A stretch of DNA of 64,000 bases, taken from assembly GCA_964631145.1 (NCBI GenBank), contig CAZVXT010000001.1, positions 319,361-383,360 of the forward strand. Reading direction: 5' to 3'. A program made the position numbers and the translations under genes. How positions within the stretch are numbered: the first letter of the stretch is position 1; each line of letters opens with the position of its first letter. Shown here in pieces: positions 1 through 64,000 of this stretch. The notes below the pieces were generated by a model. The model saw only the letters and a program-made list of their open reading frames with translations. It was not told the origin of the DNA and made no database searches. The stretch is from an uncultured Candidatus Saccharibacteria bacterium (GTDB taxonomy: Bacteria; Patescibacteriota; Doudnabacteria; UBA920).

Positions 1-729
1 AACCCATTTAGTTATAGAATTATTTTGTATTAGCTCGTTTATTTCATTATCTACATGATCTCCTCCTACAATGCAAACTGGATTGTAAGAATTAAACTCT
101 TTTATATAGTCATACATATTTGCAAGCATTAACAAGCCTCTTAATTGTTGTATTTCTTTAAATGTCTGTGAAAGAGTTGATAATAAATATTTATAATAAG
201 TAGGATTATTTTCATATTTTTCTATATGGAGAATGATTTTATTTGTTGTGATATCGAGTATTATTTCTTCTATACCAACGCTTATTACAGACTTATTTAT
301 TAATTGATATCTGAACATGGCATTTTGCCTTGGGTCATTGATGATAGATTTGGCTACTTGATTAATTTGGCTAGAATTTATAGTTTTATTGCCTTCTCTG
401 CCCACTAATTGTGAGACAAAATTGTAAGGGTTATATTCATAACCTTGAAATCCTTCCATTCCTATCAGTTCAGGATTTAAATCTTGTAAGATTTGGTAAA
501 TTTTGATTTGCGATTCTATAGCAGCATTTTTACGGATTTTTTCCATGTTTGGAGCTGCGTGCGTCATTCCTATTATATTTAATTTAATATTTGATAATTG
601 TGGCAAATTTTGATCTAATTTTGCCTGTAACTCAATTAATTTATCTTTTGTAATTCTTTGTGCATGAGAAAAACTATTTTTATTTATATAATTTACTAAT
701 GACTTAAACTTTTTATTTATGTTAACCAT
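1..729 (-). CDS. hypothetical protein; 3' part lies beyond the window start
   Basis: Reverse-strand frame is open from the ATG (complement of 727-729) to position 1 with no stop. GGAGG Shine-Dalgarno (complement of 734-738) sits just upstream. It is absent from the ORF track only because no in-window stop exists. Confidence 0.5.
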   Translation of the reverse strand, partial: MVNINKKFKSLVNYINKNSFSHAQRITKDKLIELQAKLDQNLPQLSNIKLNIIGMTHAAPNMEKIRKNAAIESQIKIYQILQDLNPELIGMEGFQGYEYNPYNFVSQLVGREGNKTINSSQINQVAKSIINDPRQNAMFRYQLINKSVISVGIEEIILDITTNKIILHIEKYENNPTYYKYLLSTLSQTFKEIQQLRGLLMLANMYDYIKEFNSYNPVCIVGGDHVDNEINELIQNNSITKWV

Positions 730-914
730 ATTTCCTCCTCAAATTTAATATTTATTCTGTCAAAAAAATGATGTTTTGTCAACTGGTAAAATTTAGATAA
801 AGATGATATAATTCAAACAAGTTATTAACCACGCAGTAGATTTTACTGCTACTGACGTGAAGAAAATGAAAGGATTTCTGCAAAGCTAAATATAGTTTTG
901 AGAAATATAATTAA

Positions 915-1190
915 ATGTTAAGTAAAAAAGAAAAAGACGCTATCATCAAGAAGTTTCAAACTCATAAAGATGATACTGGTTCTCCAGAAGTTCAAGTTGC
1001 TATTTTAACTAAAGAAATTGAACAAGTGAGCGAACATTTAAAAATGCATCGCAAAGATAACCATTCTCGTCGCGGACTTTTGAAGATGGTTGGTAATCGC
1101 CGTCGCCTACTTCGTTACCTTAAAGGTGAAGATGAAAAGCGTTACGAAAAAATTACTGACAAACTTAAGTTGAAGAGAGATTCTAACTAA
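915..1190 (+). CDS. rpsO: 30S ribosomal protein S15
   Basis: 91 aa. The motif [21 protein letters not shown] is diagnostic of S15. It lies upstream of pnp, the conserved rpsO-pnp arrangement. Confidence 0.95.
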
Positions 1191-1198
1191 AATATTAC

Positions 1199-1227
1199 TA
1201 CCTCATCTCTTGTAGGTGAGGTTTTGT
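1199..1227 (+). terminator. intrinsic terminator after rpsO
   Basis: Stem ACCTCA...TGAGGT followed by a T-run. Confidence 0.5.
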
Positions 1228-1260
1228 ATTGTGTGTTAGTTTTTAAGGTATAATTATATT

Positions 1261-1656
1261 ATGAGTGATCAAAAGTTAGACCCAGAACAATTTGAACAAG
1301 TTTGGATAAAGCTCTCTGAGCAGGTAATCCAAATAATGATGTCTGATAGTGTTATTAAAGAAATCAAAGATAAAGTTAGAAGCCAAGGACATATCGAACT
1401 TGAAGATCGTGAAAGTTTTATTAGTAAAGTTAATGAAATTAAAAACGATTTAATTGAAAAACAGTTTGGTAATGTAGAATCAGAACAGTATAAAAATTTT
1501 GCTCATGAGTGGCAAAATTGGCTAAAGGTGCGAGGTGTAAATCGCCCAAAGCCAGAAAATATGTTTGAAGAAAATATCGCTCATTTGTTATTTGGCAGTA
1601 CTCCAAATCCAGATTTGTTTTTGCGAGACTTTGATTTATATAAAGACGTAGAATAA
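1261..1656 (+). CDS. hypothetical protein
   Basis: 131-aa ORF between rpsO and pnp on the same strand. No recognisable motif. Confidence 0.5.
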   Translation: MSDQKLDPEQFEQVWIKLSEQVIQIMMSDSVIKEIKDKVRSQGHIELEDRESFISKVNEIKNDLIEKQFGNVESEQYKNFAHEWQNWLKVRGVNRPKPENMFEENIAHLLFGSTPNPDLFLRDFDLYKDVE

Positions 1657-1772
1657 TAATTAATATTTCTCTACTATGATTGGGATTAGGTTTCCAATAG
1701 CTTTGTATTAAATTTAAATTTGATAATAAGCTTTTGGTAATCTCCCTAAATTGTAGAGACAAGGAAAGATTT

Positions 1773-4103
1773 ATGGAGAAAAAAATAATTTCTCTTGATA
1801 TAGCTGGAAAAACTTTGCAGCTAGAAACAGGAAGACTTGCTGGACAAGCTAATGGTGCTGTCTTGGCTCGTCTTGGTGATACTGTAGTTTTGGCAACTGT
1901 GGTGATGAGTAAAACTGCTCGTGATGGTATAGACTTCTTCCCTCTTTTGGTTGATTATGAAGAACGTTTGTATGCAGCAGGAAAAATTAAAGGCAGTCGA
2001 TGGGTTAAGCGCGAAGGTCGTGCTACTGACGAAGCTATTTTAAGTGGTCGAGTAATTGATCGTAGCTTGCGCCCGATGTTTCCTGAAGGTATGCGCAATG
2101 ATGTTCAAGTGGTTGCAACTATTTTGTCTGTTGATGGAGAAAATGATCCAGATATGGTTGCTGTAAATGCAGCTAGTGCGGCTTTGCATATTTCTAATAT
2201 TCCTTTTGATGGTCCAATAGCTGGTGTTCGTGTTGGTAATATAGACGGGCAGTTAGTAATTAATCCAACTAATGAGCAACGCGAAAAATCTAATTTAGAT
2301 TTGATTGTTTGTGGTACTGCCGAGCATATTATTATGGTAGAAGCTGGTGCTGGGTTGGTTGCTGAAGAAGAGATTGTAAAAGCAATAGAATTTGCTCAAG
2401 GCTACTTAAAGCAATTATGTGGTTTGCAAGAAGATTTTCGTAAAGAGGTTGGTGTAGAAAAAACTACTCCAATCATTAAAGAGATTAATCCTCAAGTATT
2501 AGACCAGGTCAAAGCTTTTTTGACAGATGAAAAAATCGAAGCCGCTATTTATGTTAGTAGTAAAGAACAACGCGATCAAAATGTCAGAGATTTAACTGCC
2601 GAATGTTTGGATCTTGTAAATCAAGCATTGTCTTCGGAAGATTTGGATATTAATATTGCCAAAGAAGTTAATACTGCTATTGATAAGATTTTAAAGAAGT
2701 ACCAACAAAAGCAAATTTTAGAAAAAGACAGACGTGTTGATGGTCGAGCTATGAACCAAACCCGTCAAATTAGTTGTGAAGTTGGAGTTCTACCTCGTAC
2801 TCATGGCTCTGCCCTCTTTACACGCGGTGAAACGCAAGTTTTAACTGTTGTAACTTTAGGAAGCAAAGGCGATGAGCAATTGCTAGATGGTGTAGAAGAT
2901 CCAGTTGAAGGTCGCGGCAAGAGATATATTCACCATTATAATATGGCTGGCTTTAGTGTTGGAGAAGTTTCTCCAATTCGCGGACCCGGTCGTCGAGAAA
3001 TCGGACATGGCGCACTCGCGGAGCGTGCTGTTGAAGTAGTGTTGCCAGCACAAGAAGACTTCCCTTACACAATGCGTTTGGTTTCTGAAACTATGTCTTC
3101 AAATGGTTCTACATCTATGGCTTCTACATGTGGTTCTACTTTAGCTCTTATGGATGCCGGTGTTCCTATTAAAGAAGTTATTGGTGGAGTTGCTATGGGT
3201 CTTGTTATGGATGAATCTAATCCAAACAACTTTAAAGTCTTAACTGACATTGCTGGAATTGAAGATTTTAACGGACATATGGACTTTAAAGTTACTGGTA
3301 ATGAAAGCGGTGTTACTGCACTTCAGTTAGACATTAAAGTAAAAGGTTTAACTGCACAAATTTTGGCACAAGCTTTGTCTGAAGCAAAGCCAGCAAGACT
3401 TCATATTTTGAGTAAAATGAAAGAAGCTTTGTCCGAGCCGCGCCCAGACCTTTCCCCTTACGCACCTCGTATAACTAGCTTTATGATTAAGCCTGATCAG
3501 ATTCGTGAGGTTATCGGAAGTGGTGGTAAAACAATTAATGGAATTATTGCTCAGTGTCCGGGGGTTAAGATTGATATAGAAGACGATGGTTTGGTGATGG
3601 TTGCATCAACAGATGCAGAAAGTGCTACCCGCGCAGTTCAAATGATTAAAGATATTGTCCGTGAAGTTATGCCAGGGGAAATTTTTGAAGGTAAAGTAGT
3701 TCGTCTTATGGACTTCGGAGCTTTCGTAGAAATTTTGCCAGGTAAAGATGGAATGGTTCATGTTTCTCAGCTTGCAAATTACAGAGTTGGTAAACCGGAA
3801 GATGTTGTTAAAGTAGGAGATACTTTGAAGGTTCAGGTTTCTGAAATAGACGAGCAGGGTAGAATTAACTTAACTCATAAGCCTTTTGCTGCTCCGGCTC
3901 CGGAAGGTAGCCAGGATGACAGTAGAGGAGATCGTGGCTCCAGAGGTGGTTATGACAGACATGATAGAAAGCCAAGGTTTGGTGGTGGTAGAGGACGTGG
4001 CGGCGATCATCATGGCGGTAGTTCTAGGCATCATAATGACAACGAAAGATCACATGGACACGCTACTCCATCAAAACCTTCTCGCCCACCAGAAGAATTT
4101 TAG
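1773..4103 (+). CDS. pnp: polynucleotide phosphorylase (PNPase) with an unusual RGG/His-rich C-terminal tail
   Basis: The sequence is PNPase-like throughout, with two RNase PH-like halves and KH/S1 regions. I prefer the ATG at 1773 (MEKKIISLD, preceded by AAGGAAAG) to the TTG at 1734. The last 70 aa are low-complexity (GDRGSRGGYDRHDRKPRFGGGRGRGGDHHGG...). Confidence 0.92.
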   Translation: MEKKIISLDIAGKTLQLETGRLAGQANGAVLARLGDTVVLATVVMSKTARDGIDFFPLLVDYEERLYAAGKIKGSRWVKREGRATDEAILSGRVIDRSLRPMFPEGMRNDVQVVATILSVDGENDPDMVAVNAASAALHISNIPFDGPIAGVRVGNIDGQLVINPTNEQREKSNLDLIVCGTAEHIIMVEAGAGLVAEEEIVKAIEFAQGYLKQLCGLQEDFRKEVGVEKTTPIIKEINPQVLDQVKAFLTDEKIEAAIYVSSKEQRDQNVRDLTAECLDLVNQALSSEDLDINIAKEVNTAIDKILKKYQQKQILEKDRRVDGRAMNQTRQISCEVGVLPRTHGSALFTRGETQVLTVVTLGSKGDEQLLDGVEDPVEGRGKRYIHHYNMAGFSVGEVSPIRGPGRREIGHGALAERAVEVVLPAQEDFPYTMRLVSETMSSNGSTSMASTCGSTLALMDAGVPIKEVIGGVAMGLVMDESNPNNFKVLTDIAGIEDFNGHMDFKVTGNESGVTALQLDIKVKGLTAQILAQALSEAKPARLHILSKMKEALSEPRPDLSPYAPRITSFMIKPDQIREVIGSGGKTINGIIAQCPGVKIDIEDDGLVMVASTDAESATRAVQMIKDIVREVMPGEIFEGKVVRLMDFGAFVEILPGKDGMVHVSQLANYRVGKPEDVVKVGDTLKVQVSEIDEQGRINLTHKPFAAPAPEGSQDDSRGDRGSRGGYDRHDRKPRFGGGRGRGGDHHGGSSRHHNDNERSHGHATPSKPSRPPEEF

Positions 4104-4130
4104 TAATTTACTCTCCCCTTTTATGATCAA

Positions 4131-4160
4131 AAAACCAAGCAAGTATTGCTTGGTTTTTTG
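4131..4160 (+). terminator. intrinsic terminator after pnp
   Basis: 10-bp stem AACCAAGCAA/TTGCTTGGTT followed by T6. Confidence 0.65.
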
Positions 4161-4236
4161 TTGTGTGTTTTTTATATAAGGTTGAAAATTATATGATAAA
4201 TTGCTATACTGTTGTCATCAAATTAAGGAGGTTTGT

Positions 4237-4566
4237 ATGGAAACAACTAAGTTACAAAAAAGTGAACCGGTATTATCTGAAGAATTAATTAAGCCTATTG
4301 AACGGCGGATGGTGACTGCAACAGAACTTGCAGTGGTAAATGAAATTGTTGAAACAATTCAAAATGAATTGCGGTCTAAAAATTTAGACGTTACTAAAGA
4401 GTTTCATTTTTATATTTCAAAAACTCAAAGCAAAGTTTTAACCTATAATGGATTATTTTTGATTAAGCGAGCTTGTATGATTAATTTTTGGGAATGTAGT
4501 TATGAATCTGGAGATGGGTATGGTGGTGGTAAGCCTGGATTTTGGATAGGTCATAGTAACGTTTAA
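4237..4566 (+). CDS. hypothetical small protein
   Basis: ATG at 4237 preceded by AAGGAGG. The track ORF begins at an upstream TTG. Confidence 0.55.
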   Translation: METTKLQKSEPVLSEELIKPIERRMVTATELAVVNEIVETIQNELRSKNLDVTKEFHFYISKTQSKVLTYNGLFLIKRACMINFWECSYESGDGYGGGKPGFWIGHSNV

Positions 4567-4579
4567 ATAAGGAGTTGGT

Positions 4580-4882
4580 ATGGTAAAAGAATTTGTTCAA
4601 ATAAATTACACCAATTCTACCGTTGATTGTTCTGTATCTAAAGAAGAAGTTGATTTTATAAATTTAATCATTCATAAAATTAATAACTTGGTAGAATGCC
4701 AACATTTTATCAATGGTAGGACCAAAGCCTTTCGTTTAACTGCATTGGAAGATAAATTAATGACCAAAGTTGTTAATTGGAATATTAATAAAATATGTTT
4801 AGATAAAGGCATTAGTTATATGCATATTCCTTTTGATGATATTGATGGTGTCGAAGCTAAGGTTGTGATTAGAAAAATATAA
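4580..4882 (+). CDS. hypothetical small protein
   Basis: 100 aa. AAGGAG lies 7 nt upstream. Confidence 0.55.
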   Translation: MVKEFVQINYTNSTVDCSVSKEEVDFINLIIHKINNLVECQHFINGRTKAFRLTALEDKLMTKVVNWNINKICLDKGISYMHIPFDDIDGVEAKVVIRKI

Positions 4883-4886
4883 ATTT

Positions 4887-4914
4887 TAGACAAGTATTTA
4901 CTTGTCTTTTTTTG
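4887..4914 (+). terminator. intrinsic terminator
   Basis: Stem AGACAAGTA/TACTTGTCT followed by T7. Confidence 0.6.
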
Positions 4915-4972
4915 TGGTTGATTTGTCCTTAAGTTTATGATAATTTGATAAGAAATTATATTGGAGGAATAT

Positions 4973-5968
4973 ATGGATATAGAGTTATTACATTATTTAC
5001 AAAAATCTTTTAAATTGCCTGACTTACAAATTGTTAATGAAATTAATTCAGGTATGCAAACTAAAAATTGGATTGTTATAAGTAATGGGTTTAAATTTGT
5101 GCTCAAACAACATCGAACAAATAATATTAGTGAGATTGAAAAAGTTAATCAAGCGGTTAGGATGTTTGAGTGTAAGCTTCCTGTGGTCTCCGCATTAGTT
5201 ATTGAAGAGCAATCTGTGGTTGAGTTTGAAGACAATGCTTACTCGTTATATTTATATAAAGATGGTAAAATCTTTAATCGAGGAAGTGTTTCAATATGTG
5301 CTTTGGTAAATAGTGCTAAATTTTTAGCGCAGCTACATTTTTACGGACAGAAAAAATATATAGATATAGACTTACCTTGTGCTAATACAGATTTACGTAA
5401 ATATTTTTCTGAAGATCTTAACCATTTAAAGCAAATTGTTGAAACAAAACGAGCGCAAGCTTTATTAGACTCGCAAGCTTGGAGCTTAATAGAACTGCAA
5501 GAGCAATTAGCATTAAATTATCAAATTCCTAGTTATTACCATCTCCAGCCTAATCATTTCACTCATGGTGATTTTCATGATCAAAATTTGATATTCGATG
5601 ATTACGGCAATATTAATGCGGTAATTGATTTTGAAGAAGCAAAATATGGGTTTCGTTTAGTAGAAGTTGTCCGCAGTATGTTAATCATGTGCTTAGGAGG
5701 TGGCTATAATAAGCTAAATTTAATGCAAGCTGTAACTTATTTGCGGACTTATTATTCTTGTTATCAATTTAGTAGGGAAGAGCTAATAGAAGCCATTGAC
5801 TTTGTTTATACCAAGCGTTTATATTCTTTATGGGCGTTAAAACAAATATATTTGCACAATAACCGTAAAGTAGAGAAGTTGCTACCAGAAACTTATACAC
5901 ATTTGATAAGCTTGTCTCAAAACTTACCTCTTTATAAAAAGATTTTTATCAAAGAAGTTTTTGGGTAA
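4973..5968 (+). CDS. APH/choline-kinase-like phosphotransferase family protein
   Basis: The HGDFHDQNLIF (Brenner HGDxxxxN) and IDFEEAKYG motifs place it in the aminoglycoside-phosphotransferase / homoserine-kinase-II fold. The ATG at 4973 follows GGAGG. Confidence 0.7.
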   Translation: MDIELLHYLQKSFKLPDLQIVNEINSGMQTKNWIVISNGFKFVLKQHRTNNISEIEKVNQAVRMFECKLPVVSALVIEEQSVVEFEDNAYSLYLYKDGKIFNRGSVSICALVNSAKFLAQLHFYGQKKYIDIDLPCANTDLRKYFSEDLNHLKQIVETKRAQALLDSQAWSLIELQEQLALNYQIPSYYHLQPNHFTHGDFHDQNLIFDDYGNINAVIDFEEAKYGFRLVEVVRSMLIMCLGGGYNKLNLMQAVTYLRTYYSCYQFSREELIEAIDFVYTKRLYSLWALKQIYLHNNRKVEKLLPETYTHLISLSQNLPLYKKIFIKEVFG

Positions 5969-5977
5969 TTGTTTAAA

Positions 5978-6010
5978 TAAACGTAGGAAAACCTACGTTT
6001 TTTGTTTTTT
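5978..6010 (+). terminator. intrinsic terminator
   Basis: Stem AAACGTAGG/CCTACGTTT followed by T-run. Confidence 0.6.
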
Positions 6011-6036
6011 AGTGTGTTTTATTGACATTTTATCTA

Positions 6037-6065
6037 TTGACAAAAATGTTAAAATATGTTAAAAT
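6037..6065 (+). promoter_or_regulatory. sigma70-like promoter (TTGACA-17-TAAAAT)
   Basis: TTGACA at 6037-6042, 17-nt spacer, TAAAAT at 6060-6065. A second TTGACA sits at 6022-6027. Confidence 0.55.
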
Positions 6066-6071
6066 ATTGAT

Positions 6072-6436
6072 GTTCAAGATTAATTAGCTTTAATCTTATT
6101 GAACACTAAAAAATAAAACTAAATTTAGAGGAGAGACATAAATGTCAAATTTCAGAGCCAGAAAATGGGCCCGTATGTCGGGTATAGCAAAAACTTTAAT
6201 CAACAACCCAGAAATCTTTTTCGGGCAAACAACAACCACCCCGCTTTTTGAAACCAAAGAACCTGTTCTTTTGGGTTCCAAAATCAGTTTAACGCAAACA
6301 TTTCCCATTTCGGTTGAAAATAAAAAACCCGAAGGTCGCGTCATTAAAGTTTCTGCCGAACAAATGGCGGCGGTTAAAAACCGCCAAACCGGCGGCTCTC
6401 GAAGTCGCTACAAAAAATTCTGACGAAAGTCAGCTA
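6072..6436 (+). other. candidate structured leader or ncRNA; alternatively the transcript of a 93-aa ORF at 6142..6423
   Basis: It lies between a strong promoter and an intrinsic terminator. G+C and GC-ending codons are well above the flanks. ORFs are open on both strands (6142..6423 + and 6096..6344 -), as is typical of GC-rich structured RNA. AGAGGAG lies upstream of the ATG at 6142. I could not match RNase P, tmRNA, SRP or 6S signatures by eye. Confidence 0.4.
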
Positions 6437-6468
6437 CAACGCTTGAGATAATCTTGCGTTGTTTTTTT
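6437..6468 (+). terminator. intrinsic terminator 28 nt upstream of the tgt ATG (possible attenuator)
   Basis: CAACGC-13 nt-GCGTTG followed by T7. Confidence 0.6.
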
Positions 6469-6486
6469 ATGCAAAAAATTTTATAA

Positions 6487-7659
<1,173 letters not shown>

Positions 7660-7715
7660 ACTTTATTCGGCTTTTATTTATGGGTGTTAAAATAGTAGTA
7701 AATAATGATTAAAAT

Positions 7716-8006
7716 ATGAATTTACAAAACGAATTTTCTAAAATTCATCAACGTTTTGATGAGTTGGATCAAAAATTTATTACAAAAAAAGATGCTCAAG
7801 CATTTGCTACTAAAGAAGACTTAAAGCACTTTGCAACAAAGAGCGATGTTGAAAAGTTTGCGACTAAAGAAGATCTTGATAATCAGACTCGGGAATTAAA
7901 AGATTATGCTGATGAGCAAACAGAGCATTTGGTGGCTGTAATTTCTGCAACTATTGCTACGCCTTTGCAAAAACATTTTGACGAACATCATTTATATTCT
8001 AAATAA
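7716..8006 (+). CDS. hypothetical small protein with three FATK(E/S)D repeats
   Basis: 96 aa containing FATKEDLKHFATKSDVEKFATKEDL. Confidence 0.5.
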   Translation: MNLQNEFSKIHQRFDELDQKFITKKDAQAFATKEDLKHFATKSDVEKFATKEDLDNQTRELKDYADEQTEHLVAVISATIATPLQKHFDEHHLYSK

Positions 8007-8020
8007 ATTTGGACATAAAA

Positions 8021-8049
8021 AAACGCCTAAAATTTAGGCGTTATTTTTC
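8021..8049. terminator. bidirectional terminator
   Basis: Palindrome AACGCCTAAA-A-TTTAGGCGTT flanked by an A-run and a T-run, between convergent genes. Confidence 0.6.
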
Positions 8050-8923
8050 ATTTACAAGTTTTCCAAAAATCAAACAATTGTGGGGTCAGATAAATTTTCA
8101 TATTATCTGGTAAATCTTGAAAATTAGAAAAATTATTTTCTATTAATTTTGCTATTTGTTGATTGTGAAAATTTCCACCTTTAATAGCCTTGAAGTTGTC
8201 ATCATAAAAATAGCAATAAACTATAGGGCTATTTTGACTAACCATAATGGTTTTGCCAAAACTTGGGAAGTAAGTATGGATCGCTAACATGGGATTTCCA
8301 AATTCGCTAGTTAGCTCAAATGATATAAGTGGTAGAGACTGGTAATTTGAACTTACTACCGAATTTCCATTTTTACTATTTGGATCAATAAACAACTTAC
8401 CTTGATTAGTTTTTCCGATAGGAGAATAGCCATAAGTTTCTAGTTCCCAAATTCCTTTAAAGGTATTATATTCTGAAGATACTTCTCGAAGATTTAAATT
8501 GAATAGAGTAGAAAAGTTTTTTTCAAAATTTGCCAATACATTTTCATTGCACGCTCCGATGGTGATTAGGCATTGATAGACCTGCGGATTATTTTTTGCT
8601 TCTAATAATAAAGCATTTTGATAATAAGGCTCTATTATTAAACCTTCTTGCTGTATTGTTTTTGATAACTGTTTTACTTTATCTTTTTCTTTTACAAAAT
8701 CAATATTGCTGCCAAAAAATCTTAAAATAAAACTTTTTGCCGACCCTTTTGGCAGAGGTGTTACTTCGTTTTTAAAGACTGAAGTTATTCCTAGATTTTG
8801 GGATTTGGTATAGTAAATCCAACGCTTTCCAGAATTGCTGAGAAAAACATTTTGTCCTGCTATATTAGAAGTTGTAGTTAAGAACGCAAAAATCAACAAT
8901 ATAGTTAAATAGAAAATTTTCAT
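8048..8923 (-). CDS. secreted hypothetical protein with an N-terminal signal peptide
   Basis: Start at the MKIFYLTILLIFAFL ATG (complement of 8921-8923), preceded by GGAGG. The hydrophobic N-terminus is signal-like. Confidence 0.6.
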   Translation of the reverse strand: MKIFYLTILLIFAFLTTTSNIAGQNVFLSNSGKRWIYYTKSQNLGITSVFKNEVTPLPKGSAKSFILRFFGSNIDFVKEKDKVKQLSKTIQQEGLIIEPYYQNALLLEAKNNPQVYQCLITIGACNENVLANFEKNFSTLFNLNLREVSSEYNTFKGIWELETYGYSPIGKTNQGKLFIDPNSKNGNSVVSSNYQSLPLISFELTSEFGNPMLAIHTYFPSFGKTIMVSQNSPIVYCYFYDDNFKAIKGGNFHNQQIAKLIENNFSNFQDLPDNMKIYLTPQLFDFWKTCK

Positions 8924-9022
8924 TTTATCCTCCATGATTTTTAATTTGAAGTATAACAATACTAATTTTTGGTGGTTTTGTCAATTTTTGCGTAAAATAT
9001 TTGCAATTGTTATAATTTTATT

Positions 9023-10405
9023 ATGAATACAAATGATTTAATGGACAAAATAGTTAGTTTGGCTAAGCGCCGCGGTTTTGTATATCCTGGTAGCGAAATT
9101 TACGGTGGTCTTTCTAACTCTTGGGATTATGGTCCACTTGGAACCGAATTAAAAAATAATATTAAGCAGTTATGGTGGAAGCGTTTTGTGCAAGAGCGTC
9201 CAGACATGGTTGGGATTGATGCGGCTTTGGTAATGAATCCAAAAGTTTGGGAGGCATCTGGTCATGTTGCAACTTTTAGCGATCCGCTGATTGAAGATGA
9301 AAAGACCCACGAAAGATATCGTTTAGATCATTTGTTAGAATCAGCGGGGGTTAATGTTACTGGAATGGACCTAGAGGCAATGTCTGCAAAAGTAAAAGAG
9401 CTAAATTTAAAAAGTCCAAAAGGTAATAATCTTATGGAGCCAAAAAAATTTAACTTAATGTTAAAAACTTTTTTGGGTCCTGCTGAAGAGCAAGCAAATG
9501 TTGCCTACTTTCGTCCAGAAACAGCGCAGGCTATGTTCGTACAATTTAAAAATGTCCAGACAACAAGTCGCAAGCAAGTCCCTTTTGGTATAGCACAAAT
9601 TGGAAAAGCATTTCGTAACGAAATTACTCCTGGTAATTTTGTATTTAGGACTCGCGAATTTGAACAAATGGAAATTGAATATTTTATTCCAAAGCCAGAT
9701 ACTGACAAAGATTGGAATAACTATTTTGAAGATTGGCATAAAGCTATGATATCTTGGATGCAAAATGATTTGCAGTTGGATATGAGTCACGTGCACGAAT
9801 TGGAAGTACCAGCAGAGGACCGTGCCCATTATAGCAAGCGCACTGTAGACTTTGAATATGAATTTCCTTTTGGAATTAAAGAACTTTACGGCTTAGCGTA
9901 CCGTGGTGATTTTGATTTGAAAAATCATCAAGAAGCTAGTGGGGAAGATTTGCAATATTTAGATCCTCAATCAAATGAAAAATATTTACCTCATGTAATA
10001 GAGCCAACTTGGGGAGTTGATCGCAGTTTTTTGGCAGTGCTGTGCGAGCATTATCGTGAAGAAGGAGATGCGGACAGTAAGCGTATCTGGTTAAAACTTC
10101 CTCCAAAACTAGCTCCTTATAAAGCGGCTGTATTCCCTTTGTTAAAAAATAAACCAGAATTAGTAGCAAAAGCTCAAGAGATTTTTAAAGATTTGTCTGC
10201 AGACTTTATGATTGCTTGGGATGATCGCGGCAATGTTGGGAAGAGATATTATAGTCAAGACGAAATTGGAACCCCTTATGGCATTACTGTAGACTTTCAG
10301 ACTTTAGAAGATGGTACCGTTACTATTCGCGATCGCGATACTATGCAGCAAGAACGCATTGCTATAACAGAATTAAAAAACTTTTTAACACAAAAGATTA
10401 AATAA
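9023..10405 (+). CDS. glyQS: glycyl-tRNA synthetase, dimeric class II type
   Basis: N-terminal RGFVYPGSEIYGGLSNSWDYGPLG is characteristic. Full length is 460 aa. Confidence 0.92.
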   Translation: MNTNDLMDKIVSLAKRRGFVYPGSEIYGGLSNSWDYGPLGTELKNNIKQLWWKRFVQERPDMVGIDAALVMNPKVWEASGHVATFSDPLIEDEKTHERYRLDHLLESAGVNVTGMDLEAMSAKVKELNLKSPKGNNLMEPKKFNLMLKTFLGPAEEQANVAYFRPETAQAMFVQFKNVQTTSRKQVPFGIAQIGKAFRNEITPGNFVFRTREFEQMEIEYFIPKPDTDKDWNNYFEDWHKAMISWMQNDLQLDMSHVHELEVPAEDRAHYSKRTVDFEYEFPFGIKELYGLAYRGDFDLKNHQEASGEDLQYLDPQSNEKYLPHVIEPTWGVDRSFLAVLCEHYREEGDADSKRIWLKLPPKLAPYKAAVFPLLKNKPELVAKAQEIFKDLSADFMIAWDDRGNVGKRYYSQDEIGTPYGITVDFQTLEDGTVTIRDRDTMQQERIAITELKNFLTQKIK

Positions 10406-10412
10406 TTTTAAG

Positions 10413-10437
10413 GTGCTATTTAAGCACCTTATTTTGT
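10413..10437 (+). terminator. intrinsic terminator
   Basis: Stem AAGGTGCT/AGCACCTT followed by a T-rich tract. Confidence 0.5.
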
Positions 10438-10438
10438 C

Positions 10439-11458
10439 ATGGAAAAATTAAAAAAATTACAGAAGAAATTAACGGCACCTATTTTAGTTGCTGATAAAAA
10501 TAATTTGCTTTACCTGCTTGATAAGCCTGTTATGGATGGGTTTTTGTTATTAACTAAAAATGATGCAATATTTTTTGGTAATGGGTTAGAAAAAATTTCT
10601 GGAACCAAAACAGCTCGTCTGTCAGATATAGCCAGATTTATAAAAGGCAAAACTTTGCTAATTGAAGATTGTATAACTATTAGAGAGCAGCAATTTTTGA
10701 AGAAATTTTCTAAAAGTATAAAATTACAAACCATTAATGGCTTGGTAGAAGAATTGCGTCTTTATAAAGATAAAGACGAGTTAAGTATGATGAAGTCGGC
10801 TTATGATATTACTGTCAAAGTGTTTTCTAGGATAAAAATATCATTAGCAGAAAAAAAGTTTACAGAACTAGCTTTAGCTAGACAGATTAAAATTTGGGGG
10901 TTGGAATTAGGGGTTGATGATGTAAGTTTTGAGCCTATTGTTGCTAGTGGGGTTAATGCAGCTATTCCGCATCATATGAATAGCAATAAAGTGATTAAAT
11001 CAGGTGAGTGCGTTGTGCTAGATTTTGGCTTTAAAGTAAATGGTTATTGTAGCGATTTTACCAGCACAGTATTTATCAAATCCGCTTCTAAACAACTAAA
11101 AACTGTTTATAATCATATAGAAAATGCTTACCAGTTATCAGTAGAAAGTTTAAAGAGTGGTATTGCGGCAGCAGAGCCAGATGTTATTGCGAGGAATTAT
11201 TTAGCTCAAAATAAATTAGAAAAATATTTTACACATTCCTTGGGGCATGGTACTGGTTTGGCTGTGCATGAATCTCCTTATTTATATAAAACAAGTAAAG
11301 ATGTCTTGCAAGATGGTTATGTATTTAGCATTGAGCCTGGAGTTTATATAGACGGCGTTGGTGGTGTAAGAATTGAAGATCTGGTTTACTTGCAAAACGG
11401 CAAAGCTAAGTATTTTGCAAAAGTTTCTACAAAATTAGAAGACAATATTATAAAATAA
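10439..11458 (+). CDS. M24 family Xaa-Pro aminopeptidase/dipeptidase
   Basis: HSLGHGTGLAVHE and GYVFSIEPGVYIDGVGGVRIED match the pita-bread fold metal ligands. Confidence 0.85.
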   Translation: MEKLKKLQKKLTAPILVADKNNLLYLLDKPVMDGFLLLTKNDAIFFGNGLEKISGTKTARLSDIARFIKGKTLLIEDCITIREQQFLKKFSKSIKLQTINGLVEELRLYKDKDELSMMKSAYDITVKVFSRIKISLAEKKFTELALARQIKIWGLELGVDDVSFEPIVASGVNAAIPHHMNSNKVIKSGECVVLDFGFKVNGYCSDFTSTVFIKSASKQLKTVYNHIENAYQLSVESLKSGIAAAEPDVIARNYLAQNKLEKYFTHSLGHGTGLAVHESPYLYKTSKDVLQDGYVFSIEPGVYIDGVGGVRIEDLVYLQNGKAKYFAKVSTKLEDNIIK

Positions 11459-11491
11459 AAAAGACAGCGATTAGCTTCGCCGTTTTAATTA

Positions 11492-11707
11492 TTAATAACC
11501 AATTTTTATTGATAAAATATCATTTTTATGGATATGAAATTTCATGCCACTTAACAAAACACTGCGGTCATCTGCTTTTATTGCAACTCCTTTGTGATTT
11601 GCCCAACCATATTTAACTTTAATTCTTATTTTCTTGCCAATATAGTCTTGTAGTTTAAATAGTTTTGGTAGAGTATTATTTTTCTTGTTTCTTGATAACT
11701 TTGGCAT
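11492..11707 (-). CDS. hypothetical small basic protein, translationally coupled to the upstream gene
   Basis: The ATG (complement of 11705-11707) follows GGAGGATG. It overlaps the 3' end of 11676..12068 in another frame. The alternating hydrophobic pattern could be a small beta-barrel (Sm/KOW-like), which is unproven. Confidence 0.45.
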   Translation of the reverse strand: MPKLSRNKKNNTLPKLFKLQDYIGKKIRIKVKYGWANHKGVAIKADDRSVLLSGMKFHIHKNDILSIKIGY

Positions 11708-12068
11708 TGTTTTCATCCTCCAAAATTTTAAACGATAATATTTTATCTCTAGGAATCTCCGTCCATGATAAGGAGTTTTTTGGAACAATCAAAATATGAT
11801 ACATATCATAGTCAAAAATTTTACCTATAATAGTTTTTTTAGGCTCAGACAAAAATGTTAATAATCGCACGGCTAAAATATTATTATGGTCAATTTTTTC
11901 TGCATTGATTCCACTAAACCAGCTGTCTGAATAAAATATTTTAACCAGGACTTCTTTTTTTAAGCGTGACTTTATTTTGTAATCATGCACTGCAATAAAA
12001 GGCGGTCTAATAACTAAAGGTAGGTGTATAATTGTAACTGGGATATTTTCCTCCTCAAGAATTTTCAT
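11676..12068 (-). CDS. hypothetical protein
   Basis: 130-aa ORF whose last 11 codons overlap the next gene's Shine-Dalgarno and start. Confidence 0.5.
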   Translation of the reverse strand: MKILEEENIPVTIIHLPLVIRPPFIAVHDYKIKSRLKKEVLVKIFYSDSWFSGINAEKIDHNNILAVRLLTFLSEPKKTIIGKIFDYDMYHILIVPKNSLSWTEIPRDKILSFKILEDENNAKVIKKQEK

Positions 12069-12101
12069 ATATGATATTCTAAATATATACTTAAGTCAAT
12101 T

Positions 12102-13373
12102 ATGAAATATCACAAGCGAATTTTAAAAAACGGATTAACTATTTTGGAAGTGCCAAGTACAGACGCCGAAAGTGTAGTGGTAGATTTTTTTGTTAAAACA
12201 GGCAGTAGAAACGAAACGCATAGAGAAAATGGCATATCTCATTTTTTGGAGCATATTCTTTTTAAAGGGACTCAAAAATTTCCTAACTCTATGGCAATCA
12301 CCGAACTTGTTGATGGTATAGGTGGCGAGATGAATGCAAACACAGGCAAGGAGCACACACAGTATTATATTAAGGCTCATCATAGTCATTTACAATTGAT
12401 CTTTGAAATTTTAACAGATATGCTTCAGGCTCCATTATTTGATGAGCCAGAAATAGATCGCGAAAAAGGAGTGATTGTAGAAGAAATAAATATGTATAAA
12501 GATTCTCCTCGCGCTCATGTGGCAAATATTTTGGAGGAGGTTATGTGGCCGCAAGATGCGCTTGGTAGAAATATTGCTGGAGAACCTGAAGGTGTAGTCA
12601 AGTTGAATAAAAAAATGTTTATTAACTATATGAACCGCTTTTATCAGCCTGGCAATATGATTTTGGGGGTAGCTGGAAAGTATGATCGTGTAGTCCTAAA
12701 TAAATTAATAAATAAATACTGGAGTAAAGTTTCTGCTGGTAGTTTCGGTAGATATTCTAAAGTTAAGGATAAGCAGAAACAATTTGCTGTTAAATTAGAG
12801 CATAAAGATATTAAGCAAGCTGTAATTAACTTTGGTTTTAAGTCGATTGATTATAATCACAAAGATAATGCAGCCGCAGCAGTTTTGGCAAGTATTTTGG
12901 GCGGTGGTATGAGTAGCCGTTTGTTTGATGAGGTTAGAGAAAAGCGCGGACTTGCTTATTATGTAAGAGCTTCTAATAGTAATTACCAAGATACTGGAGT
13001 CTTTGATATTTCTAGCGGTGTTAGGGTAGATAAAATTGAAGATGTAATTGTTGTAATATTGGCAGAATTAAAAAAGATTAGCACCGAACCAGTTACTGAC
13101 AAAGAATTGCAAAAAGCCAAGTCTTATTTAAAAGGCAAAATAACTTTGGCTCTGGAAGATAATCAATCCCGATTAGATTGGTATTTGGAAGAGTTGGCAT
13201 TTAAAAATCATGTACAAGCTCCGAAAGATGTGTTTAAAGATATTGATCAAGTGACAGCTAAAGATGTTTTGCGATTGGCAGGAAAGCTATTTAATCCTAA
13301 TCTTATGTCTTTGGCTATAGTTGGACCATATAAATCCGCTAAGAAGTTTGAATCGCTACTTAAAAAGTTTTAA
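12102..13373 (+). CDS. M16 family zinc peptidase (insulinase-like)
   Basis: Inverted zinc motif HFLEHILFKGT (HxxEH). Confidence 0.85.
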   Translation: MKYHKRILKNGLTILEVPSTDAESVVVDFFVKTGSRNETHRENGISHFLEHILFKGTQKFPNSMAITELVDGIGGEMNANTGKEHTQYYIKAHHSHLQLIFEILTDMLQAPLFDEPEIDREKGVIVEEINMYKDSPRAHVANILEEVMWPQDALGRNIAGEPEGVVKLNKKMFINYMNRFYQPGNMILGVAGKYDRVVLNKLINKYWSKVSAGSFGRYSKVKDKQKQFAVKLEHKDIKQAVINFGFKSIDYNHKDNAAAAVLASILGGGMSSRLFDEVREKRGLAYYVRASNSNYQDTGVFDISSGVRVDKIEDVIVVILAELKKISTEPVTDKELQKAKSYLKGKITLALEDNQSRLDWYLEELAFKNHVQAPKDVFKDIDQVTAKDVLRLAGKLFNPNLMSLAIVGPYKSAKKFESLLKKF

Positions 13374-13508
13374 ATTAACTAAGACATTTCAGTATGCTGG
13401 TTGGTTACATTATTCAGTATTATCGCTCTGCGTAAATTTTAAAAAAACCTTTAGGAATTGCGAAATATTAAAGGCGCAATCACCAAGTTGTTAATTAATA
13501 TATTAAAA

Positions 13509-14378
13509 ATGAAAAAGTTAACTAATAGTTTAATAGGGTGTCATGTGTCTATTGCTGGCGGTTTGGATAAAGCTCCTGCCAGAGCAGCAGAGTTGGGTTG
13601 CGAAACCTTTCAGATTTTTAGTCGCAGTCCTCAGGGTGGTAGTGCCGCTCCTATTACTGAAGAATTGCAAGAAAATTTCAAATCAGAATTAAAAAAGGCG
13701 GGGATAGATACGTTTGTTATTCATGCCCCTTATATATTAAATTTTGGTTCAGAAAAAAAAACTACTTTTCATGGATCTATTAATCTGGTTAGGACGGACT
13801 TGGAGCGGGGAAGCTTGTTAGGTGCAAAATATGTAATGTTTCATCCTGGTAGTTTTAAAGCCCTTGGTAGAGAAGTGGGGATGCAACAGGCAAAAGAAGG
13901 CTTGCAGAAGGTTCTGGATGGTTATGAAGGAACCACAAAGCTTTTAATAGAAATTTCTGCAGGAGCTGGTGAGGTAATTGGGGATACTTTTGAAGAGCTT
14001 GTCGAGCTTATGGCTCCTATAAAAAAGCATAGAGGCTTTGGTGGTATATGTTTTGATACTCAGCACGCTTTTAGTAGCGGGTATGATTTGTCTAATTATG
14101 ATTCCGCTAAAGAAGTATTCAAAAAATTTGATAAAATTATTGGCAAAAAGCATTTTTGCATGAGTCATGTAAATGATTCTAAGGTAGATCTCGCTTCCCA
14201 TAAGGACAGACATGAGCATATTGGGGAAGGCAAAATTGGTAAAACTGGAATTTCTGCCTTTTTACAAATACTTTCAGAAAATAATTTGGCTGTTCCCTTG
14301 ATTTTAGAAACTGAGCATGATAAAGTTGAAACAGACATTAAGTTACTAAAAAACTTGCGAAAACAAGTTCAGAAATAA
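13509..14378 (+). CDS. nfo: endonuclease IV (AP endonuclease family 2)
   Basis: Supported by HAPYILNFGS, ICFDTQHAF and the TIM-barrel xylose-isomerase-like pattern. The ATG at 13509 is preferred over the track's TTG at 13458. Confidence 0.85.
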   Translation: MKKLTNSLIGCHVSIAGGLDKAPARAAELGCETFQIFSRSPQGGSAAPITEELQENFKSELKKAGIDTFVIHAPYILNFGSEKKTTFHGSINLVRTDLERGSLLGAKYVMFHPGSFKALGREVGMQQAKEGLQKVLDGYEGTTKLLIEISAGAGEVIGDTFEELVELMAPIKKHRGFGGICFDTQHAFSSGYDLSNYDSAKEVFKKFDKIIGKKHFCMSHVNDSKVDLASHKDRHEHIGEGKIGKTGISAFLQILSENNLAVPLILETEHDKVETDIKLLKNLRKQVQK

Positions 14379-14388
14379 AGGAAAAAAT

Positions 14389-14541
14389 ATGAGCGCGGAA
14401 TACGGCTTCAATCCAGAAACATACAACAAAAATCTCCCAGATTTTAAATTCGGTCGAGAGTTACCTGCTAATTTAGAAGAGTTGCTAAAATCCAAACAGG
14501 GTTTTGTTGACTTGAAGGATGCTATAGAAGCTCACGAATAG
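14389..14541 (+). CDS. hypothetical 50-aa protein
   Basis: ATG at 14389, 10 nt after the nfo stop and preceded by AAGGAAAAAA. The 51-codon frame (MSAEYGFNPETYNK...) is below the ORF-track size cutoff. Confidence 0.4.
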   Translation: MSAEYGFNPETYNKNLPDFKFGRELPANLEELLKSKQGFVDLKDAIEAHE

Positions 14542-14562
14542 CTTCACAAGTAATATACTTAT

Positions 14563-14778
14563 ATGGAAGAAAAGTTAAAAAAAATTATTCATTTAATCGA
14601 GGAGTCAGATTTAGACCAAACGATTAAAGATATTTTGATTCGCGATTTGCAAACAGAAGGTTTAACAGATTTTTTGCGCGAACAAATAAAAGCTTATTGT
14701 CTAGAGGGTATCAAGCGACTTGATGTCAAAATTGAAGAAGCCCGTGCAGCTTTGAATGAGTCCACTTCACAAGAATAA
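14563..14778 (+). CDS. hypothetical small protein
   Basis: 71-aa ORF. Confidence 0.5.
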   Translation: MEEKLKKIIHLIEESDLDQTIKDILIRDLQTEGLTDFLREQIKAYCLEGIKRLDVKIEEARAALNESTSQE

Positions 14779-14783
14779 ATTAA

Positions 14784-14813
14784 AAGCAGCTACTAAAAAG
14801 TAGTTGCTTTTTG
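14784..14813 (+). terminator. intrinsic terminator
   Basis: Stem GCAGCTACT/AGTAGTTGC followed by T5. Confidence 0.55.
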
Positions 14814-14857
14814 TATTGCGTAGTTTAAGTTATAATATAAAAACTTTAGGAGGATAT

Positions 14858-15238
14858 ATGAAAGTTTTATCAATTTTATTTATATTAGTTGGTGGTTTTG
14901 TTGGGTTTTTTACCTCACACATCTACACAGATTTAGGTATTAGTAGTTTTTGGGCAATGCTTATAATTAATATTATTTCAGTTTTGCTAGTCTTGGTTAT
15001 TGTCAGTCTTGCATCTGGAATGTATTATAATAAACTTTATCTTAATTCTTTAAGCAGAATAGAAATCAAAAGTATTGCAATATGTAGCGGGGAAGTCTTA
15101 GTATTTTTTACTGTAATGTATTTGCTACAATCTTATCGCTCTGTTAATCAACATAATGCTGGATTAATATCTAGCGGTATCATGTTTATTGCTATTTTTG
15201 CATTTTACTCGTTCTTGATTTATAAATTTGATAATTAG
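14858..15238 (+). CDS. small integral membrane protein
   Basis: ATG at 14858 after AGGAGG. Four predicted TM helices. Confidence 0.6.
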   Translation: MKVLSILFILVGGFVGFFTSHIYTDLGISSFWAMLIINIISVLLVLVIVSLASGMYYNKLYLNSLSRIEIKSIAICSGEVLVFFTVMYLLQSYRSVNQHNAGLISSGIMFIAIFAFYSFLIYKFDN

Positions 15239-15246
15239 TAAATATT

Positions 15247-15276
15247 AGCTTGGTTTTGAGCCAAGCTCTTTTAGTT
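15247..15276 (+). terminator. intrinsic terminator
   Basis: Stem AGCTTGG/CCAAGCT followed by a T-run. Confidence 0.5.
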
Positions 15277-15329
15277 TGACCTTAACTGTTAATGTCTGTA
15301 TAATTACAGAAATTTTATGGAGGTGCTTT

Positions 15330-15737
15330 ATGATACTTATTGGAGCCGGTTTAGTGGTGATATTGTGTTTATTGGGCGGCTATTTTTTAGTAGATGTTTA
15401 TCAATACTTTGGTTTGATTAACTTTATAGCTGTAGCTGTTTTAAATAGTTTGTTGTCATTTTTAGTCCTAGTTTTGGGGTATAAAGTGATGCGTATAGCA
15501 GATAAATTATCTGGTCCGAGAATAGGTTCAGGCACGGTAGAAGGAGCAATGATGCTATTTGGATTTTTAATGATAGGACTATCTTTACCTGTAGGATTTT
15601 TTGTGCATTCATTATTTTTCCCAGAATACATAGGTGGTTGGCTTTTAGGTGTATTTATATTCTTACTTAGTTTTTTCTCCTTGAACAATTTTTTAAGCGG
15701 AAAAAATATACCGAACAATCAAATATATAAAAATTAG
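15330..15737 (+). CDS. small integral membrane protein
   Basis: ATG at 15330 after GGAGGTG. Multiple TM helices. Confidence 0.6.
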   Translation: MILIGAGLVVILCLLGGYFLVDVYQYFGLINFIAVAVLNSLLSFLVLVLGYKVMRIADKLSGPRIGSGTVEGAMMLFGFLMIGLSLPVGFFVHSLFFPEYIGGWLLGVFIFLLSFFSLNNFLSGKNIPNNQIYKN

Positions 15738-15801
15738 CTATTTACCAGTCTGCATAAGTAGGCTGGTTTTCTTTTTATAAAAATTACTTTATACTTAGGT
15801 T

Positions 15802-16818
15802 ATGAACTTTCAATTAGATTATTCAACTAAAGTTATCCTAAGGGTTGTTGGTGTGTTTTTGATTTTGGGCTTTTTATGGGTAATTAGAGATATTGTTATT
15901 ATAATTTTATTATCTTTGGTTTTGGCATCAGCTTTAGAACCATTGGTGGAATATTTAAACAAGCGCAGGGTGCCGCGTTTTGTAAGCGTCTTAGGAACAT
16001 ATGTAATTGTCTTGGGTTTTGTTGCGATTATGATCGCACTACTGGCTCCGTTAGTCATTGATCAAGCTCAGGTGTTGTCTCAGAACCTGCCGAGCTATGC
16101 GGTAGAATTGCAAGCAAAATATCCAAGCATTGATTTGTTGCTTGGAGGCGCTGATTTATCTAATGTTGCCAAAGATTTGTTATCCAGTGGCTCTAGTAAG
16201 GATTTGCTATTCCATAGAACCTTGGGTTTATTTAATGGATTGTTTGCGTTAATTACTGTTTTGGTTTTGTCATTTTATTTGGTGGCGGCTGATAAAGGAA
16301 TGAAGCAATTTATTAGTGATTTAATTCCCGGACAGCATCAAGAGTTTATTGTTAACTTAATAGAAAAAATTCAACGCAAAATGGGTTTGTGGGTTGTTGG
16401 ACAGTTTATTTTAAGTGTGTTTATTTTCTTGCTAACTTACATTGGGTTATCAATTTTGGGAGTAGAATATGCATTGGTTTTGGCTATTATAGCCGGGCTA
16501 TTAGAAATTGTTCCTTATGTTGGACCATTTTTGTCAGCTGTGCCGGCAGTGTTCTTTGCTTTGATTCAAAATCCTCCTTTAGTAATTGCGGTAATAATCT
16601 TGTATATTTTAATTCAAAAAACTGAAGGTTATGTTTTGGTGCCAAAGGTTATGGAAAAGACCGTGGGTACTTCTCCTTTGGTAGTGTTGTTGGCATTATT
16701 AATCGGTTATAAATTAGCTGGTGTTTTGGGTATTTTGCTAGCAGTGCCATTGGCTGGGGCTATTACTGTGGTAATTAAAGAGTTTTTCCCACAAAAATTA
16801 GCAAATCCTGACGTATAA
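15802..16818 (+). CDS. AI-2E family transporter (PerM/UPF0118)
   Basis: 338 aa with eight TM helices and the characteristic AI-2E architecture and C-terminal conserved block. Confidence 0.8.
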   Translation: MNFQLDYSTKVILRVVGVFLILGFLWVIRDIVIIILLSLVLASALEPLVEYLNKRRVPRFVSVLGTYVIVLGFVAIMIALLAPLVIDQAQVLSQNLPSYAVELQAKYPSIDLLLGGADLSNVAKDLLSSGSSKDLLFHRTLGLFNGLFALITVLVLSFYLVAADKGMKQFISDLIPGQHQEFIVNLIEKIQRKMGLWVVGQFILSVFIFLLTYIGLSILGVEYALVLAIIAGLLEIVPYVGPFLSAVPAVFFALIQNPPLVIAVIILYILIQKTEGYVLVPKVMEKTVGTSPLVVLLALLIGYKLAGVLGILLAVPLAGAITVVIKEFFPQKLANPDV

Positions 16819-16888
16819 ATAGCTCTTGTGAGACTTATTGTATTAAAGTTATAATGAAAGAGCTTAGAACAAGCTCTTTTTTAATTTT

Positions 16889-18361
16889 ATGAACAAATTT
16901 TATATAACTACAACTTTGCCTTACGTAAATGCTGATCCTCATATTGGCTTTGCTCTGGAAATTATTCACGCTGACATTATCGCTAGGTATCATGCAATGC
17001 GCGGGCAAGATGTATTTTTTAACACTGGTACAGATGAACATGGTGTAAAAATATACCGCAAAGCACAAGAACAAGGAGTTGAGGTGCAAGAGTATGTTAA
17101 TGGTTATGCAGAAAAATTTAAAGCATTAAAAGACAAGCTTGGTTTATTTGATGGTTTAAACTTTATTCGCACTACAGATGATAATCACAAATTGGCAGCA
17201 CAAGAATTTTGGAAGCGTTGCGAGGCAAATGGCGATATTTATAAAAAAACTTATCAAGTTAAGTATTGTGTTGGCTGCGAGCTGGAAAAAACAGATTCAG
17301 AATTAATTGATGGAAAATGTCCGATTCACCCAAATATGGACATCGAGTTAATTGATGAAGAGAATTACTTTTTTAAATTTTCTAATTATACTCAAAAATT
17401 ATTAGACTTATATAATAATCAAAACCAATTTGTTGTACCTGCATCTAGACTGCACGAAATAAAAACTTTTGTAGAAAATGGCTTGCAGGATTTTAGTATT
17501 TCTAGATTGAAGGAAAAAATGCCATGGGGTGTTCCAGTTCCTGGAGATGAAGACCAGGTTATGTATGTTTGGTTTGACGCATTAGTAAATTATATTTCTA
17601 CTTTGGGTTGGCCAAATAACAATGAAAAGTTTGAGCAATTTTGGGGTGGTATAGAAGGCTCAAACGCGTTGCAAATTGCAGGTAAGGATAATTTGAGACA
17701 ACAATCTGCAATGTGGCAAGCTATGTTAATGTCTGCCGGGCTCCCTCCATCCAAGCAAATCATTATTCATGGATTTATAACTAGCAATGGTCAAAAAATG
17801 AGTAAGAGCTTAGGAAATGTTGTTTCTCCTTATGAGCTTTTACAAAAATTGGAAGATCTTGGTTTAAATAAAGAACAATCTATAGAAGCGCTGCGTTATT
17901 ATTTGTCACGTGAAGTTCCAACTTTTGAAGATGGAGATTTTACATGGGAAAGATTTGTAGAAAGTTATAATGCCAATCTTGCAAATGGAATTGGTAATCT
18001 TACTAGCCGCATCTTGAAGATGGCGGTTAGTGCAGAAGTAAAATTTAGCGCCCCTCAAATCAAAGTAGATTATAACAATCAACTATTAGATGAATATAAA
18101 ATAGATCAAGCGGCAGACAAGATTTGGAAAGATATAAAGAATCTTGATGTTTATATTCAAACTAACGAACCATTTAAAAAGATTAAGGTAGATAGAGAAG
18201 CAGCTATAGCTGACATAGAATATTTATTAAAACAGTTGTGGAAAATAGCTTTTGATTTGCATCCATTTTTACCATTTACTGCAGGGGTGATTTTCAAAGT
18301 TATGGATAGTTTGTCTCTAGATAATATTCCACGATTATTTCCAAGAATAAATATAGATTAA
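16889..18361 (+). CDS. metG: methionyl-tRNA synthetase (short form)
   Basis: HIGFALE (HIGH-like), a Cys-rich CP knuckle and KMSKSLGN. Confidence 0.92.
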   Translation: MNKFYITTTLPYVNADPHIGFALEIIHADIIARYHAMRGQDVFFNTGTDEHGVKIYRKAQEQGVEVQEYVNGYAEKFKALKDKLGLFDGLNFIRTTDDNHKLAAQEFWKRCEANGDIYKKTYQVKYCVGCELEKTDSELIDGKCPIHPNMDIELIDEENYFFKFSNYTQKLLDLYNNQNQFVVPASRLHEIKTFVENGLQDFSISRLKEKMPWGVPVPGDEDQVMYVWFDALVNYISTLGWPNNNEKFEQFWGGIEGSNALQIAGKDNLRQQSAMWQAMLMSAGLPPSKQIIIHGFITSNGQKMSKSLGNVVSPYELLQKLEDLGLNKEQSIEALRYYLSREVPTFEDGDFTWERFVESYNANLANGIGNLTSRILKMAVSAEVKFSAPQIKVDYNNQLLDEYKIDQAADKIWKDIKNLDVYIQTNEPFKKIKVDREAAIADIEYLLKQLWKIAFDLHPFLPFTAGVIFKVMDSLSLDNIPRLFPRINID

Positions 18362-18364
18362 GTC

Positions 18365-19210
18365 ATGCAGTTTATTGATACACATACGCATATTAACCTT
18401 AATGCTTTTGCGGAAGATTCTGCAGAAGTTATTAAACGTGCTGACGAAGCAGGCGTGGTTGTGGTTAATGTTGGGACTCAGATAGATACGAGTAAAGCAG
18501 CAGTTCAAATGCTTAAAGATTATCCTGATAAAGAGATTTATGCTGTTGTCGGCTTGCATCCTTCCCATACTTATTCTCACGATTTTATAGATAATGATGA
18601 AGTTGTAAATAAAACAAAAGAAGAATCTTTTGACTATCAGATGTACAAGCAGTTGGTTGTGACAGATAACCGCGTTGTTGGAATTGGTGAGTGTGGGTTG
18701 GATTATTATCGATTACCGGAAGGTGCTGATTTAGCACAGATTAAAGCTTTGCAAAAACATGCTTTTGAATCTCAAATAAAGCTTGCTTTAGAAACAGATA
18801 AAGCTTTATGTATTCATTGTCGTCCAAGCGAGAATGGCAATGATGCTTATGAGGATGTTTTGGATATGCTTAAAAATTATTCTGGCTTGCGCTTTGAAAT
18901 ACATTGCTTTACTGGCGACTTAGAAACTGCGCAAAGATTTGTGGACTTAGGTGGTTATATAGGAATTAACGGTATTATAACTTTTGATAAAACATCTCGT
19001 AGTCGCGATGTAGTTGAAGGTTTAAGTATAGAAAATATTATTTTAGAAACAGACGCACCATATCTGTCCCCCAAACCTTATCGCGGCAAGAGAAACGAAC
19101 CTGCTTTTATGGTAGAAACTGCCATGCAAATTGCCGAATGGAAAAATCTAACCTTAGAAGAAGTTGCTAATATAACAACAGCAAACGCTAAAAAATTATT
19201 TAAGATTTGA
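18365..19210 (+). CDS. tatD: TatD family metal-dependent hydrolase
   Basis: N-terminal FIDTHTHIN and the TIM-barrel TatD pattern. Confidence 0.88.
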   Translation: MQFIDTHTHINLNAFAEDSAEVIKRADEAGVVVVNVGTQIDTSKAAVQMLKDYPDKEIYAVVGLHPSHTYSHDFIDNDEVVNKTKEESFDYQMYKQLVVTDNRVVGIGECGLDYYRLPEGADLAQIKALQKHAFESQIKLALETDKALCIHCRPSENGNDAYEDVLDMLKNYSGLRFEIHCFTGDLETAQRFVDLGGYIGINGIITFDKTSRSRDVVEGLSIENIILETDAPYLSPKPYRGKRNEPAFMVETAMQIAEWKNLTLEEVANITTANAKKLFKI

Positions 19211-19212
19211 AC

Positions 19213-19815
19213 ATGGAATTAGATGGAATATTAAAATTTGTAAAATTGATTGCTGAGTTCCAAAAAATTGAACGCACTGTTTTTTTGATGGGTTCTGACA
19301 GGATGGAAAATGATGTAGAGCACAGTTATCAATTAACAATGGTAGCATGGTATGCTATTTCGGCATACAACTTGCCTTTGGATTTGGATTTGGTTTTAAA
19401 ATATTCCTTGATCCATGATTTGGTTGAGGTGTATGCCGGTGATACTAGATTGTTTGATAAAAACCAAGAGGTTCATGCTACAAAGCAGCAACGCGAACAT
19501 GACTCTTTGTTAAAGTTAGAGTCAGAATTATCAGAGTTCCCTGATTTAATATCTTTGATCAAACAGTATGAAGCTCGCGGAGATGAAGAAAGTAGGTTTG
19601 TTTATGCATTAGATAAAGTTTTGCCGCCAATCAATATATATTTGGAAGGTGGAAGGACTTTTAAAACTTTTGAAGTTACCTACGAAAATTTTTTAGCTAA
19701 AAAATTAGATAAAGTTAAAGAGCATCCAGAAGTAGAAAAATATTTCTTACAGCTAAAAGATATTTTAGAAAAGGAAAAAGAGCAATTATTTTTTAAAGAA
19801 GATGAAAAAATATAA
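19213..19815 (+). CDS. HD domain phosphohydrolase (YfbR-like 5'-deoxynucleotidase family)
   Basis: HSYQL...IHDLVEVYAGDT is an H...HD...D motif. It overlaps the tatD stop and the leuS start. Confidence 0.75.
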   Translation: MELDGILKFVKLIAEFQKIERTVFLMGSDRMENDVEHSYQLTMVAWYAISAYNLPLDLDLVLKYSLIHDLVEVYAGDTRLFDKNQEVHATKQQREHDSLLKLESELSEFPDLISLIKQYEARGDEESRFVYALDKVLPPINIYLEGGRTFKTFEVTYENFLAKKLDKVKEHPEVEKYFLQLKDILEKEKEQLFFKEDEKI

Positions 19816-22264
19816 TCCTAAAACTATAGAAAAAAAGTGGCAAGAGATATGGGATGCACAAAATACTTTTTCTGCTACAGAAAATAGTGCGAAGCCAAAA
19901 AAATATGTCTTGATGGAATTTCCCTTTCCGTCTGGAGATGGTCTTCATATGGGGCATGTTCGTGGTTATACTGCAGCAGATGTTTTGGCTAGGTATTATC
20001 GCATGACCGGTAATGAAGTTTTGTATCCAATTGGTTGGGATGCTTTTGGTTTGCCTGCAGAAAATTATGCAATTAAGCATGGTGTACAACCAGCTGTCTC
20101 TACTGCAAAAAATATTGCCAATATTAAAAAGCAATTTAAATCTTTGGGTTATAGTTTTGATTGGTCTCGCGAAATTAATACCACGGACCCTAATTATTAT
20201 AAATGGACTCAGTGGTTGTTTTTAAAGTTTTTCCAAGCCGGATTGGCGTATGAGGCAACTGGTCTTATTAATTGGTGTCCTAAAGATAAAACTGGGCTAG
20301 CAAACGAAGAGGTTGTTGGTGGTAATTGTGAGCGTTGTGGTACTGCCGTAGAAAAAAAAGAATTAAGACAATGGTACCTTAAAATTACCGAATATGCTGA
20401 AAAACTATTACAAGGGTTGGATAATTTACCAGACTGGCCAGAAGGTGTAAAGCTTCAACAAGCAAATTGGATTGGTAAAAGTGAAGGAGCAGAAATTGAT
20501 TTTCAAATTTCAAACGATCAATATTTAATTAAAGTTTTTACAACTCGTCCAGATACTATTTTTGGTACGACTTATTTAGTTTTGGCGCCAGAACATGAAT
20601 TAATTGCTACGCTTAAAGAGAAGATAGAAAATTTTGCAGATGTAGAAAAATATATAGAAGAAGCAAAATTAAAACAAGAACAAGATAGAGTTGCTGAAGG
20701 TAAGGATAAAACAGGTGTCGAGTTACGAGGTGTAAAAGTGATTAATCCAGCAACTGGCGGCGAAATCCCTGTATGGGTAGCTGATTATGTTTTGGGTGGT
20801 TATGGAACCGGTGCAATAATGGCAGTACCTGCTCATGATGAGCGGGATTTTGAGTTTGCTAAAAAGTTTGGAATAGAAGTGGTATGTGTGGTCGAACCGG
20901 ATTTTATTGGTCCATTGGCTGGGCATTCTGCAAATTTCAATCCTACTGAAGAATTAGCAAAGCTTGAGCTAGAATATAAAAATTTAGAAAAGCCTTACTC
21001 AGGACATGGTCACCTCATAAATTCCGGTGAGTTTTCTGGTATTAACTCGGAAGAAGCCAAATCTAAAATGGCTGAAAAATTTGGTACTCCAAAAATCCAA
21101 TATAAACTACGCGATTGGGTGTTTAGTAGGCAGCGATATTGGGGCGAACCTATTCCTCTTGTTCATTGCAATACTTGCGGTATTGTTGCTGTTCCTGAAA
21201 AAGATTTGCCGGTGCTATTGCCTGAAGTTAACAACTATGAACCAACTGGAACAGGGGAAAGTCCTCTTGCTGTAATTGAAGAATGGGTAAATACTATATG
21301 TCCGCAGTGCGGCAGGGAAGCAAAACGAGAGACAAATACCATGCCACAATGGGCAGGCAGTAGTTGGTATTATTTGCGTTATACTGATGCCTTAAATAAC
21401 GAAGCGTTTGCAGATGAGGATAAACTGAAATATTGGCTACCAGTAGATTTATATTTTGGTGGTATGGAGCATACTACTCTTCATTTACTTTATTCTCGTT
21501 TCTGGAATATATTTTTACATGATCAAGGGTTGGTTCCTGTAAGTGAGCCTTATACAAAGCGTGTGCCTCATGGCATTATTTTAGCAAGTGATGGCAGTAA
21601 GATGAGTAAGAGTAAGGGCAATGTTGTTAACCCAGACGAACTTGTTCAAAAATATGGTGCTGATACCATGCGTATGTATGAATTATTTTTAGGACCTCAT
21701 AGTGATAGTGTTGCTTGGAGCGATCAAGGTATAGTCGGTGTGGCGAGATTTTTGGATAAAGTTTGGCATTGGTTTAATAATGCAAAAACAGTAGAAACAG
21801 ATAATGAAGAAGTTTTACATAAGCTGCATCAGTTAATTGCAAAAGTTAATGAAGATATTCAGACTTTTAGCTTTAATACAGTGGTTTCTAGCTTAATGAA
21901 GTTTGTAAACGAAGTAAAAGATTTAGAAGTCTCTAATAATACTTTGCAGGCTTTTACTAAATTGCTTTCTCCTTTAGCTCCGCATATTGCCGAAGAGTTG
22001 TATGAATTAACCGGAGGTATAGGTGGTATAACTTACACAGCTTTTCCTCAAGCCGAAGAAAAATATTTACAAATTGCTACTGTAAAAATCGTTATTCAGG
22101 TAAATGGTAAAGTTAAAGATACTTTAGAAGTTCCTAGTGATAGTGATGAAGATCAGATTAAGCAACAGGTTATGCAGTTGGAAAAAATCCAATCAATTTT
22201 GTCCGGACAAGAACCAAAGCGAATTATTTTTGTTCCAGGCAAATTGATTAATATAGTAATATAG
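19802..22264 (+). CDS. leuS: leucyl-tRNA synthetase
   Basis: HMGHVRGYT (HIGH) and KMSKSKGN. Full length is 820 aa. Confidence 0.95.
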   Translation: MKKYNPKTIEKKWQEIWDAQNTFSATENSAKPKKYVLMEFPFPSGDGLHMGHVRGYTAADVLARYYRMTGNEVLYPIGWDAFGLPAENYAIKHGVQPAVSTAKNIANIKKQFKSLGYSFDWSREINTTDPNYYKWTQWLFLKFFQAGLAYEATGLINWCPKDKTGLANEEVVGGNCERCGTAVEKKELRQWYLKITEYAEKLLQGLDNLPDWPEGVKLQQANWIGKSEGAEIDFQISNDQYLIKVFTTRPDTIFGTTYLVLAPEHELIATLKEKIENFADVEKYIEEAKLKQEQDRVAEGKDKTGVELRGVKVINPATGGEIPVWVADYVLGGYGTGAIMAVPAHDERDFEFAKKFGIEVVCVVEPDFIGPLAGHSANFNPTEELAKLELEYKNLEKPYSGHGHLINSGEFSGINSEEAKSKMAEKFGTPKIQYKLRDWVFSRQRYWGEPIPLVHCNTCGIVAVPEKDLPVLLPEVNNYEPTGTGESPLAVIEEWVNTICPQCGREAKRETNTMPQWAGSSWYYLRYTDALNNEAFADEDKLKYWLPVDLYFGGMEHTTLHLLYSRFWNIFLHDQGLVPVSEPYTKRVPHGIILASDGSKMSKSKGNVVNPDELVQKYGADTMRMYELFLGPHSDSVAWSDQGIVGVARFLDKVWHWFNNAKTVETDNEEVLHKLHQLIAKVNEDIQTFSFNTVVSSLMKFVNEVKDLEVSNNTLQAFTKLLSPLAPHIAEELYELTGGIGGITYTAFPQAEEKYLQIATVKIVIQVNGKVKDTLEVPSDSDEDQIKQQVMQLEKIQSILSGQEPKRIIFVPGKLINIVI

Positions 22265-22287
22265 AAAATTTTATATAGCTTCCAATA

Positions 22288-22518
22288 AGCCACTTATAAA
22301 TAATTAACACTCATTTTATTTGTTATGGTTTCTTAATTTTGCTAATCGCAAAATGCAAAGCTGTGCACATAGGATTTGTTTACAATTATTTATAAGCGGC
22401 TTTTGTAATTACGTTAAAAACTAACTGAGATGATAGGGGTTTTCTATTAGTCCTCGCTCCATAAAATAAATTCATAACATAGCGCTGTGGAATTTGTTCA
22501 AAACCTTTATCATCTCAG
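22288..22518. repeat. two consecutive long inverted repeats (19 bp and 17 bp) forming a structured non-coding region
   Basis: AAGCCACTTATAAATAATT at 22288-22306 pairs with AATTATTTATAAGCGGCTT at 22385-22403 (1 mismatch). CTGAGATGATAGGGGTT at 22428-22444 pairs with AACCTTTATCATCTCAG at 22502-22518 (2 G.U-compatible mismatches). Confidence 0.6.
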
Positions 22519-22619
22519 TCTGTAATGAGAAATAAAATTATAAATAAAGCTTAATACGTTTTAAGATAATTAACGTGATATAATAAAAAAGTAAAGTTGA
22601 TTTTTTGAAACAAAAATAA

Positions 22620-23768
22620 ATGCTATTTAATTTTCATTTGCCTCATTATTTTGCTGCTAAAGTTAGAAGCGAGATCGAACATTTATATGCTTCTATGGCA
22701 ATCGGTAATTTGGCGCAGGCTATAATAACAATATTTGAACCAATTTTTTTGTTTACAGTTTTAGATTTTTCTGTTGCTCAGGTATTATTATTTTTTGGCG
22801 TAGTTTATGCCGTCTATGCGATATTAATACCCTTTGGCGGGAAAATCGCTAGTCGATATGGATATGCGCATTCTATATTTTTTAGCATTCCATTTCAAAT
22901 TTTATTTTGGATATTGCTGTTGGGTTCCGAACATAATTTTTGCCTGATATATTTTGCTCCTATAGCCTTTGCGATTCAAAAAAGTTTGTTTTGGCCGGCA
23001 TTTCATGCAAGCCTGGCAAGATTTGCCAATGGGCAGCAGCGCGGTAGAGAATTTAGTTTGATGTACGCGATCATGAATGTAATGCAAATACTTGGACCAT
23101 TAATTGGTGGTTTTTTGTCAGTGATGCTTGGAATAGGGTCTTTGCTAATTGTTGCGGCGATAATATATTTATGCAGCGCAATTCCATTGTTGTGGACTAA
23201 AGAACAGTTTGTACCAAAGCCATACAAGTTTATTGATACGTGGAATTTATATAAACAATATCCATATAAATTTTTAGGATACTTTGGTTTTGCCGAAGAA
23301 TTTTTAGTGCTTAGTATTTGGCCGATATTTATTTACATGATAGTTAGAAATTACCAAGATGCCGGAGCTTTGGTCACCGTTGCAACAATGGTGGCAACAG
23401 CTCTTGCTTTATATATAGGAATTTATACTGATGGTCATAGCAAGCAAACTGTTTTAAGAATTGGCGGATTCTTCTATATATTAGCTTGGCTTGCACGCAT
23501 CCCTGTTGTCTCGGGTTTTGGTGTTTTGATAACTGATGCGATATCTAGAACTTCAAAAAGTTTAGTATTTATTCCAATGTCAACGTTAACATATGAGCGT
23601 GCAGAAAGCACTCATATTATGCCTTATGTTATTGGATTTGAGCAGATGCTATCTTTGGGAAAGTTTTTGGCGGCAGTGATTGGAATAATAGTATTTGCAT
23701 TAACTGGAAGCTTTGTTGCTTTGTTTGTACTAGGTGCAATCTTTAGTTTGTTTTATTTTTTAATATAA
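22620..23768 (+). CDS. polytopic membrane protein, possibly an MFS-like transporter
   Basis: 382 aa with about 11 hydrophobic segments. Confidence 0.6.
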   Translation: MLFNFHLPHYFAAKVRSEIEHLYASMAIGNLAQAIITIFEPIFLFTVLDFSVAQVLLFFGVVYAVYAILIPFGGKIASRYGYAHSIFFSIPFQILFWILLLGSEHNFCLIYFAPIAFAIQKSLFWPAFHASLARFANGQQRGREFSLMYAIMNVMQILGPLIGGFLSVMLGIGSLLIVAAIIYLCSAIPLLWTKEQFVPKPYKFIDTWNLYKQYPYKFLGYFGFAEEFLVLSIWPIFIYMIVRNYQDAGALVTVATMVATALALYIGIYTDGHSKQTVLRIGGFFYILAWLARIPVVSGFGVLITDAISRTSKSLVFIPMSTLTYERAESTHIMPYVIGFEQMLSLGKFLAAVIGIIVFALTGSFVALFVLGAIFSLFYFLI

Positions 23769-23785
23769 ATTTATTTATAAAAAAA

Positions 23786-23811
23786 GACGCAAGGTTATTC
23801 CTTGCGTTTTA
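23786..23811. terminator. bidirectional terminator
   Basis: Stem ACGCAAGG/CCTTGCGT flanked by an A-run and a T-run. Confidence 0.55.
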
Positions 23812-23826
23812 GATTTGCTAGCATTT

Positions 23827-24057
23827 TTATACTTCTATATTATATTCCGCTAGTTCTTCTACCAAATTTTGATAATCTGCCGGATTAGAAGAATTATCAA
23901 TTTTTAGTTCGTAATTCTGTCCATGCTTCCTTGCACTTATTACACTCGGATGATGATGCATGGCGATTGTAAATTTTGAAATTTGTGTTATGCAAATATT
24001 CGGAATTTCGATCAACGTGAATACTTTGGCTTTAACTTTTTTATTTTCTTCTGACAT
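23827..24057 (-). CDS. hypothetical small protein
   Basis: 76 aa. AGGAGG lies upstream (complement strand). Confidence 0.55.
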   Translation of the reverse strand: MSEENKKVKAKVFTLIEIPNICITQISKFTIAMHHHPSVISARKHGQNYELKIDNSSNPADYQNLVEELAEYNIEV

Positions 24058-24210
24058 AAATTTCCTCCTGGTTTTTTTTGAATTAACTAAAGATTATAAC
24101 TAGAAAATAGATTTTTGTCAATCTATATTGAAATAAAAAACGTAGATATTTCTACGTTTATTTTCCACAGTTCTATAAATGCATACACAAAATAATTTTT
24201 GTCATATACG

Positions 24211-24570
24211 TTAAATTTCTTTGTGCATAGCTTGCAGCTTTTGATTTATAATTTTTATGACTCTAGGTTCTAAATCATTTGAATCAACTGACCAACAATC
24301 TCCCGGATTTCCAAAAGTAATCTTGATGTAATATTTCTGCTTTTTATTATATATTATCGGAAATCCTATGGTATATACATTTGTATTTACCACTGCAAAA
24401 CAAATATCAATTGTGGAGTCATGGCTCAATTTTCCTAAGTAAAGTTCTAGGGTTTGTAATAAATGAGCTAGCTTTTTCTTGGCTTTAGCTTGATGGTCAA
24501 CCTCAAGCCCAGCAATTACGATATTTGCATTTACTTTAGAGTTTTTTATAGAAACTTGTTTTTCGTTCAT
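24211..24570 (-). CDS. hypothetical protein
   Basis: 119 aa. GGGAGG lies upstream. Confidence 0.55.
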   Translation of the reverse strand: MNEKQVSIKNSKVNANIVIAGLEVDHQAKAKKKLAHLLQTLELYLGKLSHDSTIDICFAVVNTNVYTIGFPIIYNKKQKYYIKITFGNPGDCWSVDSNDLEPRVIKIINQKLQAMHKEI

Positions 24571-24656
24571 TATATAAATCCTCCCAAATTTTTTGTTAAT
24601 TTTATCAAATTTATCGATTTTGTCAATCAGTGTATTACTCTGCTAAAATATACTTA

Positions 24657-25910
24657 ATGAACTATCAAATTTTATCTCAACTTGATCCAGATGTGTATAA
24701 TAGCATAGAAGCGGAAATTACACGTCAAAAAGAGGGTTTAGAATTAATCCCTTCAGAAAATTATGTATCTCAGGAAGTTTTAGAAGCTTTAGGGAGCGTT
24801 TTTACTAATAAATATAGCGAAGGATATCCGGGAAAGAGATATTATGGTGGACAGCAAAATACAGATGTTATAGAAAACTTAGCAATAGAAAGAGCTAAGA
24901 AGTTATTTAAAGCTGAGCATGTTAATGTACAGCCTTTGTCTGGAGCTCCTGCTAATAACGCTGTATATTCTGCATTGCTAGAGCCTGGAGATACTGTATT
25001 AGGTATGGATCTTTCCCATGGAGGACATTTGACTCATGGACATCCTGTAACTCAATCAGCAAAAATTTATAACTTTATTCGTTACAAAATGAAGGATGTA
25101 GAGACAGGGGAGTTGGACTATGAAGAAATTCGAGCCCTTGCTCATGAGCACAAACCAAAAATTATTTTAGCTGGATTTTCTTCTTATCCTAGGAGTATTG
25201 ACTATGCAAAGTTAAAAGAAATTGCTCATGAAGTTAATGCTGTTACCATGATGGACGCAGCACATATTGCCGGCTTAATCGCTGGTGGTGTTTTACCTAA
25301 TCCGTTTGATTATGATTTTGATATAGTCACCACTACAACTCATAAAACTTTGCGTGGTCCTCGAGGCGGCATGATAATGTGTAAGTCTAAATTTGCAAGT
25401 AGTATTGATAAGGCTGTGTTTCCTGGACTTCAAGGTGGTCCTCACATGAACAATATTGCCGCATTGGCAGTATCCCTTGGTGAAGCTTTAAAGCCAGAGT
25501 TTAAAGAGTATGCAAAAAATATTTTGGATAACTCTAAGGAGATTGCAAAGCAGCTGATGGATCGTAATGTGAAATTGGTTACTAATGGTACTGATAATCA
25601 TTTGATGCTTATAGATACAATTGCGACTTTTAACATTTCTGGCAAGCAAGCACAAGATTTATTGGATGAAGTTTTGATTACGGTAAATAAAAATGTTTTG
25701 CCAGATGATCCTCGAGGTCCGATGGATCCAAGTGGTATTAGATTAGGAACACCGGCAATAACAACTCGCGGAGCAAGTAAATCCGATATGGAAAAAGTTG
25801 CAAACTGGATTGTGCAAACATTGCAAAACCCAGATGATGTATCACTGCGCCAACAAATTAAACAAGAAGTAAAAGCGTTTGCTTTAACATTAAAGTTACC
25901 AGGAGTTTAA
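24657..25910 (+). CDS. glyA: serine hydroxymethyltransferase
   Basis: The PLP-lysine region TTTTHKTLRGPRGG and overall SHMT sequence support it. The ATG at 24657 (MNYQIL) is preferred over the track's GTG at 24630. Confidence 0.93.
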   Translation: MNYQILSQLDPDVYNSIEAEITRQKEGLELIPSENYVSQEVLEALGSVFTNKYSEGYPGKRYYGGQQNTDVIENLAIERAKKLFKAEHVNVQPLSGAPANNAVYSALLEPGDTVLGMDLSHGGHLTHGHPVTQSAKIYNFIRYKMKDVETGELDYEEIRALAHEHKPKIILAGFSSYPRSIDYAKLKEIAHEVNAVTMMDAAHIAGLIAGGVLPNPFDYDFDIVTTTTHKTLRGPRGGMIMCKSKFASSIDKAVFPGLQGGPHMNNIAALAVSLGEALKPEFKEYAKNILDNSKEIAKQLMDRNVKLVTNGTDNHLMLIDTIATFNISGKQAQDLLDEVLITVNKNVLPDDPRGPMDPSGIRLGTPAITTRGASKSDMEKVANWIVQTLQNPDDVSLRQQIKQEVKAFALTLKLPGV

Positions 25911-25913
25911 TAT

Positions 25914-26336
25914 ATGGAATTTAATAGAGAATTTTCAAAAATTTACACTCAAGAAACTACAAGGGTAGGTGAAATTTTATATGACGTTGATAAATTAAAA
26001 AATGAAGCAGAAAATATTCCCATTCAAGAAATTTCATTAAATACCTTATTAGGTGCTGTAAGCGAAGGTAATTATTATTGGATTGATCAAAACAATGAAA
26101 AATTAGGACCATTTCAGATATTAAAAGATTGGGATGCTGCACAACGTAAGGAAGAATGGTCGGATCATATTGCTAATATCAGGCAAGCAAATTTGGATAA
26201 TCCTATTTGGATTACTAAGCAAGGATTGGTTTTTGATGGGATGCATAGATTAACTAAAGCAGTATTAGAAGGTAAGGAAAATATCAAAGTTAAAGTTTGG
26301 GATAATCTCCCTGATATTGCAATTATAAAAGAATAA
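25914..26336 (+). CDS. small protein with a ParB-like nuclease (ParBc) motif
   Basis: VFDGMHRLTKAV resembles the DGxHR core of ParB N-terminal/sulfiredoxin-like domains. AGGAG lies 8 nt upstream. Confidence 0.45.
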   Translation: MEFNREFSKIYTQETTRVGEILYDVDKLKNEAENIPIQEISLNTLLGAVSEGNYYWIDQNNEKLGPFQILKDWDAAQRKEEWSDHIANIRQANLDNPIWITKQGLVFDGMHRLTKAVLEGKENIKVKVWDNLPDIAIIKE

Positions 26337-26341
26337 ATAAT

Positions 26342-27148
26342 ATGGAAATAATACAATCTGTTATATTAGGAGCAGTTCAGGGCCTTGGTGAATTTTTGCC
26401 AATTTCTTCTTCAGCCCACTTAATTTTAACTCCTTGGTTTTTTGGATGGAAAGATCAGGGATTGGCTTTTGATGTGGCGTTGCACTTTGGAACATTGGTA
26501 GCAGTGTTGGCTTATTTTAAAGGCGATATATGGCTACTAATTAAAGGTTTTTTGAATTCTTTAAATAAGTCTACTAGAGATATAAATAATAACGTGTATC
26601 AAAAGTTAAGTTGGCTGATTTTGATCGCTACGATTCCTGCAGCAATAATTGGTAAGTTATTAGAGCAGCAAGCAGAGAATGCTTTGCGAAGTCCATTGCT
26701 TATAGCTTTTACATTATCTGTGGTCGGTGTTGCTTTATGGTTGGCAGACAAGTATGGTGCTAAGAATAAAAATCTTACTCACATCTCGTGGTTAAATAGT
26801 TTAATTATTGGACTAAGTCAAGCAGCTGCTATAGTTCCTGGTGTTTCTCGTAGTGGTGCTACTATGATCGCGGGGTTATCTTTAGGTGTAAACCGACAAG
26901 ATGCAGCTAAATTTAGTTTTTTAATGTCGATACCTATTATACTTGGAGCTGTAGTTTTGAAGTTGCCAGAAATTTTGCATATTCAAAATCATTTTGAGGT
27001 GATAGCTGGGTTTGCATCCTCAGCTGTATTTGGTTTTTTGGCAATCAAGTATATGCTTAAATATATCTCAACAAGATCATTTGCTATTTTTACCATTTAC
27101 AGGCTGGCTTTAGCAGTGGTTGTATTATTAGTTTTGTGGTTAAGATAA
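26342..27148 (+). CDS. uppP: undecaprenyl-diphosphatase
   Basis: GLGEFLPISSSAHLIL and the BacA family pattern. Confidence 0.9.
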   Translation: MEIIQSVILGAVQGLGEFLPISSSAHLILTPWFFGWKDQGLAFDVALHFGTLVAVLAYFKGDIWLLIKGFLNSLNKSTRDINNNVYQKLSWLILIATIPAAIIGKLLEQQAENALRSPLLIAFTLSVVGVALWLADKYGAKNKNLTHISWLNSLIIGLSQAAAIVPGVSRSGATMIAGLSLGVNRQDAAKFSFLMSIPIILGAVVLKLPEILHIQNHFEVIAGFASSAVFGFLAIKYMLKYISTRSFAIFTIYRLALAVVVLLVLWLR

Positions 27149-27682
27149 ATGGTCACTAAAGAGCAATATTTATATTGGCAGAATTTATTAAGCACTAATT
27201 TATTTTTTAGATATTTTTGGCAATTTTGGAGTAATTATTCTTTTATAATTTTAGGTTTAGTTTTTGTCGAAATTTTAGTCAATTATAACTTGCAAAAATT
27301 TGAATTCGCCGTAGTTTGTAGTTTAGCTTCTTTTATAATAGCTAGGATCGTGTTGGTGAGCTTGATTAATTTGTTTTATCATAGAACCAGACCATATCAA
27401 AAATATAATTTTCAACCTATCACTTCAAAATTATTTTCATTTCAGACAAAAATTCATAATTCTTTTCCTTCCAGGCATGCAGCTGCGTTAAGCTCAGTGG
27501 CTATTGTTTTGATGATTTTATTTCCATATGTAGGATTGGGCTTTTTATTGCCAATGTTGGTTTTGACGGGATTTGGAAGAGTTATTTTGGGTTACCATTA
27601 TCCGACGGATATTTTAGCAGGTGTATTTATAGGTTTGTTATCAGCTGTTTTAAGTATTTACGTATTAAATATATTTTGGTAG
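27149..27682 (+). CDS. PAP2 family phosphatase
   Basis: PSRHAA and GYHYPTDILAG, the PAP2 C2/C3 motifs. Confidence 0.8.
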   Translation: MVTKEQYLYWQNLLSTNLFFRYFWQFWSNYSFIILGLVFVEILVNYNLQKFEFAVVCSLASFIIARIVLVSLINLFYHRTRPYQKYNFQPITSKLFSFQTKIHNSFPSRHAAALSSVAIVLMILFPYVGLGFLLPMLVLTGFGRVILGYHYPTDILAGVFIGLLSAVLSIYVLNIFW

Positions 27683-27792
27683 AATATCTAAGTTAGCTAT
27701 AGTTTGCTAGTAGAATAGCCAAAAAAGCTAATAGATATCGTTAGAAAAAATAAAATATCAAAGTTAACAATTTTTTAAATATTTATGTTTAT

Positions 27793-27825
27793 GGCCGAGT
27801 GGCGGAAAAGGTATGGCGCGCACTC
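27793..27825 (+). pseudogene. degenerate 5' half-copy of tRNA-Leu
   Basis: The 20-nt TTTATGGCCGAGTGGCGGAA is identical to the 5' flank, acceptor and D-stem of the downstream tRNA. Similarity continues to ...GCGCGCAC, then no anticodon arm, T-arm or 3' acceptor follows. Confidence 0.4.
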
Positions 27826-27872
27826 TTTAGTTATTCCATCGGTCAACAATATGTATTTAAATAGTTATTTAT

Positions 27873-27957
27873 GGCCGAGTGGCGGAACTGGCAGACGCGC
27901 ACGACTCAAAATCGTGTATCTTCGGGTGTGAGGGTTCGACTCCCTCCTCGGCCACCA
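27873..27957 (+). tRNA. tRNA-Leu(CAA), class II with long variable arm and encoded CCA
   Basis: Hand-folded. Acceptor is GGCCGAG/CTCGGCC. Anticodon stem CACGA/UCGUG carries loop CUCAAAA (anticodon CAA). T-arm is GAGGG-UUCGACU-CCCUC, with discriminator A and CCA. Confidence 0.9.
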
Positions 27958-27962
27958 TAATA

Positions 27963-27992
27963 AAGACAATATCGTAATATATTGTCTTTTAT
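27963..27992 (+). terminator. intrinsic terminator after the tRNA
   Basis: 10-bp stem AAGACAATAT/ATATTGTCTT followed by T-run. Confidence 0.6.
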
Positions 27993-28086
27993 TTGTATTT
28001 AAGCAAAATTAAATTATAAAATTGGTAAATTTGCTGAGAGCCCATTTTTTTGGTAAAATTTAGATAATTATTGTGAAATTTTTGTT

Positions 28087-29445
28087 ATGGATGGAGTTCA
28101 GTGGCCAAGTGGTCAATCATTACCTTCAAATTACAACCCGCCATATCGTCCTCCTCAAAATGATGATTTGGTAGATGAAAATCAAGAAATTAATACACAA
28201 AATCAGCCAGCTGATTCTTTTTTGGTAGAAGAAGATAATTTATCTTTGCCCCCAGAGCAGTTTGTGCCTCCAGTTTATGAAGATCCTATATTAGGACCAA
28301 GTAATATTTTGCCTAGTTGGCAAATGGAAGAAGATTCTTTGCCGGAAGAGAATATCTCAACATTTACAGATAGTGATAAGGATCAATATAATTCTGTACA
28401 AGAAGAATCTAAAAATATTTTACCAAGTAGTCTTTATAATAACTCTCAGTTTGTAAAAGAAGATTCTGTGCAAAAAAATCAGGCATCGTTTGCAGAAGAA
28501 AATGTTTCTGCTCCTGCTATTTTCGCAAGCCCATTTTCACAAAATCTTAGCGCTAATAAAGAAGAAAAACAAGATCAAGTTAATAATATCAACACTTCTG
28601 AGACAGAAACTGGTGATAAAATGCATTACGCTGGCAGCACGATTAAAGAAATCGAATTAGCAAAAGTTGTTGCTAACCCTTATCAACCAAGAAGGCAATT
28701 TAATCAGGAGGCATTAGAAGAATTGTCAGAATCGATCAAGGAGCATGGAGTAATTCAGCCTTTAGTAGTAACAGAAACTCCGAATGGATATGAATTAGTG
28801 GTAGGTGAAAGGCGTTTTCGTGCTTCTGTGTTAGCAGGACTAAAAAAGGTTCCTGCAATTATCAAGCATTCGATGGAGGATCAAACTAAGCTAGAAGTAG
28901 CTTTGATTGAAAATATTCAAAGACAAGAACTTAATCCTATTGAAGAGGCTTTGGCTTATAATAAGCTCTTAAAAGAATTTAGGATGAGTCAGGATCAGGT
29001 TGCTCAAAAAGTAGGAAGGTCACGTCCTTCTGTGGCAAATACAGTGAGATTATTAAATTTGCCAGCAGAAGTACAAAGAGCAATTATCGAAGGGCGAATT
29101 ACCGAAGGGCATGGAAGGGCAATTTTAGGTTTACCGGATTATGAAAGGCAAATGCAGTTATTTCAATTGGTCTTGGACCAAGGTTTAAATGTTCGTCAGG
29201 TTGAAAATAAAGTCCGGGAAATATTAAATCGCAAAAAAAATAGTGAAGAAAATATTCCAGATCCTAAGCTTGTCGCTATGGAATCTGATTTACGTGGTAA
29301 ATTAGGCACTCAAGTAAGAATTTATAAGCAAGGTAGAGGTGGTAAAATTACCATAGAATTTTTTAGCGATGAAGATTTGGATGATATTATTTCTAAGATT
29401 TCTCATGAAAATAAATTGTCTGGAGAAAATTATCTTACTGTCTAA
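28087..29445 (+). CDS. parB: ParB/Spo0J family partition protein with a 190-aa low-complexity N-terminal extension
   Basis: GERRFRAS, the HTH region QDQVAQKVGRSRPSVANTVRLL and LIENIQRQELNPIEEA. No parA is adjacent. Confidence 0.85.
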   Translation: MDGVQWPSGQSLPSNYNPPYRPPQNDDLVDENQEINTQNQPADSFLVEEDNLSLPPEQFVPPVYEDPILGPSNILPSWQMEEDSLPEENISTFTDSDKDQYNSVQEESKNILPSSLYNNSQFVKEDSVQKNQASFAEENVSAPAIFASPFSQNLSANKEEKQDQVNNINTSETETGDKMHYAGSTIKEIELAKVVANPYQPRRQFNQEALEELSESIKEHGVIQPLVVTETPNGYELVVGERRFRASVLAGLKKVPAIIKHSMEDQTKLEVALIENIQRQELNPIEEALAYNKLLKEFRMSQDQVAQKVGRSRPSVANTVRLLNLPAEVQRAIIEGRITEGHGRAILGLPDYERQMQLFQLVLDQGLNVRQVENKVREILNRKKNSEENIPDPKLVAMESDLRGKLGTQVRIYKQGRGGKITIEFFSDEDLDDIISKISHENKLSGENYLTV

Positions 29446-29451
29446 AAATAA

Positions 29452-29483
29452 AAATACTTTCTGTCCAAAGAAAGTATTTTTTT
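29452..29483 (+). terminator. intrinsic terminator
   Basis: Stem AAATACTTTCT/AGAAAGTATTT followed by T-run. Confidence 0.6.
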
Positions 29484-29536
29484 ATCAGCACTCAAAAAGA
29501 TTAATTGGTTTAATTTTGATATAATTAACTTAAATT

Positions 29537-29962
29537 ATGGATAAGATTTTTTTTCAAAAATTATCAGAAAATGCCACTTTGCCCACGAGAGGAACTAAAG
29601 AATCTATAGGTTTGGATTTGTATTCTGCGCACGATCTGGTTATTAATCCTGGGAAATACCAATTAGTTAAAACTGGATTGGCTTTAGCGGTTCCGGCAGG
29701 ATATTATGGGCGCATTGCTGCCCGTTCTGGTTTGGCTGTAAAATTTGGTATAGATACTTTGGCTGGTGTGGTAGATAGTGATTATAGAGGTGAGTTAGGG
29801 GTGGTGTTGATAAATCATGGAAGTCAAGATTTTATTATTAATGTTGGTGACAGAATTGCCCAGTTAATTATAGAAGCTGTGGCATTTTTAGAACCAGAAT
29901 GGAACAATGATCTGTCTGATAGTGCACGAGGACAAAATGGTTTCGGGAGCACTGGCAAATAA
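29537..29962 (+). CDS. dut: dUTP diphosphatase
   Basis: AGYYGRIAARSGLAVKFGIDTLAGVVDSDYRGELGVVLINHG contains the dUTPase motifs. Confidence 0.92.
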   Translation: MDKIFFQKLSENATLPTRGTKESIGLDLYSAHDLVINPGKYQLVKTGLALAVPAGYYGRIAARSGLAVKFGIDTLAGVVDSDYRGELGVVLINHGSQDFIINVGDRIAQLIIEAVAFLEPEWNNDLSDSARGQNGFGSTGK

Positions 29963-29965
29963 TTT

Positions 29966-31726
29966 ATGAAAATATTTAAAAAAATAACTCAATTATCAGC
30001 TTTATTATTACTTGGGTTTGTATTTATATACTCTCCTGTATTTGCTCAAAATGACGAAAATAATACAGAGATTGGTACGGGTATAACAGATGCTTATGAG
30101 AATATAGAATCAATTAGAAATTACGATACTAGTATTGATGTATCACCTGACGGCACTATGTCTGTTGTTGAAAATATAGAGTATGATTTTGGTAATTTAG
30201 AAAAACACGGGATATACAGAAATATTCCTTATGCCTATAAAGCCCGTGGGGGTAACTTTAAGTTACGTTTTTCTGATTTTAAAGTGACCGATCCTAACGG
30301 TGTTGATTATAACTTTGATAAATATACAGAGGGTAGTGAGATTGTTTTAAAGATTGGAGATCCTGACAAAACTATTACCGGGCGACATGTATATGTTATT
30401 AGTTATAAAGTAAAAAGAGCTATAAACTTTTTTGCAAATGACCATGATGAATTGTATTGGAATATCATAGGCACTGGATGGCAGGTGCCTATATTAAAGG
30501 CGCAATCAACGGTTAATATGCCGGCAAACATTACTAAATCGGTATGTTATACAGGTATTGTTGGTTCCACTGCATCAAATTGTAGCATTCTCCCGCAAAG
30601 TGATAATCAGGTGATTGTCCGCAGTAGTAGCGTTTTGAATGCATCAGAAGGTTTAACGATGGTTATTGCAATTCCTTTTGGTAGCATTGCGCAGCCAACC
30701 ACAGCCGAAAAAATTAAAGACATAGTATACGATAATGGTATATTGGCTTTGCCTTTAGTTATTTTTATCATCATGTTTTTAATATGGAGGAAAATCGGTC
30801 GCGATGCTAAAGGTAGAGGAGTTATTGTGGCTCAGTATGAGGCTCCGGAAGGATTGTCTCCTATGCAAGTCGGAGCTTATTTAACAGGACGGGTAAGCAA
30901 TATCCATCTTTCAGCGGAGATCATTAATTTGGCTGCAAATGGTTATATCAAGATTAATCGTCTAGAAAAGAAAAGTTTTTTTTGGTCCCAGCCAGATTAT
31001 GAATTTATCAAAATAAAAAAACCGACTAAAATATATCATAATAGTGTAAAATTATTTGAAAGCTTATTTCAGACAGGCGATAGTGTTAAACTTTCGGATT
31101 TGAAAGATGATAAATTATTTATTGCAGATATAGAAAAAGTAAAAGATGCCTTAACTGAAGAAATGGATAAGGCTAAAATTTATAAGTACAATCCGTTTAA
31201 TGTTAGGTTTTTAATTATTTTTGTAGCATTCTTTTTATTTGTGTTCGGGTTGATACTGTTAGGTAGTTTGTTTGGGGCTTATGGAGTTTTGTCGGTATTT
31301 ATATCCTTTATTATTGCTTTAATATTTGGAATTATTATGCCTGCTCGAACTAAATTAGGGGCAGAAATACAAGAACTAATTTTAGGGTTTAAAAAATATT
31401 TAAGCGTTGCAGAGGCGGATAGGATAAATTTTCATAATGCACCCGAAAAAACACCAGAAAGATTTGAAGCTTTGTTGCCATTTGCGATGGCTTTAGGTGT
31501 GGAAAAACAATGGGCAAAGCAATTTGAAGACATTTATAAACAAAATCCATCATGGTATAGCGATGGTTCTGGGAATATGTTTAGTGCTACGGCTTTTGCG
31601 AGTTCTTTAACAGAAGTAAGTTCTAATTTTCAATCTACTATGACTACTTCCTCAGATGGGGGCAGTGGATTCTCTGGGGGTGGAAGTGGTGGTGGAGGAG
31701 GCGGTGGCGGAGGAGGAAGTTGGTAA
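29966..31726 (+). CDS. DUF2207-like membrane protein
   Basis: Signal peptide, a large extracytoplasmic domain, TM helices, and a C-terminal Gly-run (GGSGGGGGGGGGGSW) typical of the family. Confidence 0.65.
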   Translation: MKIFKKITQLSALLLLGFVFIYSPVFAQNDENNTEIGTGITDAYENIESIRNYDTSIDVSPDGTMSVVENIEYDFGNLEKHGIYRNIPYAYKARGGNFKLRFSDFKVTDPNGVDYNFDKYTEGSEIVLKIGDPDKTITGRHVYVISYKVKRAINFFANDHDELYWNIIGTGWQVPILKAQSTVNMPANITKSVCYTGIVGSTASNCSILPQSDNQVIVRSSSVLNASEGLTMVIAIPFGSIAQPTTAEKIKDIVYDNGILALPLVIFIIMFLIWRKIGRDAKGRGVIVAQYEAPEGLSPMQVGAYLTGRVSNIHLSAEIINLAANGYIKINRLEKKSFFWSQPDYEFIKIKKPTKIYHNSVKLFESLFQTGDSVKLSDLKDDKLFIADIEKVKDALTEEMDKAKIYKYNPFNVRFLIIFVAFFLFVFGLILLGSLFGAYGVLSVFISFIIALIFGIIMPARTKLGAEIQELILGFKKYLSVAEADRINFHNAPEKTPERFEALLPFAMALGVEKQWAKQFEDIYKQNPSWYSDGSGNMFSATAFASSLTEVSSNFQSTMTTSSDGGSGFSGGGSGGGGGGGGGGSW

Positions 31727-32352
31727 TGAAGTTTATAAAGTTAGGACACTCATGTGTGTTAATAGAAGATGGTCAGAATAAAATACTAATTGACCCGGGT
31801 ATTTATAGTAGTGTACAAAACATTGAACCGGATATAATTTTGATCACTCATGTTCATACAGATCATATAGATCTGCAAAATAATTTGCAATTATTACAAA
31901 GGTGCTCAAATATTATTACCAACACCGAAGTTTCTGCTGAGTTAAAGAAACATAATATTGATGCGGTTGTGGTAGAAGATGGACAGTCTATTAATGTTGT
32001 TGGTTTTGAAATAAAGGGTATCGGTAGAGATCATGCTATAATTCATTCTCAGTTGCCAAAATTTATGAATACCGGGTATATGATTAATAATAAGATTTTT
32101 CATCCCGGCGATGCCTTAACTGTACCGGAGAATACTAATCTCGAAGTCTTGTTATTACCTATAGTTGCACCTTGGAGTAAGATATCAGAAACTCTAGATT
32201 ATATGGATATGGTAAAGGCAAAGACTTTTATACCAATCCATGATGGGTTTCTAAATGATGGCGGGGCATTTTATAGATTTGCCAAAATGTGGGCGGAAAA
32301 AAATAATTCTAAATTGTTAGAAGTAAAAAACTTTCAAACTTATGAGCTATAA
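31726..32352 (+). CDS. MBL-fold metallo-hydrolase
   Basis: ILITHVHTDHID (HxHxDH). The ATG overlaps the preceding stop (TAATG). Confidence 0.75.
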   Translation: MKFIKLGHSCVLIEDGQNKILIDPGIYSSVQNIEPDIILITHVHTDHIDLQNNLQLLQRCSNIITNTEVSAELKKHNIDAVVVEDGQSINVVGFEIKGIGRDHAIIHSQLPKFMNTGYMINNKIFHPGDALTVPENTNLEVLLLPIVAPWSKISETLDYMDMVKAKTFIPIHDGFLNDGGAFYRFAKMWAEKNNSKLLEVKNFQTYEL

Positions 32353-32806
32353 TTTTATATTAATTCCTTTGATTTCAATTGCTGTGGCTTATCTGTATAA
32401 AAAATATACAGCTAGTAATTTTTTAAAATGGTATCAATCATTAAAAAAACCTTTGTGGTTACCAGGCGATAAAACTATATATGAGGCGTTGTTGTTTGTT
32501 TACGCCTTATTTGTAATAGGTGTTATGTGGTTTTGGAATATTCCAGCTTTTACTTGGTGGCATTACATTTTTTTGGCAGTTATTTCAGTATTCATACTCT
32601 CAAGTTTGATGTGGGTTAAAATGTATTTTGAAAAGAATAGCCCTAACGCTGCAAAAAAATATTCCAACTATATAATATATTCTTTAGTTATATTGTTAGT
32701 GGTAATAGTGGTTAAATCTTTAATAACAATACCTTTAGTAATGCCGTTTATGTTAACCGTATATTTAATTTTAAAGTCAGCCCATAAAACACATGAAAAT
32801 AAGTAA
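32342..32806 (+). CDS. hypothetical membrane protein
   Basis: 154 aa with four TM segments. It overlaps neighbouring genes. Confidence 0.55.
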   Translation: MSYNFILIPLISIAVAYLYKKYTASNFLKWYQSLKKPLWLPGDKTIYEALLFVYALFVIGVMWFWNIPAFTWWHYIFLAVISVFILSSLMWVKMYFEKNSPNAAKKYSNYIIYSLVILLVVIVVKSLITIPLVMPFMLTVYLILKSAHKTHENK

Positions 32807-33890
32807 AAACATAATCAAAATTATTTTTGTTTTTTTAATCGTCGGATTTTTTATTCCTCATTATTTTGTTTCGGCTCATGTGCCTGTGATGGAGCCGATA
32901 GTTGAGTCTCAGTTATCTAATTACGCTTTATATTTTAAAGCTGTAAAAATAGATGACCCTATAAAAAAATCTCAAGCAATATATGGGAGACTTTCAGGTC
33001 TTGATGAATTTGATGTATATGCATTTACAGCAGAATCTGACGCACAAATCCCAGTTTCTGTATTAGTTCCTAATTTAAAAGCTAATAGTTTATTGCAACC
33101 TCAGTTATACATTGTTGCTAAAGATTTAACTGACACGGATAATAGTTTGCAATTACCTTTCGAACTACCTCAGGGTTATAAAGTAAAAAAATATAATTGG
33201 GATCAACAAAATAAATTAACTTTTGAACCATATAGCCTAGAACGTTTGAGATCAAGCAAGGAAGTATCATTAAATGTTCATAAAAATCAAAATTATTTTT
33301 TGGTAGTTAAAGATTCTAATCATCAAATAGGGAATTATGTTTTAGCAGTAGGGGATGCAGAAAATTTTTCTGGAATTAGTCCGGTACATTTATTTTCTAA
33401 TTTAGCATTAATAAAATTAGGTTTATATAGCAATACCAATATTCCTTGGTTAAATATATTGGGCTTATTTCTTTTTATTGCTGGTTTTATTGTAGGTTTG
33501 GGTGCAGTAACAGTGATTGATTTTATAGGTTTTTTGGGAAGAAAATCATCTTATTGGACTGAAGTTGCTATTAAAGCCCACCATGTTACTAAACCTTTAA
33601 TTTGGCTTGGGATATTATTATTGGTCGTTGGAGCTGGTATTACTTATAGAGATAGTTGGCTAAGCGAGGTAGCTTTATTTCAATCAATTTTAATTTTAAT
33701 ATTAATAATTAATGGTTTGTTTTTAAGTTTTTATATTAGTCCTAGATTAAATAAACTGGAAAAGGATGGCGAGGCGGATAAATTATTGCCAAAAAATATG
33801 CAATTAAAAATCTTTATCTCCTTTATAATTTCATTTCTTGGATGGTGGTTAAATCTAGTATTTTTGGTCTGGTATATATTAATTCAATAA
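32793..33890 (+). CDS. hypothetical membrane protein (signal peptide, soluble domain, C-terminal TM bundle)
   Basis: 365-aa ORF. Confidence 0.55.
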   Translation: MKISKNIIKIIFVFLIVGFFIPHYFVSAHVPVMEPIVESQLSNYALYFKAVKIDDPIKKSQAIYGRLSGLDEFDVYAFTAESDAQIPVSVLVPNLKANSLLQPQLYIVAKDLTDTDNSLQLPFELPQGYKVKKYNWDQQNKLTFEPYSLERLRSSKEVSLNVHKNQNYFLVVKDSNHQIGNYVLAVGDAENFSGISPVHLFSNLALIKLGLYSNTNIPWLNILGLFLFIAGFIVGLGAVTVIDFIGFLGRKSSYWTEVAIKAHHVTKPLIWLGILLLVVGAGITYRDSWLSEVALFQSILILILIINGLFLSFYISPRLNKLEKDGEADKLLPKNMQLKIFISFIISFLGWWLNLVFLVWYILIQ

Positions 33891-33893
33891 TGT

Positions 33894-35372
33894 ATGGATA
33901 AAAAATTAAACATTGTTATCATAGGTTCTGGATTCGGAGGACTGTCTTCTGCTGCGCTGCTTGCTAAAGATGGACATAAGGTTACAGTTTTAGAAAAAAA
34001 TGATATGCCAGGAGGAAGAGCTAGGGTTTGGAAAAAGGATGGATTTGTTTTTGATATGGGTCCATCTTGGTACATGATGCCAGAAATTTTTGATAATTAT
34101 TTTGCAAAATTTAACAAAAAAACTTCTGATTATTATTCCATTAAGAGGCTTGATCCTTCATACAGAGTTTTTTTTGGTAAAGATGATTTTGTAGATATAC
34201 CAACTGATGTAAATAAAACTAAAGCTTTATTTGAAAGTATTGAAGCAGGTAGTGGTCAAAAGTTGCAAGAATATTTGGATCAAGCTAAATATCAATATGA
34301 GGTTTCGATGAAGGAATTTATTTATAAAGATTATAATTCTATTTTCGATCTTTTTAATTGGCGAATGCTTTCTGAGGGACGCAAATTGCATGTATTTGAT
34401 ACATTGGCTAAATTTACTCGTAGATATTTTAAGAGTGAAAAGCTTCGCAAAATTTTAGAGTATAGTATGGTATTTCTGGGTGGCGCTCCTAATAATACTC
34501 CGGCAATATATTCTGTTATTAACCATGCGGATTTGAATTTGGGTGTTTGGTATCCGATGGGTGGTTTTGGAAAAGTAGTAGAATCTTTTGTAAAGTTAGG
34601 CGATCAATTTGGGGTGAAGTATATTTATAACAGCCCTGTGACTGACTTCGAATATAAAGATAATAAAATTGTTTCTGTAAAATGTGGTGATCGTTTTTAT
34701 GATGCAGATGTGGTCATAAATAATGCTGATTATTATCACATGGACCAGCAGCTTTTAGATCCTAAATTTAGAGATTATTCTCCAACTTATTGGGGCAAAA
34801 GAACTGTCGCTCCATCTGCATTTATTTTGTATGTCGGGTTAAATAAAAAGTTAAAAAATATTGATCACCATACTTTATTTTTAGATGAAGATTGGGTAGA
34901 ACACTTTAACACTATATTTAGTAATCCTGACTGGCCTCAGCACCCTTCGTATTATGTTTGCTCCCCGTCAGTTTCGGATCCGTCAGTAGCTCCGGAAGGT
35001 TATGAAAATTTGTTCTTCTTGGCACCTATTGCCTCTGGATTAGAAGATAACGAAGAAATACATAAACACTTAAAAGAAAATATTTATAGCAGATTCGAAA
35101 ATATTACAGGTCAAAATATTAGAGATAGTATAGTAGTAGAAAGAATTTTTTCTGGGCAAGATTTTACAGAAAGCTATAATGCATTTAAAGGAACTGGTTT
35201 GAGTTTGGCTCATACATTGATGCAGACTGCATATTTTCGTCCGAGAATGAGATCAAAAAAACTCTCTAATCTTTATCATGTTGGGCATTATACTCAACCC
35301 GGTGTGGGGGTTCCTATGGTCGTTATTTCTGGAGAAATAGTAGCTAATAAAATTTTGAATGAACAAAAATAA
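33894..35372 (+). CDS. crtI: phytoene desaturase family FAD-dependent oxidoreductase (CrtI/CrtN-like)
   Basis: Rossmann IVIIGSGFGGLSSA, GGRARVWKKDGFVFDMGPSW, and C-terminal VGHYTQPGVGVPMVVISGEIVAN. Confidence 0.85.
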   Translation: MDKKLNIVIIGSGFGGLSSAALLAKDGHKVTVLEKNDMPGGRARVWKKDGFVFDMGPSWYMMPEIFDNYFAKFNKKTSDYYSIKRLDPSYRVFFGKDDFVDIPTDVNKTKALFESIEAGSGQKLQEYLDQAKYQYEVSMKEFIYKDYNSIFDLFNWRMLSEGRKLHVFDTLAKFTRRYFKSEKLRKILEYSMVFLGGAPNNTPAIYSVINHADLNLGVWYPMGGFGKVVESFVKLGDQFGVKYIYNSPVTDFEYKDNKIVSVKCGDRFYDADVVINNADYYHMDQQLLDPKFRDYSPTYWGKRTVAPSAFILYVGLNKKLKNIDHHTLFLDEDWVEHFNTIFSNPDWPQHPSYYVCSPSVSDPSVAPEGYENLFFLAPIASGLEDNEEIHKHLKENIYSRFENITGQNIRDSIVVERIFSGQDFTESYNAFKGTGLSLAHTLMQTAYFRPRMRSKKLSNLYHVGHYTQPGVGVPMVVISGEIVANKILNEQK

Positions 35373-36189
35373 CTACGCTCGCAGTATTTTTAAAAAAAGC
35401 AGCACAACCTTTTTTATATCTACATTATTTTTTCCTCGTGATAAACAAAATGATGTATTTGATTTGTATGCATTTGTAAGAATATTTGATAATTTTGTAG
35501 ATACAATTCCTCAGCAGTCAGATGATTATTATTCTTTAAAGAAGCACTATTATCAATCTTTGGCATCAGGTCATTGTGAGAATCAAATTATAAATAATTT
35601 TATAAATTTACAAAACCATTATAAGTTTGATCAACCTTGGATAGATGCATTTTTTGTTTCCATGGAAATGGATCTTAAAGATTATAAGTACCAACATTTC
35701 TCCGATACAGAAAAATATATGTTTGGATCAGCTGAAGTAGTTGGTTTAATGATGGTAAAAATTTTAGATTTATCTGAGCAATCATATTTATACGCACAGT
35801 TATTAGGAAAAGCTTTTCAGTACATGAATATGATTAGAGATATTGCAGAAGATCAAACATTTGGTAGAACTTATATTCCACTTGATATTTGCTTGCAGTA
35901 CGGTCTATCAGATTTATCATATATAACGGCACAGCACAATCAAACTGGTTTTGTAAAATTAATCAGGCAAGAAATAACTAGATATTATAGTATTGTTGAA
36001 GAAGCGGAAAAAGGGTTTAAGTTTATTCCTAATAACTATCTGGTTGCGATAAAAACTGCAGTAGACTTATTTAATATGACTATGAATAAGATTTATAAAG
36101 ATCCAATGATCGTTTATAAGACAAAAGTTAAGCCAACAAAATTGCAGGCAACTGCATATGGGATTAAAAATTATATTACGCATGCATAA
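35359..36189 (+). CDS. squalene/phytoene synthase family protein (CrtB/CrtM-like)
   Basis: Asp-rich motifs YAFVRIFDNFVD and NMIRDIAEDQTFGRTYIP. Confidence 0.8.
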   Translation: MNKNNYARSIFKKSSTTFFISTLFFPRDKQNDVFDLYAFVRIFDNFVDTIPQQSDDYYSLKKHYYQSLASGHCENQIINNFINLQNHYKFDQPWIDAFFVSMEMDLKDYKYQHFSDTEKYMFGSAEVVGLMMVKILDLSEQSYLYAQLLGKAFQYMNMIRDIAEDQTFGRTYIPLDICLQYGLSDLSYITAQHNQTGFVKLIRQEITRYYSIVEEAEKGFKFIPNNYLVAIKTAVDLFNMTMNKIYKDPMIVYKTKVKPTKLQATAYGIKNYITHA

Positions 36190-37237
36190 ATTTTTTGAAA
36201 ATAATAAACTCAAATTAGCCAAAAAAATTGATACAGTCATAACTGGAGATATGGCAAAGTGGGCTAAAATTAATCTATGGGCAAATAATTCATTGCCTTT
36301 ATTAGCAGAGTTTTCTAAACGGGGGAAATTAATAAGAGGCTTATTAGTTTTATTAGCTGCTCAAGAGGGAACAAAAACAAGTCCCGCAGCTTTGGATATT
36401 GCTTCTTGTATAGAAATTATGCATTCTAGTATTTTGGTGCATGATGATATTATGGATCGAGATCTTTTGAGAAGAGGGAGTCCAACTTTACATGCTTACT
36501 TTGCTGATAGATCTGTTAGTAAGCTTGGTAAGGAATCTCTTCATCATGGAGAAAGTTTGGCGAGTTGCATTGCAATCATTGGTTATTTTATTGCAATGGG
36601 TAGATTTTCTAAAATCAAAGATAAAGATCAAAAAGATTTATTAATCAATCTATATTCAGAAGAGATGGCTTTATTGGGTATGGCTCAGATGTCCGATGTG
36701 ACTTTAGCAGAGGATGATAAGGCTTCAGAGTCAGATGTGTTAAAAGTTTATGAGCAAAAGACTGGTAGATATACATTCGGGCTTCCGCTTTTGTCAGGGT
36801 TTATCTTGGCAGGAAAATATTCAAAAAGACTGCATAAGCAAGTGTTGGAAATGTCTATTCATCTTGGGATAATTTTTCAATTAAAAGATGATATGTTGGG
36901 TATATTTGGAGATTCTAATCAAACAGGTAAGTCTGTGGGTGGTGACATTAGAGAACGAAAAAAGACATTGCTGTATTTTGAGCTTATAAAAGCAAGTACC
37001 AACTTAGAAAAGTCTAAATTATTAAGTTTGTATAACAGTGGCAAACCTTTAAGCGAAATCAATCAAAAATTTGTTTATAGTCTTTTTAAAAAATATGATA
37101 TTGAAAAAAAAGCTGAAGCAAGATTGGACTTTGAATATCAAAAAGTAAACAAATTTTTACCTTCGCTTCCATTTTCTAAAATAGGGGAAGAAGCTTTTAA
37201 AGATCTTGTTAAATATTTATTAACTCGTAGTAAATAA
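36158..37237 (+). CDS. polyprenyl diphosphate synthase (GGPP/FPP synthase family)
   Basis: Two DDxxD motifs, ILVHDDIMDRD and FQLKDDMLGIFGD. Confidence 0.82.
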   Translation: MGLKIILRMHKFFENNKLKLAKKIDTVITGDMAKWAKINLWANNSLPLLAEFSKRGKLIRGLLVLLAAQEGTKTSPAALDIASCIEIMHSSILVHDDIMDRDLLRRGSPTLHAYFADRSVSKLGKESLHHGESLASCIAIIGYFIAMGRFSKIKDKDQKDLLINLYSEEMALLGMAQMSDVTLAEDDKASESDVLKVYEQKTGRYTFGLPLLSGFILAGKYSKRLHKQVLEMSIHLGIIFQLKDDMLGIFGDSNQTGKSVGGDIRERKKTLLYFELIKASTNLEKSKLLSLYNSGKPLSEINQKFVYSLFKKYDIEKKAEARLDFEYQKVNKFLPSLPFSKIGEEAFKDLVKYLLTRSK

Positions 37238-38073
37238 TGAATTTAAGTACATTTATAAAAATTTCCAGACCGAGATTTTGGTTATATAGTGCTGGGACTT
37301 TCTGGGTCGGGGCGATAGCAGGAGCTACTTACTTATCAGATTTATATGATTTTAGGCTGCTACTTTTTTTGGCATATTTTTTATTACCTGCAAATTTATT
37401 TATTTACGGAGTTAATGATTTGGCTGACGGAGATACTGATCAATATAATGATAAGAAAAATGTTCAAGAGCATTTACTTAAGCAAACAGAGCGTAGATTT
37501 TTGATTTTAACTGTTGTTCTATCTTTGCTATTAGGATTTGTTGTGATATATTTTTCTCCAAATTTATTAACCCAACAATTAATTTTCATATTTCTATTTT
37601 TAGCTTTTTGGTATAGTGTCCCACCATTAAGATTTAAAGCTAAGCCTATCGTAGACGCATTGAGCAATATTCATTATGCAGTAATTGGTTTTGCATCTTA
37701 TGCTTATTTTACTAATCATCTTCCCCCATGGTGGAGTATTATTGCGGCGCTTCTGTGGACTGCTGCCATGCAAATATATTCTGCAATTCCAGATATTCAA
37801 AGCGACAAACAGGCAAAATTGTATACAACAGCGATTTGGTTAGGAGAAAAATACTCCATGTATATTTGTTTAATTTTTTGGCTGACATGTAGTATCTTAT
37901 TGTATATAAATTTTTCAACTCTTTTATCTTTGTTATCTTTGTTGTATCCAGTTTATATTATTTGGCAGTTGGTAAAAAAAATTCCCATCAAACAAGTTTA
38001 CTGGTTTTATCCTTACATTAATGCCATCATGGGTTTCGTGTTATTTTGGTATTTGGTCTTCCAAAAAATATAA
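37237..38073 (+). CDS. UbiA family aromatic/isoprenoid prenyltransferase
   Basis: NDLADGDTDQ (NDxxDxxxD), nine TM helices. Confidence 0.75.
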   Translation: MNLSTFIKISRPRFWLYSAGTFWVGAIAGATYLSDLYDFRLLLFLAYFLLPANLFIYGVNDLADGDTDQYNDKKNVQEHLLKQTERRFLILTVVLSLLLGFVVIYFSPNLLTQQLIFIFLFLAFWYSVPPLRFKAKPIVDALSNIHYAVIGFASYAYFTNHLPPWWSIIAALLWTAAMQIYSAIPDIQSDKQAKLYTTAIWLGEKYSMYICLIFWLTCSILLYINFSTLLSLLSLLYPVYIIWQLVKKIPIKQVYWFYPYINAIMGFVLFWYLVFQKI

Positions 38074-38077
38074 AATA

Positions 38078-38105
38078 AAAAAGTCCCAATATTGGGACTT
38101 TTTTA
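38078..38105. terminator. bidirectional terminator
   Basis: Stem AGTCCCA-ATAT-TGGGACT flanked by an A-run and a T-run, between the UbiA gene and rpmB. Confidence 0.6.
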
Positions 38106-38273
38106 TTTACTGCGAGCTTTCATGCAGCTTGTGCAAGCTTTTACTCTGTTACCATCTTCGCTTCTCATCCATTGTAAGTTTGGTTGTAAACGCTTAATAG
38201 AAGAGCGCATACTGTGAGAACGTTTGATTGTTTTAGAGTAAGTCTTACCGCAGACGGTACACATTCTTGGCAT
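38103..38273 (-). CDS. rpmB: 50S ribosomal protein L28
   Basis: 57-aa reverse-strand ORF MPRMCTVCGKTYSKTIKRSHSMRSSIKRLQPNLQWMR..., an L28 signature. Its size is below the ORF-track cutoff. Confidence 0.85.
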   Translation of the reverse strand: MPRMCTVCGKTYSKTIKRSHSMRSSIKRLQPNLQWMRSEDGNRVKACTSCMKARSK

Positions 38274-38382
38274 ATAGTTATAACTTTTTGCTAAACCTGC
38301 GGCTCTTGCGTCAGGCTTTAATCAATAGTAAAATACTTGATAAGTATAATATACTTTATCAAAAAAAGCAAGGGAGGAAATT

Positions 38383-38811
38383 ATGGAAATTTTGCAGGAT
38401 TTAGGTTCATTTGGTAGCTTATTAGCTGTATTGGCAATTGTTTTATGTTTTGTGATATTGATATTTGCACAAGGTTCAAAATTTATGTTGCTAGATATTA
38501 TTGAATATTTAGAGAATGGATATTTTACTTTAGAGGCTGAAAATGAATCTTATGTGAATATAAGCATAGGGCGTATTAAGCTAATCTATAAGTCAAAATC
38601 TCAAAAAGAAGTTTTTGAATTCTTTAGCATTGGATGCGATAATCATTCTTATATTTATTTTGAAAACGGAACATTTAATAAATTTGTAGATAATAATAAT
38701 CAAGTAAACCCTGAAATAATTGGCAACTTAGAAGCCAAAGCTTGCCATCTTAGAAATTTATTTTTAGAAAAAGTTGCTAAGTCTAACTCTAAAAATATGA
38801 TTATCAGCTAA
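38383..38811 (+). CDS. hypothetical protein with an N-terminal TM anchor
   Basis: AGGGAGG lies upstream. Confidence 0.55.
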   Translation: MEILQDLGSFGSLLAVLAIVLCFVILIFAQGSKFMLLDIIEYLENGYFTLEAENESYVNISIGRIKLIYKSKSQKEVFEFFSIGCDNHSYIYFENGTFNKFVDNNNQVNPEIIGNLEAKACHLRNLFLEKVAKSNSKNMIIS

Positions 38812-38818
38812 TTGTTTT

Positions 38819-39148
38819 ATGGCAATCGAAGTATATCAATCGTTGCGCGTCATATCGATAGCGTTTGCATTGCAAACACTATTGTCTCTGTTGTTAGTGT
38901 CTATGACTTTAGTCTTAGCTTTTGGTTTGGGTGTATTTAGGAATATGGTTTTGCCTTCTATTTACTCATTAATAAAATATTCAATATTAAACTTCGCAGG
39001 TTTTTTATTTGCTGCAGTTATAATTTTGATGTTTAAAATTATGTGCTACATAGATGAGGGCAATTATATTTATTTAGGATCATTTTTATTCTTTTTTAAT
39101 CCAATAGTTATGATGTTTTTTTATCTTTATAACTATAAAAAATTATAG
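38819..39148 (+). CDS. hypothetical small membrane protein
   Basis: 109 aa with three TM segments. Confidence 0.5.
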   Translation: MAIEVYQSLRVISIAFALQTLLSLLLVSMTLVLAFGLGVFRNMVLPSIYSLIKYSILNFAGFLFAAVIILMFKIMCYIDEGNYIYLGSFLFFFNPIVMMFFYLYNYKKL

Positions 39149-39180
39149 TCTTACTAAAATGTAAGACTTTTTTGTTTTTT
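39147..39180 (+). terminator. intrinsic terminator
   Basis: Stem AGTCTTAC/GTAAGACT followed by T-run. Confidence 0.6.
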
Positions 39181-39223
39181 ATTATACTAATAAAAAATTT
39201 GTTAAATATGCTAAAATAATTCT

Positions 39224-39859
39224 ATGGATATAATTATTACAATAGTAATTTTACTTTTTTCAGCGATAATTCACGAAATCATGCATGGTTTAGTGGCAGA
39301 AAAAATGGGCGATAGTACTGCTCGTGATGCCGGTAGAATTACTCTTAACCCAATATCTCACATTGATCCATTTGGCTCAATTTTGTTACCGACATTAATG
39401 TACTTAACTTCACTGCCTTTAATTTCTGCTGGTACAATTAGTCATCCAATTTTATTAGCATTCGCCAAGCCTGTTCCGGTTAACTTTGCAAGACTACAGC
39501 CTCAACGTTTGGGTATGGCATTGGTGTCTTTGGCTGGACCATTAAGTAATTTTATTTTAGCTATAATTTTTATACTTCCTTATCGGTTTGGTATCGTCAC
39601 TGGAGTAGTTGGGGAGTATTGGCTACAAGCGAGTTTGATAAATATTGTTTTGGGAACCTTTAATTTATTACCTATACCGCCACTGGATGGAAGTAAAATT
39701 GTTGCATCATTTTTACCATATTCTTTAATGAATAAACTGCTAGATCTGGAGCGCTTTGGATTTATTTTGGTAGTAATTTTTATGGCGCTAGGTTTGCTGG
39801 ATAAAATATTGTATCCGGTTGTATATCTCTTTATGAAAATCTTTGGTTTAGTGATATAA
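39224..39859 (+). CDS. site-2 protease family (peptidase M50) membrane metalloprotease
   Basis: HEIMHG (HExxH) in the first TM helix and the later LDG motif (NLLPIPPLDGSK). Confidence 0.8.
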   Translation: MDIIITIVILLFSAIIHEIMHGLVAEKMGDSTARDAGRITLNPISHIDPFGSILLPTLMYLTSLPLISAGTISHPILLAFAKPVPVNFARLQPQRLGMALVSLAGPLSNFILAIIFILPYRFGIVTGVVGEYWLQASLINIVLGTFNLLPIPPLDGSKIVASFLPYSLMNKLLDLERFGFILVVIFMALGLLDKILYPVVYLFMKIFGLVI

Positions 39860-39910
39860 AAGCACTTTGCATAATGCATTGATGCATGAATTTTATTTAA
39901 TTTCATAAAA

Positions 39911-39945
39911 ATAAAAAAGCAAGTTTTTAACTTGCTTTAAATTTA
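39911..39945. terminator. bidirectional terminator
   Basis: Stem AAAGCAAGTT/AACTTGCTTT between convergent genes. Confidence 0.55.
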
Positions 39946-40353
39946 TTTAAGCCTTTTTGCGGCTTCGCTTTCTCTAACCAATTGTTTAATTTCTCCGATT
40001 AGGTTAATTTCATCTTGATTAAAAAAACTTTCTTTATTTTCTACCTCATCAAAGATTTGAATGAGAAGTTTAAATGCTTGATTGGAGAGGTTGTTTCTCT
40101 TGGCATGATTTATATTATAAAATTTAATATATCCCTTCACATATATGATTTGCCTGTCAATTATTGTGCGTGCAGTGATGGCTTTTTTTCTCCAATTTGA
40201 TCCTTTTTGTCGAACCATATCTTGATCTGTTAGTTGCGCCTGAATTTTAGAGCTTTCTCCTTGAAGCTTAATTAGCATTATTTCTGCTTCTTCTATATTA
40301 TTTATTGGTTGTATTCCTAGATTTTTATCTGGATCTGGATATTGTATGGACAT
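39943..40353 (-). CDS. hypothetical protein
   Basis: 136 aa. GGAGG lies upstream. Confidence 0.55.
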   Translation of the reverse strand: MSIQYPDPDKNLGIQPINNIEEAEIMLIKLQGESSKIQAQLTDQDMVRQKGSNWRKKAITARTIIDRQIIYVKGYIKFYNINHAKRNNLSNQAFKLLIQIFDEVENKESFFNQDEINLIGEIKQLVRESEAAKRLK

Positions 40354-40489
40354 ATTTCCTCCGAATATATTTTTTGTTCACTCCTTTTACTACAAAGGAG
40401 TGAACTGTGTAATATATCAATAATTTTGTTCTCTGTAAAGCATAAAAAAATCGGCTAAGATATGGAGGTCTTAGCCGAAAAATCAAAAG

Positions 40490-41434
40490 TTAACTTTTTT
40501 TAGAAAAACCAGCCGCTTGTAAAGCAGCACCTAAACCGTTAATCGCTGGTCCGGTATATGCTTTGCCATTCAGGGTTTTCCTTTTTCTCGCTACCGAGGC
40601 AGGCTTGCCTGGAGAAGGAAGTGGAACCGACGTAGTGGAAATTTTCTGCTCTACCTTCAAAACTGATTTTGGTTTCGGCTTTGTAGTCTTTGCAGTTTCA
40701 GTTTTTTTGGTTTGGTTACCTTTCAACTTATCAAGTTGTTGTTTGGAGCCTAATGTTTTTACCTTTGTTTTGTTTTCAACTTGTGGTTGAAACAAATAAT
40801 CAAAGGCATTAGTTGCAACGTAGCCGAATCTGTCTAACATAACTTCCTCAAACCATTTAATGGTTTTGGTTGTTGGATTGTTCGACAATATGCGTGTGAC
40901 AAAAATTTCTTCCGGGTCGTCTTCATTCGGTTTTTTATAACAAATGAAGATTTCGGCACCGGAGAACATAGTTACTTTTCTATCCTCATCCAATTTTACA
41001 GGATTTGGAATATATCTATTGTGCGGTGGAATCTTAAAGATTTCGCCTTTTTCACAACTGAATGGTGTAAATTCCTTTAATTTGTTTTGGGGAATTGTCG
41101 TTTCGCCGATGATTTCTAACAATTTATTGTCAGAAACAATTGCCGGAAAAGCAACGATTTTGGTCCGAAGTTCAGACATAAAGACATCCAGACGAACATG
41201 ATCGCCGCGTCTGCCGTTTTGCGGCAAGTTTACAACCTTGACTGTTTCGCCAAAAGTTATTTCAACTTGTCTTTGACCGGGAACTTTGTTAAATTTCAGT
41301 TCCGGCATTTGCGGGTCATTGTTTGGGCGGATCGAGGTTTGCTTGAGACCCATTAAAGTAATGATTAATTCGTCGGTTAATACGAAGCTAGCGTCTGCTT
41401 TTTTGTAAAAACTATTCGGTTTATTGGTATTCAT
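40490..41434 (-). CDS. hypothetical protein with a Lys/Thr-rich disordered C-terminus
   Basis: 314-aa ORF. Confidence 0.55.
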   Translation of the reverse strand: MNTNKPNSFYKKADASFVLTDELIITLMGLKQTSIRPNNDPQMPELKFNKVPGQRQVEITFGETVKVVNLPQNGRRGDHVRLDVFMSELRTKIVAFPAIVSDNKLLEIIGETTIPQNKLKEFTPFSCEKGEIFKIPPHNRYIPNPVKLDEDRKVTMFSGAEIFICYKKPNEDDPEEIFVTRILSNNPTTKTIKWFEEVMLDRFGYVATNAFDYLFQPQVENKTKVKTLGSKQQLDKLKGNQTKKTETAKTTKPKPKSVLKVEQKISTTSVPLPSPGKPASVARKRKTLNGKAYTGPAINGLGAALQAAGFSKKS

Positions 41435-41867
41435 ATTTTTGTTTTTGCCAAAACTATTTGCCTTGGCTATTCTCCTTCATTTTTTATATATTATTTAGAT
41501 CCGCCATGGCGGTTTGGCAAAATTTCTCCTGCCAGCAAAAACGCTAATTTGCTGTTAGCAGCTTCACAGGCAGGGGAATATAGCTAATAAAGAATAAAGT
41601 CAAAATATGAATTTAGTTAACTTTTGATTTGTAAAAGAACTTATTAAGCTAAATTAGGTTCAAATATATAACTTAAGCATAATCATAGCTTAACAAAATA
41701 GTATATCATAATTTGATAATTTTGTCAATACTTGCAATTATATGAGTATTTGTTATTATTAATTCAAATTCATTAGAAGCCCCGCGCAAGCGAAGAATTA
41801 CCGACATTTGCTCGAATATATGGGAATTACACCTTAAGGCTTCAAGGTAGTACCTTATATCGAAACT

Positions 41868-41900
41868 AAAGACCTGACTCTTTAGTCAGTTTTATTTTTT
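41868..41900 (+). terminator. intrinsic terminator inside the long region upstream of rpsL
   Basis: Stem CTGACT-TTT-AGTCAG followed by TTTTATTTTTT. Confidence 0.5.
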
Positions 41901-41981
41901 ATTAATAACGACGTCGGCGTTAAATTAAAGAAGATTTTTAAGGTTTACTTTAAAAAGCTTTTAAATCAGAAAGGCTTAATT

Positions 41982-42401
41982 GTGCCAACAATTAATCAAT
42001 TAGTGCGAAAGCCTAGAAAGCCGTTGATTGCTAAAAGCAAATCACCAGCCATGCTTCGCAGGGTCAATTTGATCAAAAATAAAGCCCTCAACATCCCAGG
42101 TTCTCCATTTGTTCGTGGTGTATGTTTGAAGGTTTATACAACTACTCCAAAAAAGCCAAACTCGGCTTTACGTAAAGTAGCTAAAGTAAAGTTAACCAAT
42201 GGTATGGAAGTATTAGCTTATATTCCAGGTATTGGTCACAACTTGCAAGAACACAGTGTGGTACTTATCCGTGGTGGACGTGTAAAAGATTTGCCAGGTG
42301 TACGTTATCACATAGTTAGAGGTAAACTAGATACCTTGGGCGTTGCGGATCGAAAGCGCTCTAGAAGTAAGTATGGCGCAAAACGCCCTAGTCAAGCGTA
42401 A
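41982..42401 (+). CDS. rpsL: 30S ribosomal protein S12 (GTG start)
   Basis: [11 protein letters not shown]... with [10 protein letters not shown] and the rest of the S12 signature. The GTG at 41982 follows GAAAGG. Confidence 0.95.
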
Positions 42402-42586
42402 TTTAATTTTTTGAAAATTTCTTTGTCAGAATCTCCGCTACTCATTCGTCGTACCTTTTCAGTACGACTCATTCGCTGCTCGATTCTTTCGCGAACTTTT
42501 CTAAAAAATTTAATTACCTTAGATACGAATATTTTTCCAATCTAGTTTTTAAATAAAACTATTTTGAATTCAGAAAGGAAACTCTC
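42402..42586 (+). repeat. structured spacer element (copy D) related to the S10-operon hairpin repeats
   Basis: It shares the TTTTTGA...CTTTGT left tail and the ...GGAAACTC right tail with those copies. The core hairpin is AGAATC...GTCGTAC-CTTTTCA-GTACGAC...GATTCT with an internal ACTCATTCG direct repeat. It fills an unusually long S12-S7 spacer. Confidence 0.5.
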
Positions 42587-43090
42587 ATGCCACGTAGAGC
42601 AAGAAGTTTTGAAAAACGCGTACCAAATCCAGATCCAAAATTTGGAAATGTAAAGTATGCAAAATTTGTAAATTATTTAATGGAACGCGGTAAGAAAACT
42701 GTCGCACAAACCATCTTTTATTCTGCCTTAGATATAGTTTCAGAAAAAATGAAAGATGCAGAAATTAGCGATAGTCGCCAAGTTTTTGATATTGCATTAA
42801 AAAATGCTTCTCCATTGATGGAAATCAAAGGACGTCGTATTGGTGGAAGCAACTATCAAGTTCCTATGGAAGTTGTAGAACCACGTCGCAGTAGTCTTGG
42901 GATGAAGTGGTTAATTGCAGCAGCGAGAGCTCGCAAAGGTGCGCCTATGGCAACCAAGTTGGCTCAAGAAATTGTTGATGCGTTTAATAAAATTGGAAAT
43001 GCTGTAAAGAAGCGCGATGATACTCATCGTATGGCTGAAGCAAACAAAGCATTCGCTCACTTTGCAAGATTTACTAGCAAGAGAAAATAA
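42587..43090 (+). CDS. rpsG: 30S ribosomal protein S7
   Basis: MPRRARSFEKR... with the S7 signature. Confidence 0.95.
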   Translation: MPRRARSFEKRVPNPDPKFGNVKYAKFVNYLMERGKKTVAQTIFYSALDIVSEKMKDAEISDSRQVFDIALKNASPLMEIKGRRIGGSNYQVPMEVVEPRRSSLGMKWLIAAARARKGAPMATKLAQEIVDAFNKIGNAVKKRDDTHRMAEANKAFAHFARFTSKRK

Positions 43091-43121
43091 ATTTGAACTT
43101 TTAAAATTTGGGAAAATAAAT

Positions 43122-43151
43122 AGAGTTACTAAGTTTTTTCTTAGTAACTCT
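43122..43151 (-). terminator. terminator hairpin for the antisense small-gene pair
   Basis: Perfect 12-bp stem AGAGTTACTAAG/CTTAGTAACTCT with a U6 loop. A U-rich tract follows on the minus strand. Confidence 0.5.
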
Positions 43152-43158
43152 CGTATGG

Positions 43159-43368
43159 TTAAGGTTTAATTAGTCCTATGGAAACTATTACAACCTTGAG
43201 TTTATTATTTTTACTTTTTATCTTGAAATCGTTAATAACTTTTTCAGATACCGCATTTATTTTTTCTGTTGTATCCAGATAATCAGTGGTTTCCATAATA
43301 ACTCCTTGCAAATCAAACTGCATTTTAAAAAAAGAATAAGCCAAGACTGTAAATAAGTAGATTTTCAT
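43159..43368 (-). CDS. hypothetical small protein with a hydrophobic N-terminus
   Basis: 69 aa. GGAGGG lies upstream. It overlaps the upstream gene by ATGA. Confidence 0.5.
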   Translation of the reverse strand: MKIYLFTVLAYSFFKMQFDLQGVIMETTDYLDTTEKINAVSEKVINDFKIKSKNNKLKVVIVSIGLIKP

Positions 43369-43607
43369 TTTTTCCCTCCAGTATTTTTCTTAAACTCTGT
43401 ATAGCCCCAAGCAATTAATCCTAATAATATAGCTAGCCCTAATCCTCTTTTGGAAAAGATAAAACTATAAAACCAAGCATCAATTGCATCGCCAACCGTA
43501 TGGGTGGACGTTGTTTCCATTATTTGTTGTAGCCCGCTGTAAAGCAGAACATAAAACACTAGAACCATAAGAAGTCCTACAAACAGATTGAATATAAAAT
43601 TATTCAT
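43365..43607 (-). CDS. hypothetical two-TM small membrane protein
   Basis: 80 aa. GGAGGAAA lies upstream. It is antisense within the rpsG-fusA spacer. Confidence 0.55.
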   Translation of the reverse strand: MNNFIFNLFVGLLMVLVFYVLLYSGLQQIMETTSTHTVGDAIDAWFYSFIFSKRGLGLAILLGLIAWGYTEFKKNTGGKK

Positions 43608-43679
43608 AAATTTCCTCCAAGTTTTAAATTTATCATATTATATCATAAAAAATTAAAAAGTCAAGTATAATTAAATTAT

Positions 43680-45803
43680 ATGCCACGAGAATATCCAATA
43701 GACGTAACCCGTAATATCGGGATTATTGCTCACATTGATGCCGGCAAAACTACAACTACCGAAGGTATTTTGTACAACACTGGTATGATTCACAAAATTG
43801 GTGCAGTGCACGAAGGTGAAACTGTTACCGACTGGATGGAACAAGAACGCGAACGCGGAATTACAATTACTTCTGCTGCTGTAACTTGTTACTGGAAGCC
43901 TCAATATATAAAAATTGAAGGCGATAAACAGTATAAAATTAATATTATTGATACCCCTGGTCACGTAGACTTTACTGTAGAAGTAGAACGTAGTTTGCGC
44001 GTCCTTGATGGTGCAATCACAGTTTTTGACGGAAAAATGGGTGTAGAGCCTCAGTCCGAAACAGTGTGGCGTCAAGCTGATAAATACGGTGTGCCTCGCA
44101 TGTGTTTTATCAACAAGATTAACCAAACAGGTGGAGATTTTTATAAGTCTCTAGATTCTATTCATACTCGTTTAACTAAAAATGCATTTCCTGTACAGCT
44201 TCCAATTGGTTTTGAAAAAGATGTTATTGGCGTAGTAGATTTGGTTACAATGAAGTCTTACACTTATAACGACTTTACAGATAAAGAATTTACAATCGGT
44301 GATGTGCCTGCAGATATGGTTGAGAAAGCAAATAAGTATCGCCAAGAATTGATCGAAAAAGTTGTTGAGTTTGACGAAGCTATGATGGAAAAATATTTAG
44401 GTGGTGAAGCGTTAAGCGAAACAGAATTGTTAGAACTTATTCGTAAAGCTACCCGTAGCGGTGAATTTTATCCAGTATTTGGTGGTGATGGTCGCGGTAT
44501 TATTGTTCGTACTTTACTTGATGCAGTTACTAACTTTTTACCTTCTCCAACAGATAAAGGACCTGTTAAAGGACATAATCCAAAAACAGGTGAAGAATTA
44601 CTTCGCAATCCTGATGATAACGAGCCGTTTACTGCTCTTGCATTCAAGATCGCGACCGATCCTTTTGTAGGTCGTCTTGCTTTTTTCCGTGTTTACTCTG
44701 GAACTCTTCAAGCAGGAAGCTATGTACTTAATGCTAGAACAGGTAACAAAGAACGCGTGGGACGTATTGTACGTATGCGTGCAGATCAACGCGACGAAGT
44801 AAAAGAAGTTTTTGCTGGTGATATTTGTGCGTTAGTTGGTCCAAAAGACACCATTACTGCTGATACTCTTTGTTCAGAAACTTCACCATTAGAATTAGAA
44901 AAAATTAAATTCGCAGAACCAGTTATTAGTATGGCTATCGAGCCAAAGACTAAAGCTGATCAAGAAAAACTTGGTATTGCTCTTCAAAAACTTGCTGAAG
45001 AAGATCCAACCTTTAAGGTTACTTCAGATCATGAAACTGGCGAAACTATTATAGCTGGTATGGGTGAACTTCACTTAGAAATTTTGGTAGACCGCATGAA
45101 GCGCGAATTTAAAGTAGAAGCAAACGTAGGTAAGCCACAAGTTGCTTACAAAGAAACCTTTAAGAAAATTGCTAAAGCAGAACACAAGTTTATCCGCCAA
45201 TCTGGTGGTCGTGGACAATACGGTCACGTTTATCTTCGTGTTGAACCTCTTGAGCAAGGAAAGGGTTATGAATTCTTGGATGAAATTGTTGGTGGTGTTA
45301 TTCCAAAAGAATATATTAAACCAATTGATAAAGGTATTCAGGAATCAGCTGCAAATGGTGTAATCGCTGGTTACCCGCTTGTAGACTTTAGAGCTGCTGT
45401 GTATGATGGTAGTTATCACGAAGTTGACTCTTCTGAAATGGCTTTCAAAATTGCTGCATCTAAAGCTTTGCAGGATGCTGTAAAAGCAGGTGATCCAATC
45501 TTGCTAGAGCCTGTGATGAAAGTTGTTGTTACTACACCTGAAGCAAACATGGGTGATGTAATTGGTGATTTAAACAGTAAGCGCGCTAAAGTCCAAGATA
45601 TGGAAGATATTACTGGACGTAAAGTAGTTACTGCTTTTGTACCACTTGCAGAAATGTTTGGTTACGCAACACAATTGCGTAGCATGACCCAAGGTCAGGC
45701 AAGTAGTATTATGGAATTTGATCATTATGAAGAAGTTCCAAAAAATGTTGCTGCTGGTATCATTGAAGCACGTGCTGGTATTAACGCCCGCAAAGGACAA
45801 TAG
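43680..45803 (+). CDS. fusA: elongation factor G
   Basis: G domain [17 protein letters not shown] and NKIN, plus the EF-G domains II-V. Confidence 0.95.
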
Positions 45804-45812
45804 AAATTTAGA

Positions 45813-45841
45813 AAACCACTCCGTAATAGGGTGGTTTTTTT
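45813..45841 (+). terminator. intrinsic terminator after fusA
   Basis: Stem ACCACTCC...GGGTGGT followed by T7. Confidence 0.6.
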
Positions 45842-45913
45842 ACTTGAATGAAGAGATTGACATTTTGTTGAATTAAATTATAATACACAAGCTAAATAGC
45901 AAAGGGGGATTTT

Positions 45914-46609
45914 ATGGAAATATATTCTAAAGGGTTAGAAATTGAACAATGCGTTGTTTATTTAGAGTCTAAAAAAATTAGAGTTAATCCTGAATTAAAA
46001 GAAGATGCCAGTTTTATTAAAAATAGTTTAACTCGAAAAGTAGTTATAAATATAATTATTGGGTTGCTTATTACTGGGATCGCAGGATATTGGAATCAAT
46101 ATTCAATACCTTATTTTTTAGTTGTGTGGTTAACGCAAGTCATTTTTACATCAATTATTTTTCAACCGATTGTCGAAAAAAAACTTAAAAAATATAGGAT
46201 AGTTGAAATGTATGAAGTTTTATCCTTACCGCTCATGAATGCTATTTTAGAGCATAATAAAAGGTTGAATAATTTGATTGATTCTATAAACTTAAGTTTA
46301 ACTTTTGATCAAACTCAAGATATGTCTGCTACTAAACAATTAATTAATCAAATCAATCAAGGTAGAGAAGTTATAGATAAAAATTTTGATAAACTATCTA
46401 GAATTAACGAAAGATATTCTTCTATTAGAAATTTAGATAAAAATACTATCGTCGATACTATGTTTGAGCTACCATTGTTAGTGGTTAATAATGAGGTTTA
46501 TTCTCATGAAGATAACGAGCTTAATTTATTAGTGGAAACTATTAATCAAGAAGTTGATCTTGTAGTAAAAAATGAAATATCTGCTCCTAAGCAGTTAAAA
46601 AGTCTTTAG
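45914..46609 (+). CDS. hypothetical membrane protein (two TM segments plus a coiled-coil region)
   Basis: GGGGGA lies upstream. Confidence 0.55.
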   Translation: MEIYSKGLEIEQCVVYLESKKIRVNPELKEDASFIKNSLTRKVVINIIIGLLITGIAGYWNQYSIPYFLVVWLTQVIFTSIIFQPIVEKKLKKYRIVEMYEVLSLPLMNAILEHNKRLNNLIDSINLSLTFDQTQDMSATKQLINQINQGREVIDKNFDKLSRINERYSSIRNLDKNTIVDTMFELPLLVVNNEVYSHEDNELNLLVETINQEVDLVVKNEISAPKQLKSL

Positions 46610-46717
46610 AAATAAAAAATGGACTAACAGAAATGTTGGTCTTTTATTATACTAGACAAACTTCTTATTTTTATATATAATGTTTTATCAGTTTAGCTGA
46701 TAAAAAGGAGGACTTTT

Positions 46718-47266
46718 ATGTCAAAAGATACCGAGTTAGAAGATGTAAAAAAAGAATGGGACGCGGCTGGTTTCTTGATAAAAACAGTAGTAGTCTTAGT
46801 AGTCTTAGTAGTTTTAGTTGTTTTATCTCTAGTAGGATTATTATTATTTCGCATAACTTGTGTTACCTTCGTGGAAAACTATGAGCTTGGCTATATGTAT
46901 GATTCTACTAATGGTGAAACCAGGTTACTAAACCGCACCGGTTATATAACGCATTATCCATTGGTTAACTCAGTTCATACAATTGACTTGCGTCCGATGC
47001 AAGTATGTATGAATGCAAATGCCAGAGTTTTAAATTGTAAATTAGTTCGATTTAATCCTGCCGGCTTTGAAGATTTTATTGCTCGTCATGGTAGAAATAA
47101 TTATGATGGCGGCAATTGTTCTACCGGAGGTAGTTCATCTAGTGGAAGCTGCGGTAATTTAAATGAAATACTAAGAAGTTATGCTTTTGAGGCAAATCCT
47201 CAATATTCGTTTTTTACTTTTGAAAACCCTAGTGGTGCTGATGTAAAAGCAAATGGTGGAAAATGA
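46718..47266 (+). CDS. hypothetical membrane-anchored protein, paralog 1
   Basis: AAGGAGG lies upstream. It has an N-terminal TM anchor and shares a Cys-containing domain of about 110 aa with the next gene. Confidence 0.6.
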   Translation: MSKDTELEDVKKEWDAAGFLIKTVVVLVVLVVLVVLSLVGLLLFRITCVTFVENYELGYMYDSTNGETRLLNRTGYITHYPLVNSVHTIDLRPMQVCMNANARVLNCKLVRFNPAGFEDFIARHGRNNYDGGNCSTGGSSSSGSCGNLNEILRSYAFEANPQYSFFTFENPSGADVKANGGK

Positions 47267-47712
47267 AAAGAAATAAAATATTAAAATATGTCGCATATAC
47301 TTTTTTAGTGATTTTAATTTTAACATTTGCTTATAAGCTTTTCTTTCACCATCAAGATGTTTACGAAGTAGGTTTGGCAAGAAATTTATTTACCGGCGAA
47401 ACATACTTACTTGATAAGCCAGGTTTTTACAGAAACTATCCTTGGGTCTGGGTTGCAATTGCAGAAACTAGACCAACTAGGGTTTGTGTTACAAGCACTG
47501 CAAGGTCTTATAATTGCAAGTTGGCACAATTTAAACCTGAACATTATCAAGAATTTTTGGAAACTGAAGGGTGGAGGTTTTATTGGCTATCTAATAGAAT
47601 TTCAATTAACTTTGGATATGATGATGAATATAGAGGTTTCAAAGATATTCTAAGAGGATATGCTTTTGGTAATAAAAAGTATAATTTTATAGAGGTGTCT
47701 GACTCTCCATAA
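47263..47712 (+). CDS. hypothetical membrane-anchored protein, paralog 2
   Basis: Alignable with 46718..47266 over YE.G...GET.LL...YP.V...P..VC....R..NCKL..F.P...F...ILR.YAF. It overlaps that gene's stop. Confidence 0.6.
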   Translation: MKRNKILKYVAYTFLVILILTFAYKLFFHHQDVYEVGLARNLFTGETYLLDKPGFYRNYPWVWVAIAETRPTRVCVTSTARSYNCKLAQFKPEHYQEFLETEGWRFYWLSNRISINFGYDDEYRGFKDILRGYAFGNKKYNFIEVSDSP

Positions 47713-47745
47713 AAAATAGCGTGCTAATAATTAGCACGCTTTTAT
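47711..47745. terminator. bidirectional terminator
   Basis: 11-bp palindrome AGCGTGCTAAT-A-ATTAGCACGCT. Confidence 0.6.
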
Positions 47746-48225
47746 TTAATAATTTTTTTGTGGGGGGAGAACTATATCTCCGATTTTTATTATCCCACTT
47801 GTTAATACGTGGGCGGTTAAGCCTCCACAGTCAAAAAATTCTTCAGCAAAATTTACTGGTTTGTTTGATAGCTTACTTGGTCTGGTGCAAGGTTCGCAGT
47901 ATTTGTATCCAAAAAATTTAACATCACCGATAGTAAATTCTTTGTTAATACAACGCATTAATTCTATTCCTTCTATCAATAAATTTCTTCTTGTTTCGTA
48001 AAACCAGAAAGTTTTATTTTTAAAGAAGTGTGCGTTCATTAAGGTTACTTGCCCGTTCCAGGTGCCTGTTTTTTTAGCATTAAGCTTGTTAAAACTACCA
48101 ATCCCTGCTGCATAGCGATCCCCTTGAAGTCCTTTACCTTCCATGCAATAAACTTCCAGTAATGCTTGCATTGGCGCTCCTGCTTTAGGAGCGATGCAAA
48201 TTTGCTTTAACGTTCCTTTAATCAT
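47746..48225 (-). CDS. MOSC domain-containing protein
   Basis: GDRYAAG, QVTLMN, NLLIEGIEL and the Cys-containing C-terminal block (CEPCTRP). Confidence 0.6.
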   Translation of the reverse strand: MIKGTLKQICIAPKAGAPMQALLEVYCMEGKGLQGDRYAAGIGSFNKLNAKKTGTWNGQVTLMNAHFFKNKTFWFYETRRNLLIEGIELMRCINKEFTIGDVKFFGYKYCEPCTRPSKLSNKPVNFAEEFFDCGGLTAHVLTSGIIKIGDIVLPPQKNY

Positions 48226-48553
48226 TATGATCCTCCAAAGTATTGTTATCAGCTTCGGGTTTTTCTAAGACAATAAAGCAGTGTGGGCAATTTTGGATTT
48301 CGTAAACTTTTTTATTGCTTGTTCGAATAGTGATAAATAACCATTTGCTTTTGTAATATATGACCTCTCCAGCAAAAAGTTGCTTATCCGATTCTCCATA
48401 CCAAATGCTAATATTATCATGACTTCTTGCTTTAAAAACTGTGCATTCATGAGTTATAAAATTATTTTCAGAATCTTTTATAATATCCGACGCATCTATA
48501 TCATCTAGCAATTTCATACGAACGTTTTGCATATTTCTATTCTCCTTTTTCAA
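48218..48553 (-). CDS. hypothetical protein
   Basis: 111-aa ORF. Confidence 0.5.
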   Translation of the reverse strand: MKKENRNMQNVRMKLLDDIDASDIIKDSENNFITHECTVFKARSHDNISIWYGESDKQLFAGEVIYYKSKWLFITIRTSNKKVYEIQNCPHCFIVLEKPEADNNTLEDHND

Positions 48554-48562
48554 GATTTATAT

Positions 48563-48919
48563 TTAAACTCGTTGTGTTTCTTTGGATAATACTTTAGTTT
48601 TTACTTTTGTATAAATCCACACATCAGCTTCAAAATCCATTTCATATACTCTATAGCTGTTTTTATCGCTTTGTAATTTCCATTTTGAATTTTCAAAATT
48701 ATGTTTCTTCCACCAGGGTAAACAATTTTCACCATTAACAATTTTATTTAATTGTTTTCTGGCAAAATATTTTGTTGGATATGGACCATGTGTTTTGGAT
48801 GCTATCGGTTTTTTTGTCTCAGCGCCTTTGCATGGTTCATCTAATAAGACATCTACATATTCTTCACGAACGTAATATTCGGTAGTAACTAGAGCTACTG
48901 TGGTAACAATTTTCTGCAT
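48563..48919 (-). CDS. hypothetical protein
   Basis: 118-aa ORF. GGAGG lies upstream. Confidence 0.5.
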   Translation of the reverse strand: MQKIVTTVALVTTEYYVREEYVDVLLDEPCKGAETKKPIASKTHGPYPTKYFARKQLNKIVNGENCLPWWKKHNFENSKWKLQSDKNSYRVYEMDFEADVWIYTKVKTKVLSKETQRV

Positions 48920-49043
48920 AAAACCTCCTTTTTGAATAACTTAATTTATCATCTTTAGCAGCATTAGTCAACGCGGTGTTTACCATGTTTTAAAAAATAT
49001 TTATTATTTAAATAATAAAAAACCAGCTAAATGCTGGTATATT

Positions 49044-49379
49044 TTAGTATAAACTAGAGTTTGGAGAGAAAGGCAGAAAATTAGATTTACCATCCATAAC
49101 ATAAGTAGTTTTAACAATCTCTTTTATATTAATAGATGTTTTAATAATTACGGTATCACCGTCTTGGCTTTGTGATAACATGGTTCCGTTTTTAATTCCG
49201 ATAGTAACAGTAACAGTGTTGTCTGTTCTAGAGACTTCATCTATTTTATAGCAATCAATAGGTTTGTCTTGATCTTTTAAATATATTTTACAAACGATTT
49301 CATGGTTACCTTGCTTGTTGGTTTTGTTTATATCTACAGTTGGTGTATTTGTTTGAATTTCTTCTAGTATATTTAACAT
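49044..49379 (-). CDS. hypothetical protein
   Basis: Start at MLNILEE (complement of 49377-49379) after GGAGGATAAT. Confidence 0.5.
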   Translation of the reverse strand: MLNILEEIQTNTPTVDINKTNKQGNHEIVCKIYLKDQDKPIDCYKIDEVSRTDNTVTVTIGIKNGTMLSQSQDGDTVIIKTSINIKEIVKTTYVMDGKSNFLPFSPNSSLY

Positions 49380-49461
49380 ATTATCCTCCTTTAGAAGATA
49401 TAAATTATCATGTATTTGGGTGTTTGTCAAGTGTGACTTTTTTATATTAATTGGTTAATAT

Positions 49462-50070
49462 GTGGTTATGAGCTTACAAGAATTATTAGATTTAACCAAA
49501 AAATTTGGACAAACAGTAGTGGTTTCTGAAAGCGGGGATGTTAAAGCGATTTTGTTATCCCCAGAAAAATACATAGATTTTGCTAAAGATAAAAAGGTAG
49601 AACGAGCTCCTTTAAATAATAATCAAAGTGCTAATTATGATTCCGCATTGGGACAAAAGCAAGGCATGCCTGTTCCTACAGATTTAGAACCCGAAGAGGA
49701 TGTTATTGCAGAACATGAACAACAAGATTTGCCAGTTGGTTTAGATTTTGATATTTCTGATAATGATTTTAATAAAGGTTTGTTTAAGAGTGTTGGTCTA
49801 AATAATGATGAAAATCTCGAAACTTTTAATGTTAATGATTCTAGTGAAATTGAAGAAAATATAGTAGACAGAGCCTCTTCCGCAGAACCGCCAAAACCAT
49901 TAAGTAGTTTATTAACTAAAAGAGCTGAAAGTTTATTTATGGACAAACCTTTTGGCAGGGTAAATACTCCGGAGTTTGATATGCGCAGCGAAGTAGTAGA
50001 TCCAAATTTTGGTAAGCCAGCTAATGTAGATGATGATGAAGAAATCCAAACCAGCTTTGAGAATATTTAA
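49462..50070 (+). CDS. protein with a Phd/YefM-like N-terminal domain and a long acidic disordered tail
   Basis: LQELLDLTKKFGQTVVVSESGDVKAILLSPEKY resembles the YefM antitoxin fold. It is followed by a D/E-rich tail of about 150 aa. Confidence 0.45.
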   Translation: MVMSLQELLDLTKKFGQTVVVSESGDVKAILLSPEKYIDFAKDKKVERAPLNNNQSANYDSALGQKQGMPVPTDLEPEEDVIAEHEQQDLPVGLDFDISDNDFNKGLFKSVGLNNDENLETFNVNDSSEIEENIVDRASSAEPPKPLSSLLTKRAESLFMDKPFGRVNTPEFDMRSEVVDPNFGKPANVDDDEEIQTSFENI

Positions 50071-50148
50071 TATATGATTATAAAAAGATTCTAGACATCC
50101 TAGGATCTTTTGGTTATAATGATCTATAAAATTACTTTAGGAGGTAGT

Positions 50149-50589
50149 ATGGAAAAAATCAAAGAAGTAATTAATTCTGTTTCTAATTTTTTTGAAAAAG
50201 GGGATAGTTACCCAGAAATGTTCTTGGCACTTAAAGAGTTTTTGGGTTTAGACGTTATTCATCTCAACATACTTGCAGAGACAGCTTCATATTTACTGTT
50301 GCAAGATTTTTTTGGAGAAAAATGCGTGCTGTTTACTTATAACAGGCTTTCTAATGCTCCAGAAAAATATCAAATGTTTTGTTTTGATGCTAGTGGTAGG
50401 CTACGGCAATTTTTTAGTCAAAATAATAAAAAAATTTTTAGCAAAAATGATTTTATAGGATGGCTAGGTGTTGAAATGCTTTCTGCGGCACAAGATTTTG
50501 TAAAAGGGGTTATAAAAAACTCCCAGCTACTAGACTCTAATGCAGAATTTGCTTTAGAAATTATTGATAATGTTTCTGATAGTTATTAA
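50149..50589 (+). CDS. hypothetical protein
   Basis: ATG at 50149 after AGGAGG. The track ORF begins at an upstream ATG at 50110. Confidence 0.5.
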   Translation: MEKIKEVINSVSNFFEKGDSYPEMFLALKEFLGLDVIHLNILAETASYLLLQDFFGEKCVLFTYNRLSNAPEKYQMFCFDASGRLRQFFSQNNKKIFSKNDFIGWLGVEMLSAAQDFVKGVIKNSQLLDSNAEFALEIIDNVSDSY

Positions 50590-50595
50590 ACAAAA

Positions 50596-50624
50596 AGCAC
50601 TAGAAATTTCTAGTGCTGTTTTTA
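50596..50624 (+). terminator. intrinsic terminator
   Basis: Palindrome AGCACTAGAAATTTCTAGTGCT followed by T5. Confidence 0.6.
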
Positions 50625-50641
50625 TTAAAAACTTAATTTAT

Positions 50642-51145
50642 CTAAATTGTTGCGCCCATCTTTTGGAGCTTGCTTTCTAAAACCAAAATTTCTAGTGCTG
50701 TTTTGGATGGTGTCTTATCTTTTAAATTTTCTTTGCTTCTTTTATATTTTAGCTGCTTTGTGTATTTTGCAATTACATTTATGAAATCATCTATCCATAA
50801 TTTTGAATCCACTAGGTATTTAAAATTTATATCTTCGTCTTTTATATAGAATAAGCCGTTCCAGTTTACTTCAAGAATATCGGTAAGTTTTGTATCTGAT
50901 CCTAAACGAGTTGATATGGTTAATGTGCAATTACCAAACATGCTTTGTCCTTCATCAAAATTAAAATTAAACCCGGCTATTGCAGCTTCGGTTTTTTTGT
51001 GAATATGGCACGAGTGTATTTGGTTATATGTTTGCACACCGAGCTTTTCTTTTAATAAAAAAGCAAAATTCATAATTTGCTCATTTTGCTTGGTTTGCAA
51101 TTTTAGTGTTCTTTTTAAGTTTGAAATATGGGTATTATCTTTCAT
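50642..51145 (-). CDS. hypothetical protein
   Basis: 167 aa. GGAGG lies upstream. Confidence 0.5.
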   Translation of the reverse strand: MKDNTHISNLKRTLKLQTKQNEQIMNFAFLLKEKLGVQTYNQIHSCHIHKKTEAAIAGFNFNFDEGQSMFGNCTLTISTRLGSDTKLTDILEVNWNGLFYIKDEDINFKYLVDSKLWIDDFINVIAKYTKQLKYKRSKENLKDKTPSKTALEILVLESKLQKMGATI

Positions 51146-51195
51146 AATTTACCTCCATAAAATTTTCCTTAGTATATGTTGAGGACAAGGAAAAG

Positions 51196-51495
51196 TCAAA
51201 CAAAAAAACAGTTGGCAGAAACCAACTGTTGTTTGGGAATGAATTGAATGTGTTTATTTGCTAAGTCAAAAATTTGCTGTTTTAAACTGTAGCAAAGATA
51301 GATTACTTTTGGAGTATTAATTGGCTTGTATGAATGTATATTATCTTTAAAAATTGCTGTAGCGATAACGTAATCAGTTACAAACTGCAAAGCATCGCTA
51401 TAATTTTTATGAAAGCTTAAATATTTTACTCCTTGATGATCAATCCAAGTTTGGGCATAAACTGCAACTTTGAATATATTCACATCGTTCTTCAT
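51196..51495 (-). CDS. hypothetical protein
   Basis: Start at MKNDVN (complement of 51493-51495) after AGGAGG. The track ORF extends further upstream. Confidence 0.5.
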   Translation of the reverse strand: MKNDVNIFKVAVYAQTWIDHQGVKYLSFHKNYSDALQFVTDYVIATAIFKDNIHSYKPINTPKVIYLCYSLKQQIFDLANKHIQFIPKQQLVSANCFFV

Positions 51496-51610
51496 AACAT
51501 TACCTCCTTTTTGGCAAGTTACTTCGAGTATACTCTTTTTATAAAAATTTGCAAATAAATTTGTTATAAAATAAAAGGCGGAAGATATATTCTTCCGCAT
51601 TGGTTTAACG

Positions 51611-51982
51611 TTATTTGGAAATTTTTGTGATTGTTAGGTGATCTAGAATATCGCCATCATTGCAATTTGATTGCTCTGTATAAAGCAATGTAATTTTGTC
51701 ATTAACAACCAATCCAAATGTTTCTATTTTTTTTGCATTGCATGGAGCTGGTGAAGTGATTATTGTTCTATTTCCGAAATTATCTTCGAGTATGGTTCTA
51801 ACAATCCATCCCCATTGATTAGTCTGTATATGCTTGACTGTATATACTTTTTGATCAAGTTCTAAAGCTTCTATCTTATGGTCATTATTTGAGCAATTAT
51901 AGTAGCAGGAACACATTATTCCGAAAAATATAATGCCAATAATTATTAGGCTAATTACCGTTTTTGTAATTTTTTCTTTCAT
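51611..51982 (-). CDS. hypothetical lipoprotein-like protein
   Basis: N-terminal hydrophobic segment followed by Cys residues. AGGAGG lies upstream. Confidence 0.5.
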   Translation of the reverse strand: MKEKITKTVISLIIIGIIFFGIMCSCYYNCSNNDHKIEALELDQKVYTVKHIQTNQWGWIVRTILEDNFGNRTIITSPAPCNAKKIETFGLVVNDKITLLYTEQSNCNDGDILDHLTITKISK

Positions 51983-52293
51983 ATTTCCTCCTAAATAAAA
52001 TGATTTTATATCATAAAATATTTTGGACTGGGTGTCAACTTTTCTTGACCTGGCTTTAAAAAAGCTTTAAAATAAGTTGTGATTGGCTCGAAGTTTTCGT
52101 GCCAGTTTTATAAATCATTAATTAGTGGTTGTATTTAGCAAAATTCTCCCTGGATTCCTAAAGCTTCCTATGTTTATAGAGAAGGCGTAGATAAAAAGAG
52201 AAACCCTCCCTCCTTTTCCGTATCGATAGGGAAAGAAGTGAGGGTATCTCGGGATTAGACTAATAAATACAACACCGAAAGGTATTTGCACAA

Positions 52294-53481
52294 ATGGCAG
52301 AAGCATTTGATCGCTCAAAGCCTCACCTTAACGTTGGTACGATTGGCCACGTTGACCACGGTAAGACCACTTTAACTGCGGCTATTACCAATGTACTTGC
52401 TAAGTCTGGTAAAGCAAAAGCAAGAGCTTACGACCAGATCGATAACGCTCCGGAAGAAAAAGCTCGTGGTATTACTATTAATACTTCTCACCAGGAATAC
52501 GAAAGTGACAAGCGTCACTACGCTCACGTAGACTGTCCTGGTCACGCTGACTATATCAAAAACATGATCACTGGTGCAGCTCAAATGGATGGTGCTATCT
52601 TGGTTGTATCTGCAACTGATGGTCCTATGCCACAAACTCGTGAACACATTTTGCTTTCTAAGCAAGTAGGTGTACCTTACATTGTTGTTTATATGAACAA
52701 GTGTGATATGGTACAAGATCCAGAACTTTTGGATTTAGTAGAAGAAGAAATTCGTGATCTTCTTACTAAGTACGAATTCCCTGGAAAAGACACTCCAATC
52801 ATCCGCGGTTCTGCCCTAAAAGCATTAGAAGGTGATACTTCTGAAATGGGTGAACCATCAATCTTAAAGCTTGTTGAAGCTTTGGATAACTTCATCCCAG
52901 AACCAGCTCGCGAAACTGATAAACCATTCTTAATGCCAATTGAAGATATCTTCACTATTGAAGGTCGTGGTACTGTAGTAACTGGTCGTATCGAACGCGG
53001 TGAAATCAAGATTAACGATGAAATTGAAATCGTTGGTATCAAAGCAACTACAAAAACTGTAGTAACTGGTATCGAAATGTTCAACAAACAACTTGATAAA
53101 GGTATGGCTGGTGACAACGCTGGATTATTGCTTCGTGGTGTAAAGAAAGAAGAAGTAGAACGCGGTCAAGTTTTGGCTAAACCAGGTTCTATTACTCCTC
53201 ACACCGAATTTGAAGCTGAAGTTTATATCTTAACCAAAGAAGAAGGCGGACGTCACACTCCATTCTTCAAGGGTTATAAGCCTCAATTCTACGTTCGTAC
53301 AACTGACGTAACCGGTGAAGTTATCTTGCCTGAAGGTCAAGAAATGGTTATGCCTGGTGATACTGTAACTATCAACGTTAAGTTGATTACCCCAATTGCC
53401 TTGGAAGAAAAAGGTAAATTCGCTATCCGCGAAGGTGGTCGTACAGTAGGTGCTGGTGTTGTAACAAAAATTGTTAAATAA
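52294..53481 (+). CDS. tuf: elongation factor Tu
   Basis: [23 protein letters not shown] and NKCD. Full length is 395 aa. Confidence 0.97.
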
Positions 53482-53514
53482 TATTTAGCACAACATTTCT
53501 TTATAGAAACATTA

Positions 53515-53545
53515 AAACTCTCCTAGCAATAGGAGAGTTTTTTTG
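53515..53545 (+). terminator. intrinsic terminator after tuf
   Basis: 10-bp stem AACTCTCCTA/TAGGAGAGTT followed by T6. Confidence 0.65.
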
Positions 53546-53574
53546 TTGACATAAATCGGTTTTTATCGTATTAT
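53546..53574 (+). promoter_or_regulatory. sigma70-like promoter (TTGACA-17-TATTAT)
   Basis: Sequence match immediately after the tuf terminator. Confidence 0.45.
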
Positions 53575-53595
53575 TGCTTGTTAAATGGAGGTTTT

Positions 53596-54114
53596 ATGAA
53601 TAAAGGTCAAAGTATTTCGTCTGAGCTACTGCGAAAATCTGCCGCAGATCAAAATTTAAATAATGAAAACACTGTAAAGTTAAAGCCGAACCCTAATGCT
53701 AATTTTATTTCAGAATTTGTTAGTTATAAGGTTGGCACCGCAGAAAGGTATCAACAAGATCAAATATTATATGATTGCAAATATGGTTCGATAAAGTATA
53801 AAAATGCGAGTTTAAAATTAGCTGCTGCACGAGAAAAATCTTTACAAGCAGAAATAAACATGCGGTTCTTAGTATCAAATCAAAAACCAGATTTGTTAAT
53901 TGATTTTTTGGACTTAATTAAAAGTCTAGAAGAGTGTATTGCTTTTAAAAATCGCGGGCTTGTAAAACTATCAAAATTTAAAGAAGGGAGTGCAAGTTGG
54001 AAGCTTCAATATAAAGAAAACGAAGAATACGACTTATTAGCAGTCAATAAAGAAGCAGAAATTATGCGGTTATTAGGGTATATTTCTAAAGATGAAGATA
54101 AAATTGATTTATAA
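53596..54114 (+). CDS. hypothetical protein
   Basis: ATG at 53596 after GGAGG. Confidence 0.5.
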   Translation: MNKGQSISSELLRKSAADQNLNNENTVKLKPNPNANFISEFVSYKVGTAERYQQDQILYDCKYGSIKYKNASLKLAAAREKSLQAEINMRFLVSNQKPDLLIDFLDLIKSLEECIAFKNRGLVKLSKFKEGSASWKLQYKENEEYDLLAVNKEAEIMRLLGYISKDEDKIDL

Positions 54115-54160
54115 TATAAAAACCTCAGATAGAATAGATCTGAGGTTTATTTATTTTTTA
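54115..54160. terminator. bidirectional terminator
   Basis: Stem AACCTCAGAT/ATCTGAGGTT with an A-run and a T-run. Confidence 0.6.
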
Positions 54161-54167
54161 TGCTTGT

Positions 54168-54617
54168 TTAATAAATTAATCGAACATTAACGTTTATGGA
54201 TAGGGAAGACTGTTTATTATTTATGGTTTTAAAATCAACAATTGATTCTTTGTATTGTTTGGATAAATTATTCTGTATAGAAAAACTAAATTTTCTACCA
54301 GAAGAATTTTTTAAGTTCATATCAAAACCGACTAATAAATTACTAGAATTATTATAGAAGTTGTTATTGAAGTAGTTTTGATTGGCGCCAAAGTTGTTCC
54401 AATAAGAGTTGCCTGTGTAAGAATTATTAGTAATACCAAAATTGCTATATATACTTGGATCATTATACATAATATTCTTCTTCTTTTGAATTGTGGCTTG
54501 GATAGTAATTTTATATTTAGATTCTGTAGATTCGTTGATATTTGAAAAACTTTCTTGCCCATAATGCGCTAAGGACAAAAAGCATAAACTAATAATATAG
54601 AAAACAATTTTATACAT
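54168..54617 (-). CDS. secreted Asn/Tyr-rich hypothetical protein
   Basis: Signal peptide. GGAGG lies upstream. Confidence 0.5.
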   Translation of the reverse strand: MYKIVFYIISLCFLSLAHYGQESFSNINESTESKYKITIQATIQKKKNIMYNDPSIYSNFGITNNSYTGNSYWNNFGANQNYFNNNFYNNSSNLLVGFDMNLKNSSGRKFSFSIQNNLSKQYKESIVDFKTINNKQSSLSINVNVRLIY

Positions 54618-54751
54618 ACTGCCTCCAAAGTGTTTTTATTTTAGTATAAATGTGTGAGGTTAAAGATATTTACAAATTTTTATCAAGTCCATTATAGATT
54701 GACTAATACTAAATTTTAAACTATTGTAAGCCTAAAAATAGGAGGCAAATT

Positions 54752-55009
54752 ATGCTGATTTTATGGTTAAAGAATAAATGGTTGCATTCTAAATTATACA
54801 TTTGGCTTTTACATGTTAAATGTATGGTGTTGCATTTTTATCTCCATGATGTAAATTATCATTACAGACCAGTTGGTAAGTATGTAATCTTGGCTCATAC
54901 TAAATATAAGATAATTTATTGTAAAAAGTGCCATCATTTTTACACAAGAGAGAGATTGGTTTATGATCACTTTGATCCAATGGATTATTATTATTATGAT
55001 AGGTTCTAA
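54752..55009 (+). CDS. hypothetical small Trp/Tyr/His-rich protein
   Basis: AGGAGG lies 7 nt upstream. 85 aa with CKKCHH and a YYYYDRF C-terminus. Confidence 0.45.
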   Translation: MLILWLKNKWLHSKLYIWLLHVKCMVLHFYLHDVNYHYRPVGKYVILAHTKYKIIYCKKCHHFYTRERLVYDHFDPMDYYYYDRF

Positions 55010-55116
55010 ATTAAATAAGTCCTGATTTATTCAGGCTTTTTATTTATCTATGCTTGGTTTGACAAAATACATAAATTTAAACATAATACTATGAAAATCT
55101 AATTTAGGAGGAAATT

Positions 55117-55845
55117 ATGATAACTGAACACTTAAAGGATTATAATAGTCAAGAAAAATTTTTACGAACTCAGATTTTTTATGCAGAAAATTTACGGGAA
55201 AAATCTCAAGATTATAGCAATGCTATCACTTCTTTAAAAGAAGTCATTGATCAATCGGTAGAATTTCCAAAAATAATGTTAGATGCTTATGCCCAATTAA
55301 TTTTGACTTGGCGACACAAGTATGAGCGTCAAGGTAAAAATATTGAGGATTTAAACAAAATGGGGTTCTGCATTGATGATGCTTTGTATTTTATAGATTT
55401 ACCTGATCAGCAAAAGCACGTGTTATTTTACCGGTTGGGAGATTGGCATTTTCTAAGAAATAACTATGAAAATTCTCTGAATAATTATCAAAAGGCATTT
55501 ACTTTTGCTATTAAAGAGCAAATGTTGTTTAGCTCTTCATCCATTGCCACTGTTGGGGAGTATGAAAAAAGCATCGCCAAAGCCCATTATATGCTTAAGC
55601 AATATCAATCAGCGTTTGAAAATATTGTAAACTCAATAGATGATATTAAAGCTGGACACTTTGAGAAATCAGAAAAATGGCGGCAAAATATCATGCTTTC
55701 ATCTAGTTATGGCGTGCTTGCAAAAATTCAATTTTTCAGATGGAGACCAAGCTGTATATACTATGCTGGTAAAGCATTTTTAATGTCTGTTTTCCTGGCA
55801 AAAAATGGTTATGGTTTGCGTCTAAAACAAGCTTTAAAAACCTAA
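55117..55845 (+). CDS. hypothetical protein, possibly a helical-repeat (TPR-like) protein
   Basis: AGGAGG lies upstream. 242 aa. Confidence 0.5.
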   Translation: MITEHLKDYNSQEKFLRTQIFYAENLREKSQDYSNAITSLKEVIDQSVEFPKIMLDAYAQLILTWRHKYERQGKNIEDLNKMGFCIDDALYFIDLPDQQKHVLFYRLGDWHFLRNNYENSLNNYQKAFTFAIKEQMLFSSSSIATVGEYEKSIAKAHYMLKQYQSAFENIVNSIDDIKAGHFEKSEKWRQNIMLSSSYGVLAKIQFFRWRPSCIYYAGKAFLMSVFLAKNGYGLRLKQALKT

Positions 55846-55864
55846 ATTTTATATGCAAAAATAT

Positions 55865-55892
55865 AACTCGGAAGTTAGTCCGAGTTTTTTAT
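55865..55892 (+). terminator. intrinsic terminator
   Basis: Stem AACTCGG/CCGAGTT followed by T6. Confidence 0.6.
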
Positions 55893-55956
55893 TTCTCAAC
55901 ATTTATATACTTTTGTCAAACATATCAAGTTTTTATAAAATATTTGCCTATTTTAT

Positions 55957-55985
55957 TTGACAAGGACAAAAATTATAGATAGAAT
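55957..55985 (+). promoter_or_regulatory. candidate S10-operon promoter (TTGACA-17-TAGAAT)
   Basis: Sequence match 95 nt upstream of rpsJ. Confidence 0.5.
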
Positions 55986-56081
55986 ATCTACAAGATTTGC
56001 TAACTTAACAGTTAGTGGTTTTATTTGGTCTTTTTTACCCTTAATTAACAGTAAAAAGACTATTAAGTTCCTTACTATTTT

Positions 56082-56405
56082 ATGGAAAAAGTCGTTAACA
56101 AGCCAAAAATCAGGATTAAAATTAGAGCTTATGATCATAAGTTAATTGATCTAAGTGCTAAACAAATCGTAGATACAGCAAAGCGCACTGGGGCAAATAT
56201 TTTAGGACCAGTACCTCTTCCAACAGAGAAGCGTAAATATACTGTACTTCGTTCGACTTTTGTACATAAAGATAGCCGTGAACAATTCGAAATGCGCACT
56301 CATAAGCGCATGATCGATATTTTGGAACCAACTCCAAAAACTATTGATTCTCTTACCAATCTCAGCTTACCTGCGGGTGTAGATATTGAGATTAAAATGA
56401 GTTAA
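56082..56405 (+). CDS. rpsJ: 30S ribosomal protein S10
   Basis: [39 protein letters not shown], the S10 signature. Confidence 0.95.
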
Positions 56406-56512
56406 TAGATTTAGTAGATATGTTCTGAGAGCTTCTAGCCTAAATAGCTACAGCATTCAGATAACTATTTACCATCATGTTTAAGCCCATCTTTTTGGTG
56501 TACTTTTATATG

Positions 56513-56540
56513 CTGGGAAATAGTCCCAGTTTTTTATTTT
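56513..56540 (+). terminator. terminator-like hairpin between rpsJ and rplC (possible attenuator)
   Basis: Stem CTGGGA-AATAG-TCCCAG followed by T6, inside a 198-nt spacer. Confidence 0.4.
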
Positions 56541-56603
56541 TATATCAGTAATTAAAGTTCTGAAGTTTGAATTTTTCCCAAACCTCTCAGTTCCAGATAA
56601 TAT

Positions 56604-57272
56604 ATGAAATTTATTGCAGGAAAAAAACTAAATATGACTCAGTTCTTTGCGGACAATGGTCAAGTTATTCCAGTAACTGTAATCAAAGCTCCTCCTGTAG
56701 TAGTTACTCAGGTAAAAACTACAGAAACTAAAGATGGTTACAATGCTGTACAAATCGGCGTTAGCAGTCAAGTTAAAGGAAGTAAAAAGTCTAACAAGTC
56801 AAAGACTGGTCATAGCAAAAACTTAGGACAATTTGGATCTTTTCAAGAATTTCGTGTAGAAAATCCTGGAGATTATCAAGTCGGTCAAAAGTTGGACGTT
56901 TCAATATTTGAAGTAGGCGACATGGTCTCTGTGGTAGGTACTATGAAAGGACGTGGTTTTGCCGGAGCGATTAAGAGACATGGTTTTGCTGGTTTTCCAG
57001 CTAGTCATGGACACGATCGTCCTCGTAGCGTTGGTTCTATTGGACAAAGATATCCTCAACACACTCGTAAAGGTTTAAGAATGTCTGGTCATATGGGAAC
57101 AAACTTAGTAACTGTAAAAAACTTACAAATTGTGGATGTGGATAGCTCTAAAGGATTAATTATGGTTAAAGGTGCTGTTCCTGGAACTAATGGCGGTATG
57201 GTAAGAATTTTATCAAACGGCGTTAACAAGCCTTTATTTGTAGAAGTTGTAGAAGCTAAGAAGAAGAAATAA
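56604..57272 (+). CDS. rplC: 50S ribosomal protein L3
   Basis: MKFIAGKKLNMTQFF aligns to the L3 N-terminus. Confidence 0.95.
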   Translation: MKFIAGKKLNMTQFFADNGQVIPVTVIKAPPVVVTQVKTTETKDGYNAVQIGVSSQVKGSKKSNKSKTGHSKNLGQFGSFQEFRVENPGDYQVGQKLDVSIFEVGDMVSVVGTMKGRGFAGAIKRHGFAGFPASHGHDRPRSVGSIGQRYPQHTRKGLRMSGHMGTNLVTVKNLQIVDVDSSKGLIMVKGAVPGTNGGMVRILSNGVNKPLFVEVVEAKKKK

Positions 57273-57282
57273 GGAGATTTAA

Positions 57283-57395
57283 TTTTTGACGAATCACTTC
57301 GTTGTTTTCTGAAAAAATTTGGAAGCGTAATAACTGTTACGTTGACAAATTTTTTCAGAAAACACCTTGTGCTTCATTCAAAAATGAAACTCCTA
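57283..57395 (+). repeat. extended-hairpin intergenic repeat, copy A (rplC-rplD spacer)
   Basis: The 17-bp outer stem TTTTCTGAAAAAATTTG/CAAATTTTTTCAGAAAA (57305-57321 and 57346-57362) encloses the inner hairpin CGTAA-TAACTG-TTACG. It shares conserved flanking tails with copies B, C and D. Confidence 0.7.
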
Positions 57396-57447
57396 GGATA
57401 AAAAACAGTTTTGATAACCTACTAAATTGAATTTATTTTTTATATAA

Positions 57448-58089
57448 ATGAAAGTAACTATTTACAATCAGAACGCGGAAAGCGTTGGTGAAATCGAAGT
57501 CAATGACAAGATTTTTGCAGTAAAGCCAAGTATTCACCTTTTAGCAGAAGCGGTTAGAATCCAAGCTTCAAACGCGCGCAAGGGTCTTGCTCATACTAAG
57601 ACTCGCGGTGAGGTTTCTGGTGGTGGTAAAAAGCCATGGAAGCAAAAAGGTACTGGACGTGCTCGTGCTGGTTCTACTCGTAGTCCTATTTGGAGACATG
57701 GTGGTATCACTTTTGGTCCTCGTAGCGACCGTAACTGGAGCTTAAAGATTAATAAAAAAGCTAAAACTAAAGCTTTGTTTATGTCTCTAAGTGATAAAGT
57801 CAAAGATGGCAAATTAATTATCGTTGAAGGTCTAAACTTAGACACTCCAAAGACTAAAGAGTTTGTTAAAGTAATGACTGCTTTCCATGCCAAGCTTAAA
57901 GATTTGGGTAAGAAGCAAATGATGATTCTTCCTAAAAAAGATGAAAGCTTGGTTAGAGCAAGTCGTAACTTACAAGAAGTTAATACAGTATTAGCAACTA
58001 GCTTGAATGTTACAGATGTACTTAAAGCAGATAGCTTAATTGTTACTAAAGAGAGTTTACCTCTTATCGAAAAAACTTATTTAAAGTAA
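57448..58089 (+). CDS. rplD: 50S ribosomal protein L4
   Basis: KTRGEVSGGGKKPWKQKGTGRARAGS. Confidence 0.95.
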   Translation: MKVTIYNQNAESVGEIEVNDKIFAVKPSIHLLAEAVRIQASNARKGLAHTKTRGEVSGGGKKPWKQKGTGRARAGSTRSPIWRHGGITFGPRSDRNWSLKINKKAKTKALFMSLSDKVKDGKLIIVEGLNLDTPKTKEFVKVMTAFHAKLKDLGKKQMMILPKKDESLVRASRNLQEVNTVLATSLNVTDVLKADSLIVTKESLPLIEKTYLK

Positions 58090-58093
58090 AGAA

Positions 58094-58495
58094 ATGGCAA
58101 TATTTTCTAAAAAACAGAATAATGAAGACGAGGTAGAGAATACAGATGCAGTTGCAGAAAATTCTACCGAAGCTCAAAATCCAGTTATGATTGATGTTGC
58201 AGCAAATGGATTGGGAAATAAAGGATTAGTTTTACCAAGATTGTCCGAAAAAGCTGGATTCCTTGGTAAAGTAAACCAATATGTATTTACTATCCACGGT
58301 AACTTAAATAAGATTGAGGTTCGTAGTGCAATCGAAAAGATGTATGGAGTAAAAATTGCAAATATTAATATGATTAATGTTGCAGGAAAAACTCGTCGTT
58401 ACGGAGCTACTAAAGGTAAGAAATCCGACTATAAAAAAGCAGTTGTTACCTTGACAGCTAATAGTAAAAAGATTGATCTAGTAGAACCTAGCTAG
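58094..58495 (+). CDS. rplW: 50S ribosomal protein L23 with a 35-aa acidic N-terminal extension
   Basis: The L23 core is LVLPRLSEKA...KTRRYGATKGKKSDYKKAVVTL. An internal ATG (MIDVA) would give a canonical length. Confidence 0.9.
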   Translation: MAIFSKKQNNEDEVENTDAVAENSTEAQNPVMIDVAANGLGNKGLVLPRLSEKAGFLGKVNQYVFTIHGNLNKIEVRSAIEKMYGVKIANINMINVAGKTRRYGATKGKKSDYKKAVVTLTANSKKIDLVEPS

Positions 58496-58505
58496 GAAAA
58501 TTCCA

Positions 58506-58600
58506 TTTTTGATTATCTACTTTGTTCTTTTCTGAAAAAATTTGTCGACGTAACAGCTATTACGCTTCCAAATTTTTTCAGAAAACCCCTAGTATATAAT
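58506..58600 (+). repeat. extended-hairpin intergenic repeat, copy B (rplW-rplB spacer)
   Basis: It has the same 17-bp outer stem as copy A (about 58528-58544 and 58569-58585). The apex TCGA-CGTAA-CAGCTA-TTACG-CTTC is the reverse complement of A's apex. Confidence 0.7.
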
Positions 58601-58659
58601 TCAAAAATAAAATTTTCTTAAAGGTTGAATTTTTAAATAACTTTATCTCACTAAATTAA

Positions 58660-59502
58660 ATGGCAGTTAAATTATACAAACCAACATCACCAGGACGACG
58701 TATTTCTAGCGTTACTGATTACTCTGTGCTTGATAAGCAAGAAAAGACTCCAAAGTCATTGATTGTTTATAAAGGACGCACAGCCGGTCGCAATAACTCT
58801 GGAAAAATTACCGTAAGACATCATGGTGGTGGGGCTCGTAAGAAAATTCGTTTAGTTGATTTTACAAGAGCAGATCGCAAAAATATTCCTGGAAAAGTAA
58901 AGACTGTAGAATATGATCCAACTCGCACAGCGTTTATTTCTTTAATCTCTTATAACGATGGTGTAAAGCGTTTTATCTTAACACCTCAAGGATTAAAAGT
59001 TGGTGATACAGTAATGTATGGTGAAACAGCAGAAATTCACCCAGGTAATCGTTTGCCAATTAGCAATATTCCAGTTGGAACTTTTATTCACGATGTTGAG
59101 TTGGTTCCAGGTCATGGTGGCAAATTGGCTCGCAGTGCTGGAAGCAGTGTGTTGTTGCAAAATACTGAAGGCGGCTATGCTTTTCTAAAATTACCATCAG
59201 GTGAAATCAGAAAAGTAAGAGAAACCTGCAGCGCTACAATTGGCTCACTTTCAAATGCAGACTGGATGAATGTAAGAATTGGTAAAGCTGGACGTATGCG
59301 TCACATGGGTGTTCGCCCATCAGTTCGTGGTAAAGTAATGAACCCAGTTGATCACCCTCATGGTGGTGGTGAAGGTCAAAACTCTATTGGTATGAAATAT
59401 CCTAAGACTCCTTGGGGTAAGCATGCACTTGGTGTTAAGACTCGTTTGAAGAAAAAAGCCTCTAACAAATTTATTGTTAAGCGTCGTACTAAAAAGAAGT
59501 AA
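58660..59502 (+). CDS. rplB: 50S ribosomal protein L2
   Basis: PTSPGRR and the [16 protein letters not shown] signature. Confidence 0.96.
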
Positions 59503-59515
59503 TATTTGATTAATA

Positions 59516-59821
59516 ATGTCTCGAAGTTTAAAAAAAGGTCCATATATAGATCCCCGAGTACTTAAAAAAGTACTTGCTGCAAAGCCTGGTGACAAGATAA
59601 AAACTTGGTCTAGAGCTTGCAGTATTTCCCCAGAAATGGTGGGTCATACTTTCGCTGTGCATAATGGCCGTACTTTTATCGATGTGTATGTTTCAGAAAA
59701 CATGGTCGGTCATAAGTTAGGCGAATTCTCACCAACCCGTAAGTTTATTGGTCATGGTGGTAAGATGGCGAAAGAGCAAGCAGCTGCTAAAGCGGCTCCA
59801 GCTCCAGCAAAAAAGAAGTAA
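59516..59821 (+). CDS. rpsS: 30S ribosomal protein S19 with a short Ala/Lys-rich C-terminal extension
   Basis: [11 protein letters not shown]...HNGR...GHKLGEF. Confidence 0.95.
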
Positions 59822-59844
59822 TTTAATCAATTCAATTATAGTTA

Positions 59845-59900
59845 GTAGAAAGTAAAGTAGAGAACGGAAAATCTTTCTATATTCTACTTTACCTTCTACT
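59845..59900 (+). repeat. 17-bp inverted repeat in the rpsS-rplV spacer
   Basis: GTAGAAAGTAAAGTAGA pairs with TCTACTTTACCTTCTAC (1 mismatch) around a 22-nt loop. Confidence 0.55.
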
Positions 59901-59916
59901 TACTAAATGTAAATTT

Positions 59917-60477
59917 ATGGCCGAAAAGTCAGTACAATCTAATAAGCTCGTTAAGGCTCACGCAAGAAACCTTCGTATCTCTCCTCGCAAGCTTAGATTA
60001 TTAACAAATCTAGTAAAGCAAAAAAATGCTGAACAAGCATTAATGCAACTCCAATTTGCTAATAAAAAAGGCGCGGACATGGTTACTAAGTTGTTACAAT
60101 CTGCATTAGCCAATGCTCGTAATAACTTCTCTATGGATCCAGCCCGCATGTTCATTAAGTCTATTACTGCAGATATGGGTCCTGTGCTCAAAAGATCTTT
60201 TCCAAGAGCACGTGGTAGTGCATTCCTTATTCGTCGCAAGTTGTCTCATTTAAGCGTTGTCTTAGAAGAAGCAGCTTTGCCAAAGAAGTCTGTACCTGTT
60301 AAAAAAGCTGCAGCTAAAACTAAAGCAACTCCAGTAAAGACTAAAGAAGGTACAGTAGGTTTGCCAAAAGAGTCATCTAAGAAAATTACTCGAGGCAGCA
60401 AGGCTTCAGAAGTTCATCACGAAAATGAATCATCTAAGCGCGCGCAAGAAACTAGCAATCAGAATTTAGTAAAATAA
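59917..60477 (+). CDS. rplV: 50S ribosomal protein L22 with a 70-aa Lys-rich C-terminal extension
   Basis: ARNLRISPRKLRL...MGPVLKRSFPRARGSAF is the L22 core. It is followed by ALPKKSVPVKKAAAKTKATPVKTK... Confidence 0.92.
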   Translation: MAEKSVQSNKLVKAHARNLRISPRKLRLLTNLVKQKNAEQALMQLQFANKKGADMVTKLLQSALANARNNFSMDPARMFIKSITADMGPVLKRSFPRARGSAFLIRRKLSHLSVVLEEAALPKKSVPVKKAAAKTKATPVKTKEGTVGLPKESSKKITRGSKASEVHHENESSKRAQETSNQNLVK

Positions 60478-60493
60478 TTTTTATTAATTAATT

Positions 60494-61126
60494 ATGGGTC
60501 ATAAGATAAATCCAACATCATTAAGACTAAAAGTGACTGACACTTGGAAATCCAAATGGTTTTCCAAAGCAAACTATGCTGAGCAGTTAAAAGAAGATAT
60601 CAAGATTCGTTCTTATTTAGAACTTCATCTTCGCAAAGCAGGTTTAAGTCGCATTGACATCGAACGTCTAAACGACGGTGTGGTAACTATAGTAATTCAT
60701 ACCAGCAAGCCTGGTGTGATTAATAGAGGTACTGGTGTCGAAGAGCTTAAGAAGAGACTAAAAGATAAAGTCGGGATTCGCAAAGAAATTCGCGTAAGAG
60801 TTGAAGCTGTTGTAAACATGAATTTGTCAGCTCAAGTTATCGCTAATAATATTGCGGAACAAATCGAAAAGCGCGCTGCTTTTAGACGCTTAATGAAGCA
60901 AACATTAGAACAAGTTATGCAATCTGGCGCTAAAGGTGTAAAGGTTGCTATCGGTGGACGTTTGAATGGTGCAGAAATTGCTCGTACAGAACACTTGTCT
61001 GCTGGTAAAATTCCTCTTCATACCATTCGTGCAGATATCGACTTTGCTCGTTCTACTGCTCATACCACTTATGGAACTATTGGTATAAAAGTGTGGATTT
61101 ATCGCGGCGACATCTTTAAGAAATAA
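60494..61126 (+). CDS. rpsC: 30S ribosomal protein S3
   Basis: MGHKINPTSLRL with the KH domain and S3 C-terminal domain. Confidence 0.95.
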   Translation: MGHKINPTSLRLKVTDTWKSKWFSKANYAEQLKEDIKIRSYLELHLRKAGLSRIDIERLNDGVVTIVIHTSKPGVINRGTGVEELKKRLKDKVGIRKEIRVRVEAVVNMNLSAQVIANNIAEQIEKRAAFRRLMKQTLEQVMQSGAKGVKVAIGGRLNGAEIARTEHLSAGKIPLHTIRADIDFARSTAHTTYGTIGIKVWIYRGDIFKK

Positions 61127-61140
61127 GTACTCTAATTTTG

Positions 61141-61245
61141 AAGAATTGCTTTGTTATTTTTTCAAAAGAATTGTCGTCGTAAAAAGTATTACGCCTCCAA
61201 TTCTTTTGAAAAAAATGCCTCGCACTTCATTCAAAATTAAAGCAC
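61141..61245 (+). repeat. extended-hairpin intergenic repeat, copy C (rpsC-rplP spacer)
   Basis: The 17-bp outer stem TTTTTTCAAAAGAATTG/CAATTCTTTTGAAAAAA (61157-61173 and 61198-61214) carries compensatory changes relative to A and B. The inner CGTAA-AAAGTA-TTACG and the shared tail CACTTCATTCAAAA are present. Confidence 0.7.
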
Positions 61246-61345
61246 TCAATAATAGTCAGTTATATTATTTTTAACAAAGTTTTCCAACTGTATAAAAATA
61301 AATCATTCAAGACATATCGTTTTTTTATAGACAAAATTTTAAATT

Positions 61346-61753
61346 ATGTTAATTCCTAAGAAAGTAAAACACCGTAAACATCATCGCGGTAATAATAAAG
61401 GTAAAGCTACTTCTGGTAATTTTATTGCTTTTGGCTCATTTGCGCTTAAAGCGTTAGAAGGATCATTTGTAACTGCTCGCCAAATAGAATCTGCTCGCCG
61501 TGCGATGACTCGTAGTGTCCAACGCGGTGGTAAAATCTGGATCAGAGTATTTCCTGACAAGCCAGTTACAGATCACGGAAACGAATCTGTGATGGGTAGC
61601 GGTAAAGGTGCAGTTTCTCATTTCGTAGCTGTTGTAAAAAAAGGTCGCATCATGTTTGAAATGGACGGTGTTACCGAAGCTCAAGCTCGCGAAGCTATGA
61701 GACTAGCAGCTCATAAGTTACCAGTCAGAACTAAATTCCTGATCAAGGAATAA
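61346..61753 (+). CDS. rplP: 50S ribosomal protein L16
   Basis: [15 protein letters not shown], the L16 N-terminus. Confidence 0.95.
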
Positions 61754-61788
61754 GGTTAAATCATTTATTTCCCAAGTTTATAATAAGT

Positions 61789-61971
61789 ATGAAATTTAAA
61801 GAACTTACAACTAAATCAGTTGATGAATTGAAGAAAGATCTTGCGGGTATGCAAGAAAAGCTTCAAAATCTCAAACTTAAGACCAAGCTTGGTCAAACTA
61901 AGAATGTACGCGAAGGTCGTCAATTAAAAAAGGACATCGCTAGAATATTAACTCATTTTAGAGCAAACTAA
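61789..61971 (+). CDS. rpmC: 50S ribosomal protein L29
   Basis: 60 aa with the L29 helical pattern, in the conserved position. Confidence 0.9.
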
Positions 61972-62210
61972 TGTCAAGTATTAAACAACAATTAACCGGC
62001 ACAGTCGTATCTAACAAAATGGATAAAACTGTTGTTGTCAAAGTGGATATTCGCAAGCGTCATCCTAAGTATCATAAGAGTTATACTAAGTCATATAAGT
62101 ATAAGGCTCATGATGAAGAGAATGCTTATGAAATTGGCGATAAGGTTGTAATCGAAAGTACAAAACCTTTAAGTCGTGATAAGAATTTCACTGTAGTAAA
62201 GAAAGCTTAA
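61971..62210 (+). CDS. rpsQ: 30S ribosomal protein S17
   Basis: [18 protein letters not shown]... Confidence 0.93.
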
Positions 62211-62259
62211 CTTTATAATATTAATTTGTTATTCGTAACTATTTCTAATTGGTAAATCT

Positions 62260-62631
62260 ATGTTACAAGTTCGTTCATTAATCAAAATTGCAGACAATAC
62301 TGGTGCGAAGATCGTAAACGTTTTCTCTGTTAACGGAAAAAACGCACGCCGCTTTGCTCGCGTTGGAGATATTATTGCTGGATCTGTACGTCAAGTAAGT
62401 CCTGGCGGTAGTGTTAAAAAAGGTGATAAGGTATACGCTGTAATCGTTCGTACCAGAAAAGAAATTCGTCGCAGCGATGGTTCTTATATCCGCTTTGATG
62501 AAAACGCTGGTGTGTTAGTAGATAAAGAAAAAGGTGAACCTAAGGGAACCCGTATCTTTGGTCCGATTCCTCGTGAAGTACGTGATGCAGGATTTACTAA
62601 AATCGCTTCATTAGCACCAGAGGTAATTTAA
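62260..62631 (+). CDS. rplN: 50S ribosomal protein L14
   Basis: [17 protein letters not shown]. Confidence 0.96.
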
Positions 62632-62671
62632 TCCATTAAACAAGTTATAGTAACTATTTATTTTTATTAAA

Positions 62672-62995
62672 ATGTCACAGATCAAGTTTAAAATTAAGAA
62701 AGGCGATACCGTTAAGATTTTAGCAGGTAAAGACAAGGGTAAGACTGGTAAAGTTTTGCGCGTGTTAAAAGACGCTGGACGTGTTGTTGTAGAAGGTGTG
62801 AATATTCATACTAAATTCGTCAAAGCTCGTCGTGCTGGTCAACCAGGACAAAAAGTTACCTTACCAAGCGCTTTGCATGTCTCCAATGTAATGATTGTAG
62901 ATCCAAATTCTGGAAAGCCTTCACGTGTTGGTTACCAAATTCTTGATAACGGTGATAAACAACGTATTGCTAAGGCAAGTGGAAAGGCAATATAA
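62672..62995 (+). CDS. rplX: 50S ribosomal protein L24
   Basis: KIKKGDTVKILAGKDKGKTGKVLRV, the KOW motif. Confidence 0.95.
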   Translation: MSQIKFKIKKGDTVKILAGKDKGKTGKVLRVLKDAGRVVVEGVNIHTKFVKARRAGQPGQKVTLPSALHVSNVMIVDPNSGKPSRVGYQILDNGDKQRIAKASGKAI

Positions 62996-62999
62996 GCAT

Positions 63000-63554
63000 A
63001 TGAACAGATTACAAGAACAATACAATAAATCAATTGCCTCACAGCTTAAAGAAAAATTTGGTTATAAGAATGTGATGGCTGTTCCTAAAGTAAAGTCTAT
63101 AACGCTTAATATCGGTGTTGGTAAGTACATAAAAGATGGACGCTATATGGAATCTATTAAAAAAGATTTAACAGCATTGGCTGGACAAGCTCCAGTAGAA
63201 ACCAAAGCTCGCCAATCTATTGCAGGTTTCAAAATTCGCGAAAACCAAGTAGTAGGATTTACAGTAACACTTCGCGGTAAGCGCATGTATGACTTCTTAG
63301 ACAAACTTATTTCTGTTGCATTTCCTAGAGTAAAAGACTTTAGAGGTGTATCAAAAAAAGGTTTTGATGGTCGCGGTAACTATAACTTAGGTCTTAAAGA
63401 ACATATTGTGTTCCCAGAAATTTCTAATGAAGCTTTGGAACACATCTTCGGACTTCAAGTTACTATTACTACAACTGCAGGTCAAGATGAACCTGCTTAC
63501 GAATTACTTAAAATGATGAACTTCCCTTTCAAGGAAGCGAAAGACAATAATTAA
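63000..63554 (+). CDS. rplE: 50S ribosomal protein L5
   Basis: The ATG at 63000 ([10 protein letters not shown]...[15 protein letters not shown]) is preferred over the track's earlier start, which overlaps rplX. Confidence 0.93.
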
Positions 63555-63559
63555 TATTT

Positions 63560-63754
63560 ATGGCAAAGAAATCTTTAATCGCAAAAGCTAATAGAAGTTT
63601 AAAGAAACCTAAATTCTCAACTCGAGTAATTAGGCGCTGCTTTAAATGTGGTCGTAAAGCTGCTTATATGAGAGATTTTCATCTCTGCCGTATATGTTTT
63701 AGAGAGTTAGCTAGCCGTGGAGAAATCCCTGGTGTAGTTAAAGCCTCTTGGTAA
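63560..63754 (+). CDS. rpsN: 30S ribosomal protein S14, Zn-binding type Z
   Basis: 64 aa with CFKCGR...CRIC. Confidence 0.93.
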
Positions 63755-63783
63755 GTTTAAGCTAAAGTTATTTATTAATTACT

Positions 63784-64000
63784 ATGTACACAGATCCAAT
63801 TTCTGACATGTTAACTCGCATTCGCAATGCACTGGCTTCTCGAAAGCAAGAGCTAGTTTTGCCATACTCTAAGTTTAAGCACAACTTGGCTAACTTGCTT
63901 CTTTCAGAAGGTTTTATTAGCGGAGTAAACGAATTACCAGGTCGCTTCAAAACATTACAAATCAACCTTAAGTATTCTAGTGACGGCAGCCCTGCAATTA
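63784..64000 (+). CDS. rpsH: 30S ribosomal protein S8 (N-terminal part, runs off the window)
   Basis: MYTDPISDMLTRIRNA, the S8 N-terminus. Confidence 0.9.
   Translation, partial: MYTDPISDMLTRIRNALASRKQELVLPYSKFKHNLANLLLSEGFISGVNELPGRFKTLQINLKYSSDGSPAI

Follow-up and report, generated by a model that had tools for sequence, protein, structure and literature searches.

Results

Organization of the pnp-tgt junction

The window, that is the whole stretch of 64,000 nucleotides analysed here, is AT-rich (33.7% GC), and MAGs labelled Candidatus Doudnabacteria, Saccharibacteria or Patescibacteria hold the closest counterparts of its tgt and pnp genes. The junction between the two genes (4104-6495) is occupied by four ORFs led by a Shine-Dalgarno (SD) site, namely ORFs of 109/121 aa and of 100 aa, an APH-family gene and, as the last one, an ORF of 93 codons. 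The unit containing this last ORF is compactly arranged (Table 1): an upstream terminator, which belongs to the APH-family gene and makes up the left edge of the unit, is followed by a promoter, a 5' hairpin, an SD, the ATG, the stop codon and a second terminator.

Table 1. Features of the 93-codon ORF unit and its surroundings (positions refer to the whole window)
Feature	Position	Strand	Characteristics
APH-family gene	4961/4973-5968	+	upstream neighbour of the 93-codon ORF unit
Intrinsic terminator of the APH-family gene	5979-6011	+	9-bp stem and T run; -10.8 kcal/mol, z -3.3
Sigma-70-type promoter TTGACA-17-TAAAAT with extended -10 TG	6037-6065	+	11/12 matches
Stem-loop at predicted transcript 5' end	6071-6105	+	-10.1 kcal/mol, z -4.9; 0/200 shuffles as good
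Antisense 82-aa ORF, judged spurious	6096-6344	-	no SD, no listed promoter, no homologue
SD site AGAGGAGAG	6127-6135	+	from sequence; GGAG core 6130-6133, 8 nt upstream of ATG
93-codon ORF, probable coding sequence	6142-6423	+	SD, codon score; TGA at 6421-6423
Small hairpin CUGACGAAAGUCAG across the TGA stop	6420-6433	+	fold of 6415-6470
Intrinsic terminator ACAACGC..GCGTTGT + T7	6436-6468	+	7-bp G+C-rich stem, U7; -11.5 kcal/mol, z -3.4
tgt promoter TTGTTT-17-TATAAT	6459-6487	+	-10 box at 6482-6487, 8 nt before ATG 6496
tgt (queuine tRNA-ribosyltransferase)	6496-7659	+	Pfam TGT, E 3.7e-136

The individual signals that the first-pass annotation had described on this segment were all found in place: the promoter, the AGAGGAG SD ahead of the plus-strand ORF (6127-6133, with the ATG at 6142) and the clean intrinsic terminator upstream of tgt. 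The promoter ranks first among the 19 promoter-like sites located by a scan of positions 4000-9000, a total not above chance (23 expected from shuffles). The 5' stem-loop begins about 7 nt past the -10 box and likely acts as an mRNA-stabilising hairpin. The terminator starts 12 nt past the ORF stop codon and lies 27 nt upstream of tgt; a consensus scan overlooked it solely because its loop is longer than 8 nt.

The promoter region is rich in duplications. A second TTGACA is situated beside the main promoter (6022-6027), TATTGACA is found at both 6020-6027 and 6035-6042, and positions 6044-6065 are covered by a tandem ATGTTAAAAT repeat (direct repeat family D1). Only one -35/-10 pair with 17-nt spacing exists within 6022-6065. 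The duplicates could be products of slippage or operator-like repeats. Weak similarity of the promoter region to positions 61320-61352, directly upstream of an ORF at 61346 within the ribosomal-protein cluster of the window, was judged a chance resemblance of AT-rich sequences.

Base composition

The atypical base composition and GC-ending codons of the segment, observed already in the first reading of the sequence, were borne out by measurement. GC content of the 93-codon ORF (0.43) belongs to the top 3.6% of 282-nt segments, the other segments of such GC richness belonging to conserved genes (pnp and tgt, for example), and C content of its + strand (0.24) to the top 0.2%. At third codon positions, GC content (GC3) reaches 0.41, the mean being 0.26. 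GC skew of the ORF (-0.14) is more negative, and its synonymous-codon score lower, than those of all 242 gene chunks. The GC-rich patch sets in at about 6125, in the SD/ATG region, and does not reach back to the transcription start; GC content of the 70-nt leader is 16-24%. Among the 26 SD-led small ORFs of the window, the 93-codon ORF has the highest GC (0.26-0.36 in the others) and the highest GC3 (at most 0.31 in the others), it is alone in having a negative synonymous-codon score, and its SD core reads GGAGA, not GGAGG. Because GC3 reaches 0.41 and C is commoner than G, the foreign-looking composition suggests recent acquisition from a donor of higher GC content.

Strand and codon biases were observed elsewhere in the window as well. 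Minus-strand genes at 40490-41434, 47746-48225 and 50642-51145 have C-enriched third positions and a GC skew near zero or weakly positive, which fits a replication strand bias with the + strand as the leading one. The 93-codon ORF lies on the + strand, yet has the skew of a lagging-strand gene. At two-fold pyrimidine-ending codons, the share of C is 0.12-0.25 in ordinary genes of the window, about 0.3-0.44 in ORFs of the 56-63 kb cluster (56604-63554) and 0.59 in a 395-aa ORF (52294-53481) that, by its length and position, is probably EF-Tu. This preference for C over T in the 395-aa ORF and the cluster looks like translational selection. The same two-fold bias (0.53) is found in the 93-codon ORF, without the preference for T that the 395-aa ORF and the cluster display at four-fold sites.

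Coding capacity of the 93-codon ORF

In its own frame (+0), the ORF attains a codon score of 0.114, the highest of all six frames and above 99.9% of off-frame chunks. Other SD-led small ORFs of the window span a range that includes this value, but it is only at percentile 1.2 of in-frame chunks. All 20 Lys, Glu and Gln codons end in A; of the 39 equivalent triplets in the two remaining frames, 30 do. Three-base periodicity is weak (chi2 10.1, p 0.12, percentile 6.6 of real gene chunks), GC content is flat over the codon positions (0.41/0.46/0.40), and a stop-free run of at least 93 codons arises in 10% of dinucleotide shuffles. The stretch from SD to terminator is taken up by the ORF, and the SD is well spaced from the first ATG.

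An SD located 4-10 nt upstream is a selective mark in this window, being present before 26 of the 76 ORFs of at least 80 aa, compared with 8 of 240 internal ATGs. This SD-led class includes the other three genes of the same pnp-tgt island; when ten of its members were scanned against Pfam, eight had no match at E <= 0.001. A small protein, for which the first-pass annotation had left room, is now the best explanation of the segment.

The predicted product has 93 aa, about 10.5 kDa and a pI of 10.8; it contains 17 Lys and Arg against 6 Glu, and lacks Cys, Asp and His. Its predicted tryptic peptides include TLINNPEIFFGQTTTTPLFETK, ISLTQTFPISVENK and VSAEQMAAVK. AlphaFold2, run on the single sequence, predicts with low confidence two helices (residues 4-21 and 72-82) in an otherwise unstructured, non-compact chain (pLDDT 70, pTM 0.24), and Foldseek found no meaningful counterpart of this model in the PDB.

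Among about 15 billion proteins, neither of two search modes, i.e. a word-indexed search of 5.8 billion clusters and an exhaustive phmmer search of 1.84 billion representatives, returned anything other than the product itself. The same outcome was obtained with PDB sequences, with tblastn against phages and with scans of viral and metagenome contigs. No match to the ORF was found in Pfam, NCBIfam, PHROGs or PADLOC, nor one to the whole element among plasmids (blastn). The gene has already been called, nameless, in public predictions (NCBI and Logan); a Logan contig with the same locus is identical over 10,282 nt, and the largest contig bearing the ORF measures 654 kb. SRR12712853 is the read set behind the assembly. 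Strain variants for a dN/dS-type comparison were not found, the ORF being absent next to the nearest tgt (86% identical).

The window contains no convincing paralogues or repeats of the element, and its flanks show no convincing direct or inverted repeats of the kind left by a mobile insertion. The 14-nt inverted repeat that links 6187-6200 to 6343-6356 over a long range is close to chance expectation, a rough estimate being 0.3 such repeats.

As the first-pass annotation had reported, long ORFs are open on both strands, one of 93 aa on the plus and one of 82 aa on the minus strand. They do not, on the other hand, amount to the signature of a structured RNA that had been read into them, because the A-rich, T-poor composition of the segment accounts for both: besides the 10% of shuffles mentioned above, an antisense run of this length appears in 17% of codon permutations when the sense codons are given. 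The antisense ORF has no SD before its ATG, no minus-strand promoter is listed upstream of it, and it matches neither a Pfam, NCBIfam or PHROGs family nor any homologue in the protein search.

Tests for a structured or regulatory RNA

The segment had originally been flagged as a candidate riboswitch, attenuator or non-coding RNA. At the gathering score, comparison of the whole window with Rfam gave no match except one tRNA. When positions 5900-6600 were searched with E-values up to 10, eight sub-threshold matches to unrelated families appeared, scoring 9-24 bits against cut-offs of 37-376, and no covariance model of preQ1 or any other riboswitch was among them. This check, which had been proposed together with the claim, assigned no family to the segment under either the gathering or the permissive setting. 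ARAGORN found no tmRNA.

The whole transcript folds with a z-score of -3.8, a signal for which the 5' hairpin and the terminator account. For the ORF body alone, the z-score is -2.0; for 40 control chunks taken from genes, the mean is -0.73 (sd 1.4) and 20% reach -2 or less. Excess folding of the ORF body over ordinary genes of the window was not found with these controls. Internal stems of the kind adduced for a structured RNA, such as CCGCCAAACCGGCGG, are present but fold at the level of chance (z -0.19, 71 of 200 shuffles folding as well), and the GGCGG/CCGCC/GGCGG segment about 40 nt upstream of the terminator is at chance (z -0.19). When the whole transcript is folded, the terminator itself stays intact in the MFE as well as in the centroid structure, the local MFE structure holding it has an ensemble frequency of 0.63-0.70, and no structure competing with it (antiterminator) was detected in whole-transcript or local folds.

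We also looked for the element in about 59 fetched relatives whose tgt is 68-86% identical. No trace was left by blastn, tblastn or tblastx; the search for conservation upstream of tgt, again proposed at the outset, ended with the element absent from all fetched relatives. Lack of an Rfam match, of excess folding, of a competing structure and of counterparts in relatives speaks against both a riboswitch or attenuator leader and a structured non-coding RNA. A riboswitch, attenuator or leader role for 6072-6468 is not supported; tgt is provided with a -10 box of its own regardless of the sequence preceding it.

The tgt promoter and start

Both observations made earlier on the start of tgt, absence of an SD and presence of TATAAT 8 nt upstream of the ATG, hold true. 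The -10 box is downstream of the preceding terminator, and the -35 box, assigned by reading the sequence, overlaps the U-tract of this terminator. Exact TATAAT is found 6-9 nt before the tgt ATG in 18 of 54 relatives (0-2 at control offsets), and a -10 match of at least 5/6 in 31 of them (0-6 at control offsets). No SD was found within 60 nt before the tgt ATG either in this window or in any of the 54 relatives. The N-terminus of tgt aligns with the first ATG in the relatives examined.

Because 31 of 54 relatives keep the -10 box at this distance of 6-9 nt and an SD is missing, tgt would be transcribed on its own as a leaderless or near-leaderless message. The conserved position of the box lends comparative support to the leaderless start suggested in the first-pass annotation, and, judging from the aligned sequences, tgt looks like a leaderless or near-leaderless message throughout the clade. 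Leaderless mRNAs are well described in Actinobacteria and Deinococcus-Thermus; in the literature searched, we found no directly relevant description of leaderless messages or translation in Patescibacteria. With bacterial leaderless mRNAs, tgt shares the -10 box 6-9 nt before the start and the missing SD, both kept in relatives. It differs in that the 8 nt between -10 box and ATG, the start being a predicted one, equally allow a leader of 1-3 nt.

Variability of the junction among relatives

Among 47 relatives, pnp and tgt are separated by 3-2410 nt, with a median of 431. In relatives, pnp lies directly or at a variable distance upstream of tgt, and long spacers carry almost entirely unrelated ORFs. 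Counterparts of the four junction ORFs of the window were not found near tgt in any fetched relative. Because the length of the spacer is variable and its ORFs are unrelated between species, the pnp-tgt junction is a hotspot of accessory-gene turnover across Doudnabacteria-like genomes.

The closest relative (L002, tgt 86% identical) carries a different small cassette at the equivalent position, composed of a promoter-like site, AGGAG, a 51-aa ORF and a terminator, then TATAAT, 8 nt and ATG. In another one (L082, tgt 85% identical), the junction harbours a 67-aa ORF, and in L083 it consists of the pnp terminator and the tgt promoter only.

The 51-aa ORF of L002 (247-402) is Cys/Pro-rich and lipoprotein-like (MKKILQTCMFILVLGVALFTAGC...), and it is also locally GC-enriched. 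Judged by reading the sequences, the junction ORFs of relatives (L002-L083) include some of secreted or membrane-bound appearance and others that are small and basic.

Discussion

We consider the region, with a probability of about 0.7, to be an independent single-gene cassette of a Doudnabacteria-like (Patescibacteria/CPR) genome, encoding a small basic protein that is specific to the lineage (ORFan). The 93-aa unit is the last of four accessory genes in the hypervariable pnp-tgt junction. Transcription would start at about position 6071 from the near-consensus extended -10 promoter, and the first 35 nt would form the 5'-terminal hairpin and may thereby stabilise the mRNA. Ribosomes would be recruited by the GGAG SD 8 nt upstream of the ATG, and translation of the 93 codons would yield the protein of about 10.5 kDa and pI 10.8, which is predicted to have two helices and to be disordered in its centre. 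Transcript synthesis would end at the intrinsic terminator 12 nt past the stop codon. The unit is probably strongly expressed. Association of the product with nucleic acids or ribosomes is a matter of speculation. As for tgt, it would be transcribed separately, from its own promoter, into a leaderless or near-leaderless mRNA; the terminator at 6436-6468 probably serves mainly to insulate the tgt promoter, without regulating tgt.

Such a gene behaves as an ordinary monocistronic one and has its nearest likeness in ORFan small genes of Patescibacteria/CPR, a kind frequent in CPR genomes and represented in the window by the SD-led class. Shared traits are a GGAG-type SD 4-10 nt from the ATG, a length of about 80-240 aa, absence of a Pfam or NCBIfam family and location in a variable island between core genes.

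An independent lineage-specific non-coding RNA about 400 nt long, or one of dual function that also encodes the peptide, the ORF being a by-product of A/C-rich, T-poor composition, is an unlikely alternative that nevertheless agrees with several of our results: no coding chunk of the window has a composition and skew like those of the segment, its periodicity is weak (p 0.12), one shuffle in ten has an open run this long, the whole transcript folds with a z-score of -3.8, and protein homologues are absent everywhere searched. The fold signal, however, comes from the 5' hairpin and the terminator, leaving the body within the range of control genes, and Rfam offers no match. The SD is properly spaced from the first ATG, and the ORF spans the transcript from SD to terminator. 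Enrichment in GC starts from the SD/ATG region and not from the transcript 5' end, and G-ending triplets of the Lys/Glu/Gln type are avoided in the ORF frame only; besides, no relative exists at the DNA level in the collections searched, which means that no covariation backs any structure. Slightly less likely again is a species-specific, highly expressed regulatory, structural or dual-function RNA that a reduced CPR genome has acquired; its A/C-rich body would work at the RNA level, with the ORF being incidental or secondary. Among dual-function sRNAs, SgrS/SgrT, RNAIII/hld and SR1/SR1P are known. Our unit resembles them in being short and independent, with a strong promoter, a terminator and a small ORF inside. 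It differs in that the ORF fills nearly all of the transcript past the SD, as in an ordinary mRNA, and in offering no base-pairing target, conserved structure or homologue for testing. We regard it as improbable, too, that the segment is a non-functional or decaying remnant, either a foreign fragment or a recent proto-gene, lying between good signals without selection. The ORF is uninterrupted, and the near-consensus promoter, the 5' hairpin, the SD and the terminator around it are all intact and at correct distances, which is unexpected of decaying sequence in a small genome (longest ORF-bearing contig 654 kb), and there are no flanking repeats as a scar of recent insertion; the ORFan status, foreign composition and weak periodicity of the ORF, together with the fast turnover of the junction between species, speak for such a remnant.

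Least probable by far is a cis-regulatory leader of tgt, conceived as a queuosine-precursor riboswitch or an attenuator acting via the terminator at 6436-6468. What invites this idea is the terminator lying on the same strand 27 nt upstream of tgt, and the GGCGG/CCGCC/GGCGG segment, which could in principle give alternative hairpins. These hairpins fold at chance and do not adjoin the terminator, which is itself kept in both MFE and centroid folds (local MFE ensemble frequency 0.63-0.70), and even at E-values up to 10 no preQ1 or other riboswitch model matches. Moreover, the -10 box of tgt is conserved in position in relatives devoid of the element. For leaderless initiation, an internal AUG without SD is poorly placed for translation; read-through of the terminator would bury the SD-less AUG of tgt internally and would probably be unfavourable for its translation. 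Known preQ1 aptamers have about 35-100 nt and precede genes of queuosine biosynthesis or transport, not a 280-nt ORF. Likeness of our element to preQ1 riboswitches (Rfam preQ1-I, -II and -III) is limited to the queuosine theme and a terminator upstream of a queuosine-pathway gene; the element differs from them in matching no model and in not being conserved, and the downstream tgt has its own promoter.

The locus, in our reading, does not add a new queuosine-sensing riboswitch or attenuator upstream of tgt and is not a candidate RNA regulator. A cassette for a small basic orphan protein, foreign in its composition and equipped with unusually good signals for expression, would instead be an example of the lineage-specific dark matter of CPR. 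For annotators of Patescibacteria genomes, the pnp-tgt junction probably deserves attention as a turnover hotspot in Doudnabacteria-like genomes. It may likewise be useful to them that tgt and several core genes are apparently leaderless-type and that GGAGG sites are placed mostly at hypothetical accessory ORFs.

Canonical SD use, indeed, seems to mark accessory genes in this genome. By start signals, the 76 ORFs of the window divide into 26 with a strong GGAGG-type SD, 10 with a -10 box at leaderless distance and 40 with neither. The SD-led ORFs are mostly small and are found, for example, at 4201-6423, 47746-51982 (minus strand) and 53578-55845. Neither signal precedes the 395-aa ORF at 52294-53481 or the ORFs of the 56-63 kb cluster (56082-63554). 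Leaderless-type starts, such as those at 1734, 9023 and 43680, belong to about 10 ORFs, among them pnp, tgt and two long ORFs, the ones at 9023 and 43680.

Follow-up and report, generated by a model that had tools for sequence, protein, structure and literature searches.

What would a symbiotic bacterium with a reduced genome make with a compact set of genes for carotenoid-type enzymes? The question is raised by a 64 kb stretch of a Saccharibacteria (CPR/Patescibacteria) genome, hereafter the window, in which four such genes stand together while the rest is made up of housekeeping genes by Pfam and profile scans. We think it likely that the four make up a self-contained cassette and that its product is a C50 carotenoid of the bacterioruberin type. 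Direct support extends to the gene identities, family memberships, conserved architecture, native composition and terminator; we infer the product, co-transcription, physiological role, chain lengths and source of C5 precursors.

Layout and setting of the locus

Four intact, overlapping genes run in the same direction on the plus strand at 33894-38073, as checked by ORF calls and translation, and the original observation of their adjacency was borne out by these calls and by Pfam matches that all exceed gathering scores. They are crtI/crtD (33894..35372; 492 aa), for a FAD-dependent desaturase; crtB (35359..36189; 276 aa), for a head-to-head prenyl synthase of the phytoene synthase type; a crtE/idsA-like gene, ids (36158..37237; 359 aa as called), for a trans-polyprenyl diphosphate synthase; and lye (37237..38073; 278 aa), for a UbiA-family protein. 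The true start of ids is likely M9 at 36182, which would give 351 aa; its relatives are 350-352 aa long. The longer co-directional array of 8.5 kb, described at the outset as running from dut to ubiA, is present at 29537-38073, neighbouring genes being separated by 3-nt gaps or overlapping by 1-32 nt. It takes in tightly packed genes with Pfam matches to dut, DUF2207 and an MBL-fold hydrolase (29537..32352), a divergent TspO/MBR-family membrane protein (32342..32806) and mem365 (32793..33890), all on the plus strand. Transcription may run through from dut to ubiA, possibly placing the dut, DUF2207 and MBL genes on the same transcript as the cassette.

At its downstream end the array meets a perfect 36-nt palindrome between an A-run and a T-run (38073..38108), whose RNA fold has a dG of -19.5 kcal/mol on the plus strand and -19.0 on the minus strand (z of -5.6 and -5.2; 0 of 200 shuffles as stable). 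Judged by terminator scan, sequence and fold, this is a strong bidirectional intrinsic terminator, assigned to neither strand, that ends both the crt array and a convergent rpmB-like ORF (38109..38279, minus strand; 56 aa). The latter matches the TIGR00009 model of ribosomal protein L28 with an E of 9e-10 and 38.8 bits, below the cutoff of 48.3.

What ties dut, DUF2207, MBL and the membrane proteins to the cassette, a link drawn at the outset, is position. Related genomes carry the four genes between fusA and tuf, or in still other surroundings, with MBL, TspO and mem365 unmoved, and in them the DUF2207 slot is occupied by VIT1/NUDIX or MazG/VIT1; dut, DUF2207, MBL, the TspO-like gene and mem365 are backbone neighbours outside the cassette unit. 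The predicted mem365 product has a signal peptide, a PPC-like beta-sandwich ectodomain and a 4-helix membrane bundle, and TspO fusions with its C-terminal domain occur (P0187, P0190-P0192). The TspO-like protein itself scores 18.4 bits on Pfam TspO_MBR, below the gathering score of 24, but all four of its four syntenic orthologs match that family (best E 2.9e-21).

A reduced host genome, as originally proposed, is supported by an EF-G 90.5-91.5% identical to those of Saccharibacteria/Patescibacteria MAGs, and the AT-richness described at the outset is evident in a GC of 0.28-0.41 per 2 kb of the window. The exact proteins are present on a 653,896-bp NCBI contig. Relatives of the cassette fall in one Saccharibacteria clade (support 49/50 for CrtI, 50/50 for IDS and 91/100 for UbiA), where they occupy at least four genomic contexts, and at least six related genomes keep the cassette together. 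Among about 80 loci sampled from CPR bacteria, DPANN, Asgard archaea, methanogens, Acidobacteriota and haloarchaea, a CrtI-type gene adjoins the UbiA subfamily in nearly all; most also have CrtB and 31 have IDS. In 40 loci cruF adjoins the cassette. It was fair to describe such a cluster as unusual in a minimal organism. The cassette is nevertheless found repeatedly in CPR and DPANN genomes, and this kind of find is not new, bacterioruberin genes in Patescibacteria having been reported in 2023 (PMC9948471). We also note that members of the UbiA subfamily are present in strict anaerobes, in which a desaturase that needs O2 is hard to explain, and the product of the family may therefore not always be bacterioruberin-like.

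Identity of the four enzymes

The desaturase matches the NCBIfam CrtID equivalog NF058655 over its full length with 696.3 bits (cutoff 640), a model on which haloarchaeal CrtD from syntenic loci scores 769 bits, and it is 45-47% identical to the haloarchaeal crtD that adjoins lye and cruF. It also scores 488 bits on TIGR02734 (crtI_fam), matches Pfam Amino_oxidase (E 3e-35) and NAD_binding_8 (E 1.5e-16), and carries the anticipated GGRA...DMGPSW motif in its translation. From these profile matches we predict a bifunctional phytoene/carotenoid 3,4-desaturase, CrtI/CrtD, of the bacterioruberin pathway.

CrtB matches Pfam SQS_PSY (147.5 bits, E 8e-43), and its expected Asp-rich motifs, DNFVD and RDIAED, are present and invariant in 68 of 68 cassette-linked homologs. 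None of the NCBIfam equivalogs scores above cutoff for it, nor for haloarchaeal CrtB; the best is HpnD (111 bits against a cutoff of 279; HpnE, 36 against 283), and bona fide haloarchaeal CrtB has the same weak HpnD-first pattern. Its best PDB match is a 5iys chain named 'Phytoene synthase', followed by CrtM/dehydrosqualene synthases. Thr22 aligns with Phe26 of CrtM, a position held by Ser, Thr or Ala in 67 of 67 cassette homologs, haloarchaeal CrtB among them, and by Phe in 5iys.

The polyprenyl diphosphate synthase (Pfam polyprenyl_synt, 159 bits, E 1e-46) had been credited with two DDxxD motifs. The first is canonical (DDIMD), but the second is DDMLG, a DDxxG variant common to 20 of 25 aligned cassette-linked synthases. 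Residues -4 and -5 before the first motif are Ile and Ser, neither aromatic. NCBIfam matches are best to short-chain and GGPP synthases, all below cutoff, and the best PDB matches are 6kd7 and the GGPP synthase 3lk5. Chain lengths of C20 for this enzyme, a predicted GGPP synthase, and C40 for CrtB would fit the gene context, the one pocket residue in CrtB and the lack of aromatic residues ahead of the first Asp-rich motif.

The fourth protein belongs to Pfam UbiA (E 1e-21) and has the foreseen NDxxDxxxD motif (NDLADGDTD) as well as DIQSD. The suggestion that the functions of lycopene elongase, MenA and DGGGP synthase were equally likely for it is not borne out: it scores 267.3 bits on NF009516/PRK12875 (cutoff 205; haloarchaeal Lye of crtD-lye-cruF synteny, 440-452 bits), the next-best model gives 119 bits, and scores for MenA (17 bits, cutoff 102), UbiA (22, cutoff 275) and DGGGP synthase (19-23, cutoffs 296-353) are far below cutoff. 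CruF of the syntenic haloarchaeal loci matches the CruF equivalog, and homologs of the window protein carry the JGI name 'lycopene elongase/hydratase'. Its family is set apart from UbiA paralogs in a neighbour-joining tree (support 75/100) and has signature motifs common to the haloarchaeal enzymes and missing from the paralogs. The family has 52 columns with at least 90% conservation, of which the protein retains 49. Residue 179 is Gln, where 75 of 82 family members have His; six Thorarchaeota-type sequences carry the same change. We consider that its identity as a homolog of the lycopene elongase/1,2-hydratase, Lye, can be settled at the level of sequence.

Predicted route to a C50 carotenoid

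In the pathway that we propose, the polyprenyl synthase would convert IPP and DMAPP to GGPP (C20), and CrtB would join two GGPP into phytoene (C40). The CrtI/CrtD flavoenzyme would desaturate phytoene to lycopene with O2 (or a quinone) as electron acceptor. Lye would then extend lycopene at each end with a DMAPP-derived C5 unit and hydrate the 1,2 bond, and the same CrtI/CrtD enzyme would introduce the 3,4 and 3',4' double bonds. The earlier C30-or-C40 framing gives way to a C50 product as the most likely, given the CrtID equivalog match (696 against 640 bits) and Thr22 in CrtB. In the 64 kb window, tblastn found no match to CruF and the best profile hit had an E of 0.07; because no CruF hydratase is encoded there, we predict that the route ends in a C50 diol resembling bisanhydrobacterioruberin, with 13 conjugated double bonds and two tertiary hydroxyls; the absorption maxima of bisanhydrobacterioruberin (BABR) lie near 467, 490 and 521 nm (Table 3 of PMC11946383). 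A cruF gene elsewhere on the 654-kb contig would take the route on to bacterioruberin. Pigments of this type are long, red membrane carotenoids found in halophilic archaea. Spanning the membrane, the predicted pigment might rigidify it or regulate its fluidity, and might also protect against oxidants or light.

It is possible, if unlikely, that the cassette stops at acyclic C40 or C45 compounds (lycopene, or hydroxylated or mono-elongated derivatives), with the UbiA-family enzyme a hydratase only, elongating one end or inactive. The lack of CruF in the window, the H179Q change at a nearly invariant position and the occurrence of IDR (C45) and lycopene among haloarchaeal intermediates favour such an early stop, but Lye retains 49 of its 52 conserved columns and both Asp-rich motifs, H/Q variation recurs across a whole Thorarchaeota clade that still holds the cluster, and the desaturase is of the CrtI/CrtD type, acting on elongated intermediates. 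We give slightly less weight still to the idea that the cassette is stranded, needing a host's C5-C15 diphosphates in place of its own IPP and DMAPP, or is decaying. A freshwater CPR survey found only the C10-C20 isoprenoid steps, with the C5 pathway missing, outside Gracilibacteria (PMC9166423), Pfam and profile scans of the 64 kb window found no MEP or mevalonate gene, and a NUDIX gene that lies near the cassette in a sister genome resembles MutT rather than an IPP isomerase; the source of IPP and DMAPP is probably external or unrecognised. Nevertheless, the four ORFs are intact and maintained together across related genomes, and polyprenyl lipids are handled by the cell anyway, since the window encodes an undecaprenyl-diphosphate phosphatase (BacA) and PAP2. 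Host dependence is moreover compatible with a C50 product and does not replace it as the main explanation.

A C30 (CrtM/CrtN, staphyloxanthin-type) or squalene/hopanoid (HpnCDE-type) pathway appears very improbable: the HpnD-first match of the synthase and its similarity to the Phe-bearing 5iys and to CrtM point that way, but the Hpn scores are far below cutoff and shared in pattern by haloarchaeal CrtB, the desaturase passes a C40-type equivalog, Thr22 replaces the Phe of aligned C30 synthases, and the co-encoded dedicated IDS has no aromatic chain-length residues. We would be more surprised still if the UbiA-family enzyme were a quinone (MenA/UbiA/MqnP) or ether-lipid (DGGGP synthase) prenyltransferase and the cluster made a housekeeping polyprenyl lipid. 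General membership of the UbiA fold and a sole PDB sequence match to the archaeal UbiA homolog 4tq3 (E 4e-5) are consistent with that role; against it, all such NCBIfam models score 17-46 bits (cutoffs 102-414) while PRK12875 passes, identity is 15-22% to UbiA paralogs as against 37-38% to haloarchaeal Lye, carotenoid genes are the usual neighbours, and men or ubi genes are absent from the window. Equally remote is contamination or a chimeric join, named beforehand as a refutation. Two short-read (Logan) contigs do break exactly after ubiA, but the break coincides with the palindrome, at which a short-k-mer assembly graph would be expected to break, and the two contigs overlap and carry on along the window's own sequence. 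In composition the cassette is native, with GC3, codon usage (correlation of 0.96) and tetranucleotide composition (correlation of 0.97) that match the rest of the window, and an independent assembly close to UBA926, GCA_022842405, has the same backbone and cassette arrangement.

Comparison with known systems

The Rhodobacter carotenoid gene cluster contains TspO/CrtK, and here too a TspO-family membrane protein is found near carotenoid genes, two genes upstream of crtI, although the copy in the window falls short of the Pfam gathering score. Since TspO stays put where the cassette is elsewhere, this adjacency is not a conserved functional linkage. Actinobacterial clusters for cyclic C50 carotenoids, such as that for decaprenoxanthin in Corynebacterium, combine the CrtEb lycopene elongase with a CrtYe/Yf cyclase and follow a similar logic, with crtE, crtB, crtI and a UbiA-family elongase that lengthens lycopene by C5 units; Pfam scans of the neighbouring ORFs found no small heterodimeric cyclase genes. 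The bacterioruberin cluster of pink Arthrobacter species (PMC9122864; Flegler and Lipski, cited in PMC9948471) belongs to bacterial producers of the same C50 carotenoid family, and the role proposed there in low-temperature membrane fluidity is a model for a possible function here. The difference is that these Actinobacteria possess an isoprenoid precursor pathway of their own and carry cruF within the cluster.

In the Haloarcula japonica cluster (PMC11946383; Yang et al. [quoted passage not shown] Desaturase and elongase pass the same NCBIfam equivalogs in both systems, lie in one co-directional cluster and have the Lye signature motifs in common. Identity is, however, only 45-47% for CrtI/D and 37-39% for Lye, no cruF was found in the 64 kb window, the host is a non-halophilic, reduced-genome bacterium, and crtB and IDS are placed between crtI/D and lye, whereas in haloarchaea crtB is divergent (27% identity) and lies on the other strand. 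Also comparable are the lyeJ, crtD and cruF genes reported in 2023 from Lake Baikal Patescibacteria, including a Saccharibacteria genome in which cruF is unlinked from lyeJ and crtD, with polyphyletic trees (PMC9948471). The phylum-level group and the inferred pathway are the same, but the Baikal genes are described as scattered or on separate reads, whereas here and in relatives they form a tight four-gene operon, with its own crtB, IDS and terminator, in several genomic contexts.

A four-gene unit and its boundary

We have found that the four adjacent, co-directional genes that the original prediction read as a carotenoid or polyprenyl lipid set lie exactly where it placed them, and that its interpretation is supported in part. 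On the plus strand of the AT-rich window they encode, in order, a desaturase of 492 aa (crtI/crtD, 33894-35372; Pfam Amino_oxidase/NAD_binding_8), a phytoene synthase-like protein of 276 aa (crtB, 35359-36189; SQS_PSY), a trans-polyprenyl diphosphate synthase (IDS) of 359 aa (ids, 36158-37237; polyprenyl_synt) and a UbiA-family protein of 278 aa (lye, 37237-38073; UbiA). All four Pfam assignments are well over the gathering scores, and the cassette as a whole measures 4.2 kb. The IDS probably starts at Met9 (36182), giving a protein of 351 aa that matches the length of its relatives. The motifs quoted in the original prediction are present in the translations, but the second Asp-rich motif of the IDS reads DDMLG rather than DDxxD. 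The cassette lies at the end of a run of nine genes, from dut (29537) to the lye stop codon (38073), that are separated by 3-nt gaps or overlap by 1-32 nt, and the rest of the window is given over to housekeeping functions (PNPase, TGT, tRNA synthetases, SHMT, BacA, PAP2 and ParB, together with rpsL-rpsG-fusA, tuf and the S10 operon). A promoter scan of the window found 68 candidates against 60.7 expected from shuffled sequence, which is not above expectation.

Directly after the lye stop codon is a perfect 36-nt palindrome, set between an A-run and a T-run (38073-38108, both strands), whose RNA is predicted to fold at -19.5 kcal/mol on the plus strand and -19.0 kcal/mol on the minus strand (z -5.6 and -5.2); none of 200 shuffled sequences was as stable. 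The apparent intergenic gap beyond it holds a 56-aa L28-like (rpmB) ORF (38109-38279, minus strand; TIGR00009 38.8 bits against a cutoff of 48.3) that falls under the 60-aa ORF listing threshold, is convergent with the cassette and is served by the same palindrome. At the other end, a 63-aa antisense ORF beginning MYQDGPIS (33884-34075, minus strand) shadows the conserved GGRA...DMGPSW region of CrtI; we reject it as a gene because it mirrors this conserved region and homologous shadow ORFs recur opposite crtI in 10 other loci.

The original prediction had also raised contamination or a chimeric contig as a possible undoing, and one feature might be read in that way: among Logan contigs, one ends and another begins at the palindrome. 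The palindrome itself accounts for this assembly break, making chimerism an unnecessary explanation. The cassette matches the rest of the window in composition (GC3 0.23-0.27; correlation with the other genes in codon usage, r 0.96; tetranucleotide r 0.97), and the same arrangement is found in an independent assembly. On these grounds we reject contamination, chimerism and very recent transfer. The window belongs to a CPR bacterium of the Saccharibacteria lineage: its EF-G is 90.5-91.5% and its S12 86% identical to those of MAGs that bear the titles Candidatus Saccharibacteria and Patescibacteria group bacterium UBA926, and these have in common with it the gene order M50 - two hypothetical genes - rpsL - rpsG - fusA.

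Predicted chemistry of the cassette

The identity of the UbiA protein is central to the reading of the cassette, and the original prediction had allowed that it might be a MenA or a DGGGP synthase. Neither proposal held up, nor did the quinone prenyltransferases UbiA and MqnP: the models for such enzymes reach 17-46 bits where the cutoffs are 102-414 (MenA 17.4 against 102; ubiA_proteo 21.8 against 275; MqnP 38 against 375; DGGGP synthase 19-23 against 296-353). The protein does pass NF009516/PRK12875, at 267.3 bits against a cutoff of 205, with the next model at 119. We checked the meaning of this model through haloarchaeal UbiA genes that sit between crtD and cruF, the latter encoding the bisanhydrobacterioruberin (BABR) hydratase CruF. 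The Haladaptatus and Haloferax genes of this kind (crtD-lye-cruF loci L083 and L086) score 452 and 440 bits on NF009516 too, and their neighbours match CrtID (769 bits) and the CruF equivalog. Several close homologs carry the JGI label 'lycopene elongase/hydratase (dihydrobisanhydrobacterioruberin-forming)'. The window protein has in common with haloarchaeal Lye the motifs SRPRFW.Y, N..LYG.ND..D...D..N.KK, YS.PP.RFK and M(H/Q)..SAIPDI..D, the UbiA Asp-rich motifs among them; UbiA paralogs from the same loci are without the family-specific motifs, and a neighbour-joining (NJ) tree sets the Lye-like family apart from these paralogs (75/100). It retains 49 of the 52 family columns of at least 90% conservation, deviating at P150I, H179Q and L208M, and H179Q also occurs in six Thorarchaeota-type sequences. 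A PDB sequence search with the protein gave a single weak match. By these family comparisons the protein is of Lye type (lycopene elongase/1,2-hydratase), predicted to carry out C5 prenylation at C-2 with 1,2-hydration.

In the same operon, 1.9 kb from lye, the desaturase matches NF058655 (CrtID, a bifunctional phytoene desaturase/3,4-desaturase) at 696.3 bits against a cutoff of 640 and over the whole model (1-478 of 478), close to the scores of its UBA926 relative (705 bits) and of the syntenic haloarchaeal CrtD (769 bits); the runner-up equivalog, with a cutoff of 500, gives 257 bits. A CrtI-family fold is indicated by NAD_binding_8 (E 1.5e-16), Amino_oxidase (E 3e-35) and TIGR02734 (488 bits, cutoff 238), and the N-terminal FAD-binding Rossmann motif reads IVIIGSGFGGLS. 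The enzyme is thus of CrtI/CrtD type, and we predict that it converts phytoene to lycopene and also introduces the 3,4-desaturations of elongated intermediates. The Haloarcula japonica counterpart of the family to which it belongs is c0507, encoded in a cluster of order c0507-lyeJ(c0506)-cruF(c0505); c0507 was described at first as CrtD, and knockout with complementation later showed it to act as CrtI plus CrtD, and complementation or enzyme assays have been done for c0507 and d1086 (PMC11946383). The terminal electron acceptor of Pantoea CrtI is O2, replaceable by quinones (PMC3382138). In a CPR cell that has no respiratory chain, such a requirement would by analogy point to O2 as the acceptor and hence to an oxic niche.

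The original prediction left the CrtB-like synthase between phytoene, dehydrosqualene and squalene-type enzymes. The protein is an SQS_PSY member (147.5 bits against a gathering score of 26), and the Asp residues of its DNFVD and DIAED motifs are invariant in 68 of 68 homologs. Among NCBIfam models HpnD comes first (111 bits, cutoff 279), and the CrtB equivalog models give 86, 81 and 74 bits against cutoffs of 480-550, none being passed. These scores do not discriminate, since bona fide haloarchaeal CrtB likewise fails the NCBIfam equivalogs with HpnD in first place. Another indication comes from the position of Phe26 in Staphylococcus aureus CrtM, which we take to be the residue that restricts CrtM to C30 substrates, and at which PDB entry 3ae0 departs from the wild type (F to A). 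In PDB alignments Thr22 of the window synthase stands opposite Phe26, the C30-type chains 5iys, 8is6 and 4e9u keep Phe, and Ser, Thr or Ala occupies the position in 67 of 67 cassette-linked synthases, haloarchaeal CrtB included. This supports a C40-type phytoene synthase. Its substrate is expected from context to be GGPP made by the IDS, which matches polyprenyl_synt at 159 bits and has DDIMD as its first motif; the DDMLG-type second motif occurs in 20 of 25 aligned cassette-linked IDS. Its nearest relatives are short-chain and GGPP synthases, every one under cutoff (best GGPP_syn, 105.6 bits against 500; IdsA, 103 against 468), so that no GGPP equivalog is passed, and Ile and Ser at positions -4/-5 before the first Asp-rich motif, with no aromatics, are compatible with products of C20 or longer.

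In the haloarchaeal scheme, as set out in PMC11946383 (citing Yang et al. 2015), CrtB converts GGPP to phytoene and CrtI/D converts phytoene to lycopene, Lye adds C5 units with 1,2-hydration and CrtI/D introduces 3,4-desaturations at both ends to give BABR, and CruF then hydrates BABR to bacterioruberin. Without CruF, the window cassette would follow this scheme to a BABR-like C50 diol; bacterioruberin would be the end product instead if cruF exists elsewhere in the genome. Within the window, tblastn with haloarchaeal CruF (PF04240) gave no match and a 40-sequence CruF profile run against all six-frame ORFs gave a best E of 0.07. In the closest relatives no CruF lies within 8-10 kb of the cassette, and a database search of low sensitivity, owing to its word-based candidate step, found none on contigs of the window genome or its relatives. 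A distal copy may nevertheless be present, which is conceivable since in a Lake Baikal Saccharibacteria genome cruF lies distant from lyeJ and crtD (PMC9948471). On balance we think it probable that the cassette specifies a C50 carotenoid of bacterioruberin type, with BABR the likeliest end point. We note a fusion of CruF to a NUDIX domain annotated as type-1 isopentenyl-diphosphate isomerase in Acidobacteriota (Pyrinomonadaceae, Chloracidobacterium) and elsewhere (L064, L068, L069, L071 and L082, with CruF ORFs of ~430 aa; proteins P0204, P0208, P0214-P0217, P0222, P0223 and P0227), an arrangement that physically ties the C50 hydratase to the provision of DMAPP. We also considered whether the NUDIX gene beside the cassette of a sister genome encodes a type-1 IPP isomerase, and rejected this, the gene being MutT-like.

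Precursor supply is a separate matter. A survey of freshwater CPR found that classes besides Gracilibacteria carry only the C10-C20 isoprenoid steps (PMC9166423), and the window holds no MEP or mevalonate gene, so that the IPP and DMAPP for the IDS and Lye probably come from an external or unrecognised source. The cell uses polyprenyl phosphates in any case, given that BacA and PAP2 are encoded in the window. Nor does the cassette answer the question of the missing retinal source for Saccharibacteria rhodopsins (PMC9296517), because the window holds no lycopene cyclase, blh or rhodopsin gene.

Relocation and distribution of the cassette

A profile built for the UbiA subfamily, run against a single genome of each species, yielded 80 loci, onto which we mapped the window proteins. 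A CrtI-type gene adjoins the UbiA gene in nearly all of the ~80 loci; CrtB is present in ~70 of 80 and an IDS in 31; in 40 loci the cluster adjoins CruF, and in 12 it adjoins a GT2 glycosyltransferase. The loci come from CPR (Saccharibacteria, Magasanikbacteria, Gracilibacteria, Falkowbacteria, Daviesbacteria and Levyibacteriota), archaea (Woesearchaeota, Thor-, Hermod- and Promethearchaeota, Bathyarchaeia and haloarchaea), methanogens (Methanobacterium, Methanosarcinales and Methanomassiliicoccales) and other bacteria (Acidobacteriota, Armatimonadota and Chloroflexota, besides MAGs labelled Gammaproteobacteria). A plasmid collection returned only five haloarchaeal records, all annotated 'prenyltransferase', and no evidence of a plasmid-borne cassette.

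All members of the Saccharibacteria clade keep the order crtI-crtB-ids-lye, in differing genomic locations. The cassette follows genes for an MBL hydrolase, a TspO-like protein and a membrane protein of 365 aa (mem365) in the window and in UBA926/GCA_022842405; in GCA_964597895 and GCA_964594755 it occupies the fusA-tuf interval, and a cation ATPase comes directly after MBL-TspO-mem365 there; and two further contexts are found at L008 and L010. NJ trees recover a six-member Saccharibacteria clade with bootstraps of 49/50 for CrtI, 50/50 for IDS, 91/100 for UbiA and, weakly, 21/50 for CrtB. A common clade combined with varied locations shows that the four genes were inherited jointly and relocated as a block; the cassette is a unit.

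The upstream genes, by the same comparison, are lineage backbone and not members of the pathway. The 154-aa protein (32342-32806) falls below the gathering score of TspO/MBR PF03073 (18.4 bits against 24), and all four of its syntenic orthologs, 29-31% identical to it, match TspO/MBR at E <=0.01 (best 2.9e-21); as judged by this homology it is probably a divergent TspO/MBR member. mem365 (32793-33890) belongs to a family of 72 proteins, mostly from CPR, in which Ala-His-x-Pro is almost always found where the signal peptide is predicted to be cleaved, such that the mature N-terminus may be His. Its highly conserved C-terminal membrane domain of four helices (GLGAVTVID..GFLGR.S.YWTE..AHKVTKPLIW) is fused to TspO in other organisms (P0187, P0190-P0192), in one case (L091) with no carotenoid neighbours, and occurs as a standalone gene 5 nt downstream of lye in an operon of Magasanikbacteria (cruF-crtI-crtB-ids-lye-X; L012, 8819-9277). 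The association of this domain with TspO and carotenoid operons is possibly meaningful. We considered mem365 as a carotenoid enzyme or a substitute for CruF and rejected both roles, as its model (pLDDT 89.9) consists of a PPC/collagen-binding-like beta-sandwich and a generic 4-helix bundle, and the gene stays behind when the cassette moves.

Several observations bear on the surroundings of these loci. The fusA-tuf interval is variable in this lineage: it houses the cassette in two related genomes (L003, L006), and in the window (45900-52290) it comprises ~6.4 kb with a dozen small ORFs on both strands, almost without Pfam matches. Genes for P-type cation/heavy-metal ATPases lie at most a few kb from the cassette at several unrelated loci: a family of ~770 aa is found at L009, L010 (where the protein opens with a CxxC metal-binding motif), L012, L015, L028, L075 and L085, and the 882-aa ATPase of L089/L093 is of Cation_ATPase_N/C type and part of the Saccharibacteria backbone. 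These genes may be a mere marker of variable accessory regions. In the window ParB (28087-29445), ~160 residues of low complexity, in which Pro, Gln, Asn, Glu and Ser abound, extend the N-terminus; its relatives, of 315-359 aa, are without the extension, and alignments span only the C-terminal 280-293 residues.

Two groups of carriers deserve separate mention. CrtI/D-CrtB-Lye clusters, often with CruF, are present in strict anaerobes, including the complete Methanobacterium genomes NZ_CP187261 and NZ_CP166866, Methanosarcinales, Methanomassiliicoccales, Thor-, Hermod- and Promethearchaeota and Bathyarchaeia (L019, L022, L025-L027, L029, L031, L033, L037-L041, L044, L046-L048, L052, L053, L055, L058, L059, L062, L065, L067, L070, L072, L076-L081 and L084; UbiA match near position 8001 in most). 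An O2- or quinone-dependent desaturase is unexpected in such organisms, and a literature search found no paper on carotenoid synthesis by this cluster in them. MAGs labelled uncultured Gammaproteobacteria or Pseudomonadales have cassettes of four genes that mix with those of CPR in the UbiA tree (L015, L020, L024, L042, L056, L057 and L075; L028, L054 and L060), and one of them, L042, additionally encodes a homolog 57% identical to the C-terminal domain of mem365. This could reflect true transfer or a problem of binning or labelling.

Significance and relation to known bacterioruberin pathways

By the prevailing view CPR bacteria synthesise hardly any lipids themselves, and an intact, conserved operon for a membrane-spanning C50 carotenoid would be among the few lipid traits they could control. 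As a tentative and rather doubtful proposal, crtI/D-crtB-(ids)-lye might be a widely exchanged, self-contained 'C50 membrane rivet' cassette, spread over ultra-small symbionts (CPR and DPANN) and strict anaerobes (methanogens, Asgard archaea and Bathyarchaeia), with which Saccharibacteria build a pigment from host-derived C5 units and so stabilise a membrane of otherwise scavenged lipids; its presence would then mark lineages exposed to oxygen, light or cold. If this were true, the pigment would be among the very few membrane lipids that Saccharibacteria build themselves. The cassette raises the questions of where the C5 precursors originate and what accepts electrons from the desaturase in cells without a respiratory chain. 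Should it prove active, uncultured Saccharibacteria could be sorted by resonance Raman or pigment signatures.

The cassette is not a new kind of find, given that lyeJ, crtD and cruF were detected at the gene level in Patescibacteria, including a Saccharibacteria genome, in 2023, when a hypothesis of cold-membrane adaptation was proposed alongside (PMC9948471). What we add is the assignment of the UbiA protein as Lye-type and of the desaturase as CrtI/D-type, support for a C40-type CrtB, the definition of a relocating four-gene unit with its terminator, the rejection of contamination and the separation of the upstream neighbours. The broad distribution suggests that bacterioruberin-type chemistry is no speciality of haloarchaea or actinobacteria. 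The predicted pathway works like that of haloarchaea, whose equivalog models are passed by two of the window enzymes, and like that of Arthrobacter, set beside it by description. The differences are that the window cassette is without a linked cruF, that the operon contains its own crtB and IDS, that the enzymes are 37-47% identical to the haloarchaeal ones, and that the host has the reduced genome of a symbiont.

Follow-up and report, generated by a model that had tools for sequence, protein, structure and literature searches.

In the 64-kb stretch of DNA analysed here (the window), the str genes rpsL, rpsG, fusA and tuf are found at positions 41982, 42587, 43680 and 52294, in canonical order and all on the plus strand. 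Their spacing departs from the tight junctions of the canonical str operon, with gaps of 185 nt, 589 nt and 6.5 kb; the last of these holds ~13 genes on both strands, and the 589-nt gap, which separates rpsG from fusA, has a predicted convergent operon inside it. At 142 rpsG-fusA loci from diverse other bacteria the spacer has a median length of 40 nt and a 95th percentile of 429 nt, in agreement with the earlier note, which had pointed to an unusually long S7-EF-G junction (590 nt by its count) where tens of nucleotides are normal.

A minus-strand unit between rpsG and fusA

As judged from its sequence, the rpsG-fusA spacer holds a complete minus-strand unit with strong expression signals, consisting of a promoter, two ORFs (A and B) and a terminator (Table 1). 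The two minus-strand ORFs, their GGAGG sites, the ATGA overlap and the 12-bp terminator hairpin, all described in the earlier note, were recovered here, and its reading of a translationally coupled pair directed against the str cluster is upheld by the Shine-Dalgarno (SD) sites, the ATGA coupling and the identification of a promoter and terminator belonging to the unit.

Table 1. Predicted features of the rpsG-fusA junction, with positions in the window.
Feature	Position	Strand	Description
rpsG (ribosomal protein S7)	42587-43090	+	Left flanking core gene; TIGR01029, E=8.6e-54
Conserved segment after the rpsG stop	43091..43121		30/31 identical in L163/L164
Putative intrinsic terminator	43112..43151	-	Perfect 12-bp hairpin (43151-43122), then ATTTATTTTC at 43121-43112
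ORF B, 69 aa	43368..43159	-	Weakly hydrophobic N-terminus; one long predicted helix (3-54)
Shine-Dalgarno GGAGG(G) of ORF B	43375..43379	-	Within the final codons of ORF A
ORF A, 80 aa	43607..43365	-	Two hydrophobic helices, residues ~3-29 and ~54-70
Shine-Dalgarno GGAGG of ORF A	43614..43618	-	6 nt before the ATG
Putative sigma-70-type promoter of the cassette	43664..43637	-	-35 TTGACT (43664-43659), 16-nt spacer, extended -10 TGaTATAAT
fusA leader	43665-43679	+	A/T-only, without Shine-Dalgarno (TATAATTAAATTAT-ATG); right-hand limit of the insert
fusA (EF-G)	43680-45803	+	Right flanking core gene; TIGR00484, E=0, 1046 bits

The putative promoter has 11/12 matches to the consensus with the TG extension present, and its -10 hexamer lies at 43642-43637; the -35 element begins 16 nt away from the ATG of fusA, which is read on the other strand. 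Only one other site in 41400-46700 combines a score of at least 11/12 with a perfect TATAAT -10. The layout of the promoter is like that of the relative L173. This promoter was absent from the earlier note. The sequences upstream of the two ORFs read GGAGGAAATTT-ATG for ORF A and GGAGGGAAAAA-ATG for ORF B, and the stop of the former overlaps the start of the latter by 4 nt (ATGA, 43368-43365). The string GGAGGAAATTTATG within the SD region of ORF A is also found ahead of a second gene, at 24068. Counting both strands, the window has only 61 GGAGG sites, and about half of them are followed 4-9 nt later by the ATG that opens a long ORF. GGAGG followed by ATG thus predicts real starts in this genome, and the features of the unit go beyond what chance would produce.

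At the distal end, the hairpin is unique within the window and, folded as minus-strand RNA, has a predicted stability of -15.9 kcal/mol (z = -6.0), with the U-tract AUUUAUUUUC directly after it; a GC-containing hairpin with an immediate U-tract is thus present on the minus strand, as expected of an intrinsic terminator. The plus-strand side of the hairpin is followed by CGUAUGGUU, which is not a U-tract. Because the U-tract follows the hairpin on the minus side only, the terminator is predicted to be unidirectional. Upstream of fusA we found no plus-strand promoter better than 9/12; a perfect TATAAT, though with no -35 element, is found 8 nt ahead of the ATG of fusA and could provide this gene with a leaderless-type promoter, which would remove the read-through argument considered below. 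Neither a plus-strand promoter nor an sRNA signal was seen inside the cassette, which has no match in Rfam, and the wider region 41400-46700 gave no structured RNA in Rfam at E<=1.

Two orphan proteins

The predicted product of ORF A is acidic in its middle segment and rich in lysine at the C-terminus, which ends in KKNTGGKK. Its Kyte-Doolittle hydropathy reaches a 15-residue maximum of 3.03 in a two-segment profile, and a single-sequence AF2 model places helices at residues 3-32, 38-50 and 53-76 (pLDDT 79). The corresponding hydropathy peak of ORF B is only 1.13. The description of the pair in the earlier note as two membrane-protein genes therefore holds for ORF A, with its two clear transmembrane (TM) helices, and does not carry over to ORF B, which is not clearly a membrane protein.

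Under a 3-periodic Markov model both ORFs score best in the annotated frame among the six, and their coding scores exceed those of ~95 % of spurious ORFs, yet ordinary window genes score much higher. The codon score per codon is 0.064 for ORF A and 0.245 for ORF B, compared with a window gene mean of 0.40 and a spurious-ORF 95th percentile of 0.13, and the Markov scores are -0.066 and +0.063, compared with a window gene mean of 0.263. Other membrane proteins in the window score low too, for example the one at 38819-39148 (0.13). We infer translation of the two ORFs only from the SD sites, the coupling and the frame preference. The only other copies of the pair, in L001 and L002, are identical to those in the window and leave a single sequence for comparison.

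Word-indexed searches of 5.8 billion protein clusters with ORF A and ORF B returned nothing beyond the sequences themselves, and when ORF A was compared by a full HMMER search with 1.84 billion representatives, it too matched only itself. The sole extra match in the homology searches (P0003) was rejected as a repeat-inflated artefact. Neither ORF has a significant match in Pfam, NCBIfam, PHROGs or PADLOC, and PDB sequence searches with both gave no match. Foldseek searches of the helical-only AF2 models against BFVD and PDB were likewise empty at E<=0.001, and IMG/VR viral contigs hold no relatives of the pair. Comparisons of ORF A with ORF B, and of both with every other gene found at this junction, revealed no similarity, so no paralogy is seen. 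By these searches the predicted products of ORF A and ORF B are true orphans. We also found no literature on rpsG-fusA inserts.

The junction in related genomes

The rpsG-fusA junction carries unrelated minus-strand small genes in ten lineages of the clade, those among the relatives being L163/L164, L165, L166/L167, L171, L173, the P0060 contig, L003, L004 and L084. Two further lineages, L172 and L005, have plus-strand genes in the slot, and three (L168, L169 and L170, with EF-G 91-92 % identical) have a canonical junction of 12-21 nt with no insert. The inserts are 0.3-0.85 kb long and comprise one or two small genes; apart from the present pair, most occupants stand alone as single genes, several have soluble products, and no two slot proteins from different lineages are similar. 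In L165, a 49-aa membrane ORF in the slot was left uncalled by annotation. The orientation of the occupants is biased, with 10 of the 12 occupied slots on the minus strand (one-sided P = 0.019, for events that may not be fully independent). Near-consensus minus-strand promoters precede the gene in 6 of the 8 relatives with a readable promoter region, and each minus-strand occupant with readable sequence (8 of 9 relatives, not counting the start of the L163 gene or the DNA of the P0060 contig) combines an intact ORF with a strong SD of the GGAGG or AAGGAG type. The plus-strand insert of L172 sits close against its neighbours in the operon, at distances of 4 nt and 29 nt.

The boundaries of the variable segment are best seen against the near relative L163/L164, whose rpsG is identical at 497 of 504 positions (98.6 %), yet which carries a different hairpin and a different gene. 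From 43122 onward, identity to this relative collapses to 46 %, and the variable cassette thus has its left breakpoint there. On the other side, the AATTA..TTAATTA-like fusA leader is common to all relatives, including those with the 12-21-nt junction. No tRNA was found near the cassette and no integrase is present; flanking direct and inverted repeats are at the level expected by chance for AT-rich DNA. A duplicated 10-nt string, GAAAATAAAT, was considered as a cassette-specific target duplication and rejected, as it lies within the segment common to the relative.

The pair is therefore not conserved: its ORFs are absent in close relatives while the spacer is retained, which the earlier note had listed among the results that would speak against its reading. 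On this genomic comparison, the junction is a gene-gain/replacement hotspot in this Saccharibacteria-like (Patescibacteria) clade. Hotspots of integration and replacement between conserved core genes are a general concept of horizontal gene transfer in bacterial chromosomes. The present slot resembles them in its variable, unrelated content between syntenic core genes, in the empty sites of some lineages and in its sharp breakpoints beside nearly identical flanks. Unlike them, it interrupts the str cluster (rpsL-rpsG-fusA-tuf), whose genes normally adjoin one another, its inserts are tiny and come without integrase, tRNA or repeats, and their orientation is strongly biased against the operon.

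Possible roles of the insert

We consider it fairly probable that positions 43112-43664 constitute a real, self-contained, strain-specific accessory operon in an rpsG-fusA gene-gain/replacement hotspot. The unit would be transcribed from its own promoter toward rpsG; the ORF A product would be inserted in the membrane as a helical hairpin, and ORF B would be produced in a fixed proportion to it through translational coupling and probably acts with it. Our best guess is that the two form a dispensable, envelope-associated accessory pair. Cassettes may be exchanged by homologous recombination with the highly conserved flanking genes as arms, as suggested by one breakpoint (the left). The minus orientation may predominate because a plus-strand unit that ends in a terminator of its own would exert polarity on fusA, an essential gene, and the one-way terminator of a minus-strand unit would let rpsL-rpsG transcription pass through to fusA. 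Convergent transcription, and any RNA duplex with the read-through transcript, would then be a by-product rather than the purpose of the unit.

The earlier note had also proposed an antisense regulator of str-operon read-through. As a conserved device this is unlikely, since three relatives are free of any insert, the inserts of the others are unrelated, and a different cassette stands beside an rpsG that is 98.6 % identical. The part of the proposal that survives is interference with read-through into fusA as a side effect, which is plausible because the terminator appears unidirectional and no good plus-strand fusA promoter is visible. A stronger version, in which antisense transcription is itself functional, the ORFs are incidental, and collision or RNA duplex formation at the strong convergent promoter throttles rpsL-rpsG read-through into fusA and so sets the ratio of EF-G to S12/S7, strikes us as improbable. 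It would fit the recurrence across lineages of a near-consensus minus-strand promoter by fusA and a minus-only terminator by rpsG, rather than of any protein, as well as the orientation bias (minus-strand in 10/12) and the lack of both a convincing fusA promoter and a plus-strand terminator; however, the three insert-free relatives, with their closely similar EF-G (91-92 % identical), indicate that such a brake is dispensable in the clade, the strong SD and intact ORF in 8 of 9 minus-strand relatives point to selection for translation, and Rfam recognises no structured RNA here. Known convergent or cis-antisense interference units share with the present one a strong promoter facing an intercistronic region and a one-way terminator that passes the sense transcript, but this unit is clearly built for translation and is not conserved in relatives. 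We also hold it quite unlikely that the junction is a dedicated "expression slot" that doubles as a small-protein nursery and, through convergent transcription, as a tunable, strain-specific brake on EF-G synthesis relative to S12/S7; in that case, recombination between the ultra-conserved flanks would bring in promoter-bearing mini-cassettes, their antisense orientation would be maintained by selection, and new small, often membrane, proteins would arise and be tested there.

The remaining alternatives concern the proteins. A holin- or toxin-like cassette, as the earlier note had suggested, found no backing in family matches, endolysin or prophage context, or structure searches, and it seems unlikely to us that the pair is a membrane-damaging module in which a holin-like or toxic ORF A product is coupled to an antidote or partner encoded by ORF B and serves selfish addiction, immunity or abortive infection. 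Such a module would also account for rapid turnover, and it agrees with a strain-specific unit in a hotspot, with the two TM helices and lysine-rich C-terminus of ORF A, and with the ATGA overlap of two small genes, as in many toxin-antitoxin operons. The best holin match of the pair is a sub-threshold similarity to Phage_holin_3_6 (PF07332, E=0.33, 11.5 bits against a 28.4-bit cutoff), PHROGs offer no holin match, and the trait that ORF A does share with holins, a small TM protein with a charged C-terminus, is common to very many unrelated proteins. Class II holins and pinholins (S21) are like ORF A in size (~70-80 aa), in their two hydrophobic helices and in their basic C-terminus; unlike them, ORF A has no family match, no endolysin, spanin or prophage context and no dual-start motif, and the pair sits under a strong constitutive-type promoter in a housekeeping cluster. 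The pair is flanked by rpsG and fusA; positions 45914-51600 are free of PHROG-annotated genes, and housekeeping genes make up the remainder of the window. Type II toxin-antitoxin systems and GhoT/GhoS likewise combine two small ATGA-coupled, strain-specific genes, one of them for a small membrane protein, and small co-transcribed gene pairs, often with a 4-nt overlap, are typical of the type II kind, as is seen in the present pair with its single promoter and terminator, but neither ORF has a toxin fold or family or a DNA-binding antitoxin match (Pfam, NCBIfam, PADLOC; PDB sequence search). Type I systems (Hok/Fst/TisB-like) were set aside, as their toxins have a single TM segment and fewer than ~60 aa, compared with two segments and 80 aa in ORF A, and are paired with a dedicated cis- or trans-antisense sRNA, for which neither the cassette sequence nor Rfam gave a signal. 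Against a membrane-damaging role there stand, further, the absence of endolysin, phage and defence genes nearby and of any significant match in Pfam, NCBIfam, PHROGs and PADLOC, the lack of viral-contig relatives and the empty fold searches; the other occupants, mostly single genes and several of them soluble, suggest that toxin-antitoxin modules are not what the slot generally houses, and one would hardly expect an unregulated lethal gene to come first behind a strong, constitutive-looking promoter and a strong SD. We give little credence to the view that the ORFs are non-functional, either young proto-genes or decaying remnants on inserted DNA with fortuitous or residual signals. Their codon and Markov scores far below those of ordinary window genes, the lack of a single homologue among about 15 billion proteins, and the ease with which T-rich sequence yields hydrophobic ORFs would all suit it, but a stretch of 553 nt brings together, correctly ordered, two perfectly spaced GGAGG sites, the ATGA coupling, an 11/12 promoter with extended -10 and a 12-bp terminator, both ORFs score best in their annotated frame out of six, and low scores are also seen for membrane proteins elsewhere in the window (38819-39148, 0.13). 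That ORF A encodes a VirB2/TrbC-like type IV secretion pilin, of a kind common in Patescibacteria, is highly improbable: comparable size, a two-helix layout and weak matches of ORF A residues 5-50 to PF18895 (E=0.014, 15.9 bits) and of ORF B to TrbL_5 (E=0.089) speak for it, but both matches are under their gathering thresholds (26.6 and 25 bits), type IV secretion genes (VirB4/VirB6/VirD4-type) are absent among the scanned proteins of the 64-kb window, and the full HMMER search gave no pilin relatives. Membership of ORF A in PF18895 is effectively refuted by its score (15.9 vs 26.6 bits).

Under the reading that we prefer, an accessory operon in a hotspot, the gene pair alone is an ordinary orphan accessory operon, and its context is the more useful finding. 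What is new is the comparative hotspot result: in an episymbiont lineage with reduced genomes, small genes that are unrelated, strongly promoted and mostly antisense repeatedly interrupt a junction that ranks among the most conserved in bacteria. For annotators this serves as a warning that small genes at the junction are left uncalled, as with the 49-aa ORF of L165. The locus offers a clean natural system for the turnover of orphan small genes in Patescibacteria and is useful for understanding how essential operons tolerate insertions, through orientation and one-way terminators; it can also test whether convergent transcription modulates EF-G expression.

The gene pair in the rpsG-fusA spacer and its coding evidence

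The rpsG-fusA spacer of the window is 589 nt long, compared with a median of 40 nt (interquartile range 21-96 nt, 95th percentile 429 nt) at 142 loci sampled from a wide range of bacteria and from metagenomes. Its minus strand carries, in this order, a promoter, ORF A, ORF B and a hairpin (see table); the ORF B start codon and the ORF A stop codon overlap in the sequence ATGA. The minus-strand RNA of the hairpin has a folding energy of -15.9 kcal/mol (z = -6), and on the plus strand the hairpin is followed by CGUAUGGUU; it is therefore a one-way terminator, serving minus-strand transcripts alone. The antisense coupled cassette described in the earlier note is real, with its promoter, Shine-Dalgarno (SD) sites, ATGA overlap and terminator all located.

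Features of the str region and occupants of the rpsG-fusA junction in relatives
Feature	Position or spacer	Strand	Details
rpsL	41982-42401	+	
rpsG	42587-43090	+	
fusA	43680-45803	+	
Cassette promoter	43664..43637	-	TTGACT-16-TGaTATAAT; 11/12 matches + extended -10
ORF A	43607..43365	-	80 aa; GGAGGAAATTT directly before its ATG
ORF B	43368..43159	-	69 aa; GGAGGGAAAAA directly before its ATG
Terminator hairpin	43151..43122	-	perfect 12-bp stem, then ATTTATTTTC
L165	312-nt spacer	-	49-aa two-TM ORF (822-971), uncalled by source's gene caller; promoter TTGACA-17-TGaTATAAA, SD, terminator
L166 / L167	287-nt spacer	-	73-aa acidic gene
L171	360-nt spacer	-	71-aa gene
L173	563-nt spacer	-	143-aa gene, promoter TTGACT-17-TATAAT
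P0060 contig	391-nt spacer	-	93-aa gene
L172	489-nt spacer	+	151-aa gene, 4 nt and 29 nt from neighbours
L168	21-nt spacer		empty
L169	12-nt spacer		empty
L170	13-nt spacer		empty

GGAGG occurs 61 times on the two strands of the 64-kb window and is a good predictor of gene starts in this genome, since about half of these sites lie 4-9 nt ahead of the ATG of a long ORF. Chance does not account for two well-spaced GGAGG sites that share one strand and 553 nt with a promoter and a terminator, all correctly ordered. Coding statistics are weaker than these signals but agree with gene status: ORF A has a log-odds of 0.064 per codon and ORF B one of 0.245, against a 95th percentile of 0.13 for spurious ORFs and a mean of 0.40 for long genes. 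A 3-periodic Markov model ranks the annotated frame first among the six for each ORF, with scores above those of ~95% of spurious ORFs, yet below those of every typical gene. We take both to be real genes of atypical composition, i.e., young or acquired. A 14-nt direct repeat (43286-43299 and 43510-43523, 86% identical, 224 nt apart) gives both proteins the peptide (L-Q-x-)I-M-E-T-T. Because no similarity between them is detectable outside this peptide, the repeat is probably due to chance, with an old tandem duplication as a possible alternative.

The earlier description of two membrane proteins is half right. In ORF A, two hydrophobic helices stand out clearly, together with an acidic middle and a lysine-rich tail (single-sequence AlphaFold model with three helices, pLDDT 79), but the hydropathy maximum of ORF B (1.13) falls short of the TM-like level, and its model shows a single long helix and a disordered tail. 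A 654-kb NCBI contig encodes exactly these proteins, as do two Logan assemblies whose DNA is identical. When 5.8 billion protein clusters were searched by word index, only the queries themselves were returned, and a full HMMER search of 1.84 billion representatives with ORF A added one match, a repeat-inflated artefact. Neither ORF had a match in PDB sequence searches, in Foldseek searches of PDB and BFVD or in the IMG/VR contigs searched, nor an above-threshold match in Pfam, PHROGs, NCBIfam or PADLOC; an Rfam scan of 41400-46700 gave no RNA family. The best sub-threshold family matches were PF18895 (T4SS_pilin; E = 0.014, 15.9 bits against a cutoff of 26.6 bits) and Phage_holin_3_6 (E = 0.33).

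ORF A shares with holins only the generic trait of being small, with two TM segments and a basic tail, and a holin reading fails for want of a profile match and a lysis context. A T4SS pilin reading of ORF A fails on its sub-threshold score and the lack of T4SS linkage, while the coupled two-gene layout is all that the cassette has in common with toxin-antitoxin modules. The window is ordinary chromosome (PNPase, aminoacyl-tRNA synthetases, ParB, SHMT, tuf, rpsJ), and phage, T4SS and defence genes are absent from it. Having only sub-threshold family matches and no phage or defence context, the holin- or toxin-like label is unsupported.

The junction in relatives and the surrounding str cluster

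The nearest relatives by S7 and EF-G are labelled Saccharibacteria or Patescibacteria. In the closest organism available, represented by two ENA contigs (L163, L164), rpsG is identical to that of the window at 497 of 504 positions (six changes are in third position), as are 30 of the 31 nt that follow it; from 43122 identity is only 46%, and neither the hairpin nor the minus-strand membrane ORF in its slot is that of the window. The tabulated relatives (L165-L173 and the P0060 contig) are genomes with EF-G 85-93% identical. At more distant loci, the slot contains unrelated minus-strand genes with GGAGG sites (L003, L004, L084) or a plus-strand gene (L005). Tallied by lineage, 10 slots hold minus-strand genes, 2 plus-strand genes and 3 are empty, such that 10/12 occupied slots share one strand (one-sided binomial P = 0.019). 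Conservation of the pair in relatives, raised in the earlier note, was not observed: no compared slot encodes a protein similar to ORF A or ORF B, and the slot proteins resemble neither one another nor any assigned family. The ORF of L165 escaped the gene caller, and under-annotation of small slot genes is likely in these genomes. Unrelated bacteria with long rpsG-fusA spacers have them filled by other inserted genes, judged by eye to encode an ORF6N/KilA-N-type DNA-binding protein-like product (195 aa, L144:1418-2005) and a VapB-type antitoxin-like product (66 aa, L142:1021-1221).

The rpsL-rpsG spacer is also unusually long (185 nt). The 6.5-kb fusA-tuf interval (45804-52293) has genes on both strands, ~13 in total, nearly all of them without a family match, and only two (45914-46609 and 49462-50070) recur in the fetched flanks of relatives; three more such genes fill the 2.6-kb tuf-rpsJ interval (53482-56081). 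From these gene-filled intervals, we conclude that the whole str/S10 cluster is loosened in this genome, with orphan genes at its junctions.

Several further observations concern this region. Directly behind the fusA stop is a 12/12 consensus promoter (TTGACA-16-TATAAT, 45857-45884), which precedes the 231-aa membrane-protein gene at 45914-46609, a homologue of which is directly 3' of fusA in L171. Gene content also varies between the Peptidase_M50 gene and rpsL (39860-41981): the window has two orphan genes there on the minus strand (136 and 314 aa), and L166-L172 have either no gene or an unrelated one, on the minus or the plus strand. A hairpin and T-run resembling a terminator (CTGACTCTTTAGTCAG TTTTATTTTT, 41874-41889) are found 93 nt upstream of rpsL, in the expected leader, and a 7-bp hairpin (GTCGTAC...GTACGAC, 42448-42468) within the rpsL-rpsG spacer, which is only 62% identical to that of the near relative, compared with 98.6% for rpsG. 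Both hairpins, neither with an Rfam match, could be leader or attenuator elements. Four genes in a row at 33894-38073 (flavin amine-oxidoreductase/phytoene-desaturase-like, squalene/phytoene synthase, polyprenyl synthetase and UbiA prenyltransferase) form an isoprenoid or carotenoid-type cluster, unexpected in a 654-kb reduced genome.

Cassette replacement, polarity and fusA expression

In our interpretation, the ancestral state is a tight junction, as in most bacteria and three members of the clade, which has been filled repeatedly and independently by small self-contained units and refilled even between very close relatives. We infer that homologous recombination, in which the conserved genes on either side would serve as arms, could replace cassettes, because similarity drops sharply beside a nearly identical rpsG; the documented breakpoint is the left one only. 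Polarity would explain the orientation bias: a plus-oriented unit with its own terminator would cut off the essential fusA, whereas a minus-strand unit with a one-way terminator would let rpsL-rpsG transcription run on into fusA. Both occupants on the plus strand resemble operon members rather than independent units.

No convincing plus-strand fusA promoter was found in the occupied loci (best match 9/12), and read-through is therefore the likeliest source of fusA mRNA; in relatives with 12-21-nt junctions it must be. The window has a perfect TATAAT, without a -35, 8 nt ahead of the fusA ATG. A perfect TATAAT is also present in L004, and because the distance to the ATG is 8-11 nt in these two loci, the fusA mRNA could conceivably be leaderless or nearly so. 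The fusA leader is A/T-only, with an AATTA..TTAATTA-like motif (43665-43682 in the window; also L003, L004, L005, L084 and L165-L173), and fusA lacks an SD at all of these loci, in contrast to the heavy use of GGAGG in this genome. Given read-through, a strong convergent promoter would have to collide with it and the cassette mRNA would be complementary to it, and thus some interference with read-through into fusA is expected. We treat this interference as a by-product rather than the purpose of the cassette, because some relatives do without any insert. The antisense regulator of str-operon read-through suggested in the earlier note is unlikely as a conserved device, given the three relatives with empty 12-21-nt junctions.

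Full-text literature searches found no paper describing such rpsG-fusA inserts. The closest known kind of locus is the replacement hotspot flanked by core genes and carrying strain-specific orphan genes, from which this one differs by lying within the str cluster, by the very small size of its inserts and by its antisense bias. The main interest of the locus is this hotspot pattern, more than ORF A and ORF B themselves.

Follow-up and report, generated by a model that had tools for sequence, protein, structure and literature searches.

In this study, we have analysed a 64-kb stretch of chromosomal DNA (the window), and we conclude that its fusA-tuf interval is probably a native, long-standing gene-flux hotspot of the Patescibacteria chromosome and no single acquired element. 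The host chromosome is that of a low-GC member of the Patescibacteria, with the order rpsL-rpsG-fusA...tuf...rpsJ-rplC, and the best EF-G matches all come from MAGs labelled Patescibacteria/Saccharibacteria. The last nucleotide of fusA is 45803 and the first of tuf is 52294; the block of small genes that the original prediction placed between them was confirmed at 45,804-52,293 (6.5 kb), with 12 credible ORFs counted in place of the 13 claimed. The other ORFs of at least 60 aa are antisense or overlapping; one of them (49635-49946) sits inside i08 and was discounted as a gene. Misassembly does not account for this gene order; the same DNA is present in two Logan assemblies and 94%-identical DNA in two ENA assemblies. 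The features of the interval are as follows.

45813..45845, plus strand: terminator-like hairpin of fusA, AAAACCAC ... GTGGTTTT, then a T-run (read from the sequence)
45857..45884, plus strand: i01 promoter, consensus TTGACA-16-TATAAT (12/12)
45914..46609, plus strand: i01, 231 aa, position-conserved resident
46621..46642, plus strand: terminator-like hairpin 3' of i01
46718..47266, plus strand: i02, 182 aa, N-terminal membrane helix and mini-SPFH-like domain, first gene of a pair
47263..47712, plus strand: i03, 149 aa, downstream member of the pair and paralog of i02
47718..47740, both strands: bidirectional terminator of the convergent i03/i04, 10-bp stem with T-runs on each strand
47746..48225, minus strand: i04, 159 aa, MOSC-domain protein (Pfam PF03473)
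48218..48532, minus strand: i05, 104 aa, fast-evolving small protein
48563..48919, minus strand: i06, 118 aa, strain-specific ORFan
48943..48971, minus strand: promoter-like site of the i06-i05-i04 unit, TTGACT-17-TAAATT with TG, kept in sister strains
49044..49379, minus strand: i07, 111 aa (128 aa from an upstream TTG), putative decayed restriction-endonuclease fragment
49468..50070, plus strand: i08, 200 aa, conserved fusA-tuf resident of Patescibacteria
50092-50120, plus strand: i09 promoter; an AGGAGG site is also present
50149..50589, plus strand: i09, 146 aa
50596..50617, both strands: bidirectional terminator of the convergent i09/i10
50642..51145, minus strand: i10, 167 aa, under purifying selection
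51196..51495, minus strand: i11, 99 aa, putative ORFan, with a gene call in a Logan contig and an AGGAGG site
51611..51982, minus strand: i12, 123 aa, Cys-rich ORFan whose N terminus has a membrane or signal segment
52038-52010, minus strand: i12 promoter, TTGACA-17-TATGAT
52045..52293, plus strand: tuf promoter, TTGACC-17-TAAAAT, and conserved leader of ~220 nt with a hairpin

The fusA-tuf gap measures 36-181 bp in non-Patescibacteria loci, 96-6647 bp in a first set of Patescibacteria loci and 60-7624 bp (median about 550 bp) in a second set of 42 loci. Synteny comparison had been proposed as a check on whether the region is variable, and the content of the gap indeed differed in every relative examined. 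For example, the nearest genome found, CP064996.1 (EF-G 91% and EF-Tu 92% identical), has a gap of 4.7 kb whose genes are, in order from fusA to tuf, an i01 homolog, a nucleotidyltransferase-like gene, an i08 homolog and five small minus-strand ORFs; only i01 and i08 are common to this gap and that of the window, the remaining ORFs being unrelated. Elsewhere in the Patescibacteria, the gaps of L023 and L040 carry prepilin-like proteins (recognized by an N-terminal FTL[IV]ELL motif read from the sequence), and that of L051 a 1251-aa protein with a hydrophobic segment at its start.

The i08 gene is an ancestral resident of the Patescibacteria fusA-tuf gap. In its product, a Phd/YefM-like domain at the N terminus is joined by a disordered, acidic linker to a C-terminal module that is conserved and ends in DDEEIxxxFxxI; its homologs include P0002, P0003 and L096, and the family numbers 308 small, acidic, Phd/YefM-like proteins. 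HMM matches placed the family in the fusA-tuf gap, on the plus strand, at 17 of 17 placeable loci (11/11 and 6/6), with no match outside the gap among these loci, and seven further matches begin directly 3' of fusA on contigs without tuf. In most genomes, a member of this family is the sole gene in the gap, and in most relatives tuf lies downstream of it. The i08 protein may take part in tuf regulation or factor binding; however, in the window its downstream neighbour is an unrelated ORF and, unlike in most relatives, it does not adjoin tuf, and therefore any tuf-linked role is uncertain.

On the evidence of one other lineage, i01 is also a position-conserved resident. As originally described, it encodes a 2-TM coiled-coil protein, with hydrophobic segments at about aa 42-59 and 65-87 followed by a long helical, coiled-coil-like tail. 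Its remote homologs among 1.84 billion representatives form a single cluster, P0097 (33% identity, E 2.5e-14), which is the first gene 3' of fusA in both CP064996.1 and a Logan contig (L097). This protein diverges fast, being 33% identical to P0097 versus 91% for EF-G, and it had no match in Pfam, PADLOC or PHROG.

The predicted tandem paralog pair was recovered as i02 and i03, which are 31-34% identical to each other (E 1e-16 to 1e-18) and are translationally coupled by a 4-bp ATGA overlap. The pair occurs in identical order in an Uhrbacteria genome, in L101 and in seven huge-phage contigs (162-636 kb), and the tandem order with its 4-bp overlap is kept in all loci examined. The structure models have an SPFH fold, with HflK/HflC, prohibitin 1/2, erlin 1/2 and flotillin 1/2 as top structural matches, and the N-terminal membrane anchor is a long hydrophobic helix in both sequence and model; there was no Pfam Band_7 match at E <= 0.1 and no PDB sequence-profile match. 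Like the HflK/HflC, prohibitin, erlin and flotillin pairs, i02 and i03 are adjacent paralogs with an N-terminal anchor and an SPFH-like alpha/beta domain. Unlike them, they are found in Patescibacteria and huge phages, are only 149-182 aa long versus about 270-420 aa, and have no coiled-coil region of the kind that forms the cage: in the models the proteins end ~130 aa past the membrane helix, with short helices only. By analogy with HflK/HflC, the two proteins are likely to assemble into a hetero-oligomeric membrane scaffold.

Comparison with sister-strain contigs (94% nucleotide identity) gave dN/dS values of 0.07-0.09 for i02, i03 (0.09), i04 (0.08) and i10 (0.08), and these four are therefore real genes. 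The MOSC-domain assignment of i04 was upheld, at 26.7 bits against a PF03473 cut-off of 22.7. Although it scores above the gathering threshold, as do MOSC proteins of the YiiM/MOSC family, i04 differs from them in being a stand-alone protein of 159 aa, in matching the domain over the C-terminal two-thirds only and in having no partner gene close by. The adjoining i05 was assigned the ATG at 48532 as its true start, rather than the TTG at 48553, from the start and Shine-Dalgarno (SD) site in the alignment; it shares only 76% identity with its sister-strain ortholog (P0009), whereas the genes next to it have very few amino-acid changes. Single-gene gain or loss was observed directly at i06, which is missing with exact junctions from the 94%-identical sister strains L093 and L094. 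The edges of this indel are AAAAAGGAG (SD-like) repeats, which fit a deletion in the sister strains or an insertion here equally well.

The gap ORFs other than i01, i02-i03, i04 and i08 appear to be ORFans or nearly so. Singleton status was established for i06 and i12 only, each matching nothing but itself among the 1.84 billion representatives; this deep search covered i03 indirectly, via its paralog i02, and i07 and i11 lay outside it. A single remote homolog of i09 was found (P0135, 34% identity, E 2e-7), in a different context in another Patescibacteria MAG, with two integrase genes a few kb away. The sister-strain ortholog of i10 (P0005) is 95% identical, and no more distant homolog was found in the same database. 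The alignment of i11 with the sister strain is partial, with indels (dN/dS about 0.16); a 134-aa version of this gene was rejected, the longer reading extending into the i12 terminator. The lipoprotein-like protein of the original prediction corresponds to i12, which has the N-terminal hydrophobic segment and the cysteines but, as read from its sequence, no canonical lipobox. More generally, the mixed product list given for the region stands as to the presence of several membrane proteins and to a content that is lineage-specific and variable.

Expression signals were abundant. Terminator-like hairpins are enriched in the 41.5-56.5 kb segment (32 found versus 7.2 expected), and fusA does end in one, a hairpin and T-run that a consensus scan missed because its loop is 11 nt long. 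Bidirectional terminators, said to separate the ORFs, were located at two convergent junctions, and strong GGAGG sites, claimed for nearly all ORFs, were found as GGAGG-type sequences upstream of 9-10 of the 12. The tuf promoter and its conserved leader are the true right-hand edge of the variable region. Conservation of the leader was established by alignment with four relatives, and its hairpin is backed by eight compensatory pairs (RNAalifold); the leader belongs to no Rfam family. Judged by consensus motifs, fusA and tuf appear to be transcribed separately in Patescibacteria.

The original prediction regarded the block as a single island lodged at fusA-tuf, and the data argue against this. 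Of 115 windows compared, 20 had a larger tetranucleotide distance than the block, whose GC3 of 0.19-0.30 compares with 0.23-0.29 for fusA and tuf; in the proposed composition check, the block thus matched the rest of the 64-kb stretch. No integrase or transposase was found in the 12 ORFs (Pfam, NCBIfam and PHROG), in agreement with the prediction, and there were no long direct or att-like repeats around the block and no flanking tRNA, the sole tRNA of the window being at 27873. It is quite unlikely that the block is a degraded mobile element or prophage remnant whose integrase has since been lost. The huge-phage copies of i02-i03, the integrase genes near the only i09 homolog and the weak likeness of i07 to a type II restriction-enzyme fragment could be read as traces of such an element; however, the composition does not stand out from that of the rest of the window, two ancestral residents (i01 and i08) lie inside the block, and the i02-i03 pair has an ordinary cellular context in Uhrbacteria. 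Moreover, the phage loci carry no other ORF of the block within 8 kb of the pair, tblastn gave no plasmid match, and phages were matched by this pair only. The native composition, the absence of mobility signals, the ancestry of i08 and the conserved position of i01 therefore point instead to a permissive slot of long standing in which single genes still turn over.

It is very improbable that the block is an anti-phage defence or toxin-antitoxin island, with i08 as antitoxin and the neighbouring ORFans as toxins or effectors. In favour of this reading, defence islands are likewise variable and fast evolving, i07 has a weak REase_II match, and the Phd/YefM model PF02604 is matched by 16 of 71 i08-family members at E <= 0.01 (best 1.2e-6). 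For i08 of the window, which had been called a YefM-like protein with an acidic tail, this match is weak (E 0.028; 14.6 bits, below the curated cut-off of 29.8). The AF2 model of i08 is ordered over aa 3-41 as helix-strand-strand-helix (pLDDT 73-78), with a further helix at 145-158; Foldseek gave no significant PDB match, a Phd-Doc structure (3k33_D) ranking 34th at E 3.9. The family resembles type II antitoxins of the Phd/YefM type in a predicted short N-terminal helix-strand-strand-helix domain, with weak to moderate PF02604 matches, and in an unstructured C-terminal region with a conserved binding-type motif, but differs from them in its long acidic linker, its conserved acidic/aromatic C-terminal tail and its fixed location. 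It also has no adjoining toxin gene: no toxin domain (Doc/Fic, YoeB or other) was detected beside i08, the family member stands alone in the gap of most genomes, and the neighbours of i08 vary in every relative. An unrecognised defence module found no support in PADLOC, which returned no significant system component; i07 gave a partial match to REase_II (E 4.5e-4) and the other 11 ORFs gave nothing. This i07 match and the weak one to Pfam RE_NgoBV (E 0.029) are both confined to the central part of the profile (about 65-160 of about 240), and the region contains no methyltransferase partner; a full-length NgoBV-like type II restriction endonuclease is thus not supported. The gene is possibly a decayed fragment of a restriction endonuclease; its dN/dS versus the sister strain, from 69 codons, is about 0.38. 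It is unlikely that the block is a cell-envelope or host-interaction locus, with mainly surface or membrane proteins as cargo for an episymbiotic Patescibacteria cell and with that function behind the rapid turnover. The N-terminal membrane segments of i01, i02, i03 and i12, the prepilin-like or very large cargo of other gaps and the very fast divergence of the anchor genes would suit such a locus, although clear membrane proteins make up only 4 of the 12, i04, i08 and several ORFans look cytoplasmic, and the block gave no match to an adhesin, pilus or secretion domain. This reading is compatible with a gene-flux hotspot rather than an alternative to it.

Under the hotspot model, fusA would close with its terminator and tuf would be served by its own promoter and structured leader, with a small i08-family gene as the normal occupant between them. 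Cassettes that are self-contained, bringing their own promoter, SD site and terminator, could then accumulate on both sides of i08 without polar effects, because read-through from fusA to tuf would not be required. Genes may be gained and lost singly, through illegitimate recombination at short repeats, of which the SD sequence is an example. In the window, the slot holds the residents i01 and i08, the i02-i03 module common to other Patescibacteria and huge phages, and the MOSC protein; its other content consists of ORFans that turn over fast, of which some are membrane or secreted proteins, and one possible restriction-enzyme remnant. Like other chromosomal integration hotspots and plasticity regions, the slot has fixed conserved flanks with unlike content between close relatives, shows presence or absence of single genes between strains (i06) and mixes ORFans with horizontally shared modules. 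Unlike them, it is located within the str ribosomal/elongation-factor cluster, contains two position-conserved residents, lacks a recombinase, a tRNA and any compositional signature, and appears to be phylum-wide in Patescibacteria.

The window, of low GC content (33.7%), comes from the chromosome of a Patescibacteria bacterium, and both its str and its S10 clusters can be followed; the features on which the analysis turns are as follows.

41982, rpsL
42587, rpsG
43159-43607, minus strand, a pair of very small ORFs for membrane proteins of 69 and 80 aa, with a faint T4SS-pilin match, in the rpsG-fusA gap
43680-45803, fusA
49468-50070, i08 (P0001), recognized by homology by eye and then by HMM
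52294-53481, tuf
53578-55845, three ORFs, one with TPR repeats, in the tuf-rpsJ gap
56082, rpsJ, followed by rplC

The order rpsL-rpsG-fusA-tuf is among the most conserved in bacteria and serves as a fixed landmark for genome annotation and phylogenomics. When EF-G was searched against 185,579 species genomes, the best matches were all MAGs labelled Patescibacteria or "Saccharibacteria"; an exact look-up of the EF-Tu protein returned no record. Two independent Logan assemblies carry DNA identical to the locus and two ENA assemblies carry DNA that is 94% identical; therefore, the fusA-tuf arrangement is real, and these four independent assemblies rule out an assembly chimera. We also rejected the idea that the window belongs to a huge phage, since its str and S10 clusters, both complete, keep the gene order seen in Patescibacteria MAGs.

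Twelve credible ORFs (i01 to i12) lie between fusA and tuf and cover 84% of the 6.49 kb. The original description of this region was otherwise accurate, but it counted 13 ORFs and applied some of its labels too firmly. GGAGG-type sites precede 9 to 10 of the 12 ORFs, near-consensus sigma-70 promoters lie upstream of i01, i02, i09, and i12, and the i06-i05-i04 unit is preceded by a weaker, promoter-like sequence (9/12). A hairpin with a T-run directly follows fusA, and terminator-like hairpins, located between units, are enriched approximately fourfold (32 versus 7.2 expected). With respect to fusA itself, a TATAAT box ends about 8 nt 5' of its ATG (43655-43682) and there is no Shine-Dalgarno (SD) site; i08 likewise lacks one (49440-49470), and the cargo genes have strong GGAGG sites. 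The fusA and i08 mRNAs may be leaderless. A perfect 19-nt direct repeat (AAATTTCTAGTGCTGTTTT) was seen at 50604-50622 and 50686-50704, where one arm of the bidirectional i09/i10 terminator is duplicated within the 3' end of i10.

Among loci retrieved with EF-G, the fusA-tuf gap measured 36 to 181 bp outside the Patescibacteria (Bacillota, Acidobacteriota, Nitrospirota, and Elusimicrobiota) and 96 to 6647 bp within them. In another set, independent of the first and comprising 42 metagenome loci, the gaps were 60 to 7624 bp, with a median of about 550 bp and five gaps of at least 4.7 kb; the 6.5-kb gap of the window is in the upper tail of the Patescibacteria range and is not unique. The EF-G match in several Patescibacteria loci (L005, L006, L007, L016, L017, L021, and others) spanned approximately 2.9 to 3.1 kb rather than 2.1 kb. 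An intein was ruled out, since fusA is of normal length in these loci and the tblastn match continues into the nearby tuf GTPase domain. The other gaps of the str cluster in the window are also interrupted, rpsG-fusA by two ORFs and tuf-rpsJ by three. Small minus-strand membrane ORFs occupy the rpsG-fusA gap of two other retrieved loci (L002 and L003) as well, and the tuf-rpsJ gap of a Doudnabacteria relative (L084, GCA_041389225.1, 12241-13161) contains a gene of the Zeta-toxin/AAA_33 type together with an ORF of 71 aa; therefore, this neighbouring gap also collects accessory, toxin-antitoxin-like cargo.

The conserved resident of the fusA-tuf gap is i08. Its homolog is the ORF just 5' of tuf in L002 and L003, as noticed by eye and then confirmed by HMM; in a Doudnabacteria MAG, a single gene separates fusA from tuf, and its product (P0003) is 32% identical to i08 over 99% of the query. 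A profile search gathered 308 proteins of approximately 110 to 140 aa, nearly all unnamed, the named ones being from Patescibacteria. An HMM built from 123 family members was then searched against all ORFs of two locus sets (approximately 1.4 Mb and 1.0 Mb). In loci with both genes, all matches (11 of 11 and 6 of 6) were to plus-strand ORFs located between fusA and tuf, and seven more start directly 3' of fusA on contigs that do not extend to tuf; neither set contained a match outside those positions. P0186, a distant member picked arbitrarily from the matches, lies in the context rpsL-rpsG-fusA-[P0186]-tuf-rpsJ. We conclude that i08 is an ancestral resident of this gap. In two other Patescibacteria loci (L023, 12204-13343; L040, 2726-5519), one or two genes upstream of the i08-family gene encode proteins of approximately 380 to 470 aa with prepilin-type N termini (FTL[IV]ELL...), i.e., surface cargo in the fusA-tuf slot.

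Proteins of the i08 family begin with a short ordered domain (helix-strand-strand-helix; pLDDT, 73 to 78), which is followed by an acidic disordered linker and a tail that is acidic and includes aromatic residues; close relatives have a common C-terminal module, LLxKRAExLFxDKPFGR...DxRSEVVDPxFG...DDEEIxPxFDDI. Pfam Phd/YefM was matched by 16 of 71 family members (best E value, 1.2e-6), and i08 of the window itself falls below the threshold. Foldseek comparison of the i08 model with the PDB gave no significant match, a metagenome scan with the close-family alignment found no relatives, and our literature search found no paper describing the gene.

The closest genome found was CP064996.1, whose EF-G and EF-Tu are 91% and 92% identical to those of the window. 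Its 4.7-kb gap reads fusA, i01 homolog, nucleotidyltransferase-like gene, i08 homolog, five small minus-strand ORFs, and tuf; thus, a scaffold of fusA, i01, variable genes, i08, variable minus-strand genes, and tuf has been kept. None of its other gap ORFs resembles any ORF of the window, so that the cargo has fully turned over, and the anchors i01 and i08 have diverged to 33 to 40% identity. The i01 homolog (P0097), the first gene 3' of fusA, represents the one remote cluster recovered by i01 from 1.84 billion representatives (33% identity; E value, 2.5e-14), and i01 is the second anchor of the slot in this clade. When all island ORFs were compared by tblastn and phmmer with 81 genome loci and 80 metagenome loci, matches at an E value of ≤1e-3 were obtained for i08 only. 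A metagenome scan with fusA found nothing closer than 73% and no genomes at intermediate distance. Local GC content is 33.7% in the window and 43.5% in CP064996.1 despite the 91% EF-G amino acid identity, a large compositional shift between close relatives.

The best-supported account of the fusA-tuf gap is that it is probably a native gene-flux hotspot, organized around i08, which is conserved, and also around i01 within this clade. Such a hotspot would be possible because fusA and tuf would form separate transcription units in this phylum. The original prediction had instead envisaged one inserted accessory island. In tetranucleotide composition, the region is unremarkable relative to the whole window (20 of 115 segments of equal length deviate more), GC3 is 0.19 to 0.30 in its ORFs versus 0.23 to 0.29 in fusA and tuf, and neither long flanking repeats nor a nearby tRNA was found, all of which argues against a single insertion. 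In agreement with the original description, domain searches detected no integrase or transposase in any island ORF, and tblastn of these ORFs against plasmids gave no match; i09 has one remote homolog, which is located elsewhere, a few kilobases from two integrase genes. We consider it very unlikely that the region is a decayed mobile element. A defence or toxin-antitoxin island is more improbable still: the restriction-enzyme match of i07 is weak and partial, and the gene may be a remnant, but a PADLOC scan of the island ORFs detected no defence system, which tells against the unrecognised defence module that had been suggested, and no toxin gene accompanying the i08 family was found. The notion that i06 and i07 are one frameshifted restriction enzyme was dropped, since i06 has no such match.

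Comparison with sister-strain contigs gave dN/dS values of 0.07 to 0.09 for i02, i03, i04 (a MOSC-domain protein), and i10, and higher values for i05 (approximately 0.23) and i07 (approximately 0.38), the latter reflecting relaxed constraint. These values and the homologs rule out that the ORFs are spurious. The sister-strain ortholog is the only homolog found for i10, and i06 and i12 each matched nothing but themselves in a search of 1.84 billion representatives. In the sister strains, i06 is exactly absent, and the start codon of i05 comes directly after the promoter and SD sequence (AAAAAGGAGG); the window strain has the i06 ORF between this SD sequence and a second copy (AAAAAGGAGA) 5' of i05. 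This difference is a one-gene indel bounded by a ribosome-binding-site repeat and is direct evidence of cassette-wise change, either gain or loss.

The paralogs i02 and i03 overlap by 4 bp (ATGA). Searches of phage genomes by tblastn found an ordered pair of the same type, with an identical overlap, in LR756504.1 (636 kb), which has been treated as a megaphage (PMC9723777). Six further contigs of 162 to 482 kb in IMG/VR carry such a pair, as does Candidatus Uhrbacteria GW2011_GWD2_52_7 in a cellular context, and a representative search placed the family in at least 150 clusters. The confident AlphaFold model of i02 (pLDDT, 88; pTM, 0.75) places an alpha/beta domain after a long membrane helix, and its best fold matches in BFVD were phage and giant-virus proteins of the Band 7/SPFH type; the family profile matched no PDB sequence. 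HflK and HflC are likewise adjacent membrane-anchored paralogs; however, the i02 and i03 products are only 149 to 182 aa and have neither a coiled-coil region nor a Pfam Band_7 match. On the basis of the predicted fold, the pair may be read as a minimal SPFH-type hetero-oligomeric membrane module. That the region is a dedicated envelope or host-interaction locus seems quite unlikely, although this explanation is largely compatible with the hotspot model.

The 250 bp 5' of tuf (52045-52293) lie outside the variable region and comprise the promoter of tuf and its 5' leader (approximately 220 nt), both kept in four relatives (CP064996.1, the Doudnabacteria MAG, L002, and L003). A leader hairpin (approximately 52215-52268) has an invariant ATCGATAG loop and compensatory changes in 8 pairs; Rfam gave no match at an E value of ≤1 for the island and leader. 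The leader is a candidate cis-regulatory element of tuf in this clade.

Hypervariable slots between core genes are an already known kind of locus. What is new here is the position in the str cluster, the apparent occurrence across the phylum, a conserved resident of the Phd/YefM-like type, and a mini-SPFH pair that huge phages also carry. The cluster seems to be routinely interrupted throughout a phylum of ultra-small bacteria, with its own conserved, uncharacterised small protein and a tolerance for kilobases of fast-turnover cargo. About half of the genes of these bacteria are unknown, and the gap is a defined place in which to seek lineage-specific ones. Two concrete families result, a Phd/YefM-like acidic protein tied to elongation-factor genes and a minimal paired SPFH module.

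In our estimation, i08 is unlikely to be a factor, specific to Patescibacteria, that acts on EF-Tu, EF-G, or tuf expression, an idea prompted by the known Phd-Doc-EF-Tu axis, in which Doc-type kinases target EF-Tu and are neutralised by Phd (PMC9207808). If it were true, the family would be a new Patescibacteria-specific translation-associated factor and would add to the str cluster a member peculiar to this phylum, combining a Phd/YefM-like dimerisation or DNA-binding domain with an acidic tail that ends in an aromatic motif. In that case, it might autoregulate the tuf promoter or leader; alternatively, direct binding to EF-Tu or EF-G might let it serve, for instance, as a decoy for Doc-type kinases or as an antidote to them. 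The surrounding gap would then be a phylum-wide exchange site at which envelope modules, the mini-SPFH pair among them, pass between Patescibacteria and huge phages.

Upstream of the str cluster, at 33894-38073, the window also contains a carotenoid/isoprenoid-like gene cluster (an amine-oxidase/phytoene-desaturase-like gene, a squalene/phytoene synthase, a polyprenyl synthetase, and a UbiA prenyltransferase), which is unusual for a reduced Patescibacteria genome.
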